From a virus: a stretch of DNA of 64,000 nucleotides. The stretch lies in the IMG/VR virus record IMGVR_UViG_3300033074_002003; one strand, 5' to 3'. The notes beneath the pieces were generated by a model. That model ran no database searches. It worked only from the letters and a program-made list of their open reading frames with translations, and had not been told where the DNA came from. This document shows, piece by piece, positions 1 through 64,000 of the stretch (positions within the stretch are counted from its first letter, which is position 1; each line of letters begins with the position of its first letter). Both the position numbers and the translations under genes were made by a program.

Positions 1-20
1 TCCGTCCCGTTGCCCTCAGA

Positions 21-335
21 ATGGGCGTTCCCATCACATGGGATTCCCACCACCATACTTTCCGGGGCGGCTCTGTGCCTCCCGGCGAGGCACACATGAT
101 GGCACTGGACACTTGGCCCAGTCACATTCGCCCGCTCCAGCACGTTGCCAACACAGAGCCCGAGCTCGCGGGTGGTTCGTTCTCGGATCGCAGGAAGCAC
201 AGCGATTACCTGCACGCGATCCCTGAGGTGCAGCTCGCGGCGAACAACGCGGGTGAGATCGACCTCGAGTGCGAGTGCAAGATGAAAAACCTCGCTGTTT
301 TCAGGGCTGTGGAAGAGTTGGGCGCAAAATTGTGA
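21..335 (+). CDS. hypothetical protein (start uncertain, may begin upstream of window or at internal Met)
   Basis: ORF track; coherent non-repetitive translation. Confidence 0.3.
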   Translation: MGVPITWDSHHHTFRGGSVPPGEAHMMALDTWPSHIRPLQHVANTEPELAGGSFSDRRKHSDYLHAIPEVQLAANNAGEIDLECECKMKNLAVFRAVEELGAKL

Positions 336-348
336 AAGGTACGTTGAA

Positions 349-759
349 ATGGCGACACTCATCAATGTGGTCATCATCCTGTCGATGATCGGTGCGTGCG
401 GTGCGCTCGCCGCCGGAATATGTGCGGCGGAGGGATTGTTGTCGAAGTATCACATCGATGATTCAGGCTCGACGGCGTGGGCGATCCTCGTGGGTCTCCT
501 GCTCTTCGCGCCGCTCACCGGCACTGTGCTCATCTGTGGTCTCTTGGTGCGCTTCGTCAACATCATTCGACGGATAATTTCTGCGAATCTCGCCGAGCGA
601 CGCGCAGAGGCGAAGCGCCTCGCCGACGAGATCGCACGCTCAAAGCCGGTGACAGAAGGTCACTATCGCAAGCACCACGAACTGTTGGCTCACGATCCCA
701 TGTGGACGGTCGAGTACAGCAACAAGCCCGTGAAGGCGAAGGAGATGGGGTTGAAATGA
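349..759 (+). CDS. small membrane protein (2 predicted TM helices), paralog of 756..1142
   Basis: hydrophobic N-terminal half, basic C-terminus; shares architecture and motifs (TG.V..I..LV.RF) with next gene. Confidence 0.5.
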   Translation: MATLINVVIILSMIGACGALAAGICAAEGLLSKYHIDDSGSTAWAILVGLLLFAPLTGTVLICGLLVRFVNIIRRIISANLAERRAEAKRLADEIARSKPVTEGHYRKHHELLAHDPMWTVEYSNKPVKAKEMGLK

Positions 760-1142
760 TCGCTGTTTACGTCGTGGTTTTCTTGTTGTGGATAATCGGA
801 GCTGTCGCGGGCTTTCACTGGGCATTTGAAGCCAGTTCTGGCAACATCGAAGATGTCGATGGGTCGGGATTCACGGCGCCTGCGATCATACTCATGTTCA
901 CGTTGTTCGGCCCACTTACGGGCGCAGTGACAGTGATTCACCTCGTGTGCAGATTTTTCAGCGTTGCCGCCCGGGCAATCTCCGCTCGCACGAAGAGGAG
1001 ACGCGAGGCGAAGCAGAAGCTACACCAAGAGATGCTCGCAAATGCGCCAGTGCGCGATGGGTGCTACAGGGAACTCGATCCGCACAGGGAGACGTGGGCA
1101 CTCCTCAGAGGGGCACGCACGAAGGTGGTGGAGAATGACTGA
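756..1142 (+). CDS. small membrane protein, paralog of 349..759
   Basis: start MIAVYVV; ATGA overlap with upstream stop; 2 TM segments. Confidence 0.5.
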   Translation: MIAVYVVVFLLWIIGAVAGFHWAFEASSGNIEDVDGSGFTAPAIILMFTLFGPLTGAVTVIHLVCRFFSVAARAISARTKRRREAKQKLHQEMLANAPVRDGCYRELDPHRETWALLRGARTKVVEND

Positions 1143-1449
1143 CGAAGAAGAGAAACAGACCCTGCTAGAGAGCGCTCTTGACGTGTGTATGGATTTTACA
1201 TCGCGTCTCGATTCCGTTTTCGAGGGCAAGAGTGACTCAGAGCTCGTCGACACGATTGCAGAAATCGACAGAATTCCTGCAGTCAGCGGGATGATTTGGT
1301 ACAAAATCGTGCGCGATCGGCTACAAACAGAACTCAACCTCCGCGCCGCGGCCGTAGCTGCTCGGGCGGCGTTCGCTGCGGGTGCCCCGTCGTTCTGTGT
1401 GAGTCACTGGTGCGACTCGAGGCAGTGCATTGGGAAGCACGGCGACTGA
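1136..1449 (+). CDS. hypothetical protein
   Basis: ATG MTDEEEKQ overlapping upstream stop (ATGACTGA). Confidence 0.4.
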
Positions 1450-1480
1450 ACACAGTGAGCCCTCTTGTTAGAATCTCAAA

Positions 1481-1873
1481 ATGAGCGAGGAGAGTAAGTC
1501 ACAAATCGAACGCGTTAGGCAACTGGCGCGATCGTGGATCTCTGATCTCGACAAAGGAGAGCCACTTCACGCGATCGGACAGGTAATCACGATCGTTTGT
1601 GATGACCACGACCGTCTGACAGACGAGCTCAAAGCCGAACGTGCAAGAGTCACCGCACGCGACGTAGAACTCCAGAACCTCAAAGAAGCCGCTCGGCGCG
1701 TCGCTGGGTTCCTGCCTCGTCACCATCACCTGTGTGGAATCGTGTGTGAGGCGTCACTTCTTTTTGAGGGCGAGGCCAGACAGTGTGACTGTGGGACAGA
1801 TCGTCTGTACGCGGCACTCGGGGAAGAACAGATGTCAGATGAGGTGACGAGCGATGGCGAAGAAGAAAATTGA
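1481..1873 (+). CDS. hypothetical protein
   Basis: ORF track 130 aa, coiled-coil-like charged sequence. Confidence 0.45.
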   Translation: MSEESKSQIERVRQLARSWISDLDKGEPLHAIGQVITIVCDDHDRLTDELKAERARVTARDVELQNLKEAARRVAGFLPRHHHLCGIVCEASLLFEGEARQCDCGTDRLYAALGEEQMSDEVTSDGEEEN

Positions 1874-2132
1874 CCTGTTCGCGTTCTGGCACTATTCGCC
1901 GTCGCCTCCGTGGCGCGGTGGTCATGTTATTGCGTTCGAACCTGATGGTTGGGTGGTGACAGAAGAGCTTCCTCACAAGGCGGTTCGTCCTGTTCTCATC
2001 CTACCCGTCCTCGAAGGAGAGGCACTCATGGCGAAAATTCGGGAAATTGACCTCGAACGGGCGAGTGAGCTCGCGCGCGTCAAACAGAAGTACGACGATC
2101 TCTTCAGATCACTACACAACGGGTTGAAGTAG
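1854..2132 (+). CDS. hypothetical protein
   Basis: ORF track 92 aa. Confidence 0.4.
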   Translation: MAKKKIDLFAFWHYSPSPPWRGGHVIAFEPDGWVVTEELPHKAVRPVLILPVLEGEALMAKIREIDLERASELARVKQKYDDLFRSLHNGLK

Positions 2133-2411
2133 ATGGCAAAGACATTTGAGGTCACGTTTCAACTAGAAGACGTCGATAGCTGGGTCACAGTAGACGCGGA
2201 GAGTCCGCCCGACGCGATCGAAGAAGCACTTCGAAGAGACCCTGACGCAGACAGTTACACAGAGCGATTTCACGCTTGGGTGCGCGACCCGGGCGAGAAG
2301 CGCACCGCGAAGCGCTACAGCGTTCGCCAAGAGATCGTGTACCGCTTCGAGGCGAAGTTCTCGGGCATCGAGGACGTGAAAGAAGAGGAGACCCCCGATG
2401 GTGAGCCATGA
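2133..2411 (+). CDS. hypothetical acidic protein
   Basis: ORF track 92 aa; adjacent to upstream stop. Confidence 0.45.
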   Translation: MAKTFEVTFQLEDVDSWVTVDAESPPDAIEEALRRDPDADSYTERFHAWVRDPGEKRTAKRYSVRQEIVYRFEAKFSGIEDVKEEETPDGEP

Positions 2412-2979
2412 CAGTACGGGCGAAGACGCTTCTCGCAACACTGATGTGGAGTCGGAAGAGCACGACCCGCTTCGCAGCATCAGTTCGCGCAGGACGACTG
2501 GAACGCTCAGTGTCAGGACCTGTGCGGCCGCTCGAGACGATAGGACCGAAACGACAAGGCTCACGCCGCGAGAGCTCCTCAATCGCGGCGGCGAGTGGCT
2601 GGGTGCGGCGCGAAGCTGGATCCAGTGCCGGGCTCGAAATGGCAGCGAAGTGACGTGGGGAAGCAACGAGACGCTGCAGATGCAGGTCACTGTCGCTGAT
2701 ATCGAGCACCTTGCGGCCTGCGTTGCATCACTCGCGATGGCACCGCAGCCCAGCGATGTGACTCTTGGCGAGACGATGAGAGCGAAGTGGGCGGCCGAGA
2801 TCGAACTCGCACAGTTCATGGTCGCGCACAGGAAACTGATCGTGGACGTTGCCAAACTCTGCATGCAAGCGAGCGACGGATCCGATCGTGACACAAAATT
2901 CTCAGCGGCAGCTGATGAGATCGTGAACCAGATCAGCGAGCGAGTGCGCGAGGAGATGAAAGCGAACGGGAGGACATAG
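2398..2979 (+). CDS. hypothetical protein
   Basis: ORF track 193 aa; antisense ORFs here are Arg/Ser-rich junk. Confidence 0.4.
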   Translation: MVSHDSTGEDASRNTDVESEEHDPLRSISSRRTTGTLSVRTCAAARDDRTETTRLTPRELLNRGGEWLGAARSWIQCRARNGSEVTWGSNETLQMQVTVADIEHLAACVASLAMAPQPSDVTLGETMRAKWAAEIELAQFMVAHRKLIVDVAKLCMQASDGSDRDTKFSAAADEIVNQISERVREEMKANGRT

Positions 2980-3176
2980 TGGAAGACAGCGAACTTCGCG
3001 AAACGATCAAGCTTCTCGCGCAGTGCATCGACGAATTGGGTGTCGCAGTGCAAGATCTCCAGCAACGTGCCGGTATTGCTGGATCGACATGGCACAACAG
3101 TGAGTGGGTGCGTGTAGAAACACTCCGACGTACCGCTGCGTCGATCGCAGAGAATATCAACAACGGGCGACCATGA
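2979..3176 (+). CDS. hypothetical protein
   Basis: ORF track 65 aa. Confidence 0.35.
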   Translation: MEDSELRETIKLLAQCIDELGVAVQDLQQRAGIAGSTWHNSEWVRVETLRRTAASIAENINNGRP

Positions 3177-3763
3177 CCTACAGCGACAGCGACTCCTTCA
3201 ATTGTTGTGGTGGGAACGACGAACACCCACCGTACCACTGCTCTGATTGCGAAGAGCACCCGTGGGTCGGTGAACCCGATCCGCGCTGCGTTTCCCACCC
3301 AAGCACTTGCCCGCACGCGACAAACCGTCGCGGGGCTAGCGCACAGCTTCGTATCGCATTCGATATCGGTGGTGTTCTCAGCAAGCGTCCAGACGTCTTT
3401 CGCCCGCTCGTCGCTGCGCTTCGTCGCGGAGGGGCAGAAGTATTCGTCATCACTGATATGCACGATCACGAACAGAGCGTTCGCTTCGTGAGAGGGAACG
3501 GTTACGACATTCCCGCCGACAACATTCTCAACAGCAACTACACGGAACACGGCGAGACTTGCAAGGCTGAAACTGTGCGGGCGCACAACATTCACGTCCT
3601 TGTCGATGATTTCCCGGGCTATTCGGCAGCGGTCGCGTCCGAGACGGACGCAGTGAGCCTCTTTGCGTGGCCCGACCCGCATCGCCCTTACTACGCCGAT
3701 GACTTCAAGACAGACGGCACAGAGGGCGATTTCGGCCGGCGAAAGCCGAAGGGCAAGTCATGA
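3173..3763 (+). CDS. hypothetical protein with weak HAD-like motif (IAFDIGGVL)
   Basis: start MTYSDSD with ATGA overlap; Cys/His-rich N-term; motif resembles HAD motif I but second Asp replaced. Confidence 0.4.
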   Translation: MTYSDSDSFNCCGGNDEHPPYHCSDCEEHPWVGEPDPRCVSHPSTCPHATNRRGASAQLRIAFDIGGVLSKRPDVFRPLVAALRRGGAEVFVITDMHDHEQSVRFVRGNGYDIPADNILNSNYTEHGETCKAETVRAHNIHVLVDDFPGYSAAVASETDAVSLFAWPDPHRPYYADDFKTDGTEGDFGRRKPKGKS

Positions 3764-4071
3764 GCTTAACAGAGACCCGCGCGATGCAGGAGGCGACGCG
3801 ACTCGCGAAACATCGCGACGAGCTCCAGATCGAAGTGACACGCCTGCGCGAGGCCCTGCGCGAGATGAGCGATGCACTTTCGCGCATCAGTTACATGTGT
3901 GGACCGCCCAATGATCAGCACGTGTCAATATACGATGTCGCGCCCGATCCCAACACAGTCGTCACACAGGTGACGCGAGTCCTTGAAACAAGCGAAGCGG
4001 TGTTGAAGTGCCACGCGTCGCCGTATGGGATACACCGGTGCGTGCACTGCGATTCAGAAATCACGGAGTGA
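3760..4071 (+). CDS. hypothetical protein
   Basis: ATGA coupling; 103 aa. Confidence 0.45.
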   Translation: MSLTETRAMQEATRLAKHRDELQIEVTRLREALREMSDALSRISYMCGPPNDQHVSIYDVAPDPNTVVTQVTRVLETSEAVLKCHASPYGIHRCVHCDSEITE

Positions 4072-4074
4072 AAT

Positions 4075-4509
4075 ATGACTGACAGTCCCATACGAACAGA
4101 TTGGGTGGGTCCCTACGCTTTTTCGCTCTTCCACGACGATCGTACGTTGCTCGTCGATGCGATCGCGCTCGCGGCAAGATCGGGATGGACGACAGCGGCG
4201 CCCACGACATTCTACGCCTATCGCGTCAGCGTGGCTCTCGACGAATACCAAAGCAACCCGTCTCCAGCTATCGAATTCGCGCGAGCTCCTCTTGTTGGTG
4301 CGCGAGAACTTGCGATACCCGAAGGGTTTACCGCGCTGCCAGGGAAAATCGGCACGAACACCGTATCAGAGCTCGTGAGCGCGTGGCTCGATCAGGGTGA
4401 CTACCCACACGAACCTGACCACGACGGTTCGAACAAGCGCGGGTTCGAGGTGATCGCGACGAACAACGGAGTCGCTGTCGTCAAGCGCTGGGTAGAGTTC
4501 CACAAATGA
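4075..4509 (+). CDS. hypothetical protein
   Basis: ORF track 144 aa. Confidence 0.45.
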   Translation: MTDSPIRTDWVGPYAFSLFHDDRTLLVDAIALAARSGWTTAAPTTFYAYRVSVALDEYQSNPSPAIEFARAPLVGARELAIPEGFTALPGKIGTNTVSELVSAWLDQGDYPHEPDHDGSNKRGFEVIATNNGVAVVKRWVEFHK

Positions 4510-4946
4510 AGACTGATCATCCCGAAAATGTCTCTTTGAAGCTTGCGGAGGCGGCGACGCCGGGGCCGTGGGGCGAGGACGACGGCCACGTGTTCTGCAA
4601 GCCGCTCTCGGACGCGCGTCACGCCGCCTGCATCGCCTCCATCGAGGGCCGGCCGCACGACCCCGCGCACCTGACCTTCGACGCCTTCGTAGCGACGACG
4701 CAGCAGAGGCATGGGCAGCAGAGCGACGCCGACGCCACCCACATCGCCCACGCGCACCCGGGCCGCGTGAGGGCGTGGCTGGGGGCCGTGGCGAGGCTGC
4801 GGGAGCGGGCGGCGGAGGGGCATGCGGAGTACTGCATGACGCAGGAGCTTGATGCTCGCCGAGGGTTCCGGCTCGACCAAGTGGTCTGCACCTGCGGGCA
4901 CGAGGACGACCTTGCCGCGCTGGCCGCGGTGGATGCGGAGGGGTGA
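4506..4946 (+). CDS. hypothetical protein with ATPGPW motif (Ea22-like?)
   Basis: ATGA coupling; N-terminal LAEAATPGPW motif reminiscent of ead/Ea22-like phage proteins. Confidence 0.4.
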   Translation: MKTDHPENVSLKLAEAATPGPWGEDDGHVFCKPLSDARHAACIASIEGRPHDPAHLTFDAFVATTQQRHGQQSDADATHIAHAHPGRVRAWLGAVARLRERAAEGHAEYCMTQELDARRGFRLDQVVCTCGHEDDLAALAAVDAEG

Positions 4947-5365
4947 GCATGGACAACAAGACACTGGGCGAGGCGCTGCCTCTGGAGATGGCGCGCGTGC
5001 GTGATGACGTGATGCCTGCGTATCAGGAGGTCGGGGCTGCTGGCATGTGCGCCGTCGTCGCCGCGATCCGCGCCCTCCCGCTGCCGGAGGAGACGCCCAC
5101 GCCGCGGGAGAAGCTACGGCGGGTGCGGGAGGCGCGGGAGTTGCTGGCCTCGGCGCGGGTGGCGCGCGTGCCGGTGGGCGGTGAGTCTGTGTTCGACGAG
5201 GGGACGGGGCAGCCCATTGGCGGCTGGCGCAGGTACGTCGCGGCATGGGCGCGACCAGTGGACGAGCTGACGCGATGGGCGCCTGGCAGTGAGTTGCGCG
5301 ACGCCCGCACCTGGGTGCTCGACACGCTGCGGGCTGAAGGCTGGGACGTGGTGGAGGAAGAGTGA
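4943..5365 (+). CDS. hypothetical protein
   Basis: ATGA coupling; 140 aa. Confidence 0.45.
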   Translation: MSMDNKTLGEALPLEMARVRDDVMPAYQEVGAAGMCAVVAAIRALPLPEETPTPREKLRRVREARELLASARVARVPVGGESVFDEGTGQPIGGWRRYVAAWARPVDELTRWAPGSELRDARTWVLDTLRAEGWDVVEEE

Positions 5366-5577
5366 ACATGGACGACCTGATTGCAGCGCTGACGATCTTC
5401 GCGAAGTACCAAGAGCCGACGCACTATCCGACACACTGTGAGCACGATACGCTGATGATCGTCGGAGTGACTGTTGACCAGATGAGCGAAGAAGACGTCA
5501 CAGCAGTGAAAGCCCTCGGGTTCTTCTGGAGCGAAAGCGATGACGCGTGGATCTCATGTCGCTTTGGGAGCGCGTGA
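5362..5577 (+). CDS. hypothetical protein
   Basis: ATGA coupling; 71 aa. Confidence 0.4.
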   Translation: MNMDDLIAALTIFAKYQEPTHYPTHCEHDTLMIVGVTVDQMSEEDVTAVKALGFFWSESDDAWISCRFGSA

Positions 5578-5801
5578 TGACGAAGCGCGAGCGATATAGC
5601 AAGAAACTTCTCGAGCAGACACTGAAGTGCGAAGAGTGCAAGGACACCGCGTACGCGCTCTGGTCACACTCGTCTGAGTCGGGTCGCGGCACAGACTTCT
5701 TCGGTCTATGCGAGCCATGTGAGGTCAAGTTCATCGCTGAGTGTGAGGCCAACGTTCGTGCCGTGAAAGAAGCGAAGGAGAGGGCAGACGATGGTCGTTA
5801 G
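5577..5801 (+). CDS. Cys-rich small protein (putative zinc ribbon)
   Basis: TGATG overlap start MTKRERY; CEEC...CEPC motifs. Confidence 0.4.
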   Translation: MTKRERYSKKLLEQTLKCEECKDTAYALWSHSSESGRGTDFFGLCEPCEVKFIAECEANVRAVKEAKERADDGR

Positions 5802-6243
5802 AACGATCGTAGAGCGCAAACCGCTCTGGTTGCGCAGCGAGCGCGATTGTGGTGGGTTTTACAACACCGTACAGGAGAGGTGCGTGTGTGGTGGGACGCT
5901 CGTTGCTCGTGATGATCTCATGCCCGTGACCGCAGAAGCTGTCGGCGCGCGCATTCGCGATATGCTATTTTCGCTTGTTTCAGACGGGCACTCTCGAGAA
6001 GAGGACCTGCGCGGCGTGCACAGTCACGCAACTGACGAGCTCAGGCGCACTGCGCTCGATCACGCCGGATTCTGTTGGGTTGCACCCGGTGAGATGGCAC
6101 CAAGCTGCGGGTGCTCGTGGACGCACGATCAACCGCAGGGTCCAAGGGTGCGCCTCCGAAGACAGAACCCAGGAAAAAAGAGCTGCCGCGCAGTGGGAGC
6201 GTATCACTTCTGTTCCGTGCCTCTGTGGTGCGAAGCCCGGTGA
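5791..6243 (+). CDS. hypothetical protein
   Basis: ORF track 150 aa. Confidence 0.35.
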   Translation: MVVRTIVERKPLWLRSERDCGGFYNTVQERCVCGGTLVARDDLMPVTAEAVGARIRDMLFSLVSDGHSREEDLRGVHSHATDELRRTALDHAGFCWVAPGEMAPSCGCSWTHDQPQGPRVRLRRQNPGKKSCRAVGAYHFCSVPLWCEAR

Positions 6244-6299
6244 ACCGTGTGTGGACGTTGGCGAATTTTCGTGGCACGTCATGAGGAAAGCGCAGTACG

Positions 6300-7178
6300 A
6301 TGGAAAACTTTGAATTCGAGCGTGAGCTCTCAGAGCTGGGAATTGACGTATCTTTCGAGAGAGTGTGGGTGGGAACGCCCGGCGCCGATCGACACTGGGA
6401 GAACGACAGGACGAAGATCGAGTCTGTCACCTTCAACTTCACCCCCGATGAGTGGTCACGACTCGTAGTGTGCGACGGTGACGAATATATCGGACCGTGC
6501 TGCGGGACCACCGGCGCGATGCAGGACATCATCTGTGGCGTTCACCGCGCAGGCGGTGCCATCCAGTGCTACGAGTTCAAGGAACTGGGCTTCCTTGGTG
6601 CGTCACACGACGGGATGGAATGGTGGTCAGAGCCCGTCACGAAAGAGGCGCTCGACGAGCGAATCGCTGAGCGAGACGGCCTTTCACTGTGGGACAGGAT
6701 CGGGGTAGCGTACCAAGCGTGCTCTTCGTTCATGCGAGAGTCGAGCGTGAGCAAGAGCAAGCCCACTCCTGCTGATCTCGAGTCGGGTGATGGCGTCCTG
6801 AATGTCGTGCGGAACGGCCTGCGACTTCTGCACTGGGGTGATGTCATCGGACGTCCCGAGGGCACAGGACCGAAGTTCGACGCCGACAGGTTCCAGGCTC
6901 ACGCGAACAGGCAGGTGCTCGTATCGCGGGTGATCCCTGCGGCTCGGAAGCTCGTCGAGACACTCGAGCGCGAGGCGGGAGAGCCAATCGACGCCGTGTG
7001 CCTCGTCCAGCGCGATAACGTAGACGTTCCCCTGCAGAACGGGTATGGTCTCACTGTGTACAAGGACGCGGAACAGGTGAGAGTGTTGTTCGGCACCGTC
7101 GAGAAAATACTGATCAGACCGTGCAGGGTTTCTATGGAGCGTGGGTTGGAATTTACCGACGAGGCCCGAGAGGCGTGA
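6300..7178 (+). CDS. hypothetical protein
   Basis: ORF track 292 aa, coherent composition. Confidence 0.5.
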   Translation: MENFEFERELSELGIDVSFERVWVGTPGADRHWENDRTKIESVTFNFTPDEWSRLVVCDGDEYIGPCCGTTGAMQDIICGVHRAGGAIQCYEFKELGFLGASHDGMEWWSEPVTKEALDERIAERDGLSLWDRIGVAYQACSSFMRESSVSKSKPTPADLESGDGVLNVVRNGLRLLHWGDVIGRPEGTGPKFDADRFQAHANRQVLVSRVIPAARKLVETLEREAGEPIDAVCLVQRDNVDVPLQNGYGLTVYKDAEQVRVLFGTVEKILIRPCRVSMERGLEFTDEAREA

Positions 7179-7513
7179 ACTACACAGAAGCTCTCGAAGA
7201 GCTCGTCGAGTTGGTTGAGCTCGAGGCACAGTGGATCCACGACGATAGTGGTTGGCCCTCGTATACTTACTGTCCCTCGTGCGGAGCGCGATTTCGCGCA
7301 TGGGATGAACTTAAACACGATGAGGGGTGTAAGCTCGCCGAGGCCCTTCGAATCGTGCGAGAGGGCAGCGAACACGACCCACGAGCGATTGCACTGTCTA
7401 TCCGCGAGCGGTGGACTGAGACGGGCACCGAAAATTGTTGGAAGGATATGCCCACAATTGACGCGCTGCTTACCGCGTGCGGGGCACCAAGGATCGAGAG
7501 GAAGAAACCGTGA
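7175..7513 (+). CDS. hypothetical protein (GTG start, GTGA overlap)
   Basis: VNYTEALEE start overlapping upstream stop; CPSC motif. Confidence 0.4.
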   Translation: MNYTEALEELVELVELEAQWIHDDSGWPSYTYCPSCGARFRAWDELKHDEGCKLAEALRIVREGSEHDPRAIALSIRERWTETGTENCWKDMPTIDALLTACGAPRIERKKP

Positions 7514-7767
7514 AAATCTACAAGATCGAAGTTACGGGAACTGTCATTGTCGCTGCGAATGGCGATCTCGAAGCCAAACGTGTCTTTGAGAGTGTGAAGC
7601 AAGACTCTCTGGAAGATGCCAAGATCTCCTCTGTGACACACATCACCGACGTAGATCAGCTGCCAGGTGAGTGGGATGGCGACTGCTTGCCGTATGTTGC
7701 AGCATACTCAGAGTATGAAGACATGACGATTCGCGAAATTCTGAACGGAGACAAACCTAAAGAATGA
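7510..7767 (+). CDS. hypothetical protein (GTG start)
   Basis: GTGA overlap; VKIYKIEVTG... Confidence 0.4.
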   Translation: MKIYKIEVTGTVIVAANGDLEAKRVFESVKQDSLEDAKISSVTHITDVDQLPGEWDGDCLPYVAAYSEYEDMTIREILNGDKPKE

Positions 7768-7970
7768 AGACGCGCAAACAGAGGGATCGGAAGCGGTGGC
7801 GCCGTCGGGCGGCTCGCGTACAGCGACAGCGGGAGTGGTTGTCCAACTTCAGGGACGCGTACGTGTGCGGGTGGAGCGAGAAAGACGAAGCGCTCAAGCG
7901 TGGGGTCGAGCTGATGCGCACTATCCTGCGCGGTGACGTGAAATCTCTTCTTACAAGCGGGAGCGTGTGA
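7764..7970 (+). CDS. hypothetical basic protein
   Basis: ATGA coupling; 68 aa Arg/Lys-rich. Confidence 0.35.
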   Translation: MKTRKQRDRKRWRRRAARVQRQREWLSNFRDAYVCGWSEKDEALKRGVELMRTILRGDVKSLLTSGSV

Positions 7971-8030
7971 CGGTAGAGACAAAGTTGAGCGACGTGATAC
8001 ACACTGCTCTCTCGGCGTAGAGTAGGTCAA

Positions 8031-8444
8031 ATGGCAGCATCACGAATATTCGAGTTCGAACAGGTGATCCGAGACGTGGCTGTCGACGACCTCGATGCCG
8101 GGCGTGTTGTTTCTTGGATCGCACCCGCTGCGAAGACAGCACACTCGCTGCACACCTGGGTCGCGCGCAGGATTGGTCCCAGAGATACGCGCTGCATCTT
8201 GTTCTGGAACGACGTGAACAGGCGGGAACCCGTAGACGTTCGCGGGATATGGACATACAGGCGCGTGGTGAAGCGCCTCCACGAGGCCCGCGCGATCGTA
8301 TCTAGCGACGTCGCCGCAGCAGAGTTCGCAACGTGGATCGAGGGTAACAAACAGCGCCTCCACGATTTCTTCGATGACGGGGACGTTCCTGAGTTTCTGA
8401 AAGACAAAAACGTGTCAGAGTACCTGAAAGACGAAGCAAAGTGA
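8031..8444 (+). CDS. hypothetical protein
   Basis: ATG 7 nt after TAGAGT -10-like hexamer at 8018-8023 (leaderless architecture). Confidence 0.45.
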   Translation: MAASRIFEFEQVIRDVAVDDLDAGRVVSWIAPAAKTAHSLHTWVARRIGPRDTRCILFWNDVNRREPVDVRGIWTYRRVVKRLHEARAIVSSDVAAAEFATWIEGNKQRLHDFFDDGDVPEFLKDKNVSEYLKDEAK

Positions 8445-8626
8445 ACGTCTCAGACCTCGACCGCGTCCTGACGATTCTCGGTATCGCGATCTGCCTCGTC
8501 GACATGTTCCTCGTCATTGCGATCTACCGCCAGAGATCGCAGCGCCCCGCGCCGCTCTCTAGGGCCGCGCTCGCGTTCAGGGGCGCAAAGAAAAAAGTCG
8601 CACTGCACGTGCATTCAAAGCACTGA
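8441..8626 (+). CDS. small membrane protein
   Basis: ATGA coupling; hydrophobic segment ILGIAICLVDMFLVIAIY. Confidence 0.35.
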   Translation: MNVSDLDRVLTILGIAICLVDMFLVIAIYRQRSQRPAPLSRAALAFRGAKKKVALHVHSKH

Positions 8627-8638
8627 GGGTGTATAGTC
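8627..8638 (+). promoter_or_regulatory. putative -10 element GGGTGTATAGT upstream of 8682 gene (leader with AGGAGAGAG SD)
   Basis: TATAGT hexamer at 8633-8638; same GGGTGTA(G/T)AGT family as many other gene starts in window. Confidence 0.35.
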
Positions 8639-8681
8639 ACAGGATGTCGGGGAATTTACCCCGCTAGGAGAGAGACAGAGA

Positions 8682-9047
8682 ATGAACGTCGACAAGATCA
8701 TCGCGCACGATCCCAACCTGGGACCTGTCATGATGAGGCAGTTCTTCGCGAAGGAGCAGAAGCGTCCCAACTCGCCCAGGTTCTCGCCCGGCGAGACCGA
8801 CATCCTCGTGGCTGCGGGGTGGCAGCGCCGCGGGAACCACGCGAGCGGGAAGACGGACATCTGGGCGCATCCCGTCCACTCTCCACGCTCCACCGTCGCC
8901 CCCGAGGAGCGCGTGAGCGTGAACGACCGCGGCGACAGGCAGGTCGTGATCGTTCCCGTGGAGCGCACGAGGTGGCGTCACTTCACCCGTGAGGAGGCAC
9001 TGACGCTCGAGGGCCACCGTCGGACGGATCGCGTCGCGCGGTTCTAG
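8682..9047 (+). CDS. hypothetical protein
   Basis: strong RBS AGGAGAGAG 8 nt upstream of ATG. Confidence 0.5.
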   Translation: MNVDKIIAHDPNLGPVMMRQFFAKEQKRPNSPRFSPGETDILVAAGWQRRGNHASGKTDIWAHPVHSPRSTVAPEERVSVNDRGDRQVVIVPVERTRWRHFTREEALTLEGHRRTDRVARF

Positions 9048-9072
9048 GCGTCACAACGGGCGTCAGTTGGTT

Positions 9073-9100
9073 CGGGGTCGATGAGGCCCCGTTCCTATTT
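9073..9100 (+). terminator. putative intrinsic terminator (7-bp GC stem CGGGGTC/GGCCCCG, loop GATGA, then TTCCTATTT)
   Basis: hairpin 25 nt after stop of 8682..9047. Confidence 0.45.
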
Positions 9101-9107
9101 AAAGCGC

Positions 9108-10004
9108 ATGGAAGTCTTGAGAGAATTCGTGAGGCGCGTCGTGTGCGAATCGACCGTGAACTGGCCGCCGGCGCCCATACAATCGATCGAAGAGTTTCCG
9201 CGGCGAAACGATCTGTCTTTCAAGGCCGAAGAGTTTGTGGTAGCGCTGCTCGCGCTCCGCGGCCCGCTCACGCAAGGAGAGATCAGCGAAGCGTTCTACA
9301 TGTACTGGGGGAGCGGCGCAGCGATGACACTCTCGAAGATGTTCGCTGCGCCGCTCCGCGGTCACACGCCCGACGACGCAGACGCGCTATGGTGGTGTCC
9401 CGCAAAGAAAAGGGGAGCTCACGTCGAACTGACGCACGCCGGAAAAAAGCTCTCGGCGATGGTGCTCCAGAAGGCCGCAGCTGCGAGGGTCTCGCCGCCC
9501 GTCGAGGAGCCCGGGTTCCACACCTTCAGGGATCGACGGTCATACGTTGCCGTGGTAGATGCCGACGGATTTACAGTCCCAGAATTTGCTGGGTTCGAAC
9601 ACAACCCACGTGTCCAGCTCACGGCGCTGCAACCCGCAAAGCTCAAGCGTGGATCGAGAATAACCAGTAAAAGCGCACCCGACAGGAATTTCGGTTTCGT
9701 TAACGTTGTCGAGCGCCCAGAATTCACTGATAGCTGGCTCCATGGCGCCGACGACGAAGATCCGGGTCGCCACCACAGCACGCTCTATGGCGTAGTGATG
9801 GACGACGGCGAGCTTTTCGCATTCAAGTCGTATGACGATTTCGCGAGGACGTTTGTGGCCTCTGATGTGAAGGGTGACATAGCCGCTCGCGCGCAGCAGA
9901 GGCTCGTCTACTACGACTGGCTTGAAGAGGTTGGCTACATCACGCGCAAGATAACCGCTCGCGATCGTAAAGAGCTTCAGCGACTCGCCTCGTCTGACCT
10001 GTGA
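9108..10004 (+). CDS. hypothetical protein
   Basis: ORF track (9081 start lies inside terminator hairpin; second Met MEVLREF at 9108 preferred). Confidence 0.5.
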   Translation: MEVLREFVRRVVCESTVNWPPAPIQSIEEFPRRNDLSFKAEEFVVALLALRGPLTQGEISEAFYMYWGSGAAMTLSKMFAAPLRGHTPDDADALWWCPAKKRGAHVELTHAGKKLSAMVLQKAAAARVSPPVEEPGFHTFRDRRSYVAVVDADGFTVPEFAGFEHNPRVQLTALQPAKLKRGSRITSKSAPDRNFGFVNVVERPEFTDSWLHGADDEDPGRHHSTLYGVVMDDGELFAFKSYDDFARTFVASDVKGDIAARAQQRLVYYDWLEEVGYITRKITARDRKELQRLASSDL

Positions 10005-10139
10005 GAGCCGCTTCCCACGAGTGACACACAGAGAGGTCACACCGTCAGGAGGCTGTGGAACCCACCGGACCTGTAGAGTGTGCCCAGGGTGGGTCGTGGG
10101 GCGGCTGAACACCCATACAGTGCGGCATACTTTGGCAAC

Positions 10140-10325
10140 ATGCAACAGGCCAAGAAGAAATCGACGACAGTCGAGGATTACCTTGTCGAGTGCGAGAAGC
10201 TGGTGAAAGAGGGCTTCGCGACGCTCCTTCCCTTCGACGGTTCGTCGATCCCGAGGTACGAGCTCACAGAGCTCGGTCGCCGGGTGATGATCGCAGAGAT
10301 CTCGAAGCCCATCGGGAGCGCGTGA
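10140..10325 (+). CDS. hypothetical small protein
   Basis: internal Met MQQAKKK of ORF 10080..10325. Confidence 0.3.
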   Translation: MQQAKKKSTTVEDYLVECEKLVKEGFATLLPFDGSSIPRYELTELGRRVMIAEISKPIGSA

Positions 10326-10588
10326 TGATCAACATCAGGGTAGAGCTCGACAGAGCGAACAGGATCTTCTCGTACGTCATTGTCCCGTACGCGTCTGTCG
10401 CTCTCCTGGTTGCAGTCGGTTTCTTCCTCGGCCGCGATCCATCGCCCTTTGGCCTCATGATGGTCACGTTCGTGGGCGCGCTCATCGGTACGCTCTACAA
10501 GGGCATCATTGACGACTGGACTGAGGCGAAGCTCAGCAACTCTGCGCTCAATCTCGCGCTCAAAGAGGGCGAGAAGAAGGCCGAGTGA
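10324..10588 (+). CDS. small membrane protein
   Basis: TGATG overlap; hydrophobic core VIVPYASVALLVAVGFFLG. Confidence 0.45.
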
Positions 10589-10800
10589 CCGTGACGCTCG
10601 TACTGCTCGGAAAAGCGCTCGCGCTGTGGGTTGCGGGCGCGCTCGTCTTCAGAGCGTTCGTCGCTGTCACTTTCAGGCGAAAGGTCGAACCCGTCGAGCG
10701 TGAGTGGTTGCTAGCGGCGCTGTGGCCGCTCATGTGTCCCATTTACTTCGCGGTCACGATCGTGATCGTAGTGAGACTTCTAGTGAGAGCGGTGGCGTGA
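10585..10800 (+). CDS. small membrane protein (GTG start)
   Basis: GTGA overlap; two hydrophobic segments. Confidence 0.4.
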   Translation: MTVTLVLLGKALALWVAGALVFRAFVAVTFRRKVEPVEREWLLAALWPLMCPIYFAVTIVIVVRLLVRAVA

Positions 10801-11174
10801 TGGTGTGGATCATACTAGACAGTATTATAGCGCTTCTCGTTGTGATTGGTATCACGATGAAAATGCGGGATGTCGTCAGAGAGAAGCGTCGCCAAAGAGA
10901 GGCGAACTGGAACGCGATGGAAGCTGACGAGAGCCTTCATGTAGTAAGAGAACCTTATGATAGGTGTCTGATATGTCACACCTCCAACCAGGGCTGTCCG
11001 GGTAAATTCGGGCTCTTTTTCTCGTGGCCGTTCAGTGGACCTTCTGGACTTCGTCTTGAGGATAACAAGGGTCCCGTGCTTGCCAAAGCAACAGTCAACA
11101 CACTTCAGAGATGTCTCACCTGTGGTGCAACCTGGCGCGTGACACAATTTAGTCCCTACAGACGAAAAGCGTGA
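10798..11174 (+). CDS. membrane-anchored Cys-rich protein
   Basis: ATGA-type overlap; N-terminal TM helix then CLICH...CPG...CLTC motifs. Confidence 0.4.
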
Positions 11175-11177
11175 CCC

Positions 11178-12833
11178 TTACGATACGAGCTGGCGCCTGA
11201 TCACACCGAACGTCGTGTAGCTCACGAGGTTAGAGTTGAAGGGTGAAGCGGCCCACTGTGCCCATGAGTTGCAGGTCGCCTCTGCGGGAACGGCAGCAGA
11301 ACCAGTGAGAACAGGGATCATCTTTGTTCCGCCCTCGAACATAATCTCTCCCAGAGATCCTGAGAGTGATGGTGTAGTTGTCGTCGGGTGAATGAGGAAT
11401 TTTGCGCCGTTCTCGACGCGCACACCGTACGTGAGTGATGCAGTGCACTGTCCATTGACGCCGCACGAAGTTCCGTTTGCAAGAACAAATACAGAACCTT
11501 CCCCACGAATAACAAGTGCGGCGTCTGCTGTAGACAGCCCTTCCCAGTTGAAGAAGTGCATAAAACCGCTGCAAATGACGCGTGTGCCCAAACCAGGCCA
11601 GCCAGAAGAAACCATTCTGATCCTGCTGCCACCAACCATCAGGACGTCATTTGCGAAATCAACAAACACGCCAAATAGCGGCTCGACAGTCATGCTGCGA
11701 AATACATTTCCGCCCGCGAGGCGAAGTCGTGACGTCGCCGCAGGGAAGAACTGGATCGTCGAGGGCGTTGCAGGAGTTCCTGTTTCTGATTTTATGAGGC
11801 ACGACGCGATTGTCATCTGAACGATGTTTGGCGACCAGCTTGCGGCTGTCGACGTAAATTTACACCGTGTGAACTGTGTTATTGCTGTCGAGTAGTGAAT
11901 GTTTGAGTTCGCCGCCGCGCTGCGAAATTCGAAATCGCGGAACTGAAGAAGGAAGCCTGTTTGCGGCGGTGAAACCACAAATTCACAGTTCCACTTCGTA
12001 AGCTCCACAATCTTATAGTTGCCCGTGAAGCCACCACCAGCGAGTCCCGTACCCGCAGTGTTACCAGGAGAACTCACTCGGCACACACCAGAACCGAGAT
12101 TCTCGTCGATCCAGCCAGTCGTTCCCGAGGAGCCGCCGCTCGTAACATGGAAGAGTTTGTCGCGTTCTAGGTTCCAGTCGCCAGCGTTTGTGTCTGTGAT
12201 CGTCGCCTGTGCTGAAACAGTCGTCGATGTCGAAGCTCCGGTGAACGTTCCCGTGCGAACTGTCGTCTGTGTGCCCTGGAATACGACCGACGCGCGCTGG
12301 CCGCCACCCAGCGTCGTCGATCCCTCTCTCCGGGGCAACATGATCGGGTTCCAACACATCTTGTCGGCACCCGAAATGTCGTTCAAGACGTTGATGAGGT
12401 AGGGGAGTCCCTGGTAGAGGAACGAGAGCCGCCACGTGAGCTCCTCCAGCGTCTTGATCGCAGACCCGCTCGCGGCACCGTCGTTGTCATCGCTGCCGCT
12501 CACGGGATCGAGGAACCACAGGTCCTGCGACGCCCAGTGCGAGTTCGGAGCGATCGACCTCACCCACTTTCCGACGCCCGATTTTGTCGCTGCGACCGAG
12601 CTCGTCATCACAGACAGTGGAGATGACTTGTCGAGGACGAAGACACCTTTCCTCGATCCGACGTACGCGAGCGCGCCTGTCTGCATCTTTGAGTCCTTGA
12701 TCTGCGACAGCTCAGCGAACGTGCTGACAGATACTTGCGCTGTGGATCCGACAAGGATTCGGAACCCCGGAACGTCGGCCTGTTCGTGCACAATTCCGCG
12801 CTCGTCAATTGTTGTGAGGATTGGTTTCGCCAT
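11178..12833 (-). CDS. tail fibre / tailspike-like protein (Gly/Ser/Thr-rich beta-helix-like repeats)
   Basis: 551 aa, low-complexity G/S/T-rich repeats (e.g. GASTSTTVSAQATITD); convergent with upstream plus-strand block; antisense ORFs are junk. Confidence 0.5.
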   Translation of the reverse strand: MAKPILTTIDERGIVHEQADVPGFRILVGSTAQVSVSTFAELSQIKDSKMQTGALAYVGSRKGVFVLDKSSPLSVMTSSVAATKSGVGKWVRSIAPNSHWASQDLWFLDPVSGSDDNDGAASGSAIKTLEELTWRLSFLYQGLPYLINVLNDISGADKMCWNPIMLPRREGSTTLGGGQRASVVFQGTQTTVRTGTFTGASTSTTVSAQATITDTNAGDWNLERDKLFHVTSGGSSGTTGWIDENLGSGVCRVSSPGNTAGTGLAGGGFTGNYKIVELTKWNCEFVVSPPQTGFLLQFRDFEFRSAAANSNIHYSTAITQFTRCKFTSTAASWSPNIVQMTIASCLIKSETGTPATPSTIQFFPAATSRLRLAGGNVFRSMTVEPLFGVFVDFANDVLMVGGSRIRMVSSGWPGLGTRVICSGFMHFFNWEGLSTADAALVIRGEGSVFVLANGTSCGVNGQCTASLTYGVRVENGAKFLIHPTTTTPSLSGSLGEIMFEGGTKMIPVLTGSAAVPAEATCNSWAQWAASPFNSNLVSYTTFGVIRRQLVS

Positions 12834-12890
12834 CGGTGTCTTCGATCCTAAGTATTCCCATCACTGTACACCGCGGCTCACAGAGTTATA

Positions 12891-13268
12891 GTGCCCTGCA
12901 TGTACGGAGCACTGACTCACTGGGAAATCTTTGCGATCTGTGCGCTGGCGTACCTTGCGTGTGCTGTCGTATTTTTCGTGGTGACAAACTGGCTCTACGG
13001 GTACTTGGGCGCGCGCACCGGGAAGTTCAGCGAGATTTTGGGATTCTTCAGTGAGGTGACACCCTCGTTGGTTTTCCCGCTGGCGATTCTTCTCGTCATT
13101 GTCGGCGAAACGTTCGACGTCCTCATCAAGAGGGTACTCGATCCTGTCAGTGTTTCTTTGAAAAGGTACGCAAAGCAGATCGCCGAAGCCGGTCACCGTA
13201 CGGGCGGCGGGACCGTAGAAGATCCCGTCGTTACGTCTCGTAGGGGCGTGAAAACAGAGGAAGAATGA
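12891..13268 (+). CDS. membrane protein (3-4 TM)
   Basis: ORF track; strongly hydrophobic. Confidence 0.45.
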   Translation: MPCMYGALTHWEIFAICALAYLACAVVFFVVTNWLYGYLGARTGKFSEILGFFSEVTPSLVFPLAILLVIVGETFDVLIKRVLDPVSVSLKRYAKQIAEAGHRTGGGTVEDPVVTSRRGVKTEEE

Positions 13269-13606
13269 ACGACGACAGCGGTTTCTGGATGGTTCTGTTT
13301 ACTATTCTTGGTCTTTTGGGCCTGCTAGGGTTTGTCTCGTGGGGCGTACACGCCTGCAACACAGCAGAGAACGCGGCATTCGGAGGAGTCGATCAGGAGA
13401 TCGCGAGGCGCAACTTCGAGAGGTCGCAGGCGTACCGCGAGGGCCTCAGGCGAGACTTTGACGAGCTGATGCTTGCACACTCGAAAGCGAAGTCAGACGA
13501 CGAGAGGGCGACGATCATGTCCGTCCTAAAACACAGGGCCGCTGGTGCACCTCCTGAGGCTGTTCCCGAAGACGTGAAGAAGTTTCTTGCTGCTCACTCG
13601 AACTGA
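13265..13606 (+). CDS. membrane-anchored protein (N-terminal TM)
   Basis: ATGA coupling; MVLFTILGLLGLLGFVSW. Confidence 0.45.
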   Translation: MNDDSGFWMVLFTILGLLGLLGFVSWGVHACNTAENAAFGGVDQEIARRNFERSQAYREGLRRDFDELMLAHSKAKSDDERATIMSVLKHRAAGAPPEAVPEDVKKFLAAHSN

Positions 13607-13618
13607 AAGAGAACGACA

Positions 13619-14161
13619 ATGAAGAAGATTTTTGGAAGTGTCATCGCGCTCGCCGTGCTGTTTGTTTCCGCGTGCGGCTCGGAGTCCACAGACGCGAAGC
13701 AAGCTGCCGCGCAGGCACAGGCGCTCGAACAGGCACACATGCAGATCGGGATGCCCGCGATCGGAAACTTCTCAGAGAAGCGGATGATGAAGGACCTCTA
13801 CGAGCTCCGCGACAAGCCCTTCCCGACGCACACGTACATCGTGAACGAGCAGACGGGATGTCTCATGTACCTCGGCCCGTCTGTGGGCTACGGGCTTCCC
13901 TACGCGACGCAGTACACCTCGCCCACGAAGTGGGGGTACGTCGGAAATGGTGCTTACGACAAGTCGCCGCAAGCAGAGCCCAATGGCCTCTTCATGCCCA
14001 CCTCCGCAGAGGGGACGTGGATCATGCTGAAAGATCCCAACGGTCCCGACGTGAAGCCCGTCTACGTCGAGCCTCGTGTCGTCGTGTCTCCTTTCCGCGT
14101 CACTACTGGCGAGTGCTCCGAGCGCCCGCACTCTGCGATGCAGGCACCCAAGGAGAAGTGA
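13619..14161 (+). CDS. putative lipoprotein
   Basis: signal peptide MKKIFGSVIALAVLFVSAC with lipobox VSAC-G. Confidence 0.55.
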   Translation: MKKIFGSVIALAVLFVSACGSESTDAKQAAAQAQALEQAHMQIGMPAIGNFSEKRMMKDLYELRDKPFPTHTYIVNEQTGCLMYLGPSVGYGLPYATQYTSPTKWGYVGNGAYDKSPQAEPNGLFMPTSAEGTWIMLKDPNGPDVKPVYVEPRVVVSPFRVTTGECSERPHSAMQAPKEK

Positions 14162-14162
14162 G

Positions 14163-14459
14163 ATGATCTTCTATGTTGCGGGCGTCGTAGCGTATCTCTC
14201 TGTCGGTTTTTTCATCTTCTCGCTCGCGCGCTTCCTCTACGGGTTCGTAGACGAGCCCTTGGACGTCCTGGAGGCGATGACGTCTTTTGGCGAGCTCGTC
14301 ATCCTCGCCTGGCCTATCGCCATTGCTGTCCTTGTCATCTACCCACTTGCGGTGAGACTCGGGGAGTTTGCAGACTGGTGCGGGAGAGGGGCTACGTACC
14401 TCGGCGGGCGACTGAAGATCGCGCTGAAGGGCACCAAGCTGGAAAAGAAGGACGAGTGA
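14163..14459 (+). CDS. small membrane protein (2 TM)
   Basis: ATG directly after upstream stop; hydrophobic. Confidence 0.45.
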   Translation: MIFYVAGVVAYLSVGFFIFSLARFLYGFVDEPLDVLEAMTSFGELVILAWPIAIAVLVIYPLAVRLGEFADWCGRGATYLGGRLKIALKGTKLEKKDE

Positions 14460-14460
14460 A

Positions 14461-14697
14461 ATGAGCAAGGTATTTCCACACGTACCCGAAACATTTTACG
14501 CTGTCATCGTGGAGAACAAGCCTCGAGTGATCGTGTTTGCCACAGAGACTTCTCTTGAGGGGGCACAGCAGCTGTGTCGCGAAGCTCATACATGGTACCC
14601 TGACAGGCGCGTGATCATCAAGAAATATCACTCGCTCTCTGTCCACGGTCGTAGGACGTGGGAGCCGAAACGAAAGATCGAACTGGAACGCAAATGA
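14461..14697 (+). CDS. hypothetical protein
   Basis: ORF track 78 aa. Confidence 0.4.
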   Translation: MSKVFPHVPETFYAVIVENKPRVIVFATETSLEGAQQLCREAHTWYPDRRVIIKKYHSLSVHGRRTWEPKRKIELERK

Positions 14698-15155
14698 AAG
14701 AAGCAAGGAAGCCGCGCAAGGGTGAGCTGAATTTTGAGCTCGAAAAGATGATCAGATCTGTCGTGGACGACGATCTCCCGTTCTTGTACGCGCTGGAACT
14801 GATTCAGCTTCGCACCCGACGCATTGCGAGGAAGTTTGGCGTCGATGAGTTTACGATCGATTACGATCACGGTTGTGATATCAGGTCTCCTCGAGCGTGG
14901 ATCAATGATGGGATCACGATCTTGATGTTTCGCAGGCGTCCCAATGGTTCGATGGCGATCCATCGAGCTGGCTGTGCACGCTCACCCGTGCCGCAAAAGA
15001 AGAACCCAACGCTTGCAAATCTCTACGTGAAGCGCGAGCTCAGAATTTTCTCGTTTGTCGATGAGAGGTACGCGTGGGAGAAGTTCACCGTGCTCAAGCC
15101 GAGAAAATCTCTCGTGAAGCAGTGGAAAGCGCGCGAGGCTCGATCCTCACGCTGA
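14695..15155 (+). CDS. hypothetical protein
   Basis: internal Met MKEARKPRKG overlapping upstream stop. Confidence 0.4.
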
Positions 15156-15893
15156 CTGGCCCATGTAGTGCGTCGCAAATATCTCTTCAGTAAGACCAGT
15201 GTCCAGGAGAACGATCCTGCCGTCCGCGCCGAAGCCGATGTTGTCGGGCGAGAACAGTTCGTTCGTCATCCTCCCGACACGAGCGGCAAAGTTGATGATG
15301 TTGAGGACCTCTTCACACTTTAGCATGCGCTCCCACTGTCCCTTGCGATGTCGTGGCACACGAGCTGATAGCTCTCGTCCCCCCTCCTCGAAGCGCTTGA
15401 TGAGTGCGTCCTCGTACGCGATGCTCTTCTTGAGGTGCTCCCTCACGTCGCCGCGAAATACCTGGGAGAGCCCGAACGTCGTAAGCTCTGCGAGCGTGAG
15501 TCCCGTCACTGCCTCGAACTTCTTGTTCCCACCCGGAGTGCTCTCGACGCTGCGACAGAGCTCTACGAGGATCCACGAAAAATCCGCTGCGCGGTGGAAA
15601 GCCCTCGGCAAGAAGGGTTCAGTGTGCCCCAGCGACTCCCACTCTGCTTCGTTCTGCGCGTGACCGACGTCCTCTGACATCGTGACAGAGTCTGCGACCT
15701 TGAAAACCTTTCGAGTGTTCGCTATGTACACTGCGCGGGAGCTGCCGTATCCTATGCAGGGCAGGCGAGATTTGATGTAGCCCACCTGCTCGCCAGGCGT
15801 CTTCAGACGGAAGAACTCCTTGTCGTAGAAGGGTTGTTTGCGCTCTAGAAGCGCTTGCTTGACGAACTCGCGAAGCAGGTCTGACACTCGCAT
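15147..15893 (-). CDS. hypothetical protein with atypical protein-kinase-like motifs
   Basis: start MRVSDLLREF; GYGSSRAVY Gly-loop-like, VFKVA, SPDNIGF...LLDTG resemble kinase VAIK/catalytic/DFG-like elements (weak). Confidence 0.45.
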   Translation of the reverse strand: MRVSDLLREFVKQALLERKQPFYDKEFFRLKTPGEQVGYIKSRLPCIGYGSSRAVYIANTRKVFKVADSVTMSEDVGHAQNEAEWESLGHTEPFLPRAFHRAADFSWILVELCRSVESTPGGNKKFEAVTGLTLAELTTFGLSQVFRGDVREHLKKSIAYEDALIKRFEEGGRELSARVPRHRKGQWERMLKCEEVLNIINFAARVGRMTNELFSPDNIGFGADGRIVLLDTGLTEEIFATHYMGQSA

Positions 15894-15947
15894 AAATACG
15901 TCGCAGCAATGTGATGCTTTAGAAGTTTCTACTAATACGTATGATGT

Positions 15948-16730
15948 GTGAAGAAAGCATACGTATACATTATCACTTGTCACGAAAACGGGAAACAATA
16001 TGTGGGTGTAACAGTAAATCCAACTACGCGCTGGGGTGCGCACATTTACGGTGCATTTGCTGACGGCAGAACGAAATTTGCTCGTGCTATTCGCAAATAT
16101 GGCAAAGATGCGTTTGAGTTCAAGCTCATTATCGGATTTCTAACGCAAGATGATGCATATGAGTTCGAAATTCAGCTGATTCATGAACTTGACACAGTCA
16201 AAAATGGCTACAATTCAAATTACGGCGGCATGGGAGGTGTGTGTCCCTCTGAAGAAGTTCGCAAGAAAATCGCTGATGCAATGCGTGGTCGTGTACCATC
16301 AGATGAAACTAGAAAGAAAATTTCGGATGCGTGTTTACGTCGACGAGATATACTAGCAAAAAATGCTAGTGAACGTTTTCGCGGGAAAACTCTTACAGAA
16401 GAGCACAAGAGAAAGCTTAGTGAGGCAGGAAAAGGTAAGCACTCTGATCGTGTTTTTTCGGAAGAAACGCGCTATAAAATGGGCTCTACAAACCGTGGTA
16501 AGTGTCTTTCTGCAGAACACAGACGAAAAATAAGCGAAGCTGGGAAGGGCAGAAAGCACAGCGCAGAAACAAGAGCAAAAATGCGCCGGAAGGAAACACC
16601 TGAGCAATGCGAACAACGACGTCAATCTGCTTTGGCACGATGGGAAAGAATCAGAAATGAGCGTAACATCAAAGATGTGGAAATATCCACGGACTCGGCA
16701 TCTGGAGGGCAGCAAGTTCCAGAACGGTGA
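15948..16730 (+). CDS. GIY-YIG homing endonuclease with repeated NUMOD3-like DNA-binding motifs
   Basis: N-terminal YVYIITCHENGKQYVGVT...R...H motif; repeats TEEHKRKLSEAGKGK / SAEHRRKISEAGKGRKHS; markedly AT-rich relative to flanks. Confidence 0.85.
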   Translation: MKKAYVYIITCHENGKQYVGVTVNPTTRWGAHIYGAFADGRTKFARAIRKYGKDAFEFKLIIGFLTQDDAYEFEIQLIHELDTVKNGYNSNYGGMGGVCPSEEVRKKIADAMRGRVPSDETRKKISDACLRRRDILAKNASERFRGKTLTEEHKRKLSEAGKGKHSDRVFSEETRYKMGSTNRGKCLSAEHRRKISEAGKGRKHSAETRAKMRRKETPEQCEQRRQSALARWERIRNERNIKDVEISTDSASGGQQVPER

Positions 16731-17502
16731 TCACGATCTAGAATCGGTACCCTTCTCTGAAATCAGAGGAAAACACCTGATCATTGAAGAAAAGCTCGAC
16801 GGTGGAAATTTCGGTATTTCATTTGACAACGACGAAATGCTTTTGCAGTCAAGAGGACATTTTTTGCGTGGCGGTCCTCGTGAAAAAGAGTTTGAAATCT
16901 TAAAACAGTGGGCTGCGACACATGAAGAGACGCTTTTTAGTGTTCTTGGTGAGCGGTATGTGATGTACGGCGAAAACATGACAGCTGCACACACGATTTT
17001 TTACGATTCGCTCCCACACTACTTCATGGAGTTCGACGTCCTCGACAAGGAGACGGGAAAGTTCCTCTCGACACCGGCTCGCGACGCGCTCCTCCGCGAC
17101 GATTGCCTTCCGATGAGGATCGAACCCGTGCGTGTGATGGGCGTCGGGTACGTCGGTTCTCTCACAGAACTCCGCGGGATGGTGGGAAGGTCGAAGTTCG
17201 TTTCCGACGACATCGCTCGCAGTGCCATCGCCGCTGTCGAGAGGTCGCAGTTCGGGAAGCAGTGTGCCACTGAGCTCGAGCTCGATGGGCTCATTCGCTC
17301 GACATTCTATGTGGGACCCACGATGGAGGGACTCTACATCAAATGGGAGGAAGACGGCGAGGTGAAGGGCCGCTACAAATTCGTGCGAGATTCCTTCGTG
17401 AGTCACGTTGCGGGTGCAGAGGAACACTGGCACGACAGGCCTATCGTGCAGAATGGCCTCGTCGAGGGCAGGCTTGAGGCGATGTTTTCGATGGAGACCT
17501 GA
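16675..17502 (+). CDS. ATP-dependent RNA ligase-like nucleotidyltransferase (KxDG motif)
   Basis: KYPRTRHL, motif I EEKLDGGN, motif IV-like EGLYIKWEEDG, motif V-like RYKFVR; start overlapped by GIY-YIG ORF. Confidence 0.55.
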   Translation: MWKYPRTRHLEGSKFQNGDHDLESVPFSEIRGKHLIIEEKLDGGNFGISFDNDEMLLQSRGHFLRGGPREKEFEILKQWAATHEETLFSVLGERYVMYGENMTAAHTIFYDSLPHYFMEFDVLDKETGKFLSTPARDALLRDDCLPMRIEPVRVMGVGYVGSLTELRGMVGRSKFVSDDIARSAIAAVERSQFGKQCATELELDGLIRSTFYVGPTMEGLYIKWEEDGEVKGRYKFVRDSFVSHVAGAEEHWHDRPIVQNGLVEGRLEAMFSMET

Positions 17503-17509
17503 CGGGCGT

Positions 17510-18211
17510 TCAAGAGTACTTAGATTCGAAGTACTTCTTCGCCGCGACCCTGATGGCCGCAGAGACGTCGGCCTCAGTGACGCCGTCGATCGAGAATCCG
17601 ATGTCACCCACGAACTCGTCGTGTGCGGCCTCGAGCTGACCCGTCTGGGTCCCGCCCGATTTCTGCCTGTACGCGTAGTCGAGGTAGGGACGCTTCGGGT
17701 CCTTCACGAGCTTCGAGTCGTCCTTCGTCGGTTCTGTCTTTGGATCCTCTTCGTCGTCGAGCTTCAGTACCTCGATGCCACCGCTGCCCTGCGCAAACTT
17801 CGACCACACCCCGCCAGCATCTCCCGAGACGTCCTGCCTGTCTGACATGATCGTGTGTGTCGGGACGTGTGCCATCGTGATGTAGTACATCAGCGGACCG
17901 TACCCGCTGCCCTTCTCTGCGGCAGAGCGACGAATCTCCCATGCACCCTCGGCCTCTCCCGTGACAGAAGGAGAGAACATCGTCATCGCCTTCACGTTCT
18001 GCACGATGATCTCAGGAGCCTCGTCGCGGAATTGGAACTGCGGGTTGTGCGCGGCATCCTCGAGCTGTTGCGCCGCCGATCCGCGATCGTAGAGGACGGC
18101 GTAGTGCTCGTCACCGTCGTCGACAAAAGCGAGCGCGAGCCCAGCCTTCTGCGCCACCTGTGGAGTTGCCATCGCCTCAGAGATGACTGCACGGATGAAT
18201 TTCCTGATCAC
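17510..18211 (-). CDS. hypothetical protein, paralog triplet member 1
   Basis: shares GYGPLMY..[IM]..V.P...[IM].[SA]DR..V[ST]G.A.G[VI]W block with two downstream genes. Confidence 0.55.
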   Translation of the reverse strand: MIRKFIRAVISEAMATPQVAQKAGLALAFVDDGDEHYAVLYDRGSAAQQLEDAAHNPQFQFRDEAPEIIVQNVKAMTMFSPSVTGEAEGAWEIRRSAAEKGSGYGPLMYYITMAHVPTHTIMSDRQDVSGDAGGVWSKFAQGSGGIEVLKLDDEEDPKTEPTKDDSKLVKDPKRPYLDYAYRQKSGGTQTGQLEAAHDEFVGDIGFSIDGVTEADVSAAIRVAAKKYFESKYS

Positions 18212-18975
18212 GACAGCTCTCGTTCCTGTGACATTCCGATGGTCGCAGCAAAGTATTTCAGTGCTGCGTGCTCAAAGACCTTCTCAACCCACGACTGCGC
18301 TGCACTACCGATGACGGGACGCATGCGCTCCGTAAGCTCGCGAGCGAACTCCTCATGCTTTACATTCATAGAGCGTCCCGAAGGCGTGCTCGTTGAACTG
18401 TACGAATAGTTCAGTGGGTTAGCGTCCTCACCCTTCCTGATCTCTTCGGGATACACAAGTCCGTCATCGCTCTTTGGTGGTGTCTTGGGATCATCCACGT
18501 CGTCGATGTGATGTTTCTTCACGTCCTTGCGATTGTGGAAGTAGAACGACCACACGCCCCTCGCGTCACCCGATACGTTCTCGCGGTCAGACACGATTTC
18601 GTGTGATGGAGCGACAGACATCGCGATATCATACATCAGCGGACCGTACCCTTGCTCTGCCGCCGAGCCGACGACCTCTAGAGCACCATTCGTAGGTCCG
18701 CCGCGTGGCTTCCTCAGCGATACAGTACCGACAGATGCCCCCACGATGTCACCACGAATTCCTTCGAGGTACTTGAGGAGCGACGCCTTGTCTGTGTTCT
18801 TTGGTACTGGGCGCTTCAGCGCTCGCGCAGCACGGGCGGGCGAGTACATCAGGAGGTCGATAGTCTGTCCCTTCATGAGCACGAAGAGTGCCATGCCCGC
18901 CTCGCCCGCGGCGTCTGCACCGATCGCTGCCTCAGTGAGGCACCCTCGCACGAACTGTCTGATGCTATCGCTCAT
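18208..18975 (-). CDS. hypothetical protein, paralog triplet member 2
   Basis: ATGA coupling to member 1; conserved blocks. Confidence 0.55.
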   Translation of the reverse strand: MSDSIRQFVRGCLTEAAIGADAAGEAGMALFVLMKGQTIDLLMYSPARAARALKRPVPKNTDKASLLKYLEGIRGDIVGASVGTVSLRKPRGGPTNGALEVVGSAAEQGYGPLMYDIAMSVAPSHEIVSDRENVSGDARGVWSFYFHNRKDVKKHHIDDVDDPKTPPKSDDGLVYPEEIRKGEDANPLNYSYSSTSTPSGRSMNVKHEEFARELTERMRPVIGSAAQSWVEKVFEHAALKYFAATIGMSQERELS

Positions 18976-19700
18976 GGTTCCACCGAGTTCATGTATGCCT
19001 CATCGAAGAAGTACGAGCCCGCTGACCAGATCCTGTGTTCGATCGCGCTCTCTTTGTATCCTTGCAACCTGAGAATCTCGTGAGCTCTCTTCAGGAACGA
19101 AGCGTGCGAAGACTGAAGCGGGCCGAGAGGCAGCGGAGCCTCTGCGGTGTAAGCGTAATTGAGCGCGGGTTCACCCTTCGCGAGCTTGCACTTCGCGCCA
19201 TCAAGCTTCTGCGCCGCGACGCGCCCGTGCACGCCCGAACCCAGCGAGAGGTACTTGCGCCAGATTCCTTGGGCTGCACCCGTGACATTGTTCCTGTCAG
19301 CCATGATGCCGCCCGGCGATACAGACATCGCGATGTCGTACATCAGCGGACCGTAGCCCTTCCTCGCCGCAGACATCTTTACCTCACGCGCGCCATCGCA
19401 CCCACCGCCCAGCGAGATGAAACCAAGGATGTTGTTCTGAAAAGACTTCACTACGAGGTCATCAACGTCTGTGGTCTCGTCCTCGCGGGCGCGACCCACG
19501 ATGTCAGTGAGTTCGCGCAGGATCGACTTCGTGTCGTAGAGGATGTATGCAGGGTCGCCACCCGCATCACCGCCCACACACAGGGCGGCCCCGCGCCCGC
19601 TCGCGAAAGAAGAGTGGACCGCAGCCTCACGTATGACAGACCTGATGAATGCAATGAGGGGAAGCACGCCGGAGCTTAAATAGGTGTATTTAGGAGACAT
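18972..19700 (-). CDS. hypothetical protein, paralog triplet member 3 (start uncertain: 19700 ATG or 19667 GTG)
   Basis: ATGA coupling to member 2; conserved FIRSVIREA N-terminal block. Confidence 0.5.
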   Translation of the reverse strand: MSPKYTYLSSGVLPLIAFIRSVIREAAVHSSFASGRGAALCVGGDAGGDPAYILYDTKSILRELTDIVGRAREDETTDVDDLVVKSFQNNILGFISLGGGCDGAREVKMSAARKGYGPLMYDIAMSVSPGGIMADRNNVTGAAQGIWRKYLSLGSGVHGRVAAQKLDGAKCKLAKGEPALNYAYTAEAPLPLGPLQSSHASFLKRAHEILRLQGYKESAIEHRIWSAGSYFFDEAYMNSVEP

Positions 19701-21297
19701 GGGCGTCAAGACAAGGATCACCGACAAGGGAATTATTTCCACCAATGTTCCCAACGAACCGTCTTCATTTGACACGGACGTTCAGCTTGGAGACGGCAAG
19801 TTCGGTGCGATTCTTAGTACTGTTCGCACAGTTGCCACGACAGTTAACACAGCAATGATCTGTGGCGACTCTATGACTCGCGGCGGTGCTGTTGCAATGG
19901 ACGATACGACGTTGGCATGGCGTGGTCCGTTCTGGGACTATATTCAGAACTACGGATCTGGCCTTAAGCTGCTTGGACAAACAGTCGGTGGACTCTACTG
20001 GATTTCTACGTCGGCAAAAGGCGGGTGCGTCAAGCTCGGTGATTGGCACTGTTCAGCGACAGGTGGCCATACGTTGGCACAGATCAATACCGCGGCGGGT
20101 GTCGAGGAAGCCGCCACAGGCGCGGCAGATTGCTACTTGTTGCTCGGTGGCGAGAATGATAATGACGGGTCAGCTGGTTGCGTCGCCGCGATCCTCGCTG
20201 GGATCAACGCCTTCATCGTGGCACGCAAGACAGCAAATCCAAATTGCGTAATTCTTGTCGGCGATCTCACCTTCCACGCCAGCCCACTTGCTAGTTTTGC
20301 TAACAAAAACACACGACGCGACGCCGTAAACGCACAGCTCACGGCATCAATTGCGCAGCTCGGGTATCAGGGCGTCTATGTGGTCGCGTGCGGTTCACTC
20401 CTGACTTCAGCACATCTTGCTTCTGATGGCCAGCACCCGAATGGCGCGGGGTATGCGTTGATTGGCCGCGCATTTGCAGAGGCATTCGTACGCTATTGCA
20501 ATCTCCCAGGACTCTCTGGTAACCGTCCACCGTACTTTCGCAAGGCGAAAGCGCGACTCTCAATCACAGCGACAGATAACACGGCGAACGCGAACATCAC
20601 ATCGAGCGGATCTGACGGACTACTTCCGGCGGGCAACGAATCATGGTCGTTCGGTCTCGTCTTCCAACCGACAGACCTAACGAGCGCGTCTCAGCAGCGT
20701 GTGGTTAGTATCGGCGCAACATTCGCGACGGGCATATATCTTTTTTCAGAGCGTGGCTCGGGTGATTCGACAGGACGATCGCTATCACTTTACATCGCGG
20801 GTGTCGGTTACAGCGTAGCCAACGAGGCGCTGAAACTTAACAAATGGACGGCGATTACTGTCTCATATGACGCTGTTCGAACAGAGTTGACGATCTATGC
20901 CTATCGCGAAGGCGGTACGGGTGCTAACGGTAAGCCTGTGTCGTCGTGTGTATCTCTGTACCGAGGCGTGCCAACTCTAGCCCTTTCCCTCGGCGCGGGG
21001 GTCATCTCGTTTGGCTGGAATGCGAGTTATACTGTCGTGTCGAAGGGGCTAAAGGGAGATTTCTGGATCGCGCGAGGTCATGTTGCGACAGAAGCTGAAG
21101 CTGCTGCATTCTACTTGGAGGGTGAACTCCCACAGGGTGTCACTGCTTACTACCCAATGGACGACGGTACAGGAACCGCGCTCGCTGTACCTGCTGGATT
21201 TACGGCACTTCCCGCTGGTGTGATCAGTGGCGCTGGTGTGTCGTGGAGCGCTGCTGCGGCTGTTGCTGAGCCCTGGCATCGCGAGGCTGACGCGTAA
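19699..21297 (+). CDS. SGNH/GDSL hydrolase with C-terminal concanavalin/LamG-like region
   Basis: blocks I ICGDSMTRG, III GGENDND, V DGQHPN; RBS TAGGAGAC before ATGGGC. Confidence 0.65.
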   Translation: MGVKTRITDKGIISTNVPNEPSSFDTDVQLGDGKFGAILSTVRTVATTVNTAMICGDSMTRGGAVAMDDTTLAWRGPFWDYIQNYGSGLKLLGQTVGGLYWISTSAKGGCVKLGDWHCSATGGHTLAQINTAAGVEEAATGAADCYLLLGGENDNDGSAGCVAAILAGINAFIVARKTANPNCVILVGDLTFHASPLASFANKNTRRDAVNAQLTASIAQLGYQGVYVVACGSLLTSAHLASDGQHPNGAGYALIGRAFAEAFVRYCNLPGLSGNRPPYFRKAKARLSITATDNTANANITSSGSDGLLPAGNESWSFGLVFQPTDLTSASQQRVVSIGATFATGIYLFSERGSGDSTGRSLSLYIAGVGYSVANEALKLNKWTAITVSYDAVRTELTIYAYREGGTGANGKPVSSCVSLYRGVPTLALSLGAGVISFGWNASYTVVSKGLKGDFWIARGHVATEAEAAAFYLEGELPQGVTAYYPMDDGTGTALAVPAGFTALPAGVISGAGVSWSAAAAVAEPWHREADA

Positions 21298-21385
21298 AAG
21301 CCTCGTCATGAGCTGGATGCCGTGCGGCACACTGTAAATTCTCTCTTCACCCCCTATAGTGACACACAGACAGGTAGGGTGTGAC

Positions 21386-21952
21386 ATGGGTAGTAGCAGC
21401 CGGAGACTCAGTGAAACATACTCTGCGCCTCCTGCAGGGCAACTAGCGGCTGTACCCGTCACACCGCCCACACCCGTAATGCCCAGGCGCTTCGCGGGAC
21501 CAAAGAGCCCACACGATCTCATTCAGGAGCGCTACCCACACGACGGTTGGGCAGTCCTCGTGTGCTGTCTCATGCTCAACTGCACCACACGCGTGCAGAT
21601 GGAACGAGTGATCGGCCCGTTTCTGGAGAGGTGGCCCACTCCCTACGCGGTGCTGTCGGCCGGTTCTGACGAGATGGCCGAGGTCGTCCGCTCGCTCGGG
21701 TTCAAGAATCGCCGGACTGAGAGGATCAAGAGGCTGGCGGGAGATATCGTCGCGCTCGGCGACGGACCCATCACGAGCGAGAACGTTAGGTCTCTGCACG
21801 GCGTGGGCGAGTACGGAGCCCGAGCGTACGAGATCTTCTGCCTCGGCGTCCTAGGTGCAGAGCCACCCGAAGATCACAATCTCGTGAAGTACTACGAGTG
21901 GGCGCTCGCCAACCCCGACGCGTACGCTGCTGGATGGTCAGGTGACGTGTGA
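21386..21952 (+). CDS. HhH-GPD DNA glycosylase, MBD4/MIG-like (T:G / U:G mismatch glycosylase family)
   Basis: LHGVGEYGARAYEIFC closely matches MBD4 glycosylase-domain HhH motif LHGIGKYGNDSYRIFC; WAVLVCCLMLN; RBS GGTAGGG. Confidence 0.65.
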   Translation: MGSSSRRLSETYSAPPAGQLAAVPVTPPTPVMPRRFAGPKSPHDLIQERYPHDGWAVLVCCLMLNCTTRVQMERVIGPFLERWPTPYAVLSAGSDEMAEVVRSLGFKNRRTERIKRLAGDIVALGDGPITSENVRSLHGVGEYGARAYEIFCLGVLGAEPPEDHNLVKYYEWALANPDAYAAGWSGDV

Positions 21953-23671
21953 CGCGACCCAGTCGGGATTGTCCGCGCGCCACAGTTTAGCGTCCTCGTC
22001 ATCTGATGTCGCGTCGACGTCAGTGAAGGTCATCGTCTTCTCGTCCCACAGTACTAGCCCGGCTCCGCCGTCGAGGCGCGCAGACCAGACGACCGCCCAC
22101 CCTCTCCACGTATAGAACTCCGAATCGAGCAGGCTGTCAGACTCGTCGTCCCACACGCCCGAGAGGTGCTGTTCGAGGGACTGGAACGCGTCTGGGAACT
22201 GCGACTCGAAGTCTCTCATCGACATTTCGACGGCCGACTCAGAACCCGCGGGAACGTCCTCAGAGTGCGGGGGAAGCTCGGGTTTCTCCCTGCTGTCGAA
22301 CTCATCGGGATCGATGATCGGCTGTGAGATCGCTGCGGTGCCAGCAGAGTGGAACGAGCGTGAGATCACCTCATCTGACAGCCAGACAGCCCTGCGCTCG
22401 TCCCACGCGAGCGTGATGTGCGGGCGCTCGTGCGACCTGTGTTCCGGTTCGGCGCGCGATGCCGACCAGTCGCTCGTCTGAGGTAGCAGGGCGTCTTCCT
22501 CGCGCACGACGCTAGCGTAGAGGTGTCCGTCGTCGCCCGCGAAGAAATCGGGCTCGACTGCATAGTACGCGAGCTTCGCGCCCTCATCGCCCGCACTCTT
22601 TCGCTCGCTCACCGCGTCTGCCCACGAACCGAGCCACGCTCGCCAGGCCGCAGGGAACCTGCGCTCTACGTCGTCTGCCCACAGTCGCTGCGTCCCGGGC
22701 GGGATGGTGATCTGTTCGGTGGTGGGCGCAGAATAGAGGTCTTCTGAGAGGAGAGCGCGAAGTGTCTTCTTCGTCTCGAGAAGACGAACAATTTTCGTGA
22801 GAAGCTTTAGGTGCTGTGGGTTGATGTCGGCGGAATTTTTTTCTTGCGCCTCGTCAGTCTGTACGAGCAATCTCTTTGCGACTTCAGCGCTGTCGCGATT
22901 GTAAGCGTTGCTATACAAGTACCTCAGGTCGTACATCAGATATATCTCGTTGCCGCTTTCAGATTTTATCACGGCCTGCTTGTTGTCGATACTGATGACG
23001 ACATACACTCCGTTCGGAACCTTGCTCGCGACTTGATCTGGGCGTCCAAATGTTTGTTCGGCCCACCTGCCGCCCTTAGCGACCCACTCTTTGTATGCAC
23101 CGGGATAAATTTCAAATCCACCAGGATAGCACGTTGGGATATTTTCGTCGGGACTCAACTGGATGCGCATGCAGCGCCACTTGTATCCTTCGATGAAAAT
23201 CTTGTCGCCCGCTGATATGTGCGATTCGATGTTTGCGATCGTCGGTTTCTTGAACTGAAATTTTTCTTTCTTTCCCTGGACGCTCGCGTGCGCTTTTTTC
23301 GCAACTTCGAACCCGCGCGCCGTAAGCTGAAATTGGGCGCGCGCTCTGTTCTGTGGCGCCCACCACCACACTTGTTCACCATCGTTGTTATTTGTGCGAA
23401 AATCACTTTCGTTGTAACCACGAAATCGTAATTTCCCGCCCATCGGCCAGTATGCAAATAGATCGCCCATTTGTCCCACGGACCCGCGCCAAGCCACAAC
23501 AGCATTTCTGATCTCTTCTTTCGTTGCGGGACCGTGGTTCGCAAGGAAGACAGCGATAAATTCAGGAATAGAGATCGCCCCCTTGGGTACCGTCTCCCAG
23601 GCACGTTTTATCTCTTCTTCGCTCTCGCGGATGACGCGCGCGGCAAACTCTCGTATGATCTCTCTTGACAT
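21938..23671 (-). CDS. large hypothetical protein (about 577 aa)
   Basis: coherent translation from MSREIIREF; convergent with glycosylase gene. Confidence 0.5.
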   Translation of the reverse strand: MSREIIREFAARVIRESEEEIKRAWETVPKGAISIPEFIAVFLANHGPATKEEIRNAVVAWRGSVGQMGDLFAYWPMGGKLRFRGYNESDFRTNNNDGEQVWWWAPQNRARAQFQLTARGFEVAKKAHASVQGKKEKFQFKKPTIANIESHISAGDKIFIEGYKWRCMRIQLSPDENIPTCYPGGFEIYPGAYKEWVAKGGRWAEQTFGRPDQVASKVPNGVYVVISIDNKQAVIKSESGNEIYLMYDLRYLYSNAYNRDSAEVAKRLLVQTDEAQEKNSADINPQHLKLLTKIVRLLETKKTLRALLSEDLYSAPTTEQITIPPGTQRLWADDVERRFPAAWRAWLGSWADAVSERKSAGDEGAKLAYYAVEPDFFAGDDGHLYASVVREEDALLPQTSDWSASRAEPEHRSHERPHITLAWDERRAVWLSDEVISRSFHSAGTAAISQPIIDPDEFDSREKPELPPHSEDVPAGSESAVEMSMRDFESQFPDAFQSLEQHLSGVWDDESDSLLDSEFYTWRGWAVVWSARLDGGAGLVLWDEKTMTFTDVDATSDDEDAKLWRADNPDWVASHVT

Positions 23672-23747
23672 CGTGTGGATGACACTAAGTATCCCGAGAA
23701 TCCCACCGACACATCGATACTTAAATTTGTAGGGGCTCACAATCCCG

Positions 23748-24035
23748 GTGCGACACATGAAAGTATCAGCAGTGCCGAAGATAGCCACCAAGAATCCCAT
23801 TGATGGTTCGACCAAATTGGAGCTTCACATCTCACACCAACCAGACATCCAGAAGGGCGGCGCTCGCCTCATCGACTTCAGCGAGAGAAAGTTGAAGAAG
23901 ATCCTGAAGGGCCTCTTCTCCTCTGAGAAGCGCACACAGGTCGCTAACCTCATAGACAAGTATGTCGCTGGGCGCGCTGCTGTCGGCTGGAAGGGCGGTG
24001 CCCCCGTCTACGTTGACGTTCAGAAAGAGCGATGA
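23748..24035 (+). CDS. hypothetical protein (possible partner of downstream zinc-finger protein)
   Basis: ATGA coupled to 24032 gene; upstream TTGACA/TAAGTAT sigma70-like elements. Confidence 0.4.
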   Translation: MRHMKVSAVPKIATKNPIDGSTKLELHISHQPDIQKGGARLIDFSERKLKKILKGLFSSEKRTQVANLIDKYVAGRAAVGWKGGAPVYVDVQKER

Positions 24036-24250
24036 CCCGCAAGGTAACGCTGACGCACCTCGCACCGTGTAAATCGTGTTCGCGGGGGAAATTCGTCACA
24101 ATGTGGGGTCGCGGGCGATCACTGGTCTCGGGTGACAAGGTCCTGGTGATCCCGAACGGGATGCCCGTTCGGACGTGCGATGCTTGCGGCGAAATGCTGC
24201 TCGACGGCGACGAGATGAAATACCTCGAGGACGAAAATCGCGGGTTTTGA
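24032..24250 (+). CDS. YgiT/MqsA-type zinc-finger protein
   Basis: C.KSC...G.F......G.S..V..VP...C..CGE...D..E pattern typical of YgiT-type zinc ribbon. Confidence 0.45.
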   Translation: MTRKVTLTHLAPCKSCSRGKFVTMWGRGRSLVSGDKVLVIPNGMPVRTCDACGEMLLDGDEMKYLEDENRGF

Positions 24251-24289
24251 TGTTTGAACTTTGCTGAGCTCGCGCCGTATATTTGCGGA

Positions 24290-25906
24290 ATGAGCACAGA
24301 TTCTCTCTACACGGGTCGCAAGGTCGTTCTTCTTGGTGATGAGGCGCGGGCGGGACTCGTCGCCGGCCTCTCACTCCTTGCTGGAGCAGTCGCATGCACG
24401 CTCGGTCCGAAGGGCAAGTGTGTCCTCATTCAGTCGCAGGATTCAGGACCGCTCGTGACGAAGGACGGCGTCTCTGTCGCTCGTTCAATCTCCCTTCGCG
24501 ACCCGGCGATGCGCGCGGGTGCTGACCTGATCAGGGAGGCCTCACAGCGCACGGCAGACGTCGCGGGCGACGGGACGACAACTGCAACTGTGCTCGCACA
24601 CGCGATGGTGATCGAGGGGCTCGCGGCGATCAACAAGAAGAGCAATCCTGTCTCTGTGAAGAAGGGGATCGATATCGCGGTAGACGCCGTCGTCGCGGAG
24701 CTGAAGAGGAGCTCGAGGAACATCGACGCAGAGCACCTCCTGAAGCAGGTCGCGACGATCTCAGCGAACGGTGACGAGGCGATCGGCCTGCTCATCGCCC
24801 AAGCCGTGAAGAAGATGGGAGACGCGGGCGTCATCACCGTCGAGGAGGCGCGAGGGTCGACCGCCACGACCCTCGAGTTCGTCGAAGGCCTCCAGTTCGG
24901 GTGTGGGTGGATGAACTCTTACTTCGCGACGAACACGGACAAGATGGTCGCGGAGCTACTAAACCCGCTCGTGCTCCTCTGCGATCAGAGAGTCTCGACG
25001 TCGAGCGACCTGAGACCCGCACTCGAGGCCGCGCACAAGTCCGGTCGCCCGCTCCTCATCATCGCCGAAGACGTCGAGGGCGAAGCCCTGCAAACACTTA
25101 TCGTGAACAAAGTGAAGGGCCTGCTACAAATCTGCGCCGTGAAGGCACCCGGATGGGGAACCGCCCGCGCAGAACTCCTCAACGACATGGCGACCCTCAC
25201 GGGCGCGAGGGTCGTGTCGCCAGCGACGGGCCTCAAGATCACTGACGTTCGCCTCGAGCACATGGGCTCTGCGGAGCGCGCGACATCAGACAAGGCGACA
25301 ACGACGATTGTGGGAGACGGAAAGACTGTCGACGCGATCTCTGGACGCGTGACAGAACTTCGCGAGCGACTCGCCGTCCCTTCGCTCACGTCAGAAGAGC
25401 GATCGCAGCTTATCGAGAGGATCGGAAAGCTCTCGGCGGGCGCCGCTGTCATTCGCGTGGGCGGGTTGACGGAGGTCGAGGTGCGAGAGCGAAAGGATCG
25501 CGTCGATGACGCTGTCTGCGCGACGAGGGCGGCTCTGGAGGAGGGCATCGTTCCGGGCGGGGGCACCGCTCTGGCGCGGGCCTCTGGGTGCCTCGCAGAA
25601 ATTATTTCGGGCGAAACGAACAGGGACATCAGGACGGGATGCGAAATTGTCCGAGCGGCGTGCCTCGCGCCCATCAGACAGATCGCCTCGAACGCTGGTG
25701 TGTCACCTGACGTCGTCTCGGAACGGTCGCTTCACCCGGCGAACGCGCCTTTCTGGGGCTGGGACGCGGCGAGCGGAGACTGGCGCGACCTCGGCAAGGC
25801 GGGCATCATCGATCCGACGAAGGTGACGCGCACGGCACTTCAACACGCCGCGTCCGTCGCGGGCGTATTCCTGACGCTGGACGCCGTCGTCCTCGACGAG
25901 GTCTGA
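24290..25906 (+). CDS. groEL: GroEL/Cpn60-like chaperonin
   Basis: LGPKG, VTKDGVSVA, DVAGDGTTTATVLA, GGG.AL; 538 aa. Confidence 0.9.
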   Translation: MSTDSLYTGRKVVLLGDEARAGLVAGLSLLAGAVACTLGPKGKCVLIQSQDSGPLVTKDGVSVARSISLRDPAMRAGADLIREASQRTADVAGDGTTTATVLAHAMVIEGLAAINKKSNPVSVKKGIDIAVDAVVAELKRSSRNIDAEHLLKQVATISANGDEAIGLLIAQAVKKMGDAGVITVEEARGSTATTLEFVEGLQFGCGWMNSYFATNTDKMVAELLNPLVLLCDQRVSTSSDLRPALEAAHKSGRPLLIIAEDVEGEALQTLIVNKVKGLLQICAVKAPGWGTARAELLNDMATLTGARVVSPATGLKITDVRLEHMGSAERATSDKATTTIVGDGKTVDAISGRVTELRERLAVPSLTSEERSQLIERIGKLSAGAAVIRVGGLTEVEVRERKDRVDDAVCATRAALEEGIVPGGGTALARASGCLAEIISGETNRDIRTGCEIVRAACLAPIRQIASNAGVSPDVVSERSLHPANAPFWGWDAASGDWRDLGKAGIIDPTKVTRTALQHAASVAGVFLTLDAVVLDEV

Positions 25907-26095
25907 TCAGTCGACGAGCGTCGACTCGTTCACCTGGATCGCGTCAACGCGGAGGGGATGAACGCCCGTACGCTGCATGTCTACAATCACGACACCCTCA
26001 ACGTTGCCGCGTATGACAACACCCAGATCGTATGCTTTTCTATCCGTGGGAGATTTCCACAGGATGAGCGCGCCCATCTTCACTTCTCTGTGCAT
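25907..26095 (-). CDS. small hypothetical protein (possibly degenerate array-family member)
   Basis: KMGALILW...YDLGVVIRG resembles array core; overlaps 26040..26285. Confidence 0.3.
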   Translation of the reverse strand: MHREVKMGALILWKSPTDRKAYDLGVVIRGNVEGVVIVDMQRTGVHPLRVDAIQVNESTLVD

Positions 26096-26285
26096 CAGAG
26101 ATAACTAGGCGAGCGCCCTGATAAAGCGAACGGAGCCGCGCTCCGTCACTCGGGTAGATCTTCTCGAGGTGTGTCAGTGCGTGATCAGAGTAGCACTTGT
26201 CACACACCTCGCGACCGCAGACAGAACAGTCCCACCGGTCGCTCTCGTAGATGAGTTCGCTTCGACAGTTTCCGCACTTGACCAT
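26040..26285 (-). CDS. Cys-rich zinc-finger-like small protein
   Basis: CGNC...CSVCGREVCDKC pattern. Confidence 0.35.
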   Translation of the reverse strand: MVKCGNCRSELIYESDRWDCSVCGREVCDKCYSDHALTHLEKIYPSDGARLRSLYQGARLVISDAQRSEDGRAHPVEISHG

Positions 26286-26288
26286 CGT

Positions 26289-26558
26289 TCACTCTCCTGG
26301 AGCAATAAGCCTACACAGCTCTGATTTGAAGTGTCGGACGCGCAGTGCGTCAGACGTTACGATCGACACCATCTCGATTAACTGCACGCCGCCCCGCGCC
26401 TGAACGTGAGCGGTGATTTTGATCGGATCAAAGTCGAACTCGCCATCCCAAAAGTCGTGCTCGGCCTCTTGTATGTAGACTTCCGAAATTACACCAACCC
26501 AGTTCCCGCCCGCCACCTCGACGAGGTCACCGACCCTGAAACTTCGTCTTGCGCCTAC
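26289..26558 (-). CDS. array-family small protein (KOW/SH3-like motif FRVGDLVEVAGGNWVGVISEV)
   Basis: GTG start overlapping upstream stop (GTGA); canonical N-terminal motif. Confidence 0.5.
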   Translation of the reverse strand, partial: VGARRSFRVGDLVEVAGGNWVGVISEVYIQEAEHDFWDGEFDFDPIKITAHVQARGGVQLIEMVSIVTSDALRVRHFKSELCRLIAPGE

Positions 26559-26965
26559 TTTGAGGGTTCGCCGACGGGCCATGTCGTGTACTTCTGTTCG
26601 TTGCGCTTCGGTTCTGCGGTGGGCGCAGAACGCGCACCAGTGGGAACTCGCGTCCCGTTCGGGGGCGGCGAAATCTTCTTCTTCATGGCGTCGGGTATGA
26701 GGTAAACGATGAGGTCTTTCAGGTGTTCACCGACAGACGACATCACATCAATCGCAATCTCGCGAGTATCACCCTCGGGCAGCGTATCGCTTCCTGTCTT
26801 CTTCTTTGCGACGTCAGAAGCGATACGCCACACGAAATTCTGCAAGAGCTTCATCGTGTCCTCACCGACGAACGGAAACTTGTTTCTCAGGACTGCGGTC
26901 GACGTCGTCTCTTCTTTGAGGATTGTCGAGACGATTTCGCGGAGGACACTCTCTTCGATGCGCAT
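26555..26965 (-). CDS. hypothetical protein (non-family, inside array block)
   Basis: 136 aa coherent translation MRIEESVLREIV. Confidence 0.45.
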   Translation of the reverse strand: MRIEESVLREIVSTILKEETTSTAVLRNKFPFVGEDTMKLLQNFVWRIASDVAKKKTGSDTLPEGDTREIAIDVMSSVGEHLKDLIVYLIPDAMKKKISPPPNGTRVPTGARSAPTAEPKRNEQKYTTWPVGEPSK

Positions 26966-26985
26966 GCACCTAAATATGCGTCACA

Positions 26986-27375
26986 TCACCAGGGCTTGCC
27001 GCATGTCGGGCAGTTGTTGCTCGCCGCGTTCGGGCCGCGACCCGCGCGAGAACCGTGCGCACCGCGAAGGCGAAGCTCGTAGTTCGCGCGGCTCACGATC
27101 GCCCTGCCGACATTTGCGACAGCGGGGTGGCGATCGTTCGAGAGCTGCGCGCCCACGCGCTCCATGTCAGCGTGCGTCAGCGTGTGATCGACGTCAGAGC
27201 GGACGCGTGTCGCCTCGTCGAGGACGGCGACGATCACCGTGAGCAGATCGCCCGAGGGCGCCGGCCGACCAGCGAGGTAGCGCCAGCAGATCGAGTGCCA
27301 GTGAGAGGGCCGCGTGCACACGTCAGTGACGAGCTGTGCGATGGTCTGTGAGCTTGGTTGATAATAATTCGCCAT
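26986..27375 (-). CDS. hypothetical protein with C-terminal CPTCGKPW (non-family)
   Basis: ATG MANYYQ 6 nt downstream of extended -10 TGGTATAAT (leaderless). Confidence 0.45.
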   Translation of the reverse strand: MANYYQPSSQTIAQLVTDVCTRPSHWHSICWRYLAGRPAPSGDLLTVIVAVLDEATRVRSDVDHTLTHADMERVGAQLSNDRHPAVANVGRAIVSRANYELRLRGAHGSRAGRGPNAASNNCPTCGKPW

Positions 27376-27381
27376 GCGCAG

Positions 27382-27390
27382 ATTATACCA
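27382..27390 (-). promoter_or_regulatory. extended -10 promoter TGGTATAAT driving leaderless 26986..27375
   Basis: minus-strand TGTGGTATAATctgcgcATG. Confidence 0.45.
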
Positions 27391-27406
27391 CAGGCAGAGA
27401 ATTTGT

Positions 27407-27595
27407 TCACTCAACAATGACACGCACGAGGTCATCTCGCAGGGCGATAAGCATTGTGGTGCGCGTCTTCGGACAGTACGCGTCACAGATAAGCCGGTCA
27501 GCTGTCTCGTGCTTGTCGCGCCAGGTGCGCAGGACGACGAATATGTTGCCCGTGACCGTGCCTCGAATGAGGCTACCTACCCGAGCGCTCTCCAT
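27407..27595 (-). CDS. array-family small protein (divergent; ends LVRVIVE)
   Basis: ARVGSLIRG motif; start ambiguous. Confidence 0.4.
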   Translation of the reverse strand: MESARVGSLIRGTVTGNIFVVLRTWRDKHETADRLICDAYCPKTRTTMLIALRDDLVRVIVE

Positions 27596-27839
27596 TTCGA
27601 GAACTAACTACCACTTCAGCGAAGGCGCTCCCACTCAGGACAAAAATCTCGCGCCTGAAGTTGGAAAACAGGCCACTCACCCCGGGTGCCAGCCCGTACG
27701 ACATATTTCCGATCCAGAATACTCGGACGGGATCGCTGTCCGTAACGACGCCGAGCTCGGAATCGTCATCTGGCATCGAGAGGTGCGCGCTCGCGTCCGA
27801 GAGCACGAGGTCTCCCACACGAACGTGTCGAGGCGTCAT
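27573..27839 (-). CDS. array-family small protein
   Basis: MTPRHVRVGDLVL; ATGA overlap with upstream stop. Confidence 0.55.
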   Translation of the reverse strand: MTPRHVRVGDLVLSDASAHLSMPDDDSELGVVTDSDPVRVFWIGNMSYGLAPGVSGLFSNFRREIFVLSGSAFAEVVVSSRNGERSGR

Positions 27840-28051
27840 CGAGTTATCTTCCACCACTTTGCGACCCCCTCGCTCGAAGCTAGAGACGAATACATGACAC
27901 CGCCCATCGCGCACATCGAATCTATCCAGACAATCTCAAATTCGGCCTTCTCAACGCCCTCGACATCGCTGCGTACGAGCTTCACGACGACGCCCAGCTC
28001 GTTGTCAAACCCATCGAGGATGAGGTCACCGACCCGTAGGGTGTCGTTCAC
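27836..28051 (-). CDS. array-family small protein
   Basis: MNDTLRVGDLILDGFDNELGVVV. Confidence 0.55.
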   Translation of the reverse strand: MNDTLRVGDLILDGFDNELGVVVKLVRSDVEGVEKAEFEIVWIDSMCAMGGVMYSSLASSEGVAKWWKITR

Positions 28052-28065
28052 CCGCGGATCATACG

Positions 28066-28260
28066 CTACTCGTCGCGATTGTTACTGCCCCTCATCGCGG
28101 CGACCGAGACAGACGCCCTGATGTCCGCCTCATCGCTCTCACTTTCGCACACGTGATTGACAGTGGGACCCATCACCCACACGAGCGATCGAGTGCCAGG
28201 TGATGGGACGGGTACCCAACCAGCTCGTGTGGGATCGAATTCGGCAGCGGCTGATTTCAT
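28066..28260 (-). CDS. small hypothetical protein (non-family insert)
   Basis: MKSAAAEFDP..; ATGA coupling to upstream family gene. Confidence 0.35.
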   Translation of the reverse strand: MKSAAAEFDPTRAGWVPVPSPGTRSLVWVMGPTVNHVCESESDEADIRASVSVAAMRGSNNRDE

Positions 28261-28454
28261 CTCGCGATCACCATATCTCTTCTGAAAACCACCATTGTGC
28301 ACAGGGAGTTTCCACAAACAAACGTGGCATCAAACTCCTCTTCAAGTGGATCGTAGTCAACCACAACACCGACATTGAATTCGCCGGTTGGCATATCGCG
28401 AGTCAAAATCAGGTCACCGATCCTGAAGCGCGGGACCAAGTTGGCGTGTGTCAT
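28257..28454 (-). CDS. array-family small protein
   Basis: FRIGDLILTRD...MVIAR; ATGA coupling. Confidence 0.55.
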   Translation of the reverse strand: MTHANLVPRFRIGDLILTRDMPTGEFNVGVVVDYDPLEEEFDATFVCGNSLCTMVVFRRDMVIAR

Positions 28455-28651
28455 CGCGCGATGATCCGATCCGATCCGATGATGGGCATGGACATCAACT
28501 TCCCACGCTCGACAAGGAACATACCGAGAGAATGCCGTCCCCAAATGTTGTCACGGTACGCGACACCGATTGTCTGCGAAGAGTCACCCGTCAGCACGAG
28601 GTCGCCGACACGCACTGTGTCGTCACCACGACAAATCTCGCGAACGATCAT
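28451..28651 (-). CDS. array-family small protein
   Basis: VRVGDLVLTGD...RIIAR; ATGA coupling. Confidence 0.6.
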   Translation of the reverse strand: MIVREICRGDDTVRVGDLVLTGDSSQTIGVAYRDNIWGRHSLGMFLVERGKLMSMPIIGSDRIIAR

Positions 28652-28863
28652 TTCGCGATCACCCGATCCGATTGAATGAGCGATAGTGCAGTGAACCCAT
28701 GAAAGTCCACGAACAGTGCCCTCGGCGTCGTTATTACTATTCGTAGAGCGTCAGCTCTGGGATTGGTGGCGTAGACAACGTGAGCGGTGACAACACCCAG
28801 CGATCCATCGCGGGTGGTCACAAGGTCTCCCACGCGAATCTCATCGTAGGTGTGCGCGCTCAT
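28648..28863 (-). CDS. array-family small protein
   Basis: IRVGDLVTTRDGSLGVV...RVIAK; ATGA coupling. Confidence 0.6.
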   Translation of the reverse strand: MSAHTYDEIRVGDLVTTRDGSLGVVTAHVVYATNPRADALRIVITTPRALFVDFHGFTALSLIQSDRVIAK

Positions 28864-29048
28864 CTCGCGATCGCCGTGTCAGTGTGAATGATCGCAATCC
28901 TCACGAGCTTGCCCTCAAATACTACGTGAGCGGCGAACGAGGGATAGTTGTACTCGTACGAATTCGTAATGACGCCGACGTATCCCGGGTAGGTCATAAT
29001 CAGATCTCCCACCTTGGGTGGACGCAACTCTGGATGCGTGCGTCTCAT
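28860..29048 (-). CDS. array-family small protein
   Basis: PKVGDLIMTYPGYVGVI...TAIAR; ATGA coupling. Confidence 0.55.
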   Translation of the reverse strand: MRRTHPELRPPKVGDLIMTYPGYVGVITNSYEYNYPSFAAHVVFEGKLVRIAIIHTDTAIAR

Positions 29049-29401
29049 CCCACCACCCTGTCCTCGTACGAGAGCGCGAGCATTGCGAGCCCGCTCACGC
29101 CTTGCACGACACAGAGAGCTCTGGGCCAGCTGTGTTCCCACCCGAGCTCGAGGTCGATCCGCTCTAGCACGACACCGACCAAACTGCCCATGCGATACTC
29201 GCCCGCGACGAGGTCACCGAAACGCACGTGATGGTACTGCTTGGTGCCCGCGGCCATACCCACACTGTAGCTCACGCGGGCGGCTCCTACACGTGCAACC
29301 CTCGGTGACCCGCAGGACCCTCCGGTGTGTGGGAAGTGGTACCACCCATCCCTGTCGGTAAGGGTCCCACGTGGGTCACCCGGGGGACACGGGACGGTCA
29401 C
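29045..29401 (-). CDS. array-family small protein (N-terminally extended)
   Basis: VRFGDLVAGEY...DRVVG; ATGA coupling. Confidence 0.5.
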   Translation of the reverse strand: MTVPCPPGDPRGTLTDRDGWYHFPHTGGSCGSPRVARVGAARVSYSVGMAAGTKQYHHVRFGDLVAGEYRMGSLVGVVLERIDLELGWEHSWPRALCVVQGVSGLAMLALSYEDRVVG

Positions 29402-29676
29402 CGGACCACCCGTGCACGGTGCAGGTCCAAGTCAGCCGTCTCGCCTGCGTGAGTGTCTTCCCACAGTTCTGCCGAGCGAGTCTCGATGTCGATGACGTTT
29501 TTCACGTGTTCGTACGTGGTGATACCCGTCACTACGAAAATCTCGACGTCGTAGTCTTCGTGGAGGAGGATAAGGTCTCCCACGAAGAGTCGCAGGTCTG
29601 ACAGTTTGACGTAAGCGTCGCACTCTTCAACGTCGCACTCTTCAAAGACACTGGCAGTATCGCGTTCCTTGATCAT
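29398..29676 (-). CDS. array-family small protein
   Basis: LRLFVGDLILLHEDYDVEIFVV...ARVVR. Confidence 0.55.
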   Translation of the reverse strand: MIKERDTASVFEECDVEECDAYVKLSDLRLFVGDLILLHEDYDVEIFVVTGITTYEHVKNVIDIETRSAELWEDTHAGETADLDLHRARVVR

Positions 29677-29894
29677 CGCGCTAGCACCTGCGATCTGTTT
29701 ATGACGTACTCGGGCGACTCGGCCGGGTAGTGACGATACATTGCGACCGCGTTGCTGCAAAAAAACGTGTCGACATCGATAGTGCCGCGAACGAACCCTT
29801 CCTCAATGCCGGTGATGACGATCAACCCATCTGATGCTAACAGCAGGTCTCCCACGAACAACCGAAGCTCTGATAGCGACAGCGTTTTAGTCAT
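29673..29894 (-). CDS. array-family small protein
   Basis: LRLFVGDLLLASDGLIVI...SQVLAR (near-duplicate N-term of neighbour). Confidence 0.55.
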   Translation of the reverse strand: MTKTLSLSELRLFVGDLLLASDGLIVITGIEEGFVRGTIDVDTFFCSNAVAMYRHYPAESPEYVINRSQVLAR

Positions 29895-30133
29895 CTCGCG
29901 AGCACCCTGAATTTCCCGGCAAACCAGTGATGTTTTTCCGCACCATGTGGTGTAGAGCCACAAGTAATCGGATCGAACACCCAAACGTTCACGCCGTAAT
30001 CGTGGTGAGGTACGACTGCGTGAATCACTCCGATCCTTCGCCCGTTGCGCTCAATGATAAGATCTCCCACGCAGAACTTGATGTCCAACATGCCGAGGTG
30101 ACCCGGAGTGGGTGTGGGATATTCCTTCGCCAT
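29891..30133 (-). CDS. array-family small protein
   Basis: FCVGDLIIERNGRRIGVI...FRVLAR. Confidence 0.55.
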   Translation of the reverse strand: MAKEYPTPTPGHLGMLDIKFCVGDLIIERNGRRIGVIHAVVPHHDYGVNVWVFDPITCGSTPHGAEKHHWFAGKFRVLAR

Positions 30134-30134
30134 T

Positions 30135-30344
30135 TCACCTCGCTAGCACTGTGAGTTCGCCAGCGAAAGCTCGATCGACGTTGATGCCGTTGCCGAACTT
30201 CTCGACGATCGCGGCTTGGTAGTGCGGTCCTACCCATCCCGTGACGACAGCAACTCTTCTTCTTGGCTGCACGATCTGCCCGTCGCTCGTATAGAAGCAC
30301 TCGCCGAAGAGCACGAGGTCGCCCACGCGAAATATCGAGCTCAT
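30135..30344 (-). CDS. array-family small protein
   Basis: MSSIFRVGDLVLFGE...LTVLAR. Confidence 0.6.
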   Translation of the reverse strand: MSSIFRVGDLVLFGECFYTSDGQIVQPRRRVAVVTGWVGPHYQAAIVEKFGNGINVDRAFAGELTVLAR

Positions 30345-30532
30345 CTCGCGATCACCGAAGCGCCCCAGATTATGACCTGCGGGTAGAGCGTCGCACTTGC
30401 ACGCTTGACTCCCGTGCCGTAGAATTGATCTGTGCTGTCGTACGCAATGAGGGTGATGACGTATATGCCCACCCGGTCAGCGACGAGGTCACCGAAGCGC
30501 CCTCTCGGGAATGTCAGAAGCGGATGGCTCAT
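30341..30532 (-). CDS. array-family small protein
   Basis: GRFGDLVADRVGIYVI...ASVIAR; ATGA coupling. Confidence 0.6.
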   Translation of the reverse strand: MSHPLLTFPRGRFGDLVADRVGIYVITLIAYDSTDQFYGTGVKRASATLYPQVIIWGASVIAR

Positions 30533-30756
30533 CGCGCAATCACCCTGGCACTCCGCACTGTGATATCTGCAAGGAAGATCTCCTTCGCACAGCCTGTAAC
30601 GTGAAAGTAGAACACCCTGTGCGAGTCGTCCATCATGTGAATCATGTGAGGGGCGTCGTGGTTGATGTGTGTGATGACGTAAACACCGCGCAACGTCGTG
30701 ATGAGATCACCCACCCGGGCATCTGGAAACCTGAGCGTGTGTACTGACAGGTTCAT
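30529..30756 (-). CDS. array-family small protein
   Basis: ARVGDLITTLRGVYVI...ARVIAR; ATGA coupling. Confidence 0.6.
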   Translation of the reverse strand: MNLSVHTLRFPDARVGDLITTLRGVYVITHINHDAPHMIHMMDDSHRVFYFHVTGCAKEIFLADITVRSARVIAR

Positions 30757-30989
30757 TTGCTGTCACTCGCGAGCGTCACTTCGGTGACGAGTCCCGTTCT
30801 CACCGTGCGCCTCCCACGGCCGTCAATATACCAATTTGCTTGCGCATTTTCCGTGCCGTCTGTCACAAGACCAAACTGATTCCAGCGATCTCTACCTGTG
30901 ACGACGAGCACGTCTTTGTTAGTGATGAGAAGATCACCCACACGCACGTATGGGTTCGTGTACGGAAAGTTCGATGCGAGAAATTTCAC
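30753..30989 (-). CDS. array-family small protein (ends ASDSK)
   Basis: YVRVGDLLITNKDVLVV; GTGA coupling. Confidence 0.5.
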   Translation of the reverse strand: MKFLASNFPYTNPYVRVGDLLITNKDVLVVTGRDRWNQFGLVTDGTENAQANWYIDGRGRRTVRTGLVTEVTLASDSK

Positions 30990-31228
30990 CCTTTTGCCCA
31001 CTTGCAGTACTCGCTGTGAGCGTGCTTCTGTTCGGGAGAACCCACGATGTACAGGTCAACTGCCCCGCGGAGCATAGTCTCCGCGTTGCCGCGGATCGAT
31101 ACGCGGTAGATCTCTAGAAGTTCTCCGCGGGCATCCAACTTGCGACACCGACCGATGACGACGCCCACCCACTTCCCGCGCTGGCCCGTGACGAGGTCAC
31201 CGACGCGAAATAATTTCAGGTGATCCAC
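30986..31228 (-). CDS. array-family small protein (C-terminus divergent)
   Basis: MDHLKLFRVGDLVTGQRGKWVGVVIG. Confidence 0.5.
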   Translation of the reverse strand: MDHLKLFRVGDLVTGQRGKWVGVVIGRCRKLDARGELLEIYRVSIRGNAETMLRGAVDLYIVGSPEQKHAHSEYCKWAKG

Positions 31229-32295
31229 TTGATCCCCTCGGTGAAGGCGACGTGCTCTGCCTCTTCGTTCGGGTTCGTCGTGTACCGACAGTCCCTCCCG
31301 AGTCTTTTCTCGCGTTCATCTTCGATAATGCTGTAGCATGTCCCGGTCCCGTAGCCATTTATCTTCTTCGTGTCGCGCCTGATCTCCTCGATCGTCTCGA
31401 TGTCGACAGGATCACACGCGACCTCTGTATCGTACGCGGGCGAGGTGATGAAGTAGACGTTGCGTATGCGGCGGGGTACTTCGCCGCCATGGCGGAAGCG
31501 TTCGACGTAGAACCAATCGATGCGATCTGCCCACGACAGTTTGTCCCACTCTGTGTGGTGGCGATTGTTGATTTCGGCTCGGGCTTTCCATTCGGCGTGG
31601 TAGTGCTCGCAGCCCGCAGTGGGCCAGAAATCTGGACGTATTGGAGTTCCGAGGAACGCGTACACTTTCTTTCCTGGTTTCGTTGGGATCGTACACGCAC
31701 CCAGGAAGATGTCCGTTGCACCGTTTCGCCTCGCGTATACGCGCCCGACGACGAGCGACGAGGGCGTGATCGCTGGGCGCGATTTGCTGCCCCCGCGTGT
31801 CCCATCGATCAGGTCGCGCTGCTTCTCCATTTCACTGTGCTGTTCGCCGCCCACGAGCACGAGCCTCACGGCGGAGCCAAGGATCCCCCAGACGAACTGC
31901 CCCACGATTTGGCCTCCCGCGAGGACACCGCGGTGTCGCAGCGCCTCGAGGAGCTGGTCCTCGCGGAGGTCGAAGAGTCGCTTCTTCTCGTCGATGACGC
32001 GGTACGCTCGTCCGCCCTCGTTCCGCACTTCGAGGTCGATGATCCGCAGCGTCGTTGGGTCGTTCTTCTCGCGTGTGACCTCGACGTCAGGCGTGGGCGT
32101 ACCCGTGAGCGACCACCTGTACCCGTTTGCCCAGCGTTCCGCAGTCGCGGGCGCTGTTTTCGAGTCGGGATTGTACGCGAACGTAGGGACGACCTCTACG
32201 ACCTCTCCTGTGAGAAGTATCCTCTTCTCTGCCTTGCGAGAGACGTAGCACACCTCGTTGAGCAACCTCATAGCACCCGTCGTCTTGCTCTTCAT
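31216..32295 (-). CDS. hypothetical 359-aa protein embedded in array (non-family)
   Basis: ATG MKSKTT overlaps upstream family stop (ATGA); coherent translation; antisense ORF is Arg/Pro junk. Confidence 0.5.
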   Translation of the reverse strand: MKSKTTGAMRLLNEVCYVSRKAEKRILLTGEVVEVVPTFAYNPDSKTAPATAERWANGYRWSLTGTPTPDVEVTREKNDPTTLRIIDLEVRNEGGRAYRVIDEKKRLFDLREDQLLEALRHRGVLAGGQIVGQFVWGILGSAVRLVLVGGEQHSEMEKQRDLIDGTRGGSKSRPAITPSSLVVGRVYARRNGATDIFLGACTIPTKPGKKVYAFLGTPIRPDFWPTAGCEHYHAEWKARAEINNRHHTEWDKLSWADRIDWFYVERFRHGGEVPRRIRNVYFITSPAYDTEVACDPVDIETIEEIRRDTKKINGYGTGTCYSIIEDEREKRLGRDCRYTTNPNEEAEHVAFTEGIKWIT

Positions 32296-32483
32296 GTTCT
32301 CTCTCCCTCGAGCTCGCTCTCCCACACGTAACTCATCGTCCCGTCACACCACATGATGTGATGATCGACAGCGTGCAGATGTGTATCACCAAAGCTTTTT
32401 ACGATGACACCAGTGACGTTATCTTTCTCGCGACCCTCAATTAACCGCGAGTGAAGCACCAGATCGCCGACGTGTCTGATCAC
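32292..32483 (-). CDS. array-family small protein (GTG start)
   Basis: VIRHVGDLVLHSRLIEG; GTGA coupling. Confidence 0.45.
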   Translation of the reverse strand: MIRHVGDLVLHSRLIEGREKDNVTGVIVKSFGDTHLHAVDHHIMWCDGTMSYVWESELEGERT

Positions 32484-32695
32484 TCGCACAGGAGGATCGC
32501 CTCTGGGTGCGTGCGTACCCACACCGTGCCAACTTCAAATACGTGCCGCCCATCTAACCCGCTGTGTGCGGAATGAATCTGAAGGGCGCCTGGGTCTGTG
32601 CCGATAACGACACCGATACCAGACGGGTCGTACTTCACGCCGTCCACTTCCTCCTCGACGTGAACGAGATTCCCGACGCGGAACCCGTGTGTCAT
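32480..32695 (-). CDS. array-family small protein (divergent: FRVGNLVHV)
   Basis: ATGA coupling. Confidence 0.5.
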   Translation of the reverse strand: MTHGFRVGNLVHVEEEVDGVKYDPSGIGVVIGTDPGALQIHSAHSGLDGRHVFEVGTVWVRTHPEAILLCE

Positions 32696-33072
32696 CGCGC
32701 GAGCAGTCTGAAGTTGCTGAGCATCATCGCGCGGTGCTTGCTGATGTTACTACCCACGGCGATCATGACCTCGCTTCCACCCAGAACGACAACGAGCGCG
32801 GGGAACATCTTGCTGTCAGCGCGGCTTAGGTAGAGGTCGCCCGCACGCGCGAGCGACACACTTCGCCCATCCTCGAACGCGTCAGCGATCTCACCGACGT
32901 CGACAGTATCACTCGCGCTCGTATCACTGCTATCCAGCTCGGTGACCACTGTGCCCCGGAGTTTCACACACGCGTTCGCGAGCGCCATCGCGCGCATCCG
33001 GAACTCGTCTGTGTACTGTTGCGCTGTCATGGGTCTCTCGGTGAATGTACCACACAGAGTGCGAGAGTTCAC
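32692..33072 (-). CDS. array-family small protein (N-terminally extended; ends FRLLAR)
   Basis: ARAGDLYLSRADS...; ATGA coupling. Confidence 0.5.
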   Translation of the reverse strand: MNSRTLCGTFTERPMTAQQYTDEFRMRAMALANACVKLRGTVVTELDSSDTSASDTVDVGEIADAFEDGRSVSLARAGDLYLSRADSKMFPALVVVLGGSEVMIAVGSNISKHRAMMLSNFRLLAR

Positions 33073-33075
33073 GTG

Positions 33076-33390
33076 TCACCGGTACTCCATGACAGCGATG
33101 CTGCGTCTAAAAGTGCTTCGATCCGGGCGGCAAGTCATCCTGCGGTTGTCAACGAGAGCGCTCGAAGAGAACGTAGAATCGAGTGCAATCCAGATCGAAT
33201 GTGTGATAATTGCGATGTCACCCACTCGACCCAGCTGTTTGCAACGTGTGGCGCCCTGGCGCAACATTGCCACGAGCAGCTCTCGCGTCTCGACAACAAA
33301 CCACGTATAATCACTGTCGCGCGCGTGGCTCAGTATGACGAACCCGCCGCTATCGATCCACCGGAGCGCTACGTCAATATCGACTGTCAT
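33076..33390 (-). CDS. array-family divergent member (RVGDIAI motif internal; ends AVMEYR)
   Basis: ATG MTVDIDV overlaps upstream stop (ATGA). Confidence 0.4.
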   Translation of the reverse strand: MTVDIDVALRWIDSGGFVILSHARDSDYTWFVVETRELLVAMLRQGATRCKQLGRVGDIAIITHSIWIALDSTFSSSALVDNRRMTCRPDRSTFRRSIAVMEYR

Positions 33391-33686
33391 CGGGCGATCC
33401 TCCGACCCCTGAGGTGAATGACAGCGTTTATGTCTGTTCTGATTGCCATCATCGACTGCGAGTAAACCATGTAGATACCGACAAGCTCGCCGGGTGGGAA
33501 CATGTCTATGCTCGTTATCACCATCAGCACGGCCGTGCCTACCAAGACTAAGTCGCCGACGCGCACGATAGTGTCTTGTGTCGTGCGAGCGGCGCCTGAC
33601 TTCGAAAAGTTCCCGTACGTGAACCACGTCCACCCGCGCTTCTCGGGACAGAAATCGCGGTCTACGAGAGACGCGTACGTCGACAC
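33387..33686 (-). CDS. array-family small protein
   Basis: IVRVGDLVLVGTAVLMVI...GRRIAR. Confidence 0.55.
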   Translation of the reverse strand: MSTYASLVDRDFCPEKRGWTWFTYGNFSKSGAARTTQDTIVRVGDLVLVGTAVLMVITSIDMFPPGELVGIYMVYSQSMMAIRTDINAVIHLRGRRIAR

Positions 33687-33982
33687 TACGCGATCCTCTT
33701 GCCCAAAATGGCGGCTATGCTAGAGCGCGTATCAATGCGGTACATTTGGGAAACGGGAAGAGCGAAGCGCCGGGATGTATGTCGGTGTTTAAATCCCTCG
33801 TAGATGATCGCGTCGGCCGTGCTACACGAGAGGAGAAGAGCGCCGTCGTCACGAATGATCAGGTCTCCACATCGCACGAGCGACATCTTTCCCGTTCTCG
33901 CTCTTACCTCACAGATGTTTCCCGCTGAGAACGCATAGCTTGTTCGCGGTACATCCTTGTGATCGTAGTGCAAGTGGATCAT
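33686..33982 (-). CDS. array-family small protein (start uncertain; core begins MSLVRCGDLII at about 33886)
   Basis: ends ILGKRIA; upstream 33983-34118 coding status unclear. Confidence 0.4.
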   Translation of the reverse strand: MIHLHYDHKDVPRTSYAFSAGNICEVRARTGKMSLVRCGDLIIRDDGALLLSCSTADAIIYEGFKHRHTSRRFALPVSQMYRIDTRSSIAAILGKRIA

Positions 33983-34118
33983 GTGGTGTATGTCGCGCGA
34001 ACTTTTGTCTGCTGAATGCACGGTGAACAAGAATAGCCCGGGAAGGGGAGGCGCGAACGAGACGAGCCTCTCTGTCCACGAGTACGTCCCACCCGTGCGC
34101 CACAGGTAGCGATTGAGA

Positions 34119-34541
34119 TCAAGCGTCTTCACTGGGCATCTCCCCGACGTACGCGCCCATCCACCCGACTGTGATGAGTTTGCCGTACGTTGTCGACCAG
34201 TACGTGAACTCCTTCCTGTCGTTGAATTTAAGGTGAACGAGCACGTCATAGCGAGTGATGATGAGGTCACCGACCATCGCGTGACGGAGGCGCGGTCCAG
34301 GCGACATGCTCGCGTTGTAGATGTCGTACGCGCGATAATGGCTATCGTGTAGGTAGAGCTCTGTGTACTCCATGCGCGTCTGCACCACGTGGCCGTCAGC
34401 GCAGTACATCTTCATCGTGAGCACGTATCCCAGTCCCGTGCGCGAAGAAGGGACGACGTCAGTGATCACACACGCCCTCCCGTTGCTGTTGGGCATCACT
34501 TTCACACCGATGAGGTGCGTGCAGTCTCGCCTCTTCTCCAC
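34119..34541 (-). CDS. array-family protein (140 aa; AMVGDLIITRYDVLV; ends MPSEDA)
   Basis: family motif central; longer N-terminal region. Confidence 0.45.
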   Translation of the reverse strand: MEKRRDCTHLIGVKVMPNSNGRACVITDVVPSSRTGLGYVLTMKMYCADGHVVQTRMEYTELYLHDSHYRAYDIYNASMSPGPRLRHAMVGDLIITRYDVLVHLKFNDRKEFTYWSTTYGKLITVGWMGAYVGEMPSEDA

Positions 34542-34543
34542 AG

Positions 34544-34969
34544 TCAGTCCTCCTCAATGAGACGACCGACTAGGAGCTCAGCATTTACGATGTACTGTAG
34601 TGGTGACGGGAATTCTACTTCTGCGGGACAGAAAAATTGAAAGTATTCCGAATCTTCGAGTGACTCGCCGAGGAAGACTTTGATTCGTGGCTCGTCCTCC
34701 CATCGCCACCTGAACTCGACGAGGTCTCCCACCCTGAGAACGACGGCCCTACACTCGCCCCGCCTGATGATGTCCCTGAACGGAACGGCGATCGCGTGAC
34801 GGTGAGCGTCGCGATCGTATGTCTCAAACTGGAGCGGTTCAACGTACTCCCGGCCGGGAGCGTCTAGGAACCCAATGGCTTTCGGGTATGGCTGCGTCCA
34901 CTCTACGATTTGTTCGGGAACGATGTGTGGTGCACTGTACGTTAGGTACCGCGAAAAATCTGGGTGCAT
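34544..34969 (-). CDS. array-family protein (141 aa; LRVGDLVEF; ends RLIEED)
   Basis: TGATG junction with upstream gene. Confidence 0.45.
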   Translation of the reverse strand: MHPDFSRYLTYSAPHIVPEQIVEWTQPYPKAIGFLDAPGREYVEPLQFETYDRDAHRHAIAVPFRDIIRRGECRAVVLRVGDLVEFRWRWEDEPRIKVFLGESLEDSEYFQFFCPAEVEFPSPLQYIVNAELLVGRLIEED

Positions 34970-35343
34970 CAGGCAAGCCTCTTGCCGATGAAGATGTCAA
35001 CATCATACATGACATTGCACGATCTCTTGGGTGATGCGGATCTAAATACGCAGAAGTTGCCAAGCCAGACGCCGAGGTGACCCATGTCGTTCGCCATGAG
35101 ATCACCAACTCGTAGGAGCTGCGCGAAGTCGCTAAGTCGAGTGCCCGGGCGAACGTCCAAATCGAGTCGCTGGCTCATGCGTGCCCACCCCAGTCGCTGG
35201 CGCGGGCCAACAATGCTGGGTGAGATGATGTGTGCGCGTGGCCATGTGACGTATCGCCTCTCGAGGATCAAGTTGTCGTTCGTGTCCGTGAACGAGACAC
35301 GGAAGTGGTGAGACGTGTCGGGATGTTCTGCGTCTGCTCTCAC
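34969..35343 (-). CDS. array-family protein (124 aa; LLRVGDLMAND; ends GKRLA)
   Basis: ATGA coupling. Confidence 0.5.
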   Translation of the reverse strand: MRADAEHPDTSHHFRVSFTDTNDNLILERRYVTWPRAHIISPSIVGPRQRLGWARMSQRLDLDVRPGTRLSDFAQLLRVGDLMANDMGHLGVWLGNFCVFRSASPKRSCNVMYDVDIFIGKRLA

Positions 35344-35702
35344 GCGATACGATCTCCTACGACGACTGAGCAGTTCCCACCGAAATCATAGAGCCCCACG
35401 AGGTCCGGAAATTCGCCTGGTGACGAGGACATGAACACAACTCTATCACCTGTGTACACGAGCAACACGCCGTCTGACACGACGAGATCACCGACGCGAA
35501 GGAGTACGAGACGCGAGTGCCTGTAGTGAAGCACGCTCGTATATGAATTAGACGCTTTTACGAAGCGCGAGCCGCTCACCATCTTCACATACTCGAGGAG
35601 GTGCGGTGGCGTGTAGCGGTGGGCGTCGGGATGAAATCGCACGATGCCGTCGATCGGGGAGATTTGGATCTCGAAACTGCAGACATTTGACCTGAACCTC
35701 AC
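35340..35702 (-). CDS. array-family protein (120 aa; VLLRVGDLVVSDGVLLV; ends GDRIA)
   Basis: ATGA coupling. Confidence 0.5.
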   Translation of the reverse strand: MRFRSNVCSFEIQISPIDGIVRFHPDAHRYTPPHLLEYVKMVSGSRFVKASNSYTSVLHYRHSRLVLLRVGDLVVSDGVLLVYTGDRVVFMSSSPGEFPDLVGLYDFGGNCSVVVGDRIA

Positions 35703-35917
35703 GAGATCACCCTCAACACGCGAAAGATGTTGTCAGTCACCAAGTCAACGAGCGTTCCACGATAAGGATTCAACGAAGGAAAATAGAATTCGAGGCGGTC
35801 GTGACCGTAAGCAGCAGTCGTACCGCAGTACACAGCAATGCAAGCGCCAGTAACGCTCTCGAGCTCGAGAAAGTCGCCCGTCCTGTACACGCGCCTCTCC
35901 ACCTGTGTTTTCTTCAT
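35699..35917 (-). CDS. array-family small protein (YRTGDFLELE; ends LRVIS)
   Basis: ATGA coupling. Confidence 0.5.
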   Translation of the reverse strand: MKKTQVERRVYRTGDFLELESVTGACIAVYCGTTAAYGHDRLEFYFPSLNPYRGTLVDLVTDNIFRVLRVIS

Positions 35918-36120
35918 CGCGCGAGGATCCTGAACTGCCCATTGTGCGCAAACTGCCTGAATTTCACGACGCCCACGCCCGTCGACGCGAAGAACACGCG
36001 CAGTTCCTCGCCGTCGGGCCCACCAATCCAGACGCACATCCAGAGGGGCGTCCCTGGTTTCGAGCTCAGGTGCAGGTCGATGAGGTCGCCCGTGCGGAGC
36101 GATTGGTGTGACGCATTCAT
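35914..36120 (-). CDS. array-family small protein
   Basis: LRTGDLIDLHL...FRILAR; ATGA coupling. Confidence 0.55.
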   Translation of the reverse strand: MNASHQSLRTGDLIDLHLSSKPGTPLWMCVWIGGPDGEELRVFFASTGVGVVKFRQFAHNGQFRILAR

Positions 36121-36638
36121 CGAGCGAGGACCTTACCGAAGACGATAAACCCGTACGGGATCACGCGAGCGTAGAATTCACACATACCGATACGGTTTGG
36201 GAAATAAAACTGTGCTGAGACAGATTGTTCACCGCGAGGACCAAAGTAGATCCCGGGCGCGTCAACCTCCGTCCTCGAGAAGAGGTCACCCACTCGCAGG
36301 CGTCGAGGTTCCCACTCACCAACGGGACGAAATTCCGCACGGGGAAACCACATGACACCGCACTTCGGAACGTAGCGCGGGGGTTCTCTCCCACACCATA
36401 CCTGCCCGATCGAGCTACCATCGATCGCGATCACGCTCATCTCACTGCCACACCCGCGCGGGTACCAGCCGACGACCTCACCGCTCGCGACGAGAAAGAC
36501 CTCACCGCAGATCTCTACAAGCTCGAGGCCCGAGTGGATGTCGAAGTCTGTGGACATGTCGCTGAGCATATACTCAGCCTCTATCGCTGACGGCAGCGAC
36601 TGGCGATCTGGGTGCGGGAGTGAGACACTCTTCTTCAC
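36117..36638 (-). CDS. array-family protein, long form (173 aa, about 110-aa N-terminal extension)
   Basis: C-terminal half RLRVGDLFSRTE...GKVLAR; ATGA coupling. Confidence 0.5.
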   Translation of the reverse strand: MKKSVSLPHPDRQSLPSAIEAEYMLSDMSTDFDIHSGLELVEICGEVFLVASGEVVGWYPRGCGSEMSVIAIDGSSIGQVWCGREPPRYVPKCGVMWFPRAEFRPVGEWEPRRLRVGDLFSRTEVDAPGIYFGPRGEQSVSAQFYFPNRIGMCEFYARVIPYGFIVFGKVLAR

Positions 36639-36832
36639 CTGATGACGTACTCCCGTGCCGTCGTCTCGAAGTCGAGCCGCGCAAGATAAAGGGGCCCGTG
36701 CATATACTTCGGATGTGTCCAGATGTACATTGTGGAAAATTTTCCGGCGTCTGTGCGCGACGTCGTTTTCAGGACAACCGCGACGCCGAAGTGTTTGATG
36801 ACGAGGTCTCCCACACGGACAAAATCGATCAT
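36635..36832 (-). CDS. array-family small protein (YIWT subgroup)
   Basis: FVRVGDLVIKHFGVAVV...EYVIR. Confidence 0.55.
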   Translation of the reverse strand: MIDFVRVGDLVIKHFGVAVVLKTTSRTDAGKFSTMYIWTHPKYMHGPLYLARLDFETTAREYVIR

Positions 36833-37053
36833 CGCACCAACAGACACCCGTAGAGTGTCATGAGATCAACGCGCGTCATCTCACCGCGCCTTTTGGGCCC
36901 GCAGTCCGTGGTCCAGAGGTAGATTGCTGTGACACCTGAGGTACTGCTGTGGTCAAGTGTCATATCGAATAGCTCGAGCGCGACGGCAAATCCATGCAGT
37001 CGAACTAGCAAGTCGCCGGCACGGACGCAAGTGAAGTCTTGTGTGCACTTCAT
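36829..37053 (-). CDS. array-family small protein (YLWT subgroup)
   Basis: CVRAGDLLVRLHGFAVA...CLLVR. Confidence 0.55.
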   Translation of the reverse strand: MKCTQDFTCVRAGDLLVRLHGFAVALELFDMTLDHSSTSGVTAIYLWTTDCGPKRRGEMTRVDLMTLYGCLLVR

Positions 37054-37277
37054 CGCACGATCTCGTGCTCGAGGATGTCAGAGATTTGCATCTCACGGCT
37101 AACGTAGTGCTGTTCGGGATCGTCGGTCCAGAAGTACATGGTCCAGAAGTACGTTGTTGTGAAGCGTGGATTACCCGTGATGAACGGTCTCACCACGACG
37201 GCGATGCCCCTCTTCCTGATCACGAGGTCGCCGAGCCTGACGTACGGTATCAGCTTATCGGGCACCCTCGGTATCAT
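37050..37277 (-). CDS. array-family small protein (YFWT subgroup)
   Basis: YVRLGDLVIRKRGIAVVV...HEIVR. Confidence 0.55.
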   Translation of the reverse strand: MIPRVPDKLIPYVRLGDLVIRKRGIAVVVRPFITGNPRFTTTYFWTMYFWTDDPEQHYVSREMQISDILEHEIVR

Positions 37278-37501
37278 CGAACGACGCTGCTTTCCATGAT
37301 GCAGATCATGTTCATCGCCGAAATCGTACCCAATCTAGAATCGGTACGGTCGGTCCAGAGGTACATCACAGTGAAAAATCCGGGGGTGTCCTTGTGCTGT
37401 TCACGACCGATTTCGACCATGACAGCGAGTCCGGCAGCACGACACACGAGGTCGCCCGTCCTCACGAAGCGAGCGACGCGAACAGAGGGCCACGCGCTCA
37501 T
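37274..37501 (-). CDS. array-family small protein (YLWT subgroup)
   Basis: FVRTGDLVCRAAGLAVMV...SSVVR. Confidence 0.55.
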   Translation of the reverse strand: MSAWPSVRVARFVRTGDLVCRAAGLAVMVEIGREQHKDTPGFFTVMYLWTDRTDSRLGTISAMNMICIMESSVVR

Positions 37502-37698
37502 CTGACAATCGCCTCTCCACTGAGCATGATGTTTTTAATCTGTGTGGACGAACTGCGCCCAGAGGGCAGGAACACTACAGCGTTTGAGCGTTTGAGTGAC
37601 TCTTCGCCCCCGATGACGATGGCGAGGAAGTCGAATCGCACGACGAGATCGCCCACGAAGAACTGAACCCGTCCGTCATTGATATCGAACTTGATCAC
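37498..37698 (-). CDS. array-family small protein (GTG start)
   Basis: FFVGDLVVRFDFLAIVIG...EAIVR. Confidence 0.5.
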   Translation of the reverse strand: MIKFDINDGRVQFFVGDLVVRFDFLAIVIGGEESLKRSNAVVFLPSGRSSSTQIKNIMLSGEAIVR

Positions 37699-37913
37699 CT
37701 GACGATCCCCTTCAGCGCGCGCTGTGGGCCATACGCAGAAATGAACTCTGTCGAGAGGGACTCCCTCTCGTCCCACAAACCGCAGGCTCGCGTGGTGTTC
37801 CCGCTAACCGGTCCGATTACGACAGCGATACCATCTACTCTGATGACGAGGTCGCCAACGAACGTACGGTGGGTTGCGCCCGTGGGAATGTGCCACTTTT
37901 CTGCTCGCGTCAT
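37695..37913 (-). CDS. array-family small protein
   Basis: RTFVGDLVIRVDGIAVVIG...KGIVR; ATGA coupling. Confidence 0.55.
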   Translation of the reverse strand: MTRAEKWHIPTGATHRTFVGDLVIRVDGIAVVIGPVSGNTTRACGLWDERESLSTEFISAYGPQRALKGIVR

Positions 37914-38212
37914 CGCCATATTTGGTGCTTCTTCGTGAAGCGTGATTCCAAAATATAATGCAGCGGGAGGACCCTAGCACTGCGCAGGATGCAGTAGACC
38001 GGCACGTACCCTAGCGCACAGAATATAGTGAGGTCGCCGATGACCACACACACCGCTTCGTCACTGATCACAAGGTCACCCACCCTGAAATACTTCTGTG
38101 AACATCTCACCGAATGAGCCTCTCGTGCGCGCCCACAGTCCCCTTCACCTCGACGTCTCGAGTCACCCGTCATGAGAAGAGATCCGATTTCCGAGGACAA
38201 AATTTCGCTCAT
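37910..38212 (-). CDS. array-family small protein
   Basis: YFRVGDLVISDEAVCVVIG...HQIWR; ATG 4 nt after upstream stop. Confidence 0.5.
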   Translation of the reverse strand: MSEILSSEIGSLLMTGDSRRRGEGDCGRAREAHSVRCSQKYFRVGDLVISDEAVCVVIGDLTIFCALGYVPVYCILRSARVLPLHYILESRFTKKHQIWR

Positions 38213-38216
38213 CGGA

Positions 38217-38468
38217 TCACCTCCACACCCGGTCACCATCCACGAGCGTCTCATACGTGGTCGTTCTCGCCCAACGTGGGAGGTCCGCGCCGCCCGTGCG
38301 TTCGCAGAATCCCGTCGCGAGGCACAGCTCTAGGGGAATTTCTCTCCCACCCGTATCGTACGGGTCCCACTTCGTCTTAAAGTGACCCAAAATCACGTAG
38401 ACGTACGTTCGAGACACGAGGAGATCGCCGATCCGGAGACGGGTTCCTGTCTCGCGAATCTCGCTCAT
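38217..38468 (-). CDS. array-family small protein
   Basis: LRIGDLLVSRTYVYVILG...DRVWR. Confidence 0.55.
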   Translation of the reverse strand: MSEIRETGTRLRIGDLLVSRTYVYVILGHFKTKWDPYDTGGREIPLELCLATGFCERTGGADLPRWARTTTYETLVDGDRVWR

Positions 38469-38677
38469 CGGATCACGTATTCCTCTCCCATGACTCGGGA
38501 TGAGATGCTAAAGGTCAACCACAGCCAGCTTCCGTCACCGCGAGTGTAGAATCCAACCATCTCCGCGTTACCTCTTTCTGGATCCACACCGCACGTGATT
38601 AGAGTGCAGTTACGCCCAGCGAGGAGGTCTCCTACGCGTAAGTGCTGTGCGTTGTACTGATGTGTATCGGCGCTCAT
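38465..38677 (-). CDS. array-family small protein
   Basis: LRVGDLLAGRNCTLITCG...EYVIR. Confidence 0.55.
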   Translation of the reverse strand: MSADTHQYNAQHLRVGDLLAGRNCTLITCGVDPERGNAEMVGFYTRGDGSWLWLTFSISSRVMGEEYVIR

Positions 38678-38895
38678 CGCACGAAATCCTCTCCGCGACA
38701 GAGATAGTTTCCGATCTCTACTTTCCCGTAGTCTCGACTGTACCACCAACCGTAACAGACATTGAGGATCGTGTCGTTAGTGATCCCGCCCGTACCGCGC
38801 CGACCCGGTCGCACGACAACGCAAAGCGAGTCGGTGCGAATTATCAGGTCGCCCACACGATATTTCTCTACCCAGCGTCCCGAGGCGTCGCTCAC
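38674..38895 (-). CDS. array-family small protein (GTG start)
   Basis: YRVGDLIIRTDSLCVVV...EDFVR. Confidence 0.5.
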   Translation of the reverse strand: MSDASGRWVEKYRVGDLIIRTDSLCVVVRPGRRGTGGITNDTILNVCYGWWYSRDYGKVEIGNYLCRGEDFVR

Positions 38896-39107
38896 CTGAT
38901 CACCAAGTCTGGCCGCGCAAGCGCCTCTGCCCAGGTTGTCGTCTCCCACTCAACGTGTCTGTCGTTCCACCGATAGAATCCCGTTGTCATCACGACGGGC
39001 ACTTCATTTTCTTTTCCCTCGTCGCGTTCTGTGATCACGTAAATGTAGCGGAATGAGACGAGAAGGTCGCCGACGCGAAACTTACCAATAGTACCAGCAG
39101 TGCTCAC
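38892..39107 (-). CDS. array-family small protein (GTG start)
   Basis: FRVGDLLVSFRYIYVI...DLVIR. Confidence 0.5.
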   Translation of the reverse strand: MSTAGTIGKFRVGDLLVSFRYIYVITERDEGKENEVPVVMTTGFYRWNDRHVEWETTTWAEALARPDLVIR

Positions 39108-39292
39108 GAGATCACCTTCCAATCCTCCGAACGGTGCGCGGGCAATCTGATTCCCAACCAGCGACAATTATTGCTAACGTAGTTGAATCCCACCACAGAA
39201 CAGTAGGCATCGAAGGGCTCGTGTTCAACAACGACGTAGGTCGAAAGCCTGGTCACGACGAGGTCTCCGATCTGGAGTGTCATCGAGTTCAT
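39104..39292 (-). CDS. array-family small protein
   Basis: LQIGDLVVTRLSTYVVV...WKVIS. Confidence 0.6.
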   Translation of the reverse strand: MNSMTLQIGDLVVTRLSTYVVVEHEPFDAYCSVVGFNYVSNNCRWLGIRLPAHRSEDWKVIS

Positions 39293-39483
39293 CTCACCCT
39301 CTTCACGCCCGCGCGGGGAAAATCCAGCGAGGAAACCCAGTCTTCGCGCGGTACTCTAGTCCATCCCGGTGTTGTCCTGATCGCGGGCCAAATGCCATCA
39401 ACGTCGCGACCAACGATCACATAGAGGTCAAACCTGAATATGATCAGGTCTCCGACTCGCAGGCGTCGCTCCGCTTCACTCAT
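39289..39483 (-). CDS. array-family small protein
   Basis: LRVGDLIIFRFDLYVIVG...VKRVR. Confidence 0.6.
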   Translation of the reverse strand: MSEAERRLRVGDLIIFRFDLYVIVGRDVDGIWPAIRTTPGWTRVPREDWVSSLDFPRAGVKRVR

Positions 39484-39671
39484 CTTACCACCCGCGCGCT
39501 CGCATCACGGATGTCGAAGGCGCCCACGTCGAGGCCCACCCACTCGCACGAACCGCTCCTGCGATAGTAAAATCCCTTCGCTGTCCATATTCCCTTCTTC
39601 TCGCTGACGATCACGTAGAGAACGAGCGGAGTCACCACGAGGTCACCGATCCTGTAGCTGAAGCCGTTCAC
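39480..39671 (-). CDS. array-family small protein
   Basis: YRIGDLVVTPLVLYVIV...ARVVR. Confidence 0.6.
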   Translation of the reverse strand: MNGFSYRIGDLVVTPLVLYVIVSEKKGIWTAKGFYYRRSGSCEWVGLDVGAFDIRDASARVVR

Positions 39672-39871
39672 GAGATCGCCCTTCTTGCATCTGTCGCCCG
39701 CGCGCCGAGCCGAGTGCGGACCCAGTCCCAGCTCCCTCTCCAGTAGAATGACCCGACCACCGTGCAGAAGTCGTCACCGGGTCTGTGCTCGATTACAACG
39801 TAGGTTCCAGACTTCGATATGAGCAGGTCGCCGAATTTCACTTCGCGACCTGTGGACAAAATCTCGCTCAC
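39668..39871 (-). CDS. array-family small protein (GTG start)
   Basis: VKFGDLLISKSGTYVVI...RRAIS. Confidence 0.5.
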   Translation of the reverse strand: MSEILSTGREVKFGDLLISKSGTYVVIEHRPGDDFCTVVGSFYWRGSWDWVRTRLGARATDARRAIS

Positions 39872-40077
39872 CTGAACACTTTCCTTTCGCGCCGCGGCGC
39901 AGTGTGGTACCCATTGATCCACTCCCACCCGCTGCGAGTTGTGTAAAGCCCGATCGCCGTTCCGCAATCCGCGCGATAGTCTTCGCACCACTCACAGAAA
40001 ATCGCCGTCTCGTATTTAGAGACGATCAGGTCTCCGACGCGGAACGTAAATCCGGGTGACAATTTCTCTGCGCTCAT
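39868..40077 (-). CDS. array-family small protein (KLSP N-term)
   Basis: MSAEKLSPGFTFRVGDLIVSKYETAIF...RKVFR. Confidence 0.55.
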   Translation of the reverse strand: MSAEKLSPGFTFRVGDLIVSKYETAIFCEWCEDYRADCGTAIGLYTTRSGWEWINGYHTAPRRERKVFR

Positions 40078-40286
40078 CGGATCACCCGATCTGTTCTCAG
40101 CTGCTCCCTCGCGACATCGAGCATCCTGAATATCCAACTTCCGTACCTCGTCGAATACGCGAATCCTACTCCGCGTAAGCACCACGGATTTTCCTCTGAC
40201 TTTCCCACGATCACCCACGTTCCGACGTGGGTGATGAGGAGGTCACCCACCCTGAACCGCGCGGGGGACAAATTCTCATCGCTCAC
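40074..40286 (-). CDS. array-family small protein (ENLSP N-term; GTG start)
   Basis: VSDENLSPARFRVGDLLITHVGTWVIVG...DRVIR. Confidence 0.5.
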   Translation of the reverse strand: MSDENLSPARFRVGDLLITHVGTWVIVGKSEENPWCLRGVGFAYSTRYGSWIFRMLDVAREQLRTDRVIR

Positions 40287-40519
40287 GAGATCACTCTCGT
40301 CTCCGGACCCAGCCACCGCCAGACGGATATCACATCGTGGTTGTTCCACAACGATCTCCCCGTGCTCACGTTCCAGAAGAGCCCGGTCCCAAACCATTTA
40401 TTCTCGAGATCGGGTGTGGCGTCAGGATTAGCCAAGCGACCCACGATCACGTAAAGGAAAGAACTGTAGCTTGAACTGTAGACGATGAGGTCGCCCACTC
40501 GAAGTTCGACAGCGCTCAT
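40283..40519 (-). CDS. array-family small protein
   Basis: MSAVELRVGDLIVYSSSYSSFLYVIVG...TRVIS. Confidence 0.55.
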   Translation of the reverse strand: MSAVELRVGDLIVYSSSYSSFLYVIVGRLANPDATPDLENKWFGTGLFWNVSTGRSLWNNHDVISVWRWLGPETRVIS

Positions 40520-40746
40520 CTCACCACCCGTTCCCTCACGTACGTCGACGTGTGTACTCGAGTGCTCTCCCAGCACACGTCCTTAGCATTCCAGAAATAG
40601 AATCCCGTCGCGTCCCAGTACGATCGCGAAGTATCGGAGCTCCGACCCACGATCACATGGATACAGTATTTTCGCACGAGCAGGTCGCCGATTTTGAAGT
40701 TGTATGCATCCTCGTGGAGGATGGCGGGTGACAAATTCTCTCTCAT
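40516..40746 (-). CDS. array-family small protein (ENLSP N-term)
   Basis: MRENLSPAILHEDAYNFKIGDLLVRKY...ERVVR. Confidence 0.55.
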   Translation of the reverse strand: MRENLSPAILHEDAYNFKIGDLLVRKYCIHVIVGRSSDTSRSYWDATGFYFWNAKDVCWESTRVHTSTYVRERVVR

Positions 40747-40937
40747 CTGTAAATCTCGTGGTTCCACCCCGCCCACGTGTGAGCTGATGGCGCCCACACC
40801 GTGGGAGACGAAATTACAGGCGAACAGTAGACGAACCCAGAACACTCTGGCCACTCGTTCTCTCTTAACCCCACGATCACGTAGACGTAATCACGAGAGA
40901 CAAGGAGATCGCCGAGGCGAACGATCGGTTCGCTCAC
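40743..40937 (-). CDS. array-family small protein
   Basis: IVRLGDLLVSRDYVYVIVG...HEIYR. Confidence 0.6.
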   Translation of the reverse strand: MSEPIVRLGDLLVSRDYVYVIVGLRENEWPECSGFVYCSPVISSPTVWAPSAHTWAGWNHEIYR

Positions 40938-41134
40938 CTCACGACCCTCCCGCTAGCGTACTCACGGTACCATCCCGGAAAGTCCGAGAACCACCACCAC
41001 ACGTCGTTAGCCCAGTAGAACCCACTCATGTAGACATTCCCTTCGTGGGGCTCTTTGCTGTGCGGTCCGATCACGACCGCGGTCTCCTCGCCCATCACCA
41101 CGAGGTCCCCGACGCGGAATCTGCTCTCGCTCAC
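40934..41134 (-). CDS. array-family small protein (Trp-rich C-term GFYWANDVWWW; GTG start)
   Basis: FRVGDLVVMGEETAVVIG...GRVVR. Confidence 0.5.
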   Translation of the reverse strand: MSESRFRVGDLVVMGEETAVVIGPHSKEPHEGNVYMSGFYWANDVWWWFSDFPGWYREYASGRVVR

Positions 41135-41334
41135 GAGATCACCTCGTGGTCCCACGATGAGTGAACAACATTGTTTTCAAGCAGCGCACACCCGCCGCCC
41201 TTCACATAGACGATCCCAAATCCAACCGGCCACTCTCCCTCCTGTTTCACGATCACGTAGACATAGCTCTCCGAGATCGCGAGGTCTCCCAACCTGAGGC
41301 GACCGCGAGCCGCGCCCGAATCGGTGTCTCTCAC
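41131..41334 (-). CDS. array-family small protein (GTG start)
   Basis: LRLGDLAISESYVYVIV...HEVIS. Confidence 0.5.
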   Translation of the reverse strand: MRDTDSGAARGRLRLGDLAISESYVYVIVKQEGEWPVGFGIVYVKGGGCALLENNVVHSSWDHEVIS

Positions 41335-41543
41335 GAGATCACCCTCACGATCGCCGGACTGCTGGAGTGAATGCTCTTGTCGACCATCGACCGCGCGCTG
41401 CTCGGGTACCAGAAGCTGAACCCGCGAACGCGGCGTCGCGATTCGTCCGACCACGCGACGACAACATACAACCCGTACTCGCTGATGACTAGGTCACCGA
41501 TCCGGAGGCCGAACCGCCGGGGTGACAAATTCTCATCGCTCAT
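41331..41543 (-). CDS. array-family small protein (ENLSP N-term)
   Basis: MSDENLSPRRFGLRIGDLVISEYGLYVVV...VRVIS. Confidence 0.6.
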   Translation of the reverse strand: MSDENLSPRRFGLRIGDLVISEYGLYVVVAWSDESRRRVRGFSFWYPSSARSMVDKSIHSSSPAIVRVIS

Positions 41544-41740
41544 CGCACGACCCTTCCGCTAGCGATCTCTAGGTCCCACACCGAGTGGCTCGCGTACCAC
41601 CACCACTCGCCGTTAGCCCAGTAGAACCCGCTTATCGAGACACACTCTGCCTCCAGTTCTTCGCCCGAGATTCTGGTCACAACTGCGATCTCGTCGTGCA
41701 GGGCCACGAGGTCGCCCAGGCGGAACCTATTCTCGTTCAC
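41540..41740 (-). CDS. array-family small protein (Trp-rich C-term GFYWANGEWWW, near-duplicate of 40934..41134; GTG start)
   Basis: FRLGDLVALHDEIAVV...GRVVR. Confidence 0.5.
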   Translation of the reverse strand: MNENRFRLGDLVALHDEIAVVTRISGEELEAECVSISGFYWANGEWWWYASHSVWDLEIASGRVVR

Positions 41741-41961
41741 CGGATCACCCGCCTGTCCGTATACTGCAGGTCGTATGTCATCCAGTCGATGTTCACCCAC
41801 GCGCGCTCGCCCCTCAGATAATAGAGCCCGGCCGCCGGCCACACCCTCCGTACTCTGTGGCCGGTGATCACGTAGAGGTAGCGGTTCGTCACGATGAGGT
41901 CTCCCATCCTGTAGCTGAAATCGTCCGCGCAATGTGCGGGTGACAAATTCTCATCGCTCAC
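41737..41961 (-). CDS. array-family small protein (ENLSP N-term)
   Basis: MSDENLSPAHCADDFSYRMGDLIVTNRYLYVI...RRVIR. Confidence 0.6.
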   Translation of the reverse strand: MSDENLSPAHCADDFSYRMGDLIVTNRYLYVITGHRVRRVWPAAGLYYLRGERAWVNIDWMTYDLQYTDRRVIR

Positions 41962-42173
41962 GAGATCACCCTCACGATCGCCGAACTCCCTGGGTGGATG
42001 GCGTGTGTGGTCACCCGCTTCGCTCTGCTGGGTATCACGCCGTTACCGAAGAAGATCCCCAACCCAATAGCGTGTTCGTTCTCTTCCCCGAAAATCACGA
42101 CGTACGACCCGCGTCTCGTGATCACGAGATCACCGACACAGAGGCGACGAGCGGGTGACAAATTCTCTCTCAT
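41958..42173 (-). CDS. array-family small protein (ENLSP N-term)
   Basis: MRENLSPARRLCVGDLVITRRGSYVVI...VRVIS. Confidence 0.6.
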   Translation of the reverse strand: MRENLSPARRLCVGDLVITRRGSYVVIFGEENEHAIGLGIFFGNGVIPSRAKRVTTHAIHPGSSAIVRVIS

Positions 42174-42367
42174 CTCACGATCCTATGGTTCCAGTCGGCG
42201 CGCACCCAACTAACGGTCAGCCAGACAGGAAGCCCGCCCTCTTCTCCCCAGACGAACCCGCAGCATATGGCATGGGTGCTCTCGCCCCACACATCTCCCA
42301 CAACAACGTAGAGGTAACCCATCGAGACGATCAGGTCGCCCACACATATATGACGCTTCTCGCTCAC
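42170..42367 (-). CDS. array-family small protein (GTG start verified as GTGA overlap)
   Basis: VSEKRHICVGDLIVSMGYLYVVVG...HRIVR. Confidence 0.5.
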   Translation of the reverse strand: MSEKRHICVGDLIVSMGYLYVVVGDVWGESTHAICCGFVWGEEGGLPVWLTVSWVRADWNHRIVR

Positions 42368-42600
42368 GAGATCACCCGATCTTCGGGATACAGGTTCTTC
42401 TGGTCGAGCACCGCCCGGGCGAACTCCCAGCGACCCGTGTGGAGGACCCACATGAATCCCATCGCACCGTTGCACGTGAGATTCCACTCGGAGTATCCTA
42501 GGAACACCCACGTCCCGCGCACTGTGACGATCAGGTCGCCGACCCGCAGCGTAGAATTCCGCACTGGGACTCTGCACAATTCGGCCGTCCCGTCACTCAC
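42364..42600 (-). CDS. array-family small protein (GTG start)
   Basis: LRVGDLIVTVRGTWVFLG...DRVIS. Confidence 0.5.
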   Translation of the reverse strand: MSDGTAELCRVPVRNSTLRVGDLIVTVRGTWVFLGYSEWNLTCNGAMGFMWVLHTGRWEFARAVLDQKNLYPEDRVIS

Positions 42601-42863
42601 GCCCACCGGAATACCCTGCTTCCCCGACACGCATCAAGCCCGAGAATGTGAAATGACGTCCACTTCCAACACCCGTACCAGAGGTAGAACCCGCGCCCGA
42701 GTCCCGTATCGGTCACAACCAGGATCTCACACTCGTTGACGAGGAGGTCGCCGACACGGACACCGGTCTCGCCCGCGAGAATTGTCCCACGTGCACCGAA
42801 TAATTCGGCCTCCGCGCTCTCGTGAGGGGGTTGGGGATACTTGTCCATGGCTTGCAGACTCAC
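42597..42863 (-). CDS. array-family small protein, first gene downstream of the regulatory gap (ends RVFRWA)
   Basis: VRVGDLLVNECEILVV; GTG or internal ATG start. Confidence 0.45.
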   Translation of the reverse strand: MSLQAMDKYPQPPHESAEAELFGARGTILAGETGVRVGDLLVNECEILVVTDTGLGRGFYLWYGCWKWTSFHILGLDACRGSRVFRWA

Positions 42864-42870
42864 GAGAGTG

Positions 42871-42925
42871 GAATTGGGTGAGGGAATTTGAGCGAGGGTG
42901 ACGGGAGGGGGAATTGAGGGTGGGT
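42871..42925 (-). repeat. three tandem about 14-bp G-rich direct repeats (GGGAATT(T)GAG...GG) immediately upstream of 42597..42863
   Basis: ggaattgggtgagg / ggaatttgagcgagg / ggaattgagggtggg. Confidence 0.45.
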
Positions 42926-43032
42926 CGCATTTGCCACTCTATCACACACTGCAAGGAGTTGCACAGTCCCCTCTGTGCGAGAGAAACATCAGCGCTCCTG
43001 ATTCTGCACCCAAGAAAACTCACGGTGGCCTC

Positions 43033-43060
43033 CGAAAAATACCCGATCTCGGGTTTTTCG
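43033..43060. terminator. bidirectional intrinsic terminator-like hairpin (AAAAAT-ACCCGATCTCGGGT-TTTTT)
   Basis: GC stem CCCGA/TCGGG flanked by A-run and T-run; lies in 640-bp non-coding gap downstream of 43505..43702. Confidence 0.45.
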
Positions 43061-43242
43061 ACACACAGTGGGCCCTCTTTCGTACTCGCAGTCGTGTTTT
43101 TCGGTGCCCAACTCCACTCAGTCGATGTTGACCGCAGATTGTCGCTTGAGTGTGCGCAGTCGATCTCGATTCGACAGAGAAATCTCGGTGGGCGAGGCGC
43201 AACGGGTCGACCCGTTCACTTCCGATTGTCGTGAGTCTGCGC

Positions 43243-43431
43243 CTCAGTTGGGTCTCCCCGAGCAGGGGGGTAGCACCGGTGTCGAGACATGTGTTCTGTC
43301 CCTGCACATCACGAGTGGGAGTGGGCCCGCGGAGAGGGCGGGACGACCCGAGATTTTGCGCCTCGAGGCCCGTGAAATCTGCGGTGTGCACGCCTGCGCT
43401 CACCTTGGGTCTCCCCGAGCAGGGGTAGAAC
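43243..43431. repeat. two copies of a roughly 24-bp direct repeat TTGGGTCTCCCCGAGCAGGGG(G)TAG about 165 bp apart (each contains hairpin CCCC-GAGCA-GGGG)
   Basis: copies at about 43243-43266 and 43408-43431 in non-coding gap. Confidence 0.5.
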
Positions 43432-43504
43432 GCGGGTCGTCGGGAAGCGGGACGCGCCTCAGGAAGTCGAAAGCCACGAGGGTTGTCGATGCGATGGGGA
43501 CGCG

Positions 43505-43702
43505 TCATTGGGCGATCACCTCGAGCATTGTCGTGTGTACCACCAGCAGTCCTTCCAACCGCGGGTCTGAATCGTATACTTTGACGAGGCGGTGCGTGCG
43601 GCCGTCGAAGTGGAACAGGTGATTGTCGATCACGACAGCGAGTGTATGACTGCTCCACGTGAGATCGCACAGGTCACCGATCCTGAACTCGCGAGCGATC
43701 AT
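43505..43702 (-). CDS. array-family small protein (ends LEVIAQ)
   Basis: MIAREFRIGDLCDLTWSSHTLAVVI. Confidence 0.5.
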   Translation of the reverse strand: MIAREFRIGDLCDLTWSSHTLAVVIDNHLFHFDGRTHRLVKVYDSDPRLEGLLVVHTTMLEVIAQ

Positions 43703-43911
43703 CGTCCCACCAGAACCCTAATAAGGAGACCTGACGTGCAGTTGTCAAAGTATGCGGCGTGAGGTCCGGCCCAAAATGCTGTAACAACCGCGCGACTCGA
43801 GAAAAAGTCATCTTTGCTGTGGTGGACGACGACTCCAACCTCGCGCGTAGGTTCGAAATAGATGAGGTCACCGATGTGGCACTCACCAGCTCGGATTCGC
43901 GGGTGACTCAT
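43699..43911 (-). CDS. array-family small protein
   Basis: MSHPRIRAGECHIGDLIYFEPTREVGVVV...; ATGA coupling both sides. Confidence 0.5.
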   Translation of the reverse strand: MSHPRIRAGECHIGDLIYFEPTREVGVVVHHSKDDFFSSRAVVTAFWAGPHAAYFDNCTSGLLIRVLVGR

Positions 43912-44102
43912 CTTCCGCGCAGCTCCACGGGGAGCGTCCACAATCCCGCACCGCGCCTGTCGAACAGGATGCTGTCGAGGTTAACCCAAACACACTCACT
44001 CCGCATGCTGTCTTTTCGAATGACGATACCGAGCATGCTAAAGTACGTGAAGAGGTCTCCCACTCGGAGTTCGTGGATACTCATCGATGTGGGTGCCATC
44101 AC
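43908..44102 (-). CDS. array-family small protein
   Basis: LRVGDLFTYFSMLGIVI. Confidence 0.5.
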   Translation of the reverse strand: MMAPTSMSIHELRVGDLFTYFSMLGIVIRKDSMRSECVWVNLDSILFDRRGAGLWTLPVELRGR

Positions 44103-44323
44103 CTGATCACCCGCGTGATCTCGTCGCTGTAGATCAGTTGTCGGTTGTTCACGTAGTCACCCATCACGAAGTAGCACCCGATCGCTTCGACGGAGTCATA
44201 TGCTGCTGTCACAACAGCGAGCCCGTGGCGCGGCGTCCTCGCGCTCGCCGGCGACTGGGCAGTGATGAAGGTGACGCTAGGGACTGTGCGCGTGAGGATG
44301 AGGTCTCCCACGCGAGGCTTCAC
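44099..44323 (-). CDS. array-family small protein (GTG start)
   Basis: VKPRVGDLILTRTVPSV...TRVIR; GTGA overlap. Confidence 0.5.
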   Translation of the reverse strand: MKPRVGDLILTRTVPSVTFITAQSPASARTPRHGLAVVTAAYDSVEAIGCYFVMGDYVNNRQLIYSDEITRVIR

Positions 44324-44532
44324 GCGATCCTCGCCATCTCGTCGTGTTCGAAGCACAGGTCGGTCTCCCAGCGATGTCGCGGGTGTATCCAGAGAACCGC
44401 ACGGCTCCCGTCACCTTTGAATTCTGATTTGGGTGCGAGGACGATGCCGAGAGCACTGCTGAACACAGCAATGTGCTCCTCGACGATGACGAGATCTCCT
44501 ACTCTCACGTCTTCGGGACGACTGTACCTCAT
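44320..44532 (-). CDS. array-family small protein (ends MARIA)
   Basis: VRVGDLVIVEEHIAVFSSALGIVL. Confidence 0.55.
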   Translation of the reverse strand: MRYSRPEDVRVGDLVIVEEHIAVFSSALGIVLAPKSEFKGDGSRAVLWIHPRHRWETDLCFEHDEMARIA

Positions 44533-44538
44533 GGTCCC

Positions 44539-44868
44539 TCACATGAAGAGGTGAACAACCCACAGACACGCGAGGGTGAAGGCACACCAGCCCAGCCGCC
44601 ATGCCCATTCCAACCCCCAGTCGGCCGCTTGTGCATCCCGCAGTGAGGTTGAGAGGGGCACCATGCGGGTGAGTAGGGCTAGGCCTAGGATGTGGGCGGG
44701 CCTCAGGAAGGGGGCCCCGAGGGGGACGATGAACCACTTCCACAGGACCGTGCACGTCCACCCGTAGGCGAGGCCCTCGAGGGCGAGGGCCATCAGGAAA
44801 ATGGGGACGGCGCGGGCGACAGAACCCTGCCCCGCGCCGTCACTCGGTGTCTCTTCCCCTTCGCTCAT
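44539..44868 (-). CDS. small membrane protein (2-3 TM) embedded in array
   Basis: MSEGEETPSDG then hydrophobic helices; ATGA overlap with upstream gene stop. Confidence 0.4.
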   Translation of the reverse strand: MSEGEETPSDGAGQGSVARAVPIFLMALALEGLAYGWTCTVLWKWFIVPLGAPFLRPAHILGLALLTRMVPLSTSLRDAQAADWGLEWAWRLGWCAFTLACLWVVHLFM

Positions 44869-45167
44869 TCCTCGCGCTCCACCCACCTCGCGGTGTACAC
44901 TGCGTCCTCGAAGATGCACCGGGCTCTGATCACCTGGCCCGATCGCTCGTACGCGTACGCTCCGAGGAGACGGACGTCGTGCCCGGCGTGCAGGGGTCGC
45001 AGGACGGCGTCTCCGCCGATGATCCGGACGACGACGTAGGGCGTCTCTACGTTGAGGATGGGTGCCTCGAAGATGCGACCCTCCTCGTAGACGTCATCGC
45101 ACAGGAGGAGAAGGTCGCCCACCGCGGGCTGCGACTCACTCCGGGGGTGCGGCGCCACGGCGTCCAC
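44865..45167 (-). CDS. array-family protein, first member (GTG start; AVGDLLLLCDDVYEEG; divergent C-term)
   Basis: family motif; upstream AAGGGAAAGGG purine tract; start uncertain. Confidence 0.4.
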   Translation of the reverse strand: MDAVAPHPRSESQPAVGDLLLLCDDVYEEGRIFEAPILNVETPYVVVRIIGGDAVLRPLHAGHDVRLLGAYAYERSGQVIRARCIFEDAVYTARWVEREE

Positions 45168-45444
45168 CCTTTCCCTTCTTGGGAGCGGACTTCGCGTCCT
45201 CGCGAAGGGACGCTTCGAACGCCTTCCCTTTCTTCGCGGCGACCTCTTCGAGCTTGATGCGCGCGCGCTGTCGGGCGGCGCCCACGCCCGCACCGAGCCT
45301 CGAGTCGAGCACCGCGAGCTGCTCCTTGGGAGACAGCTGTGCCCACGCCTCGTTCCTCGCGATCGCCTCCGCGCGCTTCTCTGCGCCGCCCACCGGGTTG
45401 TGGCGTCGCCCTCCGATGCCCGGGTACTTGCGAACTCTCGCCAT
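45136..45444 (-). CDS. hypothetical basic protein
   Basis: strong SD GGAGG 8 nt upstream of ATG MARVRKYPG; Lys/Arg-rich C-term. Confidence 0.5.
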   Translation of the reverse strand: MARVRKYPGIGGRRHNPVGGAEKRAEAIARNEAWAQLSPKEQLAVLDSRLGAGVGAARQRARIKLEEVAAKKGKAFEASLREDAKSAPKKGKGGRRGAAPPE

Positions 45445-45618
45445 ATCTTCGTCCTCCCCACCCAGTGGGTGGTTCACGGGTTGTCACGTCCTCAGGTGGA
45501 CGCGGTGCTCCACGCGGGTTATGAGCCCGCGTTTGTCCTCGGGAGGGGACTTCACACATGTGTGGAGCTGCCCACCCTTTCCGGGTGGGGATTCTCTTGC
45601 TGTCCCGGAGGGGGACGA

Positions 45619-46314
45619 TCAGCCGTTCGCGGCCTTGTCCTCGTCCGACTCGTCGGTGATGTCGAGCTCCGTGACGCCGTCGTTGTAGTGCTCCACCTCG
45701 GACGAGAAGAGGTACACGGGGTGCTTCACGGTGGCGAGCTGCACGAAGATGCGGATGCGGTTCGCCCGGGTGACGGTGCCCACCTGGCCGATGAAGCGCG
45801 GGTTGCCGGACGCGGCGATGATCTTCACGCGGTCGCCCTCCTTGATGGGACAGGCCTTCGCGTTGCTCGAGGCGATGATGGTAGCGCGCTTCCGAGCGTC
45901 GAACGCGATGTGGGTCGCGAGGACGTTCATGTCACCCGTCGAGAGCGCGCGGGCGAGCTCGAGGAGCTCGACGACGGCGGCCGAGGGCGTCGGGAGGCCC
46001 TTGCCGTAGGCCTCGACCTTCGCGAGGTGGGCGTCGACCTTCTCCTTGGGAGCCTTCTTCTCGCGCTCCTTCTTGGGAGCCTTCTCCTTGCCCTTCTTCG
46101 CCTCCGCGGGCGCCTCGCCCTCGGCCGTCGTCTCGGTGTTGGTGTCGGGCTTGTCGTCTCCCGTCGCATCACCGTTCGTCTCGTTGTCGGGCTTCTCGTT
46201 CGACGCGTTCTCGAGGTTGGTGTCGACGACCTTGTCGTCCTTCGCCTCGGCGGTCGTGTCGGACGCGTTCTTGTTCTTGTTCTTGCCCGACTTCTTGTTC
46301 GCGGTGTTGCTCAT
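45619..46314 (-). CDS. protein with Lys/Glu/Asp-rich disordered N-terminal half and KOW-like C-terminal domain (KEGDRVKIIAASGNPRFIGQVGTVTR)
   Basis: KOW consensus GD.V.V..G...G..G.V; motif related to array-family core. Confidence 0.5.
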   Translation of the reverse strand: MSNTANKKSGKNKNKNASDTTAEAKDDKVVDTNLENASNEKPDNETNGDATGDDKPDTNTETTAEGEAPAEAKKGKEKAPKKEREKKAPKEKVDAHLAKVEAYGKGLPTPSAAVVELLELARALSTGDMNVLATHIAFDARKRATIIASSNAKACPIKEGDRVKIIAASGNPRFIGQVGTVTRANRIRIFVQLATVKHPVYLFSSEVEHYNDGVTELDITDESDEDKAANG

Positions 46315-46490
46315 GTTCGATCTCCTCCGGGCGACGCGGGCTCACTGCCCGCGCTCCCAATTGTTTGACACAGTACACTACACTGCTCACAGTTTACACG
46401 CTGCTCGGCAACTATTTGCCGATTGGTGCACACTGTGGGGACTTTTCCCACCCTCTTCCCGTACTATATCACGGTGATATGGTGGGAACA

Positions 46491-46796
46491 CTAGCGAGGC
46501 GGGGGACGTTCTACGCCAAACTCGGCGAGGAAGCGATCACGGGAGCACGTGAAGAGACCCGCGATGAAGCGGTTCCTCTCGTCCACGGGCAGCTGTGCAG
46601 CCCCTCGTTCGATGTCGGGACGCTGTTTGTACGCGAGCCTGATCACCTCGTTCACCTGGTCCCACGTGTAACCGTGGAAGCGCGCGGCGGACGACTCGAC
46701 TTCTGCCCGTCGTGCACGGTACTCCTCGTGCACTCGCTTGACACCGAGTGCCGCAAGGAACCCAAACCACACACGCGCGGTCGTAGAAATCCTCAT
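46491..46796 (-). CDS. hypothetical protein
   Basis: ORF track 101 aa. Confidence 0.4.
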   Translation of the reverse strand: MRISTTARVWFGFLAALGVKRVHEEYRARRAEVESSAARFHGYTWDQVNEVIRLAYKQRPDIERGAAQLPVDERNRFIAGLFTCSRDRFLAEFGVERPPPR

Positions 46797-46877
46797 ATAG
46801 AGCTACCTTACCACAGCCTGAGAACGCAAGCACGCGGGTGTGGAGAGGCCGTTAACCCCACACCCGCGTGCAACTTG

Positions 46878-47702
46878 TCACTCGCCGTCTTCGGGATCGG
46901 GCACGCCGTCCGTGAGGCAGTACTTCGAGTGCACGCCCGAGGCGGACATGCCGATGACCCACTCGCGGTCGCTCGGCCCGTATCGGTTCTTGTCGCACTC
47001 GATGATGCGCTCGCCGTACGTCTCCGACTTCTTCTTCTTGTCGATGTAGGCGTGGATGTGCACGTCGAGGGCGTGCTTGATGATGTTCTTGCCCGCGAAC
47101 GTGCCGTCCTTGGTGACCTGTCCGATGAGGATGCCCACGCCGTAGGTCGCCTTCACCCACCCGAGGAGCTGCTCCGCGACGCGGACCGGCGTGTTGCCGT
47201 TGGTCCCGCCGTTTGTGTAGAACCCATCGTCGAGCGCCTGGATGGAATCGCCGATGAACACGGGCTTCTTACCCTTGTTCGAGGGGAGACTCATCAGGTA
47301 CCGCATGTGTTCGAGCGCCTTCGGCATGAGTCGGTCGCGGCCGATGATGAACCCGTGCTTCAGCTTCAGGCGCTCCACGGTCATCTTCACCTGCTGCGCG
47401 CCCTCCTCGTTCGTGTTGTAGAGCACGAGGTAGCCTGCAGCCGTGAGGGCGTCGGCGATCTGCAACGAGATCGTCGTCTTGCCGCAGCCAGACGCACCCG
47501 AGATCAGGATGCCAGTGCCGGCGTTGAAGCCGAACCCGGCACCTGCGAGGTCGTCGATGAAGTCGATCCCCGTGCGGACCTTCACCCGCATCTCCGGCGG
47601 GACGTGGACCGCGAGGATGTTCGTGTTCCTCTTCACCTCGTCCTCGAGCTGGATGTTCATTCCACCAGCACCTGACAGCTTCGCGGGGGCAGCTTTCGCC
47701 AT
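46878..47702 (-). CDS. RecA-superfamily ATPase (RadA/Sms- or KaiC-like recombination/repair protein)
   Basis: Walker A GASGCGKTT, Walker B-like LVLYNTNEE; ATG MAKAAP with AGGAGG SD; N-terminal extension in ORF track rejected. Confidence 0.55.
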   Translation of the reverse strand: MAKAAPAKLSGAGGMNIQLEDEVKRNTNILAVHVPPEMRVKVRTGIDFIDDLAGAGFGFNAGTGILISGASGCGKTTISLQIADALTAAGYLVLYNTNEEGAQQVKMTVERLKLKHGFIIGRDRLMPKALEHMRYLMSLPSNKGKKPVFIGDSIQALDDGFYTNGGTNGNTPVRVAEQLLGWVKATYGVGILIGQVTKDGTFAGKNIIKHALDVHIHAYIDKKKKSETYGERIIECDKNRYGPSDREWVIGMSASGVHSKYCLTDGVPDPEDGE

Positions 47703-47846
47703 TGAATCCTCCTGGGCGGCACCTCGCCGCCATGACTCCGTTATACATCGACTCCCACACTCGGACACGCGATCGCGTCTGAAAGTGACTTTCAACCGGT
47801 GTAACCGCGAGTTCACAGTTGCGTCCCGCGTGACATCTCGGACGGG

Positions 47847-47858
47847 TGGATATAGAGT
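47847..47858 (+). promoter_or_regulatory. extended -10 TGGATATAGAGT, 6 nt before ATG of 47865 (leaderless)
   Basis: recurrent motif class. Confidence 0.4.
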
Positions 47859-47864
47859 CGGACC

Positions 47865-48383
47865 ATGACCAAACCCCACGACTCGAGGTATAGGAAGGTG
47901 CAGTTGGACCGCGGTCGCAAGGTCGTCGAGTGGTTCGGTGCCAAGTTCCAACCCACGGCAGGGACAGTCTTCCTCAAGGGAGACGAGGTCCAACTCTTGG
48001 ACGGCAGCAACGTCGACACCATCTACATCGGTCACTCGCGTGGGCCGACGCAGGTGGAGAAGTGGGCAAACACTGGGATCGTCGGGGGTGCACGCAACTG
48101 GGGGAAGACGGTGGACTCGTGGGCGAAGGTCGGGAAGCTGCCGACGCTCGAGGAAGCACGCACTCGCGAGGAGAAGGTGCGTGCGGTCACACACGTGCCG
48201 GTCGACAGCGTGAAGGTCCTCGAGGGGATCCTTGGCATGTTCCCCGTGCGCACGCTCGGGTCGGCAGTGCACGTCGAGTCCTGCCTCGACTCCGAGCTCC
48301 AGGCGCAGTTCGAGCGTGCACTGTCGCGCTCGTCCTTCAAACACCAGATGCTGGACGACGGTACGATGCTCGTCTGGAAATAA
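47865..48383 (+). CDS. hypothetical protein
   Basis: ORF track 172 aa; divergent from RecA-like gene. Confidence 0.5.
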   Translation: MTKPHDSRYRKVQLDRGRKVVEWFGAKFQPTAGTVFLKGDEVQLLDGSNVDTIYIGHSRGPTQVEKWANTGIVGGARNWGKTVDSWAKVGKLPTLEEARTREEKVRAVTHVPVDSVKVLEGILGMFPVRTLGSAVHVESCLDSELQAQFERALSRSSFKHQMLDDGTMLVWK

Positions 48384-48410
48384 GTCCGGTCGCGCGTGAA
48401 GCCACTGCCA

Positions 48411-48424
48411 CGGTGGTTTAGATT
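48411..48424 (+). promoter_or_regulatory. putative -10 GGTGGTTTAGATT with structured leader (hairpin GGCGG-TAATGCACT-CCGCC) and SD AAGGAGAGAGAAC
   Basis: upstream of 48476 gene. Confidence 0.3.
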
Positions 48425-48475
48425 GATGTTGTCAGGCGGTAATGCACTCCGCCGGAGAGACCAAGGAGAGAGAAC

Positions 48476-48775
48476 ATGGCCATCACGGACAAGCCCAAGT
48501 ACGGTTCGAAGAGCAGCCCCGATCCCGAGAAGCGCCACTTCTTCAAGTGGGCCGGCGAGAAGTCGGGCGAGGGCATCGGCACCTGCATGCACTGCGGCCT
48601 GCAGATGAAGTTCGAGGAGAACGGCGCGCGGGGCGGGAAGCACCGCGTGTACAAGAAGAAGGGCGAGCGCGCCTGGTCCGAGAAGGAGACCCAGTGCGTC
48701 GCCCGCTCGCGGTCGCTCGCCCTCGCGGCGAAGGAGCCGAAGCCCGCCAAGAAGGCGGCGAAGAAGGCCGCCTGA
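48476..48775 (+). CDS. small basic Cys/His protein (putative zinc-binding), paralog of 58764..59039
   Basis: shared H.FKW.....G.GIG.C.HC...LKF.ENG.RGGKHR.Y; Lys/Ala-rich tail. Confidence 0.55.
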   Translation: MAITDKPKYGSKSSPDPEKRHFFKWAGEKSGEGIGTCMHCGLQMKFEENGARGGKHRVYKKKGERAWSEKETQCVARSRSLALAAKEPKPAKKAAKKAA

Positions 48776-48830
48776 GACCTCGCGGAGACATCCTGAACAA
48801 CCCGTGCGGGTGACGTATAGTTATCCCCAC

Positions 48831-48915
48831 GGGTTGGATGCTCTAACGGTAGGGCAACGGGTTGTAGCCCCGTCAGACCTCCGGGTCTAAGCAGGTTCGA
48901 TTCCTGCCCAACTCA
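48831..48915 (+). tRNA. tRNA-Tyr (GTA), type II with long variable arm
   Basis: acceptor GGGTTGG/CCAACTC, anticodon loop TTGTAGC, variable stem AGACC/GGTCT, T-arm GCAGG-TTCGATT-CCTGC. Confidence 0.7.
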
Positions 48916-49036
48916 CAAAAAAAGCGGTGAACACCCGGGCTGTGCGCCATATACTATCTCTTGCGGGGTAGTGTACAGAGCACGTGCAGCCTCATAAGCT
49001 CACAGACCGAGGGGCAGCTCCCGGCGACCGCACCCA

Positions 49037-49681
49037 ATGTTGATTGTATGTGACGAGTGTGGAAAAGAATACCCTCCCAAAGGTATCGCCACACATAAAT
49101 GGCGAACTCACGGTGATGGAATTGGGTTCAAGCCAACGGGCAACAAGCGTGTGGTTTGGAATAAGGGCCTTACTAAAGACTCTGATATTCGTGTCGCTGT
49201 AGGAGCTGAAAAGCTTTCTGTCACGATGACACGACTCTGTCAAGAAGGCAAAATCAAACCACCATTGATGTCAGTAGAGCAACGACAAAAATTGTCTCAG
49301 CGGCAATCACTACATAACTCGGGCGGTAAATCACGATGGTATGAAGTCAGTGGACAAAAGGTGCAAGGACGCTGGGAACGTGATTTTGCACTAATGATGT
49401 TGAAGCTGGGCATCACATGGATCAAACCCAAGATCGGAAGAGATATTTGGCGCTACACTCGACTAGATGGCGTGATTAAATCATACACACCAGACTTCTT
49501 CTTAGAAGAACTCTCGTTGTTCATAGAGATCAAAGGTTTCTGGTGGGGTGCTGATCGCATAAAGATGAAGCTTGTTCAAGAACAATTTCCTGAACGTAAG
49601 ATAAAAATTATCGAGAGAGAGCTATATAATAAGCTCTTGCTTGCTGAAAGCAAATCTGATTTTCTTGGGATGTTAGCTTAG
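49037..49681 (+). CDS. AT-rich putative PD-(D/E)XK-type (homing) endonuclease with N-terminal Cys/His zinc-finger-like motif
   Basis: CDECGKEY...HKWRTHG; C-terminal PDFFLEELSLFIEIKG fits PD-x(n)-ExK; low GC versus flanks; 3-prime end overlaps tRNA-Phe. Confidence 0.45.
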   Translation: MLIVCDECGKEYPPKGIATHKWRTHGDGIGFKPTGNKRVVWNKGLTKDSDIRVAVGAEKLSVTMTRLCQEGKIKPPLMSVEQRQKLSQRQSLHNSGGKSRWYEVSGQKVQGRWERDFALMMLKLGITWIKPKIGRDIWRYTRLDGVIKSYTPDFFLEELSLFIEIKGFWWGADRIKMKLVQEQFPERKIKIIERELYNKLLLAESKSDFLGMLA

Positions 49682-49738
49682 ACGGTTAAGCGATCGGTTG
49701 AAACCCGGTAGTCAAGGATTCGAGCGCCTTACATCCCA
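49667..49738 (+). tRNA. tRNA-Phe (GAA)
   Basis: acceptor GGGATGT/ACATCCC, D-arm GCTT..AAGC, anticodon loop TTGAAAC. Confidence 0.8.
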
Positions 49739-49745
49739 CTAATTT

Positions 49746-49817
49746 CGCTGTGAGGTCGAGTGGTGAGACGTCCGCTTCATAAGCGGTAGGATGCGGGTTC
49801 GAGTCCCGCCACAGCGA
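49746..49817 (+). tRNA. tRNA-Met or Ile2 (CAT)
   Basis: acceptor CGCTGTG/CACAGCG, anticodon loop TTCATAA, T-arm GCGGG-TTCGAGT-CCCGC. Confidence 0.8.
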
Positions 49818-49832
49818 CGGTCCGAAAGATAC

Positions 49833-49912
49833 GCGCTCGTAGTCTAAAGGATAGGCAGCGGCTTCCTAAGCCGAGACGAAAGTCAATGTAGGTTCGAGTC
49901 CTACCGGGCGTG
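49833..49912 (+). tRNA. tRNA-like, candidate anticodon CCT (Arg) with 13-nt variable arm (GAC-GAAA-GTC)
   Basis: acceptor GCGCTCG/CGGGCGT (2 GU), T-arm GTAGG-TTCGAGT-CCTAC; D-arm weak. Confidence 0.4.
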
Positions 49913-49963
49913 CTGAGATTCGAGTGAGAGGAAGCTTCGAACCTCCCACTCGTTTTCTCTTAC

Positions 49964-50359
49964 GGGGGTGACAGGTTTCGACGGAGGAAAGGAGTCCCAC
50001 CTGCGAGCGAGCAGCAATCAGTGACGACTGCTCTGAAAGATGGCACTGACGCTTAAACGCGAACGATAACGGCACTTCTCTCGCCCTCGCGGCCTGAGCG
50101 TCCCCCGTAGCAAGAGATGAGCACTGTAGCTCTCGGGACGTCATCTACTGTGCATCTATGTGGGCGGCACCGGTCCGCTCTCAGAATTTCACGGTGTAGG
50201 AGCGTGCGGGTTTCGTTCCCCGGGCGCTCCGAAGTAGTGAGAACGAATGTGCGCCAGCAGAGGACTGTCGGACCGACGGTGATAGGTGAAATTCACATAC
50301 GCTCGTAGACGGTGAGATGAACTGACTTTCGGACGAGGGTTCGATTCCCTCCACCTCCA
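49964..50359 (+). ncRNA. ssrA: tmRNA (SsrA); tag ORF 50059..50097 encodes ANDNGTSLALAA
   Basis: 5-prime GGGGGTGACAGGTTTCGACGG, 3-prime GGACGAGGGTTCGATTCCCTCCACCTCCA with G3-U70 Ala identity pair; canonical AND...LAA tag. Confidence 0.85.
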
Positions 50360-50462
50360 CTGTAGTGAGCTCTGTGAGGAATGCAGAGAGCCCGTGACTA
50401 TCACGGTGCAACATGGTAAAGAGTTGTTAGGCGACGGTGAGTCGCGGTAACAAGGGAGCATC

Positions 50463-51668
50463 ATGGACATCCATACTTTCAAGCGTGTCGTCAAGTACCT
50501 CGAGCCGACCAAGACCTCGGACGGGAAGGTGATGAGGCCCCCGGCGATCATGATCACCGGCAGACACGGCATCGGGAAGAGCGGTGTCATGAGGCAGATC
50601 GCGGCGGAGGTCTGCGGGCTGCCCCTGATCGATAGGCGCATCGGGCAGATGTGCGAAGGCGACCTCGTGGGTCTCCAGAAGATCGACGGCGAGTTCACGA
50701 AGTTCCTCCCGGTCGAATTCATCCACCGCGCCTCCAAGGAACCGCACTTCCTCTTCTTCGACGAGGCGAACCGCGGCACGAAGGAAGTGATGCAGGTGAT
50801 GTTCCAGCTCGTCCTCGACTACGAGCTCAACGGCGTCGTGCTCCACCCCGATACCCGCATCGCCATCGCGGTGAACGAGGGGTCCCAGTACACGGTGACG
50901 CAGATGGACCCGGCCCTTCGCGACCGGTTCTTCTACGTGGAGCTCGAGCCCACGGTGGACGAGTGGATCGAGTGGGCGAAGGTGGAAGGCCTGCGCCCGG
51001 AGATCGTCTCCTACGTCACGCAGCATCCCGCGCACCTCGACACGCCCGCGGACACCAGGATCGCGGGTCGCACGCCCTCGCGCCGCGCGTGGCACATGTT
51101 CTCCGCTCCCCTCGATCGCATGATGATGCAGGACGGTTTCGCTGTCGAGAAGGACGAGTGCGTGTTCGAGCTCTTCTCGCTCGCGAGCGGGTTCCTGGGC
51201 GCCGCGGTGGCGGCCGACTTCAAGGAGTACGTGCTGGAGAACTGCAAGCGTCCCACCGCGGAAGACGTCCTGAACGACTGGCCCACCACCCGCGCCCGCC
51301 TCGCTCGCATGGGCGGCAACCCGTGGATGCACATCATCGACACCGTCTCAGACTGGGCGAAGAACGGCCGGATGACCGACGCACAGCGCGACATGTTCTG
51401 TGACATGTTCAACGAGGCGCCCGCCGAGTACCGCATGGCGCTCTGGCAGAAGATCGCGCAGATGCGCGTCGTCGAGGACGAGGGCACCCTGCACAACATC
51501 GTGCTCATCCACTCGAAAATCAAGCGGAAGCTCGTCGCCGCGATGATCGGCGAGGAGGAGGCGGAGAAGCGGTTCGCGGAGGACGAGGAGCGCTACCAGA
51601 AGTTCATGGCCGAGGAGGCCGCACGCGCCGCCGAGGCGGAGGGTGGCAATGTCGCTGCTGGAGCCTGA
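50463..51668 (+). CDS. MoxR-like AAA+ ATPase (AAA_5)
   Basis: Walker A ITGRHGIGKS, Walker B LFFDEANRG; SD AAGGGAG. Confidence 0.7.
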   Translation: MDIHTFKRVVKYLEPTKTSDGKVMRPPAIMITGRHGIGKSGVMRQIAAEVCGLPLIDRRIGQMCEGDLVGLQKIDGEFTKFLPVEFIHRASKEPHFLFFDEANRGTKEVMQVMFQLVLDYELNGVVLHPDTRIAIAVNEGSQYTVTQMDPALRDRFFYVELEPTVDEWIEWAKVEGLRPEIVSYVTQHPAHLDTPADTRIAGRTPSRRAWHMFSAPLDRMMMQDGFAVEKDECVFELFSLASGFLGAAVAADFKEYVLENCKRPTAEDVLNDWPTTRARLARMGGNPWMHIIDTVSDWAKNGRMTDAQRDMFCDMFNEAPAEYRMALWQKIAQMRVVEDEGTLHNIVLIHSKIKRKLVAAMIGEEEAEKRFAEDEERYQKFMAEEAARAAEAEGGNVAAGA

Positions 51669-53121
51669 CGTGTCACCCTCGAGCGAGGGTGATACTGTCG
51701 GGGGTATGAGCGACACCGACGACGGTGAGAAGAAGTGGTCGCCCCTCTCGAACGACGCCTTCTTCGTGAAGGGCAAGAAGATCGAGCCGGCTAACACCAC
51801 GCACGTGAGGCAGCGTCTCGACGATTACCTCGTGAAGCTGTACATCGACGAGCCCTTCTGGGCGCGGCTCTCCGCACACACCTCGAAGGTGATCACCCGT
51901 GCCATCCCGACTGCCGCTGCGACGTGGCACCAGGGCGGGTTCATCATGATGTTCAACCCCGATTTCATCGGTGGCCTCGACTCTGCCGGGAGGCGAGAAG
52001 AGGTCTACGGGGTGATCAAGCACGAGCTCTCGCACATCGGATTCGGCCACCTTGGTTCTCGGTACTACCCCGATGACATCGAGGAGCAGGTGAAGAAGAT
52101 GAACCCCGACGAGTACAGGGCGTTCGAGAGGAGGAAGAAGATCCTGCAGGCCGCGACGGACTCCGCGATCAACACCCTCCTCCTCGACGACGGGGAGATG
52201 AACGGCAAGAAGTGCGAGCTGCCTGGCGCGCCCTGGGTTCCCGGGCTCCGTCCCGGGACGCCGCTCGATCCCGTGAAGGACCCGCTGAACCCGCTCCAGG
52301 CGCTGAGGCTGGCTCTGCCTCCGTCCCCGTTCGACGAGGCCGTGATGGGTGCAGAGAAGCTCCAGTCGACGGACTACTACTACCAGCTCTATGACAAGTT
52401 CATTGCCGAGAGCGATGGCGAGGGCGGAGCCGGGACCGATTCCCACGACATGTGGGGGACGGGCTCGAAGCGGATGATCGAGGTCGAGGCGAGGCGCATC
52501 CTGAAGGACGCGGTGAAGGAGGGAGAGGGCCGCGGGTGGGGGACAGTCCCCATGAGGATGCGAACCATCCTCAGGCAGATGGTCTCCAACGAGGTGAACT
52601 GGCAGGACCGCCTGCGACAGTGGATCGGGATCAACGGCGACCCTGCGACACGCTTCAGGACCCGCAGGCGCGTCGACCGCAAGTACCCGGGTCTCTTCCC
52701 CGGCGTGAAGCGGCAGCGCGGCGTTCGCGTTGCGGTCGCGATCGATCAGAGCGCGTCTGTTCACGACGCGCTGCTCACCCGGCTCCTCGCCGTCATCGGT
52801 GGACTCTCAGAGGTCGCCACCGTCACCCTCATCCCCTTCGACACTGCGGTCGTCGAGGAGAGGATCGAGGCGCTCACTGTCGGGCAGCAGCCGTCGTTCG
52901 AGCGCGTCGCCTGCGGAGGGACGGACTTCGATTGCATCACCGGGTGGGTGAACATGCCGAAAAACGAGAACGTGTTCGATGTCCTCATCATCGCGACCGA
53001 CGGTGAAGCTGCACGCCCGCAGGCGTGTCGGATCCCGCGTGTCTGGGTCATCGGTCCGGGCTGCAAGCTCCACTTCGAAACCGACGAAGAGGTCATCCAG
53101 CTCAGCGACGAGACGGTGTAA
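51649..53121 (+). CDS. VWA-domain protein with N-terminal putative zincin-like domain (DUF2201-like), MoxR partner
   Basis: HELSHIGFGH (HExxH-like), MIDAS DQSAS in RVAVAIDQSASVHD. Confidence 0.6.
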   Translation: MSLLEPDVSPSSEGDTVGGMSDTDDGEKKWSPLSNDAFFVKGKKIEPANTTHVRQRLDDYLVKLYIDEPFWARLSAHTSKVITRAIPTAAATWHQGGFIMMFNPDFIGGLDSAGRREEVYGVIKHELSHIGFGHLGSRYYPDDIEEQVKKMNPDEYRAFERRKKILQAATDSAINTLLLDDGEMNGKKCELPGAPWVPGLRPGTPLDPVKDPLNPLQALRLALPPSPFDEAVMGAEKLQSTDYYYQLYDKFIAESDGEGGAGTDSHDMWGTGSKRMIEVEARRILKDAVKEGEGRGWGTVPMRMRTILRQMVSNEVNWQDRLRQWIGINGDPATRFRTRRRVDRKYPGLFPGVKRQRGVRVAVAIDQSASVHDALLTRLLAVIGGLSEVATVTLIPFDTAVVEERIEALTVGQQPSFERVACGGTDFDCITGWVNMPKNENVFDVLIIATDGEAARPQACRIPRVWVIGPGCKLHFETDEEVIQLSDETV

Positions 53122-53198
53122 CCCACACGGGACCGTGGTAGAGTCTCTCTAGTTGCCGCCGCCGAATTACCTGCGGCCGCTAACTCGGAGAGTGTCCC

Positions 53199-53753
53199 AT
53201 GGCCAAGCGTGTCGTCACGAGTCACCTTTCACCGATCGTCGCCGCTGCCGTCACCGACGGGCTGCAGGAGCTGAAGCGCTCCTCACACGTGATGGTGTGG
53301 GGAGTCCTGAAGCGGGTTGAGGCGTTCTGCAGCCGAGAGATCGCGAAGCTGCGTCCCTCCGTCGACGAGTGGGTTACGGGGGAGCTCGGGAAGCTCGATC
53401 CCGGCGAGTACGAGCGGGTGGTGAAGCTACCCAATAACCTGGTGGTGCACCTGCGCAACCGGAACGCGAAGGCGAAGGTCGTCCTCGAGGGACCCGCGAA
53501 GGCGCTCCTGCGCGCGAAGCGCGTGTCCCAGGAGTCCATCCTCACGGCGGTGTCGGAACCCGTGCGCGCCTTCGATCCGGAGAAGATCGAGGCGCTGGTC
53601 GCGATCGGGAAGGTCACGCGGGCCGAGGCAGACGCGGTGCTCGCTCCCGCGCCCGTCGCCCCCGAGCTGCACGTGAAGTCGTACCCGGGGCTCGAGGAAC
53701 ACATCGCGGTGTCGGTGATGGCGTTTGCCGAAGCCACCCGGCGCGGGCGGTAA
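53199..53753 (+). CDS. hypothetical protein
   Basis: ORF track 184 aa. Confidence 0.5.
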   Translation: MAKRVVTSHLSPIVAAAVTDGLQELKRSSHVMVWGVLKRVEAFCSREIAKLRPSVDEWVTGELGKLDPGEYERVVKLPNNLVVHLRNRNAKAKVVLEGPAKALLRAKRVSQESILTAVSEPVRAFDPEKIEALVAIGKVTRAEADAVLAPAPVAPELHVKSYPGLEEHIAVSVMAFAEATRRGR

Positions 53754-53775
53754 GCGCGTGAATCCTTGCCGCTCG

Positions 53776-53786
53776 TGGGATATAAC
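53776..53786 (+). promoter_or_regulatory. -10 element TGGGATATAAC, 6 nt before ATG 53793 (leaderless)
   Basis: motif class. Confidence 0.4.
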
Positions 53787-53792
53787 AGTCTC

Positions 53793-54122
53793 ATGAGCGG
53801 CACCGATATCACAGACGAGATCTGCGAGTCCGAGAATCCGGGACCGAACGTCCACCCGTTTTGGGTGGACACGGTTCGTCAGCAGATGGAAGAACGGTTG
53901 CGGCGTATTCGCCCCACCGATCACGACGCCGACAGGTTCAACGTGATGGTCGATGCACAGATTCGTGCGCACGAGTCTTCTGACGAAGAGCTGCTCGCCC
54001 TGCGCGAGAACGCGCGCCGAACGATGGTGTTGCACCCCGACGCGGAAGCGCAGGTGCGTGCCTACCTTCGCGAAGGTGTGTATGATAGAGACATCATCCG
54101 CAGGAAGATGGCGATCCGATGA
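53793..54122 (+). CDS. hypothetical protein
   Basis: internal Met MSGTDITDE preferred because of leaderless promoter. Confidence 0.45.
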   Translation: MSGTDITDEICESENPGPNVHPFWVDTVRQQMEERLRRIRPTDHDADRFNVMVDAQIRAHESSDEELLALRENARRTMVLHPDAEAQVRAYLREGVYDRDIIRRKMAIR

Positions 54123-54475
54123 GGGACATCGTTCGAATCTGCAACGAAATCAAGGAAGCCACGCTGCACGAAAAAGCGTGGGGGACAGCGTTCTGGAAGT
54201 TCGAAGAAGAGGCGGTTCGCCTGGGACTTGCTGTTACGGCAAAGTCCGACGATCCATCTGCGTGTGCAGAGGTGCGCGAGCTGTTGCTTATCGCAATCGA
54301 GCGCGTCGACTTCCTGAGGAGCTACACACGCGAAGAGTTGTACGCTCTCCATGATGCTGCGGCTCGCGACATGAGAGAGAAGACAGACGCTCGAGAGCGC
54401 GTGATCGCATTCCACGTCGCGCGATTTTATCTCATGAAGGTGTTCAACCTGGGCGTGAAGGAGTATCCGAGATGA
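54119..54475 (+). CDS. hypothetical protein
   Basis: ATGA coupling. Confidence 0.45.
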   Translation: MRDIVRICNEIKEATLHEKAWGTAFWKFEEEAVRLGLAVTAKSDDPSACAEVRELLLIAIERVDFLRSYTREELYALHDAAARDMREKTDARERVIAFHVARFYLMKVFNLGVKEYPR

Positions 54476-54684
54476 TCAATGCAATCTGGTACGGTGATCC
54501 GCCCGAGAAGTGCGACACGTGCGAGTCGCCCATCACCGACGAGTTCGTCGACGGTCGAACTGTGGGTGGCGTCTGGGCGTGCATGTGCAAGCGCTGCCAT
54601 GGGATGTTCGGGCACGGCCTGGGCACGGGCAAGGGACAGCGCTACAAGCTCGTCGACGGGAAGTTCGTGAAAGCGGAGGGATGA
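54472..54684 (+). CDS. small zinc-ribbon protein
   Basis: CDTC...CMCKRCHG; ATGA coupling. Confidence 0.45.
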   Translation: MINAIWYGDPPEKCDTCESPITDEFVDGRTVGGVWACMCKRCHGMFGHGLGTGKGQRYKLVDGKFVKAEG

Positions 54685-54881
54685 TGCTCGCGATCACACC
54701 GAGGCAGGCGACGATCCTCACCCACCTCGCTGCAGGGCTCGTGAAGAAAGAGATCGCCGAGGAGCTGGACATCACCACCGACACGGTGAAGTTCCACCTC
54801 ACCGTCATCCGCCGGCGCCTCTGCGCGAAGAACGCTGCACACGCTGTCGCGATCGCCGTCAGGAAGGGAATCATAGCGTGA
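54681..54881 (+). CDS. LuxR/GerE-type HTH transcriptional regulator (66 aa)
   Basis: LTPRQ..IL..LA.G...KEIA..L.I...TVK.HL..I..KL...N...A pattern; GGAGG SD; ATGA overlap. Confidence 0.55.
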   Translation: MMLAITPRQATILTHLAAGLVKKEIAEELDITTDTVKFHLTVIRRRLCAKNAAHAVAIAVRKGIIA

Positions 54882-55297
54882 GCGTGCGGACGAAGCCGTT
54901 CGAGGACGCGGTCATCAAGGGATTCCACGATCCCAACGGGCTCCTCGTGTTCGATTACCAACCCGGGAACGGGACGCGGTACGTGATCTCGATCACGACG
55001 CTCGACGAGGTGTCACCCGAGGCCCGCGACCTCATGGGCCTCAAGTTCGACACCGTCGGGATGCTGTGCCTCCACAACATGGGATCGCACCGCTGGCTCG
55101 AGGTGCCGGACAGCCGCGGGACCCTGATGCTCTCTGACGTCATCAGGCAGCTCGGCCTCGAGAAACACGTGTCAGACGCCGTCGTGGTCGCCGAGTTCGC
55201 TGCGCACGTCTGCAAGTGCTACCTCTCGCACCCCGCCAACGAGGAAACCGTCCGCCAGTTCGTGAACGCGCGTGACCCCGACATGTCCGGGTGGTAG
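54878..55297 (+). CDS. hypothetical protein
   Basis: ORF track 139 aa. Confidence 0.45.
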   Translation: MSVRTKPFEDAVIKGFHDPNGLLVFDYQPGNGTRYVISITTLDEVSPEARDLMGLKFDTVGMLCLHNMGSHRWLEVPDSRGTLMLSDVIRQLGLEKHVSDAVVVAEFAAHVCKCYLSHPANEETVRQFVNARDPDMSGW

Positions 55298-55300
55298 AGT
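55292..55300 (+). promoter_or_regulatory. extended -10 TGGTAGAGT, 6 nt before ATG 55307 (leaderless)
   Basis: motif class. Confidence 0.45.
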
Positions 55301-55306
55301 CTACTC

Positions 55307-55789
55307 ATGGCAAACAACGAACCCCGGATGCTCTTCGCTCTCCCGTCCATCGAGTGCGCTGCACTCTGGGAGGCCTTCTGTGTGGGACAGCTCTCGGACG
55401 GCTACTGGGAGGGTGCACGCCCGCTGCATCACTGGGTGCCGTGGTGCTCCGCGCGTGTGGTGGTCGACGCCGTCCGTCCCGGTCGCGAGGGCGCGTACGT
55501 CCCGCGTGACAAGTACGCGCTCGACAACAAGGAGCTCATGGAGATCCTCGGGTTCGAGATGCAGTACTTCCTCGGGCTCGTGCGCAAGTACCCGGGGCAC
55601 GCGCTCGTCCTCCCCAAGTGGGACCTGCCGCGCAGCCCATCATGTCACGCGGAGATGAACGCGGACCCGGGCAGCAAGTTCGGTGCCCTCGGGCTCGCTC
55701 CGCTGTCACCGAGTGAGGTGCCCTCGCTCCTCGAGGTGAAGAAGGTGCTGCGCGCCATCAAGCTCGCGATGCGCACCCCTCGCGTGTAG
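55307..55789 (+). CDS. hypothetical protein
   Basis: ORF track 160 aa. Confidence 0.5.
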   Translation: MANNEPRMLFALPSIECAALWEAFCVGQLSDGYWEGARPLHHWVPWCSARVVVDAVRPGREGAYVPRDKYALDNKELMEILGFEMQYFLGLVRKYPGHALVLPKWDLPRSPSCHAEMNADPGSKFGALGLAPLSPSEVPSLLEVKKVLRAIKLAMRTPRV

Positions 55790-55835
55790 TTCGACAACGG
55801 GTGGGATACATTCAGCTCTAGGAAGGCAGGAAACC

Positions 55836-56291
55836 ATGAAGAAGATGATGATGCTCGCGCTCGTGTTGTGTGCAGTCGGTTGCGGTGCGGCGGTGGAGGC
55901 GCCCCCGATCTCGACGAGCGACACCGGATCGTCCCCCACGGACACGGGCCCGCCCATCGCGGTGGACACGGGTGCGGCCGACACCTCCCCCGAGGTCGCA
56001 GTCGACGCGGGTCCCAGCCTCGGGTGCACCGCGTACCCGAAGGAGGACAACACGATCTCGTGCAGCTTCGAGGCCGCGGCGGGCGCCGCCTACTACGCGG
56101 AGGCGCGCGACAGCGAGTTCGGAGCCATCGTCCCGGCGCTGGTGGAGTCGCGCGTGTGCGACCTCGACGGCTGCACCGAGTTCGAGGCGGTGTTCACCGA
56201 GGCGACCCCCACCGAGGGTCGGAAGGTCCGGACGGACGTGACCCCGCGTGCCTCCACCCGGCTCGTCACGGTGAAGTGGTCCGCCTGGTAG
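55836..56291 (+). CDS. putative lipoprotein
   Basis: MKKMMMLALVLCAVGCG lipobox; SD GGAAGG. Confidence 0.55.
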   Translation: MKKMMMLALVLCAVGCGAAVEAPPISTSDTGSSPTDTGPPIAVDTGAADTSPEVAVDAGPSLGCTAYPKEDNTISCSFEAAAGAAYYAEARDSEFGAIVPALVESRVCDLDGCTEFEAVFTEATPTEGRKVRTDVTPRASTRLVTVKWSAW

Positions 56292-56317
56292 CGCTCGCGT
56301 GACTGGGTTTCCCCACA

Positions 56318-56327
56318 GGGATATAAC
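56318..56327 (+). promoter_or_regulatory. -10 GGGATATAAC with 18-nt leader containing SD GGAGAGA
   Basis: upstream of 56346. Confidence 0.35.
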
Positions 56328-56345
56328 TGGAAGTAGGAGAGACCC

Positions 56346-57074
56346 ATGGACGAAAAACTGAAGTCGGTCATCGAGAAGATCAACAAGCTCCGCGCGCTCG
56401 CCACGAGCTCAAACCCACACGAGGCCGCCTCGGCGGCGGCCCGTGCTGCGGCTCTCATCGACGAGCACCAGCTCTCGGAGGCCCAGCTGGAAGCTGTGGA
56501 GAACCGCGAGTCACCTCAGGTCGCGGACGATCCGATCCTTCGCGGGAAGGTGATGTCACAGTGGAAGGTGTGGCTCGTTCACGGGCTCGCCGAACACTTC
56601 GGTGTCTACTCGATCCGGCAGGTTCGTCGTGGGGGCGAGGACGACATCAAGCTCACGGGCCGCGCTCGTGACGTGGAGATCGTCCGGTACTTCTTCACGT
56701 GGCTCTCTGCCGAGGTGGAGCGCCTGTGCAGGGCGAACAAGCCCCCGAGCTGTGGGATGAAGTGGACCGTCACGTACCGCAACGGCGTGTCGCACGGGAT
56801 CTGCGTGAAGCTCAAGGAGATGAAGCGCGCCGAGGTGGCTGCACGCGTGTCCACGTCAGCGGCGATGGTGTACCTCGACTCGCGGTTCGCCCTCGCGCGT
56901 GAGGTGTACGTGAAGTCGATGGCGCCGGGACACCGTGTCGTTGCCACGAAGGGCTGCTACGGCTCCGATCTCAACGCCTTCAACCAGGGCGTGCGTGACG
57001 GCAAGGCGATCAACCTCGGTGCCCAGCTAGGAGGCGGCGACGGGTCGAGCGCGGGACCACGACTCATGCGGTGA
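56346..57074 (+). CDS. hypothetical protein with DUF2786-like N-terminus
   Basis: KINKLRALATSSNPHEAASAAARAAALIDEH pattern. Confidence 0.5.
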   Translation: MDEKLKSVIEKINKLRALATSSNPHEAASAAARAAALIDEHQLSEAQLEAVENRESPQVADDPILRGKVMSQWKVWLVHGLAEHFGVYSIRQVRRGGEDDIKLTGRARDVEIVRYFFTWLSAEVERLCRANKPPSCGMKWTVTYRNGVSHGICVKLKEMKRAEVAARVSTSAAMVYLDSRFALAREVYVKSMAPGHRVVATKGCYGSDLNAFNQGVRDGKAINLGAQLGGGDGSSAGPRLMR

Positions 57075-57494
57075 CTCCCTCTCGTGAGCGGGTTACAACA
57101 TACTTACAGAGAGGAACGAACCCATGTCCAAGAACACTGCCAAGAAGCCGCGCGATACGGTCCTCCGGGACGAGCTGATGCACTGCAAGTCGGGTGGCCC
57201 GATGCGCGACCGCCGGGAGCGCCGCGCGAAGGAGAAGAAGCACGCGTGGAAGAAGGAAGAGCTCTGATGTTCGGCTTCGACCCCGACGTCGTGTTCGCCT
57301 TCGCTCCCATCGTCGGGGGCGCGGGGTACCTCGTCCTCGAGGGGATCGTGGCCGCCTGGGAGTACATGGCACTCTAGGGTGTGCCTCGCGGCTGACTTGA
57401 GAGCACACTTTGTGCCCGGGATGGGTTCCTATACCTCCCGGGCACAGTGCTTTTCTACGAGGTTCTGTGGGTCGCGTGTAATCGCGGGTGCCGC

Positions 57495-57502
57495 GGTATA
57501 CA
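57495..57502 (+). promoter_or_regulatory. -10 GGTATACA, 8 nt before ATG 57511 (leaderless)
   Basis: motif class. Confidence 0.35.
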
Positions 57503-57510
57503 CTGTCGAT

Positions 57511-57810
57511 ATGGCAAAGCGAATCGATGTCCTCGTTGGTAACGCGACCCTGCTCGTGCGTGAGGTCCCGGGGGAGCACTCGACCCTGAAAGACGACGGC
57601 GAGCGGGCGGAAAACCGCCTCTTGCGTGCTGTGGCGAGGTGGTACGGCTTTCCCGTGAAGGGCGTGTGGCGGTGCGGTACCCTCGTGGCGATCGACATCG
57701 ATTGCGGTGACGACTACGAGCTCTGCTCGCAGTGCAACCGCGATCACGAGTACGATGGGCACGGTCCCGAGTGCGCCCGTGATATCAATGACGCGGTGGA
57801 GTATAACTGA
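57511..57810 (+). CDS. hypothetical protein
   Basis: MAKRIDVLVGN; Cys-rich C-term. Confidence 0.45.
   Translation: MAKRIDVLVGNATLLVREVPGEHSTLKDDGERAENRLLRAVARWYGFPVKGVWRCGTLVAIDIDCGDDYELCSQCNRDHEYDGHGPECARDINDAVEYN
57797..57807 (+). promoter_or_regulatory. extended -10 TGGAGTATAAC, 6 nt before ATG 57814 (inside 3-prime end of previous CDS)
   Basis: motif class. Confidence 0.4.
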
Positions 57811-57813
57811 GTC

Positions 57814-58077
57814 ATGGACAAGGCAACCACCCAGAAGTTCCTCGAAGCGTGGATCGCGTACACGGGCTTCTCGCCCGGTAGTGTGAAGGACATCCGCGTC
57901 GAGGAGGACCCGATGTACAAGGGTACGTACGCCGGCCGCGTCGATGTGGGCGATCCGAAGCCCTTCGACTTCATGGTCACCGGGTGCAACCCGGTCACGA
58001 TGACGACCGACGCGATCGCCGACCTCATCGAGGAGTGCGAGTTCGTCGCGTTCCCACCTCGCGTGCGGGGTCGGTGA
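57814..58077 (+). CDS. hypothetical protein
   Basis: ORF track 87 aa. Confidence 0.45.
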   Translation: MDKATTQKFLEAWIAYTGFSPGSVKDIRVEEDPMYKGTYAGRVDVGDPKPFDFMVTGCNPVTMTTDAIADLIEECEFVAFPPRVRGR

Positions 58078-58274
58078 TGCCCCTCGAGGCCATCACGCTC
58101 GCGCAACTGCGGGATCGCAACCGCGGCGCGTTCAGTCGCATGCCCGCGAAACTCGCTCGCGCCTCCTTCCTCACGGACGGGAAGAACGTGTCTGCCACCC
58201 TCCCGGAGTCCACCCACGTATGGACGGGCCGGAAGTGGGTGGTCGCGCGTGATAGCGGATCGGAAACGAAGTAG
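58077..58274 (+). CDS. hypothetical small protein
   Basis: TGATG overlap; MPLEAITLAQL. Confidence 0.35.
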   Translation: MPLEAITLAQLRDRNRGAFSRMPAKLARASFLTDGKNVSATLPESTHVWTGRKWVVARDSGSETK

Positions 58275-58277
58275 AGT
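58271..58277 (+). promoter_or_regulatory. -10 GTAGAGT with leader SD GGAGAGAG before ATG 58297
   Basis: parallels 56318 element. Confidence 0.35.
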
Positions 58278-58296
58278 GGGAAGTAGGAGAGAGCAC

Positions 58297-58674
58297 ATGG
58301 ACCCGAAACTCGGAATCGAAATCACCAACGAGGACATCACGTTCGCCGACGGGATCGACGACTCCGACGGCTGTCGCCCACCGCTCGCAGAAGAGGTCGA
58401 GCTGCACGCGTGCACTCGCGATCCCGACTGGCTCCTCGCCCTCCTCATCGCGGAGATCGCGCGTGGCGCTCTGAAACATGGCGATCCCGACGTGACACCT
58501 CGCCAGATGCGGTGGATCGTCGCCACAGAGATCGGTGCACTCGAGAGTGCACTTGCGGAACACGTTCGAGACTTCTACACGCGGGTGAACGACGATATCG
58601 GGCGTGTCAAGGCCCACAACACGAGCTTCTCCGGGGGGACGAAGGGGGAGGAAAAAGAATGCGAAGACGCGTGA
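58297..58674 (+). CDS. hypothetical protein
   Basis: MDPKLGIEITNED; 125 aa. Confidence 0.45.
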   Translation: MDPKLGIEITNEDITFADGIDDSDGCRPPLAEEVELHACTRDPDWLLALLIAEIARGALKHGDPDVTPRQMRWIVATEIGALESALAEHVRDFYTRVNDDIGRVKAHNTSFSGGTKGEEKECEDA

Positions 58675-58763
58675 GGTTCGGCGCACGGTGAGATAAAACT
58701 AGATCATCAGGTGGGAACAACCACCGAGAACACCAACCAAGTTACGAAGGAAGAGAGAACACC

Positions 58764-59039
58764 ATGTCCAAGAGCACCAAGACCACTGCCAAGAAGCCCG
58801 TCACCCGCTACGGCGCGAAGACCGCCCCCGGGAAGGGTCACTCGTTCAAGTGGGAGGAGGCCCCCGGCGTCGGCATCGGGGTCTGCAGCCACTGCACCGC
58901 GAAGCTGAAGTTCGTCGAGAACGGCCCGCGCGGCGGCAAGCACCGCATGTACTGGCATGCCGGTGTCGACGGGGCGAAGGGCAAGTGGCTCCCGGAGGAG
59001 CCCAAGTGCAAGCGCGAGCCGGCCTCCAAGGCGGCCTGA
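58764..59039 (+). CDS. small basic Cys/His protein, paralog of 48476..48775
   Basis: conserved HSFKWEEAPGVGIGVCSHC...KFVENGPRGGKHRMY; leader hairpin GGTGG-GAACAA-CCACC; SD GAAGGAAGAGAG. Confidence 0.55.
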   Translation: MSKSTKTTAKKPVTRYGAKTAPGKGHSFKWEEAPGVGIGVCSHCTAKLKFVENGPRGGKHRMYWHAGVDGAKGKWLPEEPKCKREPASKAA

Positions 59040-59051
59040 CGCACTCCCACT

Positions 59052-59085
59052 GTCGGGTGGCGGCTCACACGGGTCGCCACCCGAC
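59052..59085 (+). terminator. strong 13-bp GC-rich hairpin (GTCGGGTGGCGGC...GTCGCCACCCGAC) without U-tract
   Basis: 12 nt after stop of 58764..59039, immediately upstream of tRNA-Met. Confidence 0.5.
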
Positions 59086-59095
59086 ACGCGTCTCA

Positions 59096-59169
59096 GGGCA
59101 CATAGCTCAAGAGGTTAGAGCTGTCGCCTCATATGCGATCGGTTCCGGGTTCGAGTCCTGGTGTGCCCA
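59096..59169 (+). tRNA. tRNA-Met or Ile2 (CAT)
   Basis: acceptor GGGCACA/TGTGCCC, D-arm GCTC..GAGC, anticodon loop CTCATAT, T-arm CCGGG-TTCGAGT-CCTGG. Confidence 0.8.
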
Positions 59170-59658
59170 CTGTAACAGCCCGTTGTCTAGTTCCCAATGG
59201 TGATTTGGACACAGGATTGCGATATTCGATTCAGCGTTGACGACGCTAAGTCGTGTGTCGAGATCAAAAGACGCAATTCCTTTGATGTGTGCAAATTCGA
59301 CGTGTTTGTCGTATGCACAAATCATACATTTGCGAGGAAGATGATCGTTCCACCGACGAGCGTAATAACGAACTGGTGACCACTTCTGATGTGAACTGAC
59401 ATTTTCTCTTTTGCACTTGTCAGCATAATATCGAAGCGTGAGATTGCGCGCGCGTCTGTCACTGTCCAGACATTCAACGACGCACTTGCTACAGAATCGT
59501 GTTTTGTTCGTTAGAGTACGTTTGAACTCGACTTTACACTCGTGACAAATACGTGTCGGTGCTCTCTTTGGACTGTTGAAGAGAGCGGCACACTTGCAGT
59601 TACAGAATTTGCGTGCTAGATTAGTCAGGGGTGTGTTACAGTATACGCACTTTTTCAC
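59107..59658 (-). CDS. HNH homing endonuclease (AT-rich)
   Basis: Cys-rich N-term; HNH core CMICAYDKHVEFAHIKG...NIAILCPNHHWELDNG; ORF 3-prime end runs into tRNA-Met. Confidence 0.75.
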   Translation of the reverse strand: MKKCVYCNTPLTNLARKFCNCKCAALFNSPKRAPTRICHECKVEFKRTLTNKTRFCSKCVVECLDSDRRARNLTLRYYADKCKRENVSSHQKWSPVRYYARRWNDHLPRKCMICAYDKHVEFAHIKGIASFDLDTRLSVVNAESNIAILCPNHHWELDNGLLQWAHQDSNPEPIAYEATALTS

Positions 59659-59723
59659 TCTCTGACTTTACAGATATTTTGTCATTTGTAACGGTGTGCC
59701 CACACGTGTTCCCAAGTTCGCTG

Positions 59724-59734
59724 TGGTGTAGAGT
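59724..59734 (+). promoter_or_regulatory. extended -10 TGGTGTAGAGT followed by conserved leader TATCTCAAGGAGCAAGGAAC-ATG
   Basis: near-identical copy at 60131. Confidence 0.45.
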
Positions 59735-59754
59735 TATCTCAAGGAGCAAGGAAC

Positions 59755-60099
59755 ATGGCAATCTTCACCGCCCCCGCGAACTGGAAGGAAAACGAGCGCT
59801 GGTTCGACGACGCGGGCAAGGGCCAGCGAGAGGCGTTCGTGAAGCAGTTCTGCAAGGCCACGTTCACCTTCGGCGGGCAGACGCTTGTCATCATCTCGTA
59901 CCCCCGGAACGACGGGAAGGATGTCACCGTGTTCGATCTGGACTCGGGTGATGTGTACGAGATGCCCATCGAGGACGTGTTCGAGTGCAAGCAGACACGT
60001 CCCACGGAACGCTCCGACTACGAGTTTTCGCACGTCTGGAACTCGCGTGTCTGTGTGGAGGCCGAGGACATCGCGATCCTCCTCTTCGAGGAAGAGTGA
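59755..60099 (+). CDS. hypothetical protein
   Basis: ORF track 114 aa; SD AAGGAG. Confidence 0.5.
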   Translation: MAIFTAPANWKENERWFDDAGKGQREAFVKQFCKATFTFGGQTLVIISYPRNDGKDVTVFDLDSGDVYEMPIEDVFECKQTRPTERSDYEFSHVWNSRVCVEAEDIAILLFEEE

Positions 60100-60130
60100 G
60101 CGAGCCCGCGTGCCACTGATCTCACCGCGG

Positions 60131-60138
60131 TGTAGAGT
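60131..60138 (+). promoter_or_regulatory. -10 TGTAGAGT followed by conserved leader AATCTCAAGGAGCGAGGAAC-ATG
   Basis: duplicate of 59724 element. Confidence 0.45.
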
Positions 60139-60158
60139 AATCTCAAGGAGCGAGGAAC

Positions 60159-60539
60159 ATGAGCAACTTCGAACTTCTGGGCAGCATCTCGGCCTCCATC
60201 GCGGGTGACCACCGCTACACTGATCGCCTCGAGATCCTCATCAACACCGAGGAGAAGCTCGTGCGTGTCACCGTGAGCGGTACCGTCGCCTCGGGCGGTA
60301 TCGACGGTCCTGGTGGCGCGAACGCTCCCAACGAACACGCGCGGAGCGAGCACCCGCTCTCCGACGTCGCCGGGATCGCGAGGGCAGTGTCAGCCCACTT
60401 GAAGTCCTCGCGCTTCAACTTCCACCAGTATGGGAAGCCGACGAAGCGGTTCTATTGGTCGAGCTCCCTCGACGGCGCTGTGGCACCCGGATGGTCCGGC
60501 GCGAAGCTCCGCGAGGCGATCAAGGGATTCACCGCGTGA
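60159..60539 (+). CDS. hypothetical protein
   Basis: ORF track 126 aa. Confidence 0.5.
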   Translation: MSNFELLGSISASIAGDHRYTDRLEILINTEEKLVRVTVSGTVASGGIDGPGGANAPNEHARSEHPLSDVAGIARAVSAHLKSSRFNFHQYGKPTKRFYWSSSLDGAVAPGWSGAKLREAIKGFTA

Positions 60540-60733
60540 ACAGGGACTCGGGAGGTCGCCCGATCAGGTTGGGCGACCTCGTCCGCAACGAGTTCGGTGT
60601 CATCGTTGCGCTGGGACCCACTACCACTTCGACCGGCTTGCGACTCGAATTCTTCTACTTGCCGTACTCTCGCACGGAACGGATTCGTACGGCATCACCC
60701 AGCATGTTCGGGAAGCGGGTCATCGCTCGCTGA
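60535..60733 (+). CDS. array-family small protein, solitary plus-strand copy (GTG start, GTGA overlap)
   Basis: VNRDSGGRPIRLGDLVRNEFGVIVALG...GKRVIAR. Confidence 0.55.
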
Positions 60734-60757
60734 GACGCGTGCAGACCCGGCGCTCGG

Positions 60758-60767
60758 GTGGTAGAGT
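60758..60767 (+). promoter_or_regulatory. extended -10 GTGGTAGAGT, 6 nt before ATG 60774
   Basis: motif class. Confidence 0.45.
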
Positions 60768-60773
60768 CTCATC

Positions 60774-61085
60774 ATGGACAGCAACAAGGTTCCGAAGGGC
60801 TTCAAAAAGTGGAGCTACGGCACCGCCGATTGGGTGCACCTGGGATCAGGCGAGATCATTGCACCCGATCCGAAGCGCGCACAGGAGATACACGAGGAAT
60901 GGCTCGTCGATGAGGCTCGTCGCCTTGGGTTCTGGATCGAGCGGCAGCTCCCTGCGTGTATCGAGAAGCTGGCACGCGAACCGTCGCTCGACATCCACAT
61001 CGACGAGTTCGGGTTCAAGTTGCACGCGAGGATGGTTGACGGCACCCTCGTCGTCACGAGTGACTTCGATCGCATGGAAGGATAG
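60774..61085 (+). CDS. hypothetical protein
   Basis: ORF track 103 aa. Confidence 0.5.
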   Translation: MDSNKVPKGFKKWSYGTADWVHLGSGEIIAPDPKRAQEIHEEWLVDEARRLGFWIERQLPACIEKLAREPSLDIHIDEFGFKLHARMVDGTLVVTSDFDRMEG

Positions 61086-61088
61086 AGT
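61080..61088 (+). promoter_or_regulatory. -10 GGATAGAGT, 6 nt before ATG 61095
   Basis: motif class; inside end of previous CDS. Confidence 0.4.
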
Positions 61089-61094
61089 ACTCTC

Positions 61095-61364
61095 ATGGCC
61101 GACATGAACAACACGATGGTAGTCATCAGGGCGAACGGGTCTCGCGGGTCGATTTCGCCGACCTGGGACGCTGCGAAGGCGGCGCTCGGTGGCGCGATGA
61201 TCGAGGTCGTCTACTTGAGAGGTGGTGCGGTGTTGCTCGTCGACGAGGAGGGACTCTTGAAGTCGCTCGACTTGAACATCGTCGCGACGAACATCGCGGG
61301 CCACGAGATCGTGGGGGATGCCGTGATGGTGCCCAAGGAGCTCGTCACCGCGGTGCTCGACTGA
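61095..61364 (+). CDS. hypothetical protein
   Basis: ORF track 89 aa. Confidence 0.45.
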   Translation: MADMNNTMVVIRANGSRGSISPTWDAAKAALGGAMIEVVYLRGGAVLLVDEEGLLKSLDLNIVATNIAGHEIVGDAVMVPKELVTAVLD

Positions 61365-61690
61365 TGTGCGACCACGGAACAGTTGGGTGCACCCGATTCT
61401 GCAGGTGCGAGCTCTGCGTGCGTGACGGGATCGCGTGGCTCGCGGCGTCGATCGCTAGGCGAGCAGTGCTCGGACCTTCGCACACTTCAGGGGCGATCGC
61501 GTACGCGCAGCGCATCCTCAGGCGCGATCGGGTCGACGATGCTGTGCAGACGGACAAAGAACCCGAGGCAATGACGGGCAGCGAACACTCGCGCCTCGAG
61601 CGCCGCCGAGCGACGAAGAGGAAGTGGCAGGATGCACGTGGGAAGAAGAGGCGAAAGGGCTTCTCCCAGTTCAAGCGAGCCGCTGCGTAA
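61364..61690 (+). CDS. hypothetical Cys-rich basic protein
   Basis: TGATG overlap; CDHGTVGCTRFCRCELC. Confidence 0.45.
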   Translation: MCDHGTVGCTRFCRCELCVRDGIAWLAASIARRAVLGPSHTSGAIAYAQRILRRDRVDDAVQTDKEPEAMTGSEHSRLERRRATKRKWQDARGKKRRKGFSQFKRAAA

Positions 61691-61729
61691 TCCCGTGCAA
61701 CGACTGACCAGAAAGGATAGATTGGGAAC

Positions 61730-62008
61730 ATGAACAAGCTCACCACCTCCAAGCGCAAGCCCGGTCGTCCCGCCCGCTTCCTCTTCATCAAGACGGCACG
61801 AGGCCGCGACTTCTACCTCGACCGGAAGCACTCGGTTTTTTACAGCGTGCCGGCCCACGGGATCTGCACCGAGCGCTCGAGGCGCGAGGGGTACGTGCAG
61901 GCCGAGCACTCGCGCGAGGAACAGTACGCGACCGCACTTTCGCTCGCCCGTGCTGCTCATCGCCTCGGGTTCCTCACGGCGACGACGTTCTACCAACTCG
62001 CGGTCTGA
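61730..62008 (+). CDS. hypothetical protein
   Basis: ORF track 92 aa. Confidence 0.45.
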   Translation: MNKLTTSKRKPGRPARFLFIKTARGRDFYLDRKHSVFYSVPAHGICTERSRREGYVQAEHSREEQYATALSLARAAHRLGFLTATTFYQLAV

Positions 62009-62014
62009 GCGCGA

Positions 62015-62088
62015 GTGCTCGTAGCTCAGTTGGATAGAGCAGCGGCCTTCTAAGCCGCCGGTCGCCCGTTCGAGTCGGGCCGGGCACA
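62015..62088 (+). tRNA. tRNA-Arg (TCT)
   Basis: acceptor GTGCTCG/CGGGCAC, D-arm GCTCAGTTGGATAGAGC, anticodon loop CTTCTAA, T-arm GCCCG-TTCGAGT-CGGGC. Confidence 0.8.
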
Positions 62089-62099
62089 CGGAGAAAAAG

Positions 62100-62303
62100 A
62101 TGCAGCACAAACTCAACACCGTGAAGCCCGGTGATCGCTTCAGGGCACAGAACGGTTCGATCGTGAAGGTCATGGAGGTGGACGGGTGGAAACGCCCGGC
62201 TGTGTACGTCACATACACGTACGAGTTCGACTCCACCACCAAGTGGGAGCGCACGGAGCGCGCCTTCCTCTCCCGCTTCACCCCCATCGAACCCTCGCCG
62301 TGA
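62100..62303 (+). CDS. hypothetical protein
   Basis: SD GGAGAAAAAG before ATG. Confidence 0.4.
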   Translation: MQHKLNTVKPGDRFRAQNGSIVKVMEVDGWKRPAVYVTYTYEFDSTTKWERTERAFLSRFTPIEPSP

Positions 62304-62367
62304 CCCGCTCGGGCCCTTCGGGACCCGGGATGGGTTCCCCTACCACCCGCACCAAAGTGAACCCACA

Positions 62368-62562
62368 GTGACCCTCGCGACCCATCCGTACCACTGCTTC
62401 TTCATCGTCGTGCTCGTGACCCTTGGTCACCTCCTCGGTGGGCTCAAGGGCGCCGAGATCGCGCTCGTGTCCATCCTGTCGCTGATGCTCATCATGCGCT
62501 GGTTCGTCCTCCTGCACGCGTGGTGGGAGGAACGCAAGTTCCGTCGCACGCGCAGCTGGTGA
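62368..62562 (+). CDS. small membrane protein
   Basis: two hydrophobic segments. Confidence 0.4.
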   Translation: MTLATHPYHCFFIVVLVTLGHLLGGLKGAEIALVSILSLMLIMRWFVLLHAWWEERKFRRTRSW

Positions 62563-62576
62563 CATCGCACCCGCGC

Positions 62577-62587
62577 GGGTGTAGAGT
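62577..62587 (+). promoter_or_regulatory. -10 GGGTGTAGAGT, 6 nt before ATG 62594
   Basis: motif class. Confidence 0.45.
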
Positions 62588-62593
62588 CTACCC

Positions 62594-62902
62594 ATGGCAC
62601 ACAAGCAAGTCACCATGGCGAAGGCGATCGAGTACGGGTATCCCATCGGGCGCCTCATGGAGGCACTCATCATCGATCGATACGAGTTCGTGAGTGTCGA
62701 CGAGGACGCCATCACCGTGCGTCTGGTCGAACCCGAGACTGCTGTCGAATCGATCGAGACGACCCTCACCGAGTCGGGTGTCATCAAGCCCACGGCCCAC
62801 ATGCCGGGTTGGTACGAGCTCGACTGTGACGAGGGCATGCTCCGCGTGACCATCGAAAACTTCGGGGCGATGTTCACGTTCTTCTGCCTCGACGAGAGGT
62901 GA
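62594..62902 (+). CDS. hypothetical protein
   Basis: ORF track 102 aa. Confidence 0.5.
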   Translation: MAHKQVTMAKAIEYGYPIGRLMEALIIDRYEFVSVDEDAITVRLVEPETAVESIETTLTESGVIKPTAHMPGWYELDCDEGMLRVTIENFGAMFTFFCLDER

Positions 62903-62917
62903 CAGCCGCTCGCGAGT

Positions 62918-62927
62918 GGGATAGGAT
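62918..62927 (+). promoter_or_regulatory. -10 GGGATAGGAT, 6 nt before ATG 62934
   Basis: motif class variant. Confidence 0.35.
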
Positions 62928-62933
62928 CGTCTC

Positions 62934-63173
62934 ATGTTGAAACTGGTTGGTCGCGGCGTGTTCGCGGCAGACGTGCAGTGTGTCCAACTCATCGACACGG
63001 GAACAGACAAGCTCGATCGCTTTCTGAGTGATCTAGAAGACCTCATGCGGGCTGTCCCGTACTCCAGCTCACGGGATCGCGAAAGGGACTCGCGGCGCAT
63101 CAGTCGAATCAGGCGGTCTGTCGAGCTCCTCCGCGAGGAGATGCGTGACTTCCGCACGAACTTCCCGAAGTAG
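62934..63173 (+). CDS. hypothetical protein
   Basis: ORF track 79 aa. Confidence 0.45.
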   Translation: MLKLVGRGVFAADVQCVQLIDTGTDKLDRFLSDLEDLMRAVPYSSSRDRERDSRRISRIRRSVELLREEMRDFRTNFPK

Positions 63174-63210
63174 CGAGTCGCTTCGCATCTCGTGAAGGCG
63201 AGCGACGGGT

Positions 63211-63220
63211 GAGATAGAGT
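63211..63220 (+). promoter_or_regulatory. -10 GAGATAGAGT, 7 nt before ATG 63228
   Basis: motif class. Confidence 0.4.
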
Positions 63221-63227
63221 CTCGATC

Positions 63228-63476
63228 ATGGCCTACACCACCCGGCAGTTCACCATCACCACCGTCGACCTCGCTGGACACTCTCTGGGCGCTCCCATCA
63301 CGTACGTCGTCCACTCGCTGTACAACGCGAAGGGCGAGGTCGCGGACTGGATCGACGTGAAGGGGATGGACGACGAGGACGAGTTCCGCGAAGATCTCGA
63401 GGACTGGGACGGGATCGAGTCCCTGACACTGGAGAACGGCGACGGTGAGTCGATCACCGTCGAAGAAATCAAGTAG
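63228..63476 (+). CDS. hypothetical acidic protein
   Basis: ORF track 82 aa. Confidence 0.45.
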   Translation: MAYTTRQFTITTVDLAGHSLGAPITYVVHSLYNAKGEVADWIDVKGMDDEDEFREDLEDWDGIESLTLENGDGESITVEEIK

Positions 63477-63515
63477 ACGAGTGACTATCTGACGGGGAAG
63501 GATATACTCTCGATC

Positions 63516-63731
63516 ATGGACAACAACGACGTCACCCACCTGTTCTCCAACGACATCGTCACCCAGTTCCGCGGGGTGGACTGCTAGGCCGTTGGCTTCG
63601 TGCGCCGATATGACTACGAGCATCCCGACGGTCGTGCGGTGAGCTGTCACACGGGCTCGAGCAGCGACTACTGGGTCGCGGGTGACAAGCGCGGGTACTG
63701 GGGCGAGCTCGAGTCCTGGTGCAAGTCACAG
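63516..63731 (+). other. 71-codon reading frame interrupted by a single in-frame TAG at about 63585 (MDNNDVTHLFSNDIVTQFRGVDC*AVGFVRRYDYEHPDGRAVSC...)
   Basis: preceded by -10 GGATATACT + 7 nt + ATG; downstream segment keeps high-GC3 coding look. Confidence 0.3.
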
Positions 63732-63753
63732 TGATCTGGGATACAAGAAGATC

Positions 63754-64000
63754 ATGAGCGAGTTGCAAGCACACTACGAGATGATGCGGACGGGTTGTTG
63801 GGCCGATGCCGACGAGTCACACTGCCCGTGTGGTGGACGCGGATACGCCCTCTCTGAGGTGGATACCTGGCACGAGTGCCCGATCCATCACGTCACGGGC
63901 CAGCACCACCCTGAGGACGAGTGCGACTGTGGTGAGATCCCGTGTGTCTCATTCTCTACTCCCACGGTTCCCGTGATGGTGCCGGCGGTTCCCACGTCCT
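63754..64000 (+). CDS. hypothetical Cys/His-rich protein (partial, runs off window)
   Basis: MSELQAHYEMMRTGCWADADESHCPCGGRGY...; no stop before 64000. Confidence 0.4.
   Translation, partial: MSELQAHYEMMRTGCWADADESHCPCGGRGYALSEVDTWHECPIHHVTGQHHPEDECDCGEIPCVSFSTPTVPVMVPAVPTS

Follow-up and report, generated by a model that had tools for sequence, protein, structure and literature searches.

A complete one-piece transfer-messenger RNA (tmRNA) gene, with a mature body running from position 49964 to the discriminator A at 50359 on the + strand, is present in the 64-kb stretch of DNA analyzed here (the window) and is kept in all relatives that we recovered. Our data demonstrate the tmRNA identity of the gene, its structure, its conservation and selection on its tag. 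We consider it likely that the gene specifies a functional tmRNA of a large, uncultivated tailed phage, supplementing host trans-translation during infection. The element is a phage accessory gene of an already recognised type, not a new kind of element, and for the window itself the finding is an ordinary one, the correct call of a known accessory gene.

A first-pass annotation of this DNA had called the gene a tmRNA, and the call was upheld at each structural feature that could be tested, by ARAGORN, the Rfam model RF00023, covariation and explicitly defined stems. Specifically, ARAGORN reported 49964 to 50360 (+) as a one-piece tmRNA with the tag ANDNGTSLALAA followed by a stop, and Rfam cmscan matched RF00023 at 49964 to 50362 with 96.8 bits (E = 1.7e-36), well over the gathering score of 47 bits, covering model positions 1 to 374 of 374 without truncation. 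The tmRNAs of the relatives scored 95.3 to 103.3 bits against the same model. The gene order is standard and non-permuted in ARAGORN and RF00023 aligned end to end; thus, the gene is not of the two-piece type. A weak, sub-threshold match to the permuted model RF04321 was obtained in one deep relative only (L051).

The tRNA-like domain is closed by an acceptor stem in which GGGGGUG (49964 to 49970, +) pairs with CACCUCC (50352 to 50358, +), with the discriminator A completing the 3′ strand at 50359. G3 (49966) thereby faces U70 (50356), confirming the G3-U70 pair of the first-pass annotation. This pair is invariant in all five distinct sequences, while both partners differ at acceptor pairs 4, 5 and 6, with the compensatory changes found in L049 and L051. 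The T-arm, GAGGG-UUCGAUU-CCCUC (50335 to 50351, +), which had also been recognised earlier, is of the GUUCGAnUC type, and four of its five stem pairs carry compensatory changes, the stem variants being GAGGG/CCCUC, CCGGG/CCCGG, GCGAG/CUCGC, CCCAG/CUGGG and CGGGG/CCCCG. The earlier description of both ends as canonical held for the acceptor pairing and for G3:U70 but not for the 3′ terminus, where CUG comes after the A at 50359 and a terminal CCA is not encoded. CCA is likewise unencoded in the tmRNA of every relative and in each of the window's six tRNA genes, and must therefore be added enzymatically after transcription. In L051 the discriminator position is occupied by U, not A.

Helix 2 comprises 22 pairs between 49982 to 50008 and 50301 to 50331 (both +), as found by RNAalifold; six of these pairs are doubly changed across relatives, and the helix is paired at 100% in close variants and at 86 to 93% in deep relatives. 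PK1 (50009 to 50049, +; stem 1 GAGCAG/CUGCUC, stem 2 UCAGUG/CACUGA) lies just 5′ of the resume codon and shows one compensatory change per stem in the deep relatives. Three more two-stem pseudoknots occupy gene positions 136-183, 199-233 and 236-284. These are PK2 (50099 to 50146, +; CGUCCC/GGGACG and AGAUG/CAUCU), in which a C-to-U variant in each stem retains a G:U pair; PK3 (50162 to 50196, +; GGGCGG/CCGCUC and CACCG/CGGUG), for which explicit stems were defined; and PK4 (50199 to 50247, +; a 12-bp stem 1 and the stem 2 UUCGUUC/GAACGAA), in which U:A and C:G replace one another in stem 2 and G:C and A:U do so in stem 1 of L050. Every substitution in PK2 and PK3 is G:U-compatible. Equivalents of PK2 to PK4 in the deep relatives are visible through the Rfam alignment only.

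Compensatory changes were found in 24 of 94 pairs by RNAalifold and occur in the acceptor stem, the T-stem, helix 2, PK1 and PK4. In the explicit structure, double changes were present at 15 of 46 pairs, a count reached in none of 500 shuffles and compared with one to five in slid controls. The first-pass annotation had taken failure of the pseudoknot domain to fold as grounds for rejecting the gene. The domain does fold: the explicit PK1 to PK4 stems form standard pairs at 98.2% in close variants, compared to 39 to 50% when the 3′ partners were slid. These data bear directly on the idea that the gene is a decaying relic, captured once from a host and now non-functional. Such decay might be read from an extra segment of ∼50 nt (50248 to 50300, +), which is inserted with respect to the Rfam consensus, is specific to this sub-lineage and is absent in L049 and L051, from posterior probabilities that are low over parts of the pseudoknot region, and from the one or two mismatches that PK4 stem 1 carries in some variants. 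However, the gene has been kept in all lineages over deep divergence, with many compensatory changes, an invariant G3:U70 and an intact frame with synonymous changes, and a relic is strongly disfavoured and very improbable.

The tag reading frame (50059 to 50097, +; gene positions 96-134) starts at the resume codon GCG, encodes ANDNGTSLALAA and ends at UGA, as indicated by ARAGORN and by codon comparison; the frame given in the first-pass annotation, from GCG AAC GAT to GCG GCC TGA, is present in the sequence. A UAAA(C/U) motif is conserved 5′ of the resume codon. Across relatives the ANDN start and the ALAA end of the tag are fixed, replacements occur at positions 5 to 8 only and the stop is conserved, with five synonymous differences in the codon comparison. 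Near-identical genomes recovered from different samples carry either L or R at position 8. The tag is therefore under selection as a translated protein. Together, covariation and tag conservation indicate a selected, translated and long-resident phage gene rather than an att remnant or a bacterial ssrA.

A tmRNA-like RNA could also act as an inhibitor or decoy that competes with the host tmRNA for SmpB, AlaRS or stalled ribosomes, either blocking trans-translation or exchanging the host tag for a phage tag and so altering the fate of the tagged proteins. This idea has been raised in the literature for mycobacteriophage DS6A (PMC4131195) and for phage Lacusarx (PMC5648845). In the window, no SmpB match better than E = 4 was obtained by tblastn with an approximate E. 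coli SmpB sequence as query, nor was an SmpB domain found among the Pfam matches of ORFs of at least 60 aa. Thus, the tmRNA must use host SmpB or the product of a gene elsewhere in the genome. An RNA drawing on the host pool would suit a decoy, as would a tag middle that differs between lineages and the L/R polymorphism at position 8. However, a pure decoy would need only the tRNA-like domain. The DS6A RNA, the proposed tmRNA inhibitor, consists of little beyond such a domain (PMC4131195), which is of the tmRNA type as here, whereas in the present gene selection acts on a full mRNA-like region and on pseudoknots, its resume context, stop and four pseudoknots being conserved and covarying. In addition, the tag has a canonical ALAA degron end and an ANDN start typical of bacterial tags and thus looks like a normal degradation tag, not an altered one. 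The first-pass annotation had suggested that a virus-borne ssrA may manipulate host trans-translation or proteolytic tagging; on the sequence evidence, a tmRNA that works and adds its tag is favoured, and an inhibitor we regard as unlikely.

The surroundings of the gene give good support to its description as phage-encoded. The window contains ∼125 small ORFs, ∼90% of which lack a Pfam match; 14 Pfam families were matched over the 125 ORFs and none was cellular or plasmid (ORFs of at least 60 aa). PHROG matches were obtained to phrog_1297, 1314, 421, 24725, 12487, 4301 and 5725, in addition to a Phage_endo_I match, and some of the families have no assigned function. The window contains the tmRNA 3′ end only once, without the duplicate expected of an att-like repeat. 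Virion genes (capsid, terminase, portal and tail) were not detected in the 64 kb (PHROG, ORFs of at least 80 aa; Pfam, ORFs of at least 60 aa), and viral origin thus rests on gene content and on the relatives. All recovered relatives, which comprise seven lineages, have the same AAA-ATPase gene immediately downstream of the tmRNA, the ATPases being 100, 97, 88, 85-like, 54, 45 and 41% identical, and the tRNA-tmRNA-ATPase arrangement is common to all; the sequences of L047 and L048 start within the tmRNA 3′ end. The AAA_5 ATPase (50463-51668, +) and the DUF2201 metallopeptidase/VWA-like protein (51643-53121, +) that mark this conserved position downstream of the tmRNA are linked to it in all seven lineages.

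If the gene were instead a bacterial ssrA, the window would be host chromosome in which the tmRNA served as the integration site beside a prophage. The ssrA gene is a frequent site of island and prophage integration (PMC4131195), and apparent host-type permuted tmRNAs are found on many IMG/VR contigs with the shared 29-nt tRNA-like 3′ half. Here, however, ORFan and phage-like genes extend for tens of kilobases on both sides with no cellular gene, the 3′ end is not duplicated, CCA is unencoded, in contrast to the bacterial tmRNA genes examined (Polyangiales and others), the gene stays beside the phage ATPase even in relatives at 41 to 54% protein identity, and the RNA is only ∼50% identical to any bacterial tmRNA compared. 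An ssrA gene with a prophage att site is effectively refuted by the lack of a 3′-end duplicate and of any cellular gene, and its probability is close to nil.

A large plasmid or another mobile element with translation genes is a further possible source, one in keeping with the undetected capsid, terminase, portal and tail genes. Some large putative plasmids have similar translation-related genes (Al-Shayeb et al., PMC7162821), and the lineage is absent from IMG/VR in both pattern and protein scans. On the other hand, the matches are to phage families (PHROGs and Phage_endo_I), the pairing of ATPase and DUF2201 resembles the N4 gp24-like region of N4-like phages, and partition, replication-initiator and conjugation domains are absent from the Pfam matches of the window. 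Moreover, the ∼90% of ORFs that are tiny ORFans are arranged in long co-directional runs, similar to those of the isolated phage Mx1, and close relatives differ in whether they have a homing-type endonuclease. A non-viral source is accordingly quite improbable, and the DNA probably derives from an uncultivated tailed-phage lineage with a large genome (about 200 kb or more), one relative being located on contig SRR21686423_3229, of 209,695 bp (∼210 kb).

This phage lineage is deep and previously unsampled, and its tmRNA is private and long kept, with fixed tag ends and an evolving middle. Within the lineage the RNA diverges to ∼50-58% identity and the neighbouring proteins to 41%. A blastn search with the tmRNA gave no match among 50,697 deposited phage records, a 24-kb megablast search returned tRNA-sized matches only, and exact-pattern scans of IMG/VR gave no match to the tag region. 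Protein-based scans of IMG/VR found only relatives of at most 37% identity, all without a tmRNA, and the neighbouring proteins are at most ∼30% identical to those of any deposited phage.

Six tRNA genes were identified in the window by ARAGORN, two of them downstream of the tmRNA and four directly upstream on the same strand. The upstream cluster (48831 to 49913, +; ARAGORN and Rfam) consists of tRNA-Tyr (48831-48916), tRNA-Phe (49667-49739), tRNA-Met (49746-49818) and tRNA-Arg(CCU) (49833-49913), and its order is unchanged in L049 and L051. Two promoter-like sites, TGAACA-N16-TATA(G/C)T, flank tRNA-Tyr (48794-48821 and 48928-48955, +); this motif has five matches in the window, with 0.1 expected, and the motif search of the window identified no separate tmRNA promoter. 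A stable hairpin with a U-rich run behind it (49921 to 49961, +; −18.7 kcal/mol), a candidate leader, terminator-like or processing element, stops 2 nt 5′ of the tmRNA, and strong hairpins precede the tmRNA in L049 and L051 also. Transcription reading through from the tRNA promoters could end at the hairpin and U-run. Further upstream, an ORF at 48476-48775 contains the stretch SLALAA, matching the tag-coding sequence exactly over 14 nt. We regard this as a coincidence; conservation of the stretch does not extend to the L049 orthologue, and in L043 it fails to track the tag variant.

From sequence features we infer how the tmRNA may be expressed and charged, how it may use SmpB and how the phage may benefit. 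It would be transcribed together with, or just after, the phage tRNA cluster, and the precursor would be trimmed by host RNase P and 3′ processing enzymes, with CCA supplied by a CCA-adding enzyme. Host AlaRS would charge the RNA with alanine via G3:U70, and the charged RNA would enter ribosomes stalled on broken or non-stop mRNAs together with host SmpB and EF-Tu. Translation would then resume at GCG and append ANDNGTSLALAA, the ALAA end serving as a ClpXP-type degron for host ClpXP. The benefit to the phage, which is conjecture, may be the recycling of ribosomes and amino acids while host and phage mRNAs are cut. The tmRNA could belong to a translation-maintenance kit that also includes the phage tRNAs and the RNA ligase encoded in the window (PF09414, 4e-28). 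A more specialised role, which we hold to be unlikely, is that of a counter-defence device and not of a simple booster. In that role the tmRNA, the phage tRNAs and the RNA ligase would jointly free ribosomes left stranded by host abortive-infection nucleases that cleave mRNA or tRNA, and the variable tag positions 5 to 8, including the L/R position, would tune recognition by the host adaptor or protease.

The RNA has the overall design of bacterial one-piece SsrA (RF00023), with a full-length model match, a 7-bp acceptor stem with G3:U70, a T-arm, a long helix 2, PK1 before an Ala resume codon, a 12-residue tag ending in ALAA and three further pseudoknots. It differs from bacterial SsrA in its location within a tRNA cluster of a phage-like genome, in lacking an encoded CCA and a nearby smpB, in the ∼50-nt expansion after PK4 in this sub-lineage, and in being only ∼50% identical to the bacterial tmRNAs compared.

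Attempts to assign a host were made on the basis of the tag and of the whole RNA. For the former, one genome per species was scanned for ANDNxxxLALAA followed by a stop. Metagenome-assembled genomes of Polyangiales/Myxococcota encode one-piece tmRNAs of similar length and similar tag start position, with the tags ANDNATPFALAA (L090) and ANDNAVPFALAA (L091 and L097). The Polyangiales/Myxococcota tag is one residue from the tag of the phage relative L049, ANDNATPLALAA, and the tag-coding stretch is 87.5% identical over 40 nt. However, whole-RNA identity to these tmRNAs is 48 to 53%, barely above that to other phyla, and CCA is encoded there. Tags of the alphaproteobacterial permuted type (ANDNFAPLALAA) are equally close, at one residue, to the tag of L051, and an AT-rich phage-like lineage unrelated to this one has a near-identical tag. 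Host assignment by the tag is thus not possible. Whole-RNA similarity fails in the same way, with ∼50% identity to everything compared.

That tmRNAs occur in a minority of large phages, as the first-pass annotation stated, agrees with the literature (PMC4131195, PMC7162821). They are known from cluster C mycobacteriophages (Bxz1, Cali, Catera and others), Bacillus phage G, Sphingobium phage Lacusarx, Sinorhizobium phage AP-J-162 and Caulobacter phage Shash, where their function is without experimental test (PMC4131195, PMC5648845, PMC11242549, PMC13459779). Like the present gene, these tmRNAs are encoded in large genomes rich in tRNA genes; the phage lineage described here is unrelated to them. 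In huge phages, metagenomic contigs of >200 kb encode tmRNA and SmpB pairs and translation accessory genes (Al-Shayeb et al. 2020, PMC7162821), whereas no SmpB was detected in this window, the relative's contig being of comparable length at 209,695 bp.

The gene provides a useful comparative case, with one fixed position over deep divergence, a covarying structure and a tag under protein-level selection, which together argue that phage tmRNAs are real tagging RNAs and not decoys. Genome papers have recorded phage tmRNAs for ∼20 years, and to our knowledge their role has never been tested. They are also under-annotated. The cultured Myxococcus phage Mx1 has a one-piece tmRNA at OR576727 46646-47023 (RF00023, 117.7 bits) that is missing from its GenBank record. 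Similar to the gene described here, it is located in a tRNA island of a large phage, with GC low relative to the host, and it has G3:U70, the T-arm GAGGGUUCGAUUCCCUC and no encoded CCA. Its predicted tag, VNTNVFGSQMMAAA, is unlike the ANDN...LALAA of the present lineage, and kinship between the two phages was rejected, the sole match being GroEL at 29% identity.

Two independent tools agreed that the window encodes a tmRNA. ARAGORN called the gene at 49964..50360 (+) with the tag ANDNGTSLALAA*, and the Rfam covariance model RF00023 matched end to end over 49964..50362 with a score of 96.8 bits (gathering threshold 47; E = 1.7e-36). The details that the first-pass annotation had read in the gene at 49964-50359 were borne out: the acceptor stem, GGGGGUG/CACCUCC, contains the alanine identity pair G3:U70, the T-arm is GAGGG-UUCGAUU-CCCUC, and the tag frame at 50059-50097 is GCG AAC GAT AAC GGC ACT TCT CTC GCC CTC GCG GCC TGA. 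Its description of the ends as canonical held for the acceptor pairing and failed at the 3′ end, where CUG comes after the discriminator A (50359) and CCA is not encoded. Because none of the six tRNA genes of the window encodes CCA either, the tmRNA matches the style of its own genome. All testable RF00023 structural features were found in the RNA, which is not of the two-piece type.

To find relatives, we searched with the AAA_5 ATPase gene (50463-51668), whose start lies 103 nt beyond the tmRNA, and fetched contigs with ATPase homologues at 97, 88, 54, 45 and 41% identity; scanning metagenomes for a DNA pattern yielded one extra variant, L050. In every contig extending far enough upstream, the tmRNA lay directly 5′ of the ATPase. 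Specifically, the tag is ANDNGTSLALAA in L044, L045 and L050, ANDNGTSRALAA in L043 and L046, ANDNATPLALAA in the deep relative L049 (95.3 bits, on a 209,695-bp contig) and ANDNAAPLALAA in the deep relative L051 (103.3 bits). Contigs L047 and L048 start ∼110 nt upstream of the ATPase and open with the last 30-32 nt of a tmRNA. L049 keeps the tRNA order Tyr-Phe-Met-Arg(CCU)-tmRNA, and L051 has the same core tRNAs, among which additional Met and Arg genes are scattered. No tmRNA was found near the more distant IMG/VR ATPase homologues (≤37% identity); therefore, the tmRNA–ATPase linkage defines this clade.

This fixed position also bears on whether the gene is a host ssrA, a reading we rejected on five grounds. 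The window holds no second copy of the tmRNA 3′ end (≤3 mismatches allowed), phage-like ORFans extend for tens of kilobases on both flanks, CCA is absent from the gene and encoded by most of the fetched bacterial tmRNA genes, the RNA is only ∼50% identical to any of those bacterial tmRNAs, and its position is fixed in relatives. The first-pass designation "phage-encoded" gained support from the lack of an att-like duplicate, matches to PHROG families (phrog_1297, 1314, 421, 24725, 12487, 4301 and 5725, some of them families of unknown function), the lack of any cellular domain and the conserved position. Pfam matched only 14 families across the 125 ORFs of at least 60 aa, including GroEL, RNA ligase, a KaiC/DnaB-like ATPase, AAA_5, DUF2201, DUF2786/DUF7168, DUF3846, Phage_endo_I, HhH-GPD, a FYVE-type zinc finger and two weak NTPase matches (nSTAND_NTPase5 and ATPase_2). 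The AAA_5 ATPase is 26-31% identical to N4 gp24-like ATPases. PHROG and Pfam scans detected no capsid, portal, terminase or tail gene in the 64 kb, as would be expected of a non-viral element. We consider such an element very improbable, since the same ORFs contain no partition, replication-initiator or conjugation domain (nor any ribosomal or metabolic one) and PHROG families are matched. No DNA-level similarity to deposited phages was found, and the window's exact proteins recurred solely on short Logan assemblies of two runs, which match the window at 100% identity. We conclude that the window covers the non-structural region of an unsampled and probably large phage.

RNAalifold analysis of five distinct sequences predicted the tRNA-like domain, helix 2 and several hairpins, with compensatory changes at 24 of 94 pairs. 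We also wrote an explicit pseudoknotted structure from the window sequence and counted its pairs. The pseudoknot domain, whose folding had been named as a check, was upheld by this count: among close variants, standard pairs occupied 98.2% of cells, versus 39-50% with the 3′ partners slid, a comparison in which the window-derived structure inflates the paired fraction and leaves double changes unaffected. In these variants, substitutions in stems 1 and 2 of pseudoknot PK2 and in PK3 stem 1 all yield G:U, a U:A pair in PK4 stem 2 becomes C:G, and three T-stem pairs are altered on both sides. In the deep relatives, both-sided changes fell at 15 of 46 pairs of the acceptor, helix 2, PK1 and T-arm, a number reached by 0 of 500 shuffles (slid controls, 1-5). 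G3:U70 is invariant, and acceptor pairs 4, 5 and 6 vary. On the Rfam model, L049 has the compact canonical PK1-H5-PK2-PK3-PK4 layout; in the window sub-lineage, an additional segment follows PK4 and the RNA is longer by 50-57 nt.

The tag is constrained at the codon level. Across lineages, ANDN and ALAA are fixed, as are the resume and stop codons, replacements are confined to positions 5-8 (G/A, T/A, S/P and L/R), and five differences are synonymous (D3 GAT/GAC, A5 GCA/GCT, T6 ACT/ACC, L10 CTC/CTA and A12 GCC/GCT). This pattern argues for a peptide that is made and recognized at both ends and against a pure decoy. All lineages carry UAAA(C/U) 5′ of the resume codon. This element supplies both the U at −5 and the A at −4 that are important for setting the frame in E. 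coli tmRNA. The likeliest reading, and a probable one, is an ordinary tmRNA working with host factors. The precursor would be processed by RNase P and 3′ trimming, receive CCA, be charged by AlaRS via G3:U70 and act with SmpB and EF-Tu; a stalled ribosome would then resume on GCG and append ANDNGTSLALAA to the nascent protein, and the tagged products would be degraded by ClpXP-type proteases via the ALAA end. Given that six tRNAs and an RNA ligase accompany the gene, we infer that the phage gains by keeping ribosomes free while mRNAs are destroyed.

Phage tmRNAs are known from eight cluster C mycobacteriophages and Bacillus phage G, with a TLD-only RNA in DS6A (PMC4131195), and from Lacusarx (PMC5648845), Sinorhizobium phage AP-J-162 (PMC11242549) and Caulobacter phage Shash (PMC13459779). 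Huge phages carry tmRNA together with SmpB (PMC7162821), whereas tblastn with an approximate E. coli SmpB query found no such partner in the 64-kb window. We located a further one-piece tmRNA in the tRNA island of Myxococcus phage Mx1 (OR576727) at 46646-47023 (RF00023, 117.7 bits; ARAGORN tag VNTNVFGSQMMAAA), absent from the record's annotation. It shares the window's T-arm and likewise does not encode CCA; the two genomes are otherwise unrelated. Its overlap with a small CDS at 46919-47044, annotated as "Hef-like endonuclease", makes that CDS doubtful. The window gene thus represents a new lineage of carriers of a known kind of RNA, and what it adds is comparative: fixed position, covariation and codon-level tag selection together argue that the phage puts this tmRNA to genuine use in tagging.

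Scanning one genome per bacterial species for ANDNxxxLALAA* tags gave 47 loci. In Alphaproteobacteria the genes were permuted, their tags including ANDNHEALALAA and ANDNVETLALAA, and Myxococcota had one-piece genes, with ANDNATPFALAA (one residue from the L049 tag) and ANDNAVPFALAA in Polyangiales MAGs. The L049 tag-coding stretch is 87.5% identical over 40 nt to a Polyangiales gene. We assign no host, because identity to Polyangiales over the whole RNA reaches only 48-53%, a permuted gene in IMG/VR has the tag ANDNFAPLALAA, equally close to the L051 tag, and ANDNAQPLALAA occurs in an unrelated AT-rich one-piece lineage. That lineage is found on two IMG/VR contigs, L162 (66 kb; 4903-5258, −) and L176 (34 kb; 691-1047, −), whose tmRNAs do not encode CCA, are 73% identical and look like another phage-borne family with a convergent tag. 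The 3′ half of the window's tRNA-like domain (29 nt) recurs without mismatch in 38 IMG/VR viral contigs, in which the whole genes called by ARAGORN are permuted (two-piece) and have tags including ANDAQFALAA and ANDEKFALAA. Third-position GC of up to 0.97 in genes near the tmRNA suggests a high-GC host; Myxococcota and high-GC Alphaproteobacteria are candidates. The cultured myxophage Mx1, a large lytic phage, lies 13 points below its host in GC (PMC10720576).

Upstream of the tmRNA, a strong GC-rich hairpin of 11 bp and the U-run behind it, UUUUCUCUU (49921-49961, +), stop 2 nt short of the 5′ end, and L049 and L051 also have strong hairpins immediately 5′ of the tmRNA. The window hairpin may act as a processing signal or as a (leaky) terminator for the tRNA unit. 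Five copies of the promoter-like motif TGAACA-N16-TATANT lie in the window (1447, 12865, 27382(−), 48794 and 48928), versus 0.1 expected from shuffles, with the last two sites bracketing tRNA-Tyr; the motif may be the consensus of one promoter class. Between tRNA-Tyr and tRNA-Phe lies a Phage_endo_I-like endonuclease ORF (49037-49681, +) with an unusually low third-position GC of 0.42. The 97% identical relatives L043 and L044 lack this ORF, which looks like a mobile (homing-type) insertion, and also lack tRNA-Met between Phe and Arg. The tRNA-Arg(CCU) gene (49833-49913, +) is 81 nt, with an unusually long variable region (45 bits; 76 nt and 62 bits in L043, 73 nt in L049). Two paralogous small basic Cys-containing proteins (48476-48775 and 58764-59039, +; motif ...GIG.C.HC...GPRGGKHR...; third-position GC 0.95-0.97) are each encoded just upstream of a tRNA gene (Tyr and Met), and two copies are present in L049 as well. 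SLALAA occurs in the first of the window's pair, where 14 nt are identical to the tag-coding sequence; this is probably chance, as the match is not kept in L049 and fails to follow the tag variant.

Small genes are densely packed in the window (∼129 ORFs called by third-position GC), whose overall G+C content is 59%. Composition steps at ∼44 kb, from third-position GC of 0.55-0.75 and 55-59% GC (1-44000) to 0.8-0.97 and 62-65% (44000-64000). The RNA ligase (16657-17502, +; PF09414, 4e-28) and the GroEL homologue (24254-25906, +; ≤48% identical to any phage-collection match, the best annotated groL) are recurrent accessory genes of large phages. Three tandem paralogues of 233, 255 and 267 aa (17510-19775, −) share a GYGPLMYDIAMS motif and had no family match. 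At 26300-44400 (−), at least 21 small paralogous genes of ∼65-140 aa share an R(V/I/L)GDL(V/I/L) motif, had no PHROG or Pfam match and are visible as the DNA repeat family D1 (GACGAGGTCACCGAC...). The locus is likewise flanked by runs of tiny minus-strand genes in L043 and L049.

Follow-up and report, generated by a model that had tools for sequence, protein, structure and literature searches.

Leaderless gene expression was reportedly described in mycobacteria by Shell and colleagues in 2015. The leaderless genes of Deinococcus-Thermus have a TANNNT element a few base pairs before the AUG and no SD, and a -35 element at 17 bp boosts their expression (PMC12340547). The phage modules described here resemble both groups in having TANNNT a few base pairs from the start, no SD and an AUG. 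However, the leaderless promoters of Deinococcus-Thermus mostly carry no recognisable -35 (PMC12340547), whereas nearly all of the phage modules have one, with GTG in place of TTG; and the phage units are packed in an array, whereas those of Deinococcus-Thermus and mycobacteria are scattered through the chromosome.

The genome of phage phiYS40 is AT-rich and about 152 kb long. As summarized in PMC3594737, most middle and late mRNAs of this Thermus thermophilus phage are leaderless (Sevostyanova et al. 2007). Going by that summary, phiYS40 is like the array phage in being a large phage with a temporal class that is mostly leaderless and read by a host-type RNA polymerase, properties that here are predicted from sequence; it differs in having no sequence relationship to the array phage, and the array genes look accessory or early rather than like structural late genes. 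T4-type phages offer a second likeness (PMC2839356, PMC4122927). Their PeSL (promoter-early stem-loop) cassettes have small, conserved promoter motifs that flank the numerous short orphan genes of a hypervariable region, with indel junctions between close relatives falling in the motifs and accessory genes shuffled as modules. But a PeSL is a composite of terminator and promoter, and the array modules have no stem-loop; the early genes of T4 are preceded by SD leaders, whereas the array genes are, by geometry, mostly leaderless; and host phylum and promoter consensus both differ. The jumbo phages phiKZ (PMC8244752) and AR9 (PMC5312081) also combine a giant genome with many promoters of one class serving a block of small genes, but they have multisubunit RNA polymerases of their own and AT-rich single-block promoters, where the array modules are bipartite and of sigma-70 type. 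No leaderless transcript is found in phiKZ (PMC8244752), and UTRs in AR9 measure 26-491 nt (PMC5312081). Finally, the start-associated sequences of Cluster K mycobacteriophages and the stoperators of Cluster A mycobacteriophages, whose hosts are high in GC, share with the array a short oriented motif repeated many times beside gene starts. The Cluster K sequence (GGGATAGGAGCCC) has an SD, and the stoperators are single 13-bp repressor sites; neither has the two parts and 17-bp spacer of the modules, nor their -10-to-+1 distance from an ATG.

The gene array and its probable promoter modules

The DNA belongs to a giant, uncultured phage known from metagenomes, with a genome of roughly 306-329 kb, of which the 64-kb stretch analysed here (the window) is one part. 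A plus-strand array of roughly 22 kb holds about 55 small genes, nearly all orphans, with one near-consensus, bacterial-type promoter per gene or per short operon and units roughly 400-500 bp apart; it continues about 11.5 kb beyond the window end. A 30.6-kb region of a single genome carries 57 sites on the plus strand and 4 on the minus strand; in 44 of the 57 the hexamer is followed by an ATG at exactly 6-7 nt, and in 10 by an SD leader 18-64 nt long. Genes internal to operons overlap the upstream stop codon and carry SDs. We think it quite probable that the sites are a family of sigma-70-type promoters, mostly leaderless, that serves this array of small orphan genes and doubles as homology for cassette exchange.

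Alignment of the sites gives the consensus cgcGTG(A/T)(C/A)N, 17 nt with a G-rich 3′ end, TA(G/T)A(G/A)T, 6-7 nt, ATG. The -35-like hexamer, (c)GTG(A/T)(C/A)N exactly 17 nt upstream of the -10, was missing from the original prediction, which had described a recurrent -10 motif close to start codons. Among 35 independent sites, T1 and A2 of the -10 hexamer are present in 35/35 and T6 in 33/35, G stands at position -2 in 32/35, the -35 GTG in 35/35, and C is conserved at -24 and -26 relative to the hexamer. Within the downstream half T1, A2, A4 and T6 are the sole fixed bases, and the 17-nt spacer varies. A -10, a -35 at 17 bp and a single orientation upstream of genes support reading the module as a sigma-70-family promoter with its full anatomy. 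Conservation extends beyond that core, to a CT following the hexamer and a GAC following the ATG, so that genes open with ATGGAC(AAC) and unrelated array proteins mostly begin M-D(-N); superfluous to a simple promoter model, these bases could have another function or could reflect a module spread by recombination. The upstream gene's stop codon lies inside the -10 hexamer (TAG) in the modules at 55272..55309 and 61060..61097, and inside the -35 hexamer (TGA) in those at 57071..57126 and 62559..62596.

The motif is strongly enriched. Against dinucleotide shuffles of the window, the plus strand has 16 matches to TA[GT]A[GAC][TC]-N6-7-ATG where 1.3 are expected, and GTGA-N19-TAnnn[TC]-N6-7-ATG occurs 8 times where 0.09 are expected. 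With a threshold of 14 bits, a PWM of 16.7 bits picks out 24 sites on the plus strand of the window and 6 on the minus strand, compared with 0.33 per strand in shuffles; it was seeded from the originally predicted sites, but it ends at the hexamer, so the distance to the ATG is independent of it. More than 30 new sites lie outside the training sequence, past the end of the window in L116 and L243, and seven sites in the window are new (4493, 48419, 53139, 55807, 57094, 58694 and 61718). Every coordinate in the original prediction has a TA(G/T)A(G/A/C)(T/C)-type hexamer just 5′ of the ATG of a genuine ORF, once 57497 and 63741 are re-registered to TACACT at 57499 and TACAAG at 63742. With that adjustment the hexamer lies 6 or 7 nt from the ATG in 13/13 plus-strand leaderless examples, and the minus-strand site at 27387 is built alike (6-7 nt). 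A proposed class with leaders of about 20 nt is borne out at 56322, 58272, 59729 and 60133 (18-20 nt, with GGAGAG or AAGGAG) but not at 8632, where the leader is 44 nt. The term regulon fits insofar as the sites form one promoter class, but nothing shows co-regulation.

In 63 non-redundant sites the ATG follows at 6 nt in 37 and at 7 nt in 12 (49/63 together), which is the usual distance at which RNA polymerase starts. Leaderless starts are ATG in every case and GTG or TTG in none; overall, 59/133 called window genes (44%) start with GTG or TTG. Since the gap between hexamer and ATG is too short for an SD, leaderless transcripts are the most economical reading. It was part of the original prediction and is well supported by the geometry, although the TSS positions are predicted solely from the promoters. 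For roughly three quarters of the units, the expected +1 would coincide with the A of the ATG, and the remainder have short SD leaders. An mRNA starting with AUG would need no SD for translation, its 5′ AUG being bound by 70S ribosomes or in an fMet-tRNA-dependent manner, and we assume that the host, whichever it is, translates such messages. Because internal ATGs lack an SD and terminators are rare, the protein output of each gene would be set mainly by its own promoter.

Ahead of the dense array, the leaderless GTGACA-N17-TAGAGT-N6-ATG of gene 47865-48383 (47830..47867, plus strand; PWM 22.8 bits) diverges from a minus-strand PWM match, GTGTCC-N17-TATAAC, with a 37-nt AGGAGG leader and a KaiC/RecA-like ATPase gene (47700..47768). 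On the plus strand there follow GTGAAG-N17-TAGATT (48396..48478; 23.1 bits), with a 51-nt leader whose SD is GGAGAGAGA, before gene 48476-48775, and GTGAAC-N17-TATACT (48927..48955), between tRNA-Tyr and an endonuclease I-like gene. The dense array's first promoter, GTGTAA-N17-TAGAGT (53116..53201, plus strand; 15.5 bits), precedes gene 53199-53753 by a 54-nt leader. Next to it, the leaderless GTGAAT-N17-TATAAC-N6-ATG (53758..53795, plus strand; 24.5 bits) heads a five-gene operon (53793-55297) that encodes a 66-aa GerE/sigma-region-4-like HTH protein (54681-54881).

The other array modules are also on the plus strand. Leaderless with N6 before the ATG are GTGACC-N17-TAGAGT (55272..55309), GTGTAA-N17-TACACT (57476..57513), GTGATA-N17-TATAAC (57779..57816), GTGCAG-N17-TAGAGT (60739..60776), GTGACT-N17-TAGAGT with a DUF3846 gene downstream (61060..61097), GTGCAA-N17-TAGATT (61695..61732), which the original prediction lacked, GTGACA-N17-TAGAGT (62559..62596), GTGACA-N17-TAGGAT (62899..62936), with a recombination junction 10-14 nt past the ATG, and GTGCAA-N17-TACAAG (63719..63756). 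Two leaderless PWM matches have N7: GTGAAG-N17-TAGAGT-N7-ATG (63192..63230) and GTGACT-N16-TATACT-N7-ATGGACAAC (63481..63518). PWM matches with leaders are GTGTAG-N17-TACATT (55784..55838; 23-nt, SD), GTGACT-N17-TATAAC (56299..56348; 18-nt, GTAGGAGAGA) before a DUF2786/DUF7168 gene, GTGACT-N17-TACAAC (57071..57126; 24-nt, SD), GTGATA-N17-TAGAGT (58249..58299; 19-nt, GTAGGAGAGAG), GTGAGG-N17-TAAAAC (58671..58766; 64-nt), and the near-duplicates GTGTTC-N17-TAGAGT (59706..59757; 20-nt, CAAGGAGC) and GTGCCA-N17-TAGAGT (60110..60161; 20-nt). Outlying PWM matches are, on the plus strand, the leaderless GTGATA-N18-TAGAGT-N7-ATG (7994..8033) and GTGCAT-N17-TATAGT with a 44-nt leader (8609..8684). The minus strand has the leaderless GTGAAC-N17-TATAAT-N6-ATG (27373..27410) and GTGCTT-N17-TAAGGT-N8-ATG (46794..46833). 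TAGAGT-N7-ATG at 4470..4508 (plus strand) is a weak candidate, with no recognisable -35 and a leave-one-out PWM score of -3.6.

Relatives and proposed cassette exchange

In a relative whose MoxR is 45% identical (L121; GC 56.5%), and likewise in L122, the promoter architecture is identical in kind. When alleles are compared, spacer and flanks change 3-5 times faster than the hexamers (substitutions per site: 0.021 in the -35, 0.026 in the -10, 0.066 in the spacer, 0.094-0.106 in the flanks), a result subject to ascertainment bias, as at least 9 bits were demanded of both alleles. Gene content differs among near-identical strains, and 19/48 distinct indel-junction contexts lie between -35 and +30 relative to a hexamer, positions that make up 13% of the sequence. 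Four sequences (L110, L115, L117 and L119) have an extra gene bracketed by two copies of the 51-bp module at 57779..57816; in another (L111), the modules at 59706 and 60110 are fused into a hybrid and gene 59755-60099 is gone. Probably, the conserved 50-bp promoter-start module also provides homology for the gain, loss and swap of gene cassettes between strains.

The clustered junctions, the bracketed gene of L115, the hybrid of L111 and the variable gene content would also suit integron- or PeSL-like cassette-junction repeats, conserved for gene shuffling and resembling promoters only secondarily. That is the least probable of the readings we considered: homology alone leaves unexplained the invariant T1, A2 and T6, the variable spacer and the exact 6-7 nt to the ATG; the spacers differ enough to make most pairs of modules too dissimilar for efficient homologous exchange; and outside the array the element stands alone at 8018, 27387 and 47853 in the window, and it also precedes tRNA genes. 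A role in recombination would more naturally follow from promoter function than compete with it as an explanation. Very unlikely, too, is that the repeats are primarily protein-binding operators or start-associated signals, governing elongation or translation in the manner of those in Clusters A and K, rather than promoters. Many copies do share one orientation in short intergenic gaps by start codons, TAGAGTCTA is near-palindromic, and the conservation of CT and GAC exceeds a minimal promoter. But a bipartite pattern about a variable 17-nt spacer is the signature of sigma recognition rather than of an HTH operator, the distance to the ATG is that from -10 to +1, and the element also stands before SD leaders of 18-64 nt, unrelated to start-codon position; moreover, it lacks an SD and is not complementary to the 3′ tail of 16S rRNA, and no significant hairpins were found in promoter regions.

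Polymerase, host and terminators

If the modules are promoters, their most likely reader is a bacterial RNA polymerase holoenzyme, with a sigma that is probably the primary factor of the host and possibly a phage-modified or phage-encoded relative. Because the -35 has an invariant GTG and not the TTG of primary sigma, polymerase or sigma may differ from the plain host one. It is possible, if rather unlikely, that the same architecture is read by a phage-encoded or phage-modified sigma or co-factor with cgcGTG as its specificity determinant, either a sigma appropriator or a sigma-region-4-like or LuxR-type HTH such as the array's GerE protein (Pfam 1.5e-14; Sigma70_r4_2 1.4e-4; PHROG 'sigma factor' 2e-12), which is encoded in the first leaderless operon. 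The uniform GTG with its upstream C residues, the retention of GTG in the 45%-identity relative, and promoter-like sequences that by eye read TTGAC, not GTGAC, upstream of tmRNA genes in candidate Micrococcales hosts all agree with this. On the other hand, GTGACA matches TTGACA at 5/6 positions, the spacing is optimal and the -10 a standard TAnnnT, so that such a site should be acceptable to an ordinary primary sigma; the array genes, if early, need a reader already present at infection; and sigma region 2 or an RNA polymerase subunit occurs in 0/128 window proteins, the survey having taken in 64 kb and about 20 kb of flanking sequence out of roughly 306 kb of genome.

The original prediction took leaderless TANNNT promoters and hairpin terminators lacking U as support for a Mycobacterium-, Gordonia- or Streptomyces-like host. 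We find no support for that assignment: there are no DNA or close protein relatives among 50,697 GenBank phages, thousands of actinophages included, WhiB or another actinophage marker occurs in 0/128 window proteins, and a -10 element adjoining the ORF is equally a hallmark of Deinococcus-Thermus (PMC12340547). A Micrococcales-like tmRNA weakly favours Actinomycetota; the host phylum may instead be Deinococcota.

As for the terminators, a search for canonical ones gave no enrichment (9 found, 8.8 expected). A strong GC hairpin without a U tract does lie between gene 58764-59039 and tRNA-Met (59051..59087, plus strand; z = -5.8), but it is alone of its kind; the other strong hairpin, a double one followed by CTTTTC (57378..57447, plus strand; z = -5.5), is the sole terminator-like structure that the array contains within the window. 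The motif in its loop, GGGATGGGTTCC, is found again near 62328 and also in the relative L122.

A probable bipartite promoter element in front of small genes

The original prediction held that a recurrent -10 motif lies directly before the start codons of many genes, and the DNA bears this out: a TA(G/T)A(G/A/C)(T/C) hexamer sits just 5′ of the ATG at every site for which one was proposed, and these ATGs open reading frames accepted both by the iterated codon-model caller used for our gene calls and by precomputed calls on identical contigs. The short gap, put at 6-8 nt, is 6 or 7 nt in all of the leaderless examples once two sites are re-registered (57497 to TACACT at 57499, and 63741 to TACAAG at 63742). 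A second class, in which a leader of about 20 nt with a Shine-Dalgarno (SD) sequence was said to follow the same hexamer, is present as well; the leaders measure 18-20 nt at 56322, 58272, 59729 and 60133, and 44 nt at 8632. Enrichment over shuffled sequence was checked against 200 dinucleotide-preserving shuffles of the window, and the motif lies well above them; TA[GT]A[GAC][TC]-N6-7-ATG occurs 16 times on the plus strand where 1.33 are expected (shuffle maximum 5), and nine times within 47.8-64 kb where 0.26 are expected.

When the sites are aligned on the hexamer, a second block that the prediction had missed, (c)g(c)GTG(A/T)(C/A)N, appears exactly 17 nt 5′ of it. On the plus strand GTGA-N19-TA[GT]A is found 12 times against 0.81 in shuffles, and GTGA-N19-TAnnn[TC]-N6-7-ATG eight times against 0.09. 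A two-block weight matrix made from 25 seed sites (16.7 bits; one block takes in 9 nt at the -35, the other 12 nt up to and including the final base of the -10) gives 24 plus-strand and 6 minus-strand matches of at least 14 bits in the window, compared with 0.33 per strand in shuffles, and adds plus-strand sites at 48419, 53139, 55807, 57094, 58694 and 61718 and minus-strand sites at 27387, 33049, 46810 and 47745.

Across 35 independent sites the hexamer keeps T1 and A2 without exception, A4 in 31 and T6 in 33; at the training sites 53781, 56322, 57094, 57802 and 58694 T6 is replaced by C, and at 63742 by G. The two blocks are 17 bp apart in 23 of the 25 seed sites (16 bp in one, 18 bp in one) and in all but one of the 57 sites in a reconstructed genome. 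A G stands two bases 5′ of the hexamer in 32/35 independent sites, and the bases directly after it are usually CT (28/35 and 27/35). The -35 agrees with TTGACA at up to five of six positions, the first base, always G, being off consensus. Judged from the sequence, a fixed T1, A2, A4 and T6 amid variable hexamer positions, together with a -35 at 17 bp and an otherwise free spacer is the pattern read by a sigma-70-family holoenzyme.

Other reasons for such conservation can be considered. The layout is very tight, and the stop codon of the upstream gene often lies inside the next promoter: at 55295 and 61083 it is supplied by TAG in the -10, at 57071, 62559 and 62899 by TGA in the -35. Conservation of GTGA merely as a stop holds at the last three of these; that account fails at sites reading GTGCAG, GTGCAA, GTGCCA or GTGTCT, and the G before the TGA and the upstream C are each conserved independently of any stop-codon role. 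The near-palindrome TAGAGTCTA(C) could be taken for a hairpin or terminator, a role ruled out by a folding z of about 0. An IMG/VR scan with the exact 14-mer GGGTGGTAGAGTCT returned only single, seemingly random matches and no multi-copy locus, an uninformative result.

Since the matrix holds nothing 3′ of the hexamer, the spacing from hexamer to ATG is an independent test. With the threshold at 13 bits, the window and related contigs yield 63 non-redundant sites; an ATG follows at exactly 6 nt in 37 and 7 nt in 12, 49 altogether, and the other 14 have AGGAG-type leaders downstream. Merging two of those contigs, L109 and L243, yields 30,640 bp of one genome with 57 plus-strand and 4 minus-strand matches of at least 12 bits; the plus-strand matches divide into 44 leaderless-type (ATG at 6-7 nt), 10 leadered and 3 other, and about 30 sites fall past the end of the window, where nothing was used for training. 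In a much more distant syntenic relative, the 209,695-bp contig L121 (GC 56.5%; MoxR only 45% identical), many small genes of either strand are preceded by GTG(T/A)(A/C)A-N17-TA....-N6-ATG, and L122 (54% identical) has this arrangement too. In 39 allelic promoter pairs, substitutions per site amount to 0.021 in the -35 and 0.026 in the -10, against 0.066 in the spacer and 0.094-0.106 in the coding flanks, figures subject to some ascertainment bias, since a pair counted only if each allele reached 9 bits. We consider it quite probable that the modules are promoters that mostly drive leaderless expression.

The gene array and its predicted expression

The part of the array that falls in the window (53.1-64 kb) comprises 29 genes, 12 with a leaderless-type promoter, eight with a promoter and an SD leader, and nine without a promoter of their own; among these nine are genes inside operons, which overlap the preceding stop codon, and one gene downstream of a tRNA. 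The whole array extends over about 22 kb, its last promoter, at merged coordinate 28,833, being followed by a minus-strand gene. Every one of the 44-49 leaderless-type starts is ATG, and none is GTG or TTG, the codons that open 59 of the 133 called genes in the window. The 6-7 nt between hexamer and ATG leave no room for an SD and show no anti-SD complementarity, whereas later genes within operons have SDs and overlapping stop and start codons. Translation of a leaderless message requires a 5′ AUG. If the last T of the hexamer is at -7, a 6-nt gap would place the A of the ATG at +1, so that transcripts would start with AUG; the ATG-only starts, the absent SD and the SD-bearing operon-internal genes are all consistent with that need. 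The data themselves show the anatomy and the statistics; where transcription starts, which polymerase is at work, that translation is leaderless and that expression is early are what we infer.

Coding regions in the array usually begin ATGGAC. Met-Asp opens 27 of 49 proteins and Met-Asp-Asn 14 of 49 (ATGGACAAC); in 119 control genes Asp at position 2 falls outside the eight commonest residues, which means fewer than 6 genes. The Met-Asp-Asn proteins might have been members of a paralogous family, a possibility ruled out by an all-against-all blastp that yields allelic pairs only. As the array proteins are mutually unrelated, the shared start is a nucleotide-level feature, and it may reflect the initial transcribed sequence, the efficiency of leaderless translation or co-transfer with the promoter.

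Canonical terminators are no commoner than expected (9 found, 8.8 expected), and the predicted folds of promoter regions are no more stable than those of shuffled sequence (z = +0.1 and -0.2). Strong hairpins number only two in the window part, at 57378-57447 and 59051-59087. Given so few hairpins and terminators, transcripts probably read through; internal ATGs have no SD, and the output of each protein should therefore depend chiefly on its own promoter.

Several array starts were mis-placed by our own caller and by the precomputed calls (53766 versus 53793 in the window, 12097 versus 12058 in the related contig L116, and 17075 versus 17024 in L109), because callers seek an SD and a leaderless ATG has none. 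This has a consequence for annotation, in that standard gene callers mis-start several of these genes.

Strain variation, recognition and known systems

The modules also serve as recombination joints. Near-identical contigs differ through whole-gene insertions and deletions. Four of them (L110, L115, L117 and L119) carry an extra 102-aa gene between two copies of the 51-bp module found in the window at 57771-57821, and a fifth, L111, lacks gene 59755-60099 and has a hybrid of the 59706 and 60110 modules. In the window, gene 62934 is a fusion joined 10-14 nt past the ATG. With scaffold gaps excluded, 19 of 48 distinct indel junction contexts, which are not independent events, fall between -35 and +30 relative to the start of a hexamer; this interval makes up 13% of the sequence, and the enrichment is roughly threefold. 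The leaderless gene at 63516-63734 has an in-frame TAG (63585-63587) exactly at a recombination junction (63586-63590), an arrangement common to L116 and L120; the gene is either a truncated chimera or the source of a 23-aa product.

The first base of the -35 is G in 35/35 independent sites, with C at two preceding positions. The regions upstream of tmRNA genes in candidate Micrococcales hosts, judged by eye, have promoter-like TTGAC, and set against this the invariant G could be read as a phage-directed change of specificity. The array's first leaderless operon includes a gene for a 66-aa stand-alone LuxR/GerE helix-turn-helix protein (54681-54881; Pfam 1.5e-14), which is a candidate regulator of these promoters; the protein has further matches to Sigma70_r4_2 and to a PHROG labelled 'sigma factor', and is conserved in L122. 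Neither a sigma region 2 nor an RNA polymerase subunit was found among the 128 window proteins. A more far-reaching reading, which we regard as unlikely, is that the 50-bp module cgcGTGAnn-N17-TAGAGT-CTnnnC-ATGGAC is dual-purpose, serving both as a promoter class for a phage-redirected sigma and as an integron-like recombination joint. The invariant GTG -35 would then be read through an altered sigma specificity, insulating the genes from host regulation, and an open reading frame captured at the ATG would gain transcription and SD-independent translation at once, in a 'plug-and-play' manner. Such a module would explain how a giant phage can sustain some 55 unrelated, strain-variable, single-gene leaderless units.

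Shell and colleagues reportedly described leaderless expression in mycobacteria in 2015. Leaderless expression from a -10 that adjoins the reading frame is well known in bacterial hosts (PMC12340547), and Thermus phage phiYS40 produces leaderless middle and late mRNAs (PMC3594737). In T4-type phages, PeSL promoter cassettes mediate gene shuffling (PMC2839356, PMC4122927). The modules described here resemble those cassettes in that a conserved promoter motif flanks small open reading frames in a variable region, with indel junctions in the motif; they differ in having no stem-loop, PeSL being a composite of stem-loop terminator and promoter. Among other giant phages, phiKZ has no leaderless transcription start (PMC8244752) and AR9 has untranslated regions of 26-491 nt (PMC5312081). 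The promoters of the phiKZ and AR9 RNA polymerases consist of a single AT-rich block with no -35, whereas the element here is bipartite with a variable spacer, and, unlike those phages, the window contains no multisubunit RNA polymerase genes.

No phage array of this kind came up in our literature searches. What appears to be new is that about 55 single-gene, putatively mostly leaderless units with an unusual GTG -35 are densely arrayed, and vary between strains, in a novel jumbo phage lineage. If mapping of transcription starts confirms it, this would be, as far as those searches go, the first jumbo phage with a whole accessory region of one-gene leaderless units, and the likely host would be narrowed to lineages that handle leaderless mRNA well. 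The array would also offer a small, portable module of about 50 bp for expressing genes in high-GC bacteria with no need for a ribosome-binding site, along with a natural series of some 60 promoter variants from which recognition of a G-initial -35 could be studied, and it would extend promoter-mediated cassette shuffling beyond the T4-type coliphages to an unrelated phage lineage.

The phage, its host and neighboring loci

By exact-protein look-ups, the window region lies on a 305,889-bp contig from an ENA metagenome (ERZ4198739 NODE_15), and many shorter, near-identical contigs in JGI, ENA and Logan assemblies carry it too; a 329,329-bp contig contains one of the array proteins. The region therefore comes from an uncultured jumbo phage. 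Megablast against 50,697 GenBank phage records found no DNA relative except for a tRNA match, and tblastn of the GroEL-like and VWA proteins against GenBank phages gave only distant or generic GroEL matches. No Pfam family matches 120 of the 128 window proteins. The identifiable ones include GroEL, a MoxR-type AAA ATPase with its VWA partner, an RNA ligase and a T7-endonuclease-I-like protein, and the RNAs comprise six tRNAs and one tmRNA. A scan of genome contigs for MoxR relatives found none. The GroEL-type chaperonin (24254-25906) is full-length (Cpn60_TCP1, 5e-70), has a called start of TTG, and shows at most 48% identity to anything in GenBank phages.

The Mycobacterium-, Gordonia- or Streptomyces-like host of the original prediction is unsupported, and the phage resembles no known actinophage. 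The promoter geometry was offered as a hallmark of Actinobacteria; a -10 next to the reading frame is equally typical of Deinococcus-Thermus (PMC12340547). The GroEL and VWA proteins have no actinophage matches, and no WhiB or similar actinophage marker is present among the 128 window proteins. Compared with GroEL structures in the PDB, the phage protein is equidistant from those of E. coli, Thermus and M. tuberculosis and carries no host signal.

The tmRNA suggests a little more. It is a one-piece molecule at 49964-50362 (Rfam 96.8 bits), downstream of four clustered tRNAs (Tyr, Phe, Met and Arg-CCT), with the tag ANDNGTSLALAA coded at positions 96-134 and an insertion of about 50 nt near the 3′ end relative to the Rfam model. 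Its 5′ end, GGGGGTGA-NN-GGTTTCGACGG, has the 2-nt gap seen in Micrococcales tmRNAs, which also share the 12-aa tag length and the tag position (e.g., ANSKRTDFALAA at 95-133). In global alignments with about 100 tmRNAs, retrieved by a search pattern that could not return Deinococcota, the top six are all from Micrococcales (Ca. Phosphoribacter, Cellulomonas, Dermatophilaceae, Lapillicoccus and Terrabacter); the margin is small, 65.5 versus 61 for Myxococcus (tag ANDNVELALAA) and Bdellovibrionota, and high GC is a confounder. In blastn against phages and plasmids only the T-arm was matched. The tmRNA thus leans weakly toward Micrococcales, and we regard a host in Actinomycetota, specified no further, as having a roughly even chance.

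The genome is compositionally heterogeneous: GC3 is 0.83-0.95 in genes at 45600-64000 and about 0.70 in the rest of the window (1-44000), and overall GC climbs from about 0.57 to 0.62-0.65 toward the same segment. The minus-strand block at 27800-44600 holds about 45 small genes with a different start context, most of them having GGGTGATC, an SD complementary to GAUCACC in the 16S tail, 2-4 nt before an ATG or GTG; only four promoter matches of at least 13 bits occur in these roughly 17 kb. Many of its genes contain a coding motif, (R/F)VGDL(V/I), spelled GGAGACCT, some 10-15 codons in, and the 8-mer occurs 18 times in the window against 2.2 expected. The block looks like a tandem family of paralogous small proteins.

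Within the array, an AT-rich island (59171-59692) directly after tRNA-Met (59096-59170) encodes an HNH endonuclease (minus-strand reading frame 59107-59658; Pfam HNH_2, 3.8e-5) and has the 11-bp direct repeat GGTGTGCCCAC on both sides. Its absence from L109, L110 and L115-L120 suggests that it is probably a recently inserted homing element. The motif CCCGGGATGGGTTCC(T/C)(A/C)TACC recurs 3′ of small genes (window 57415-57440 and 62325-62345; L122 about 6160-6190), is retained in L122 at 54% protein identity, and forms the loop and stem of the very stable hairpin at 57378-57447 (z = -5.5); a terminator and a small RNA element are both possible roles for it.
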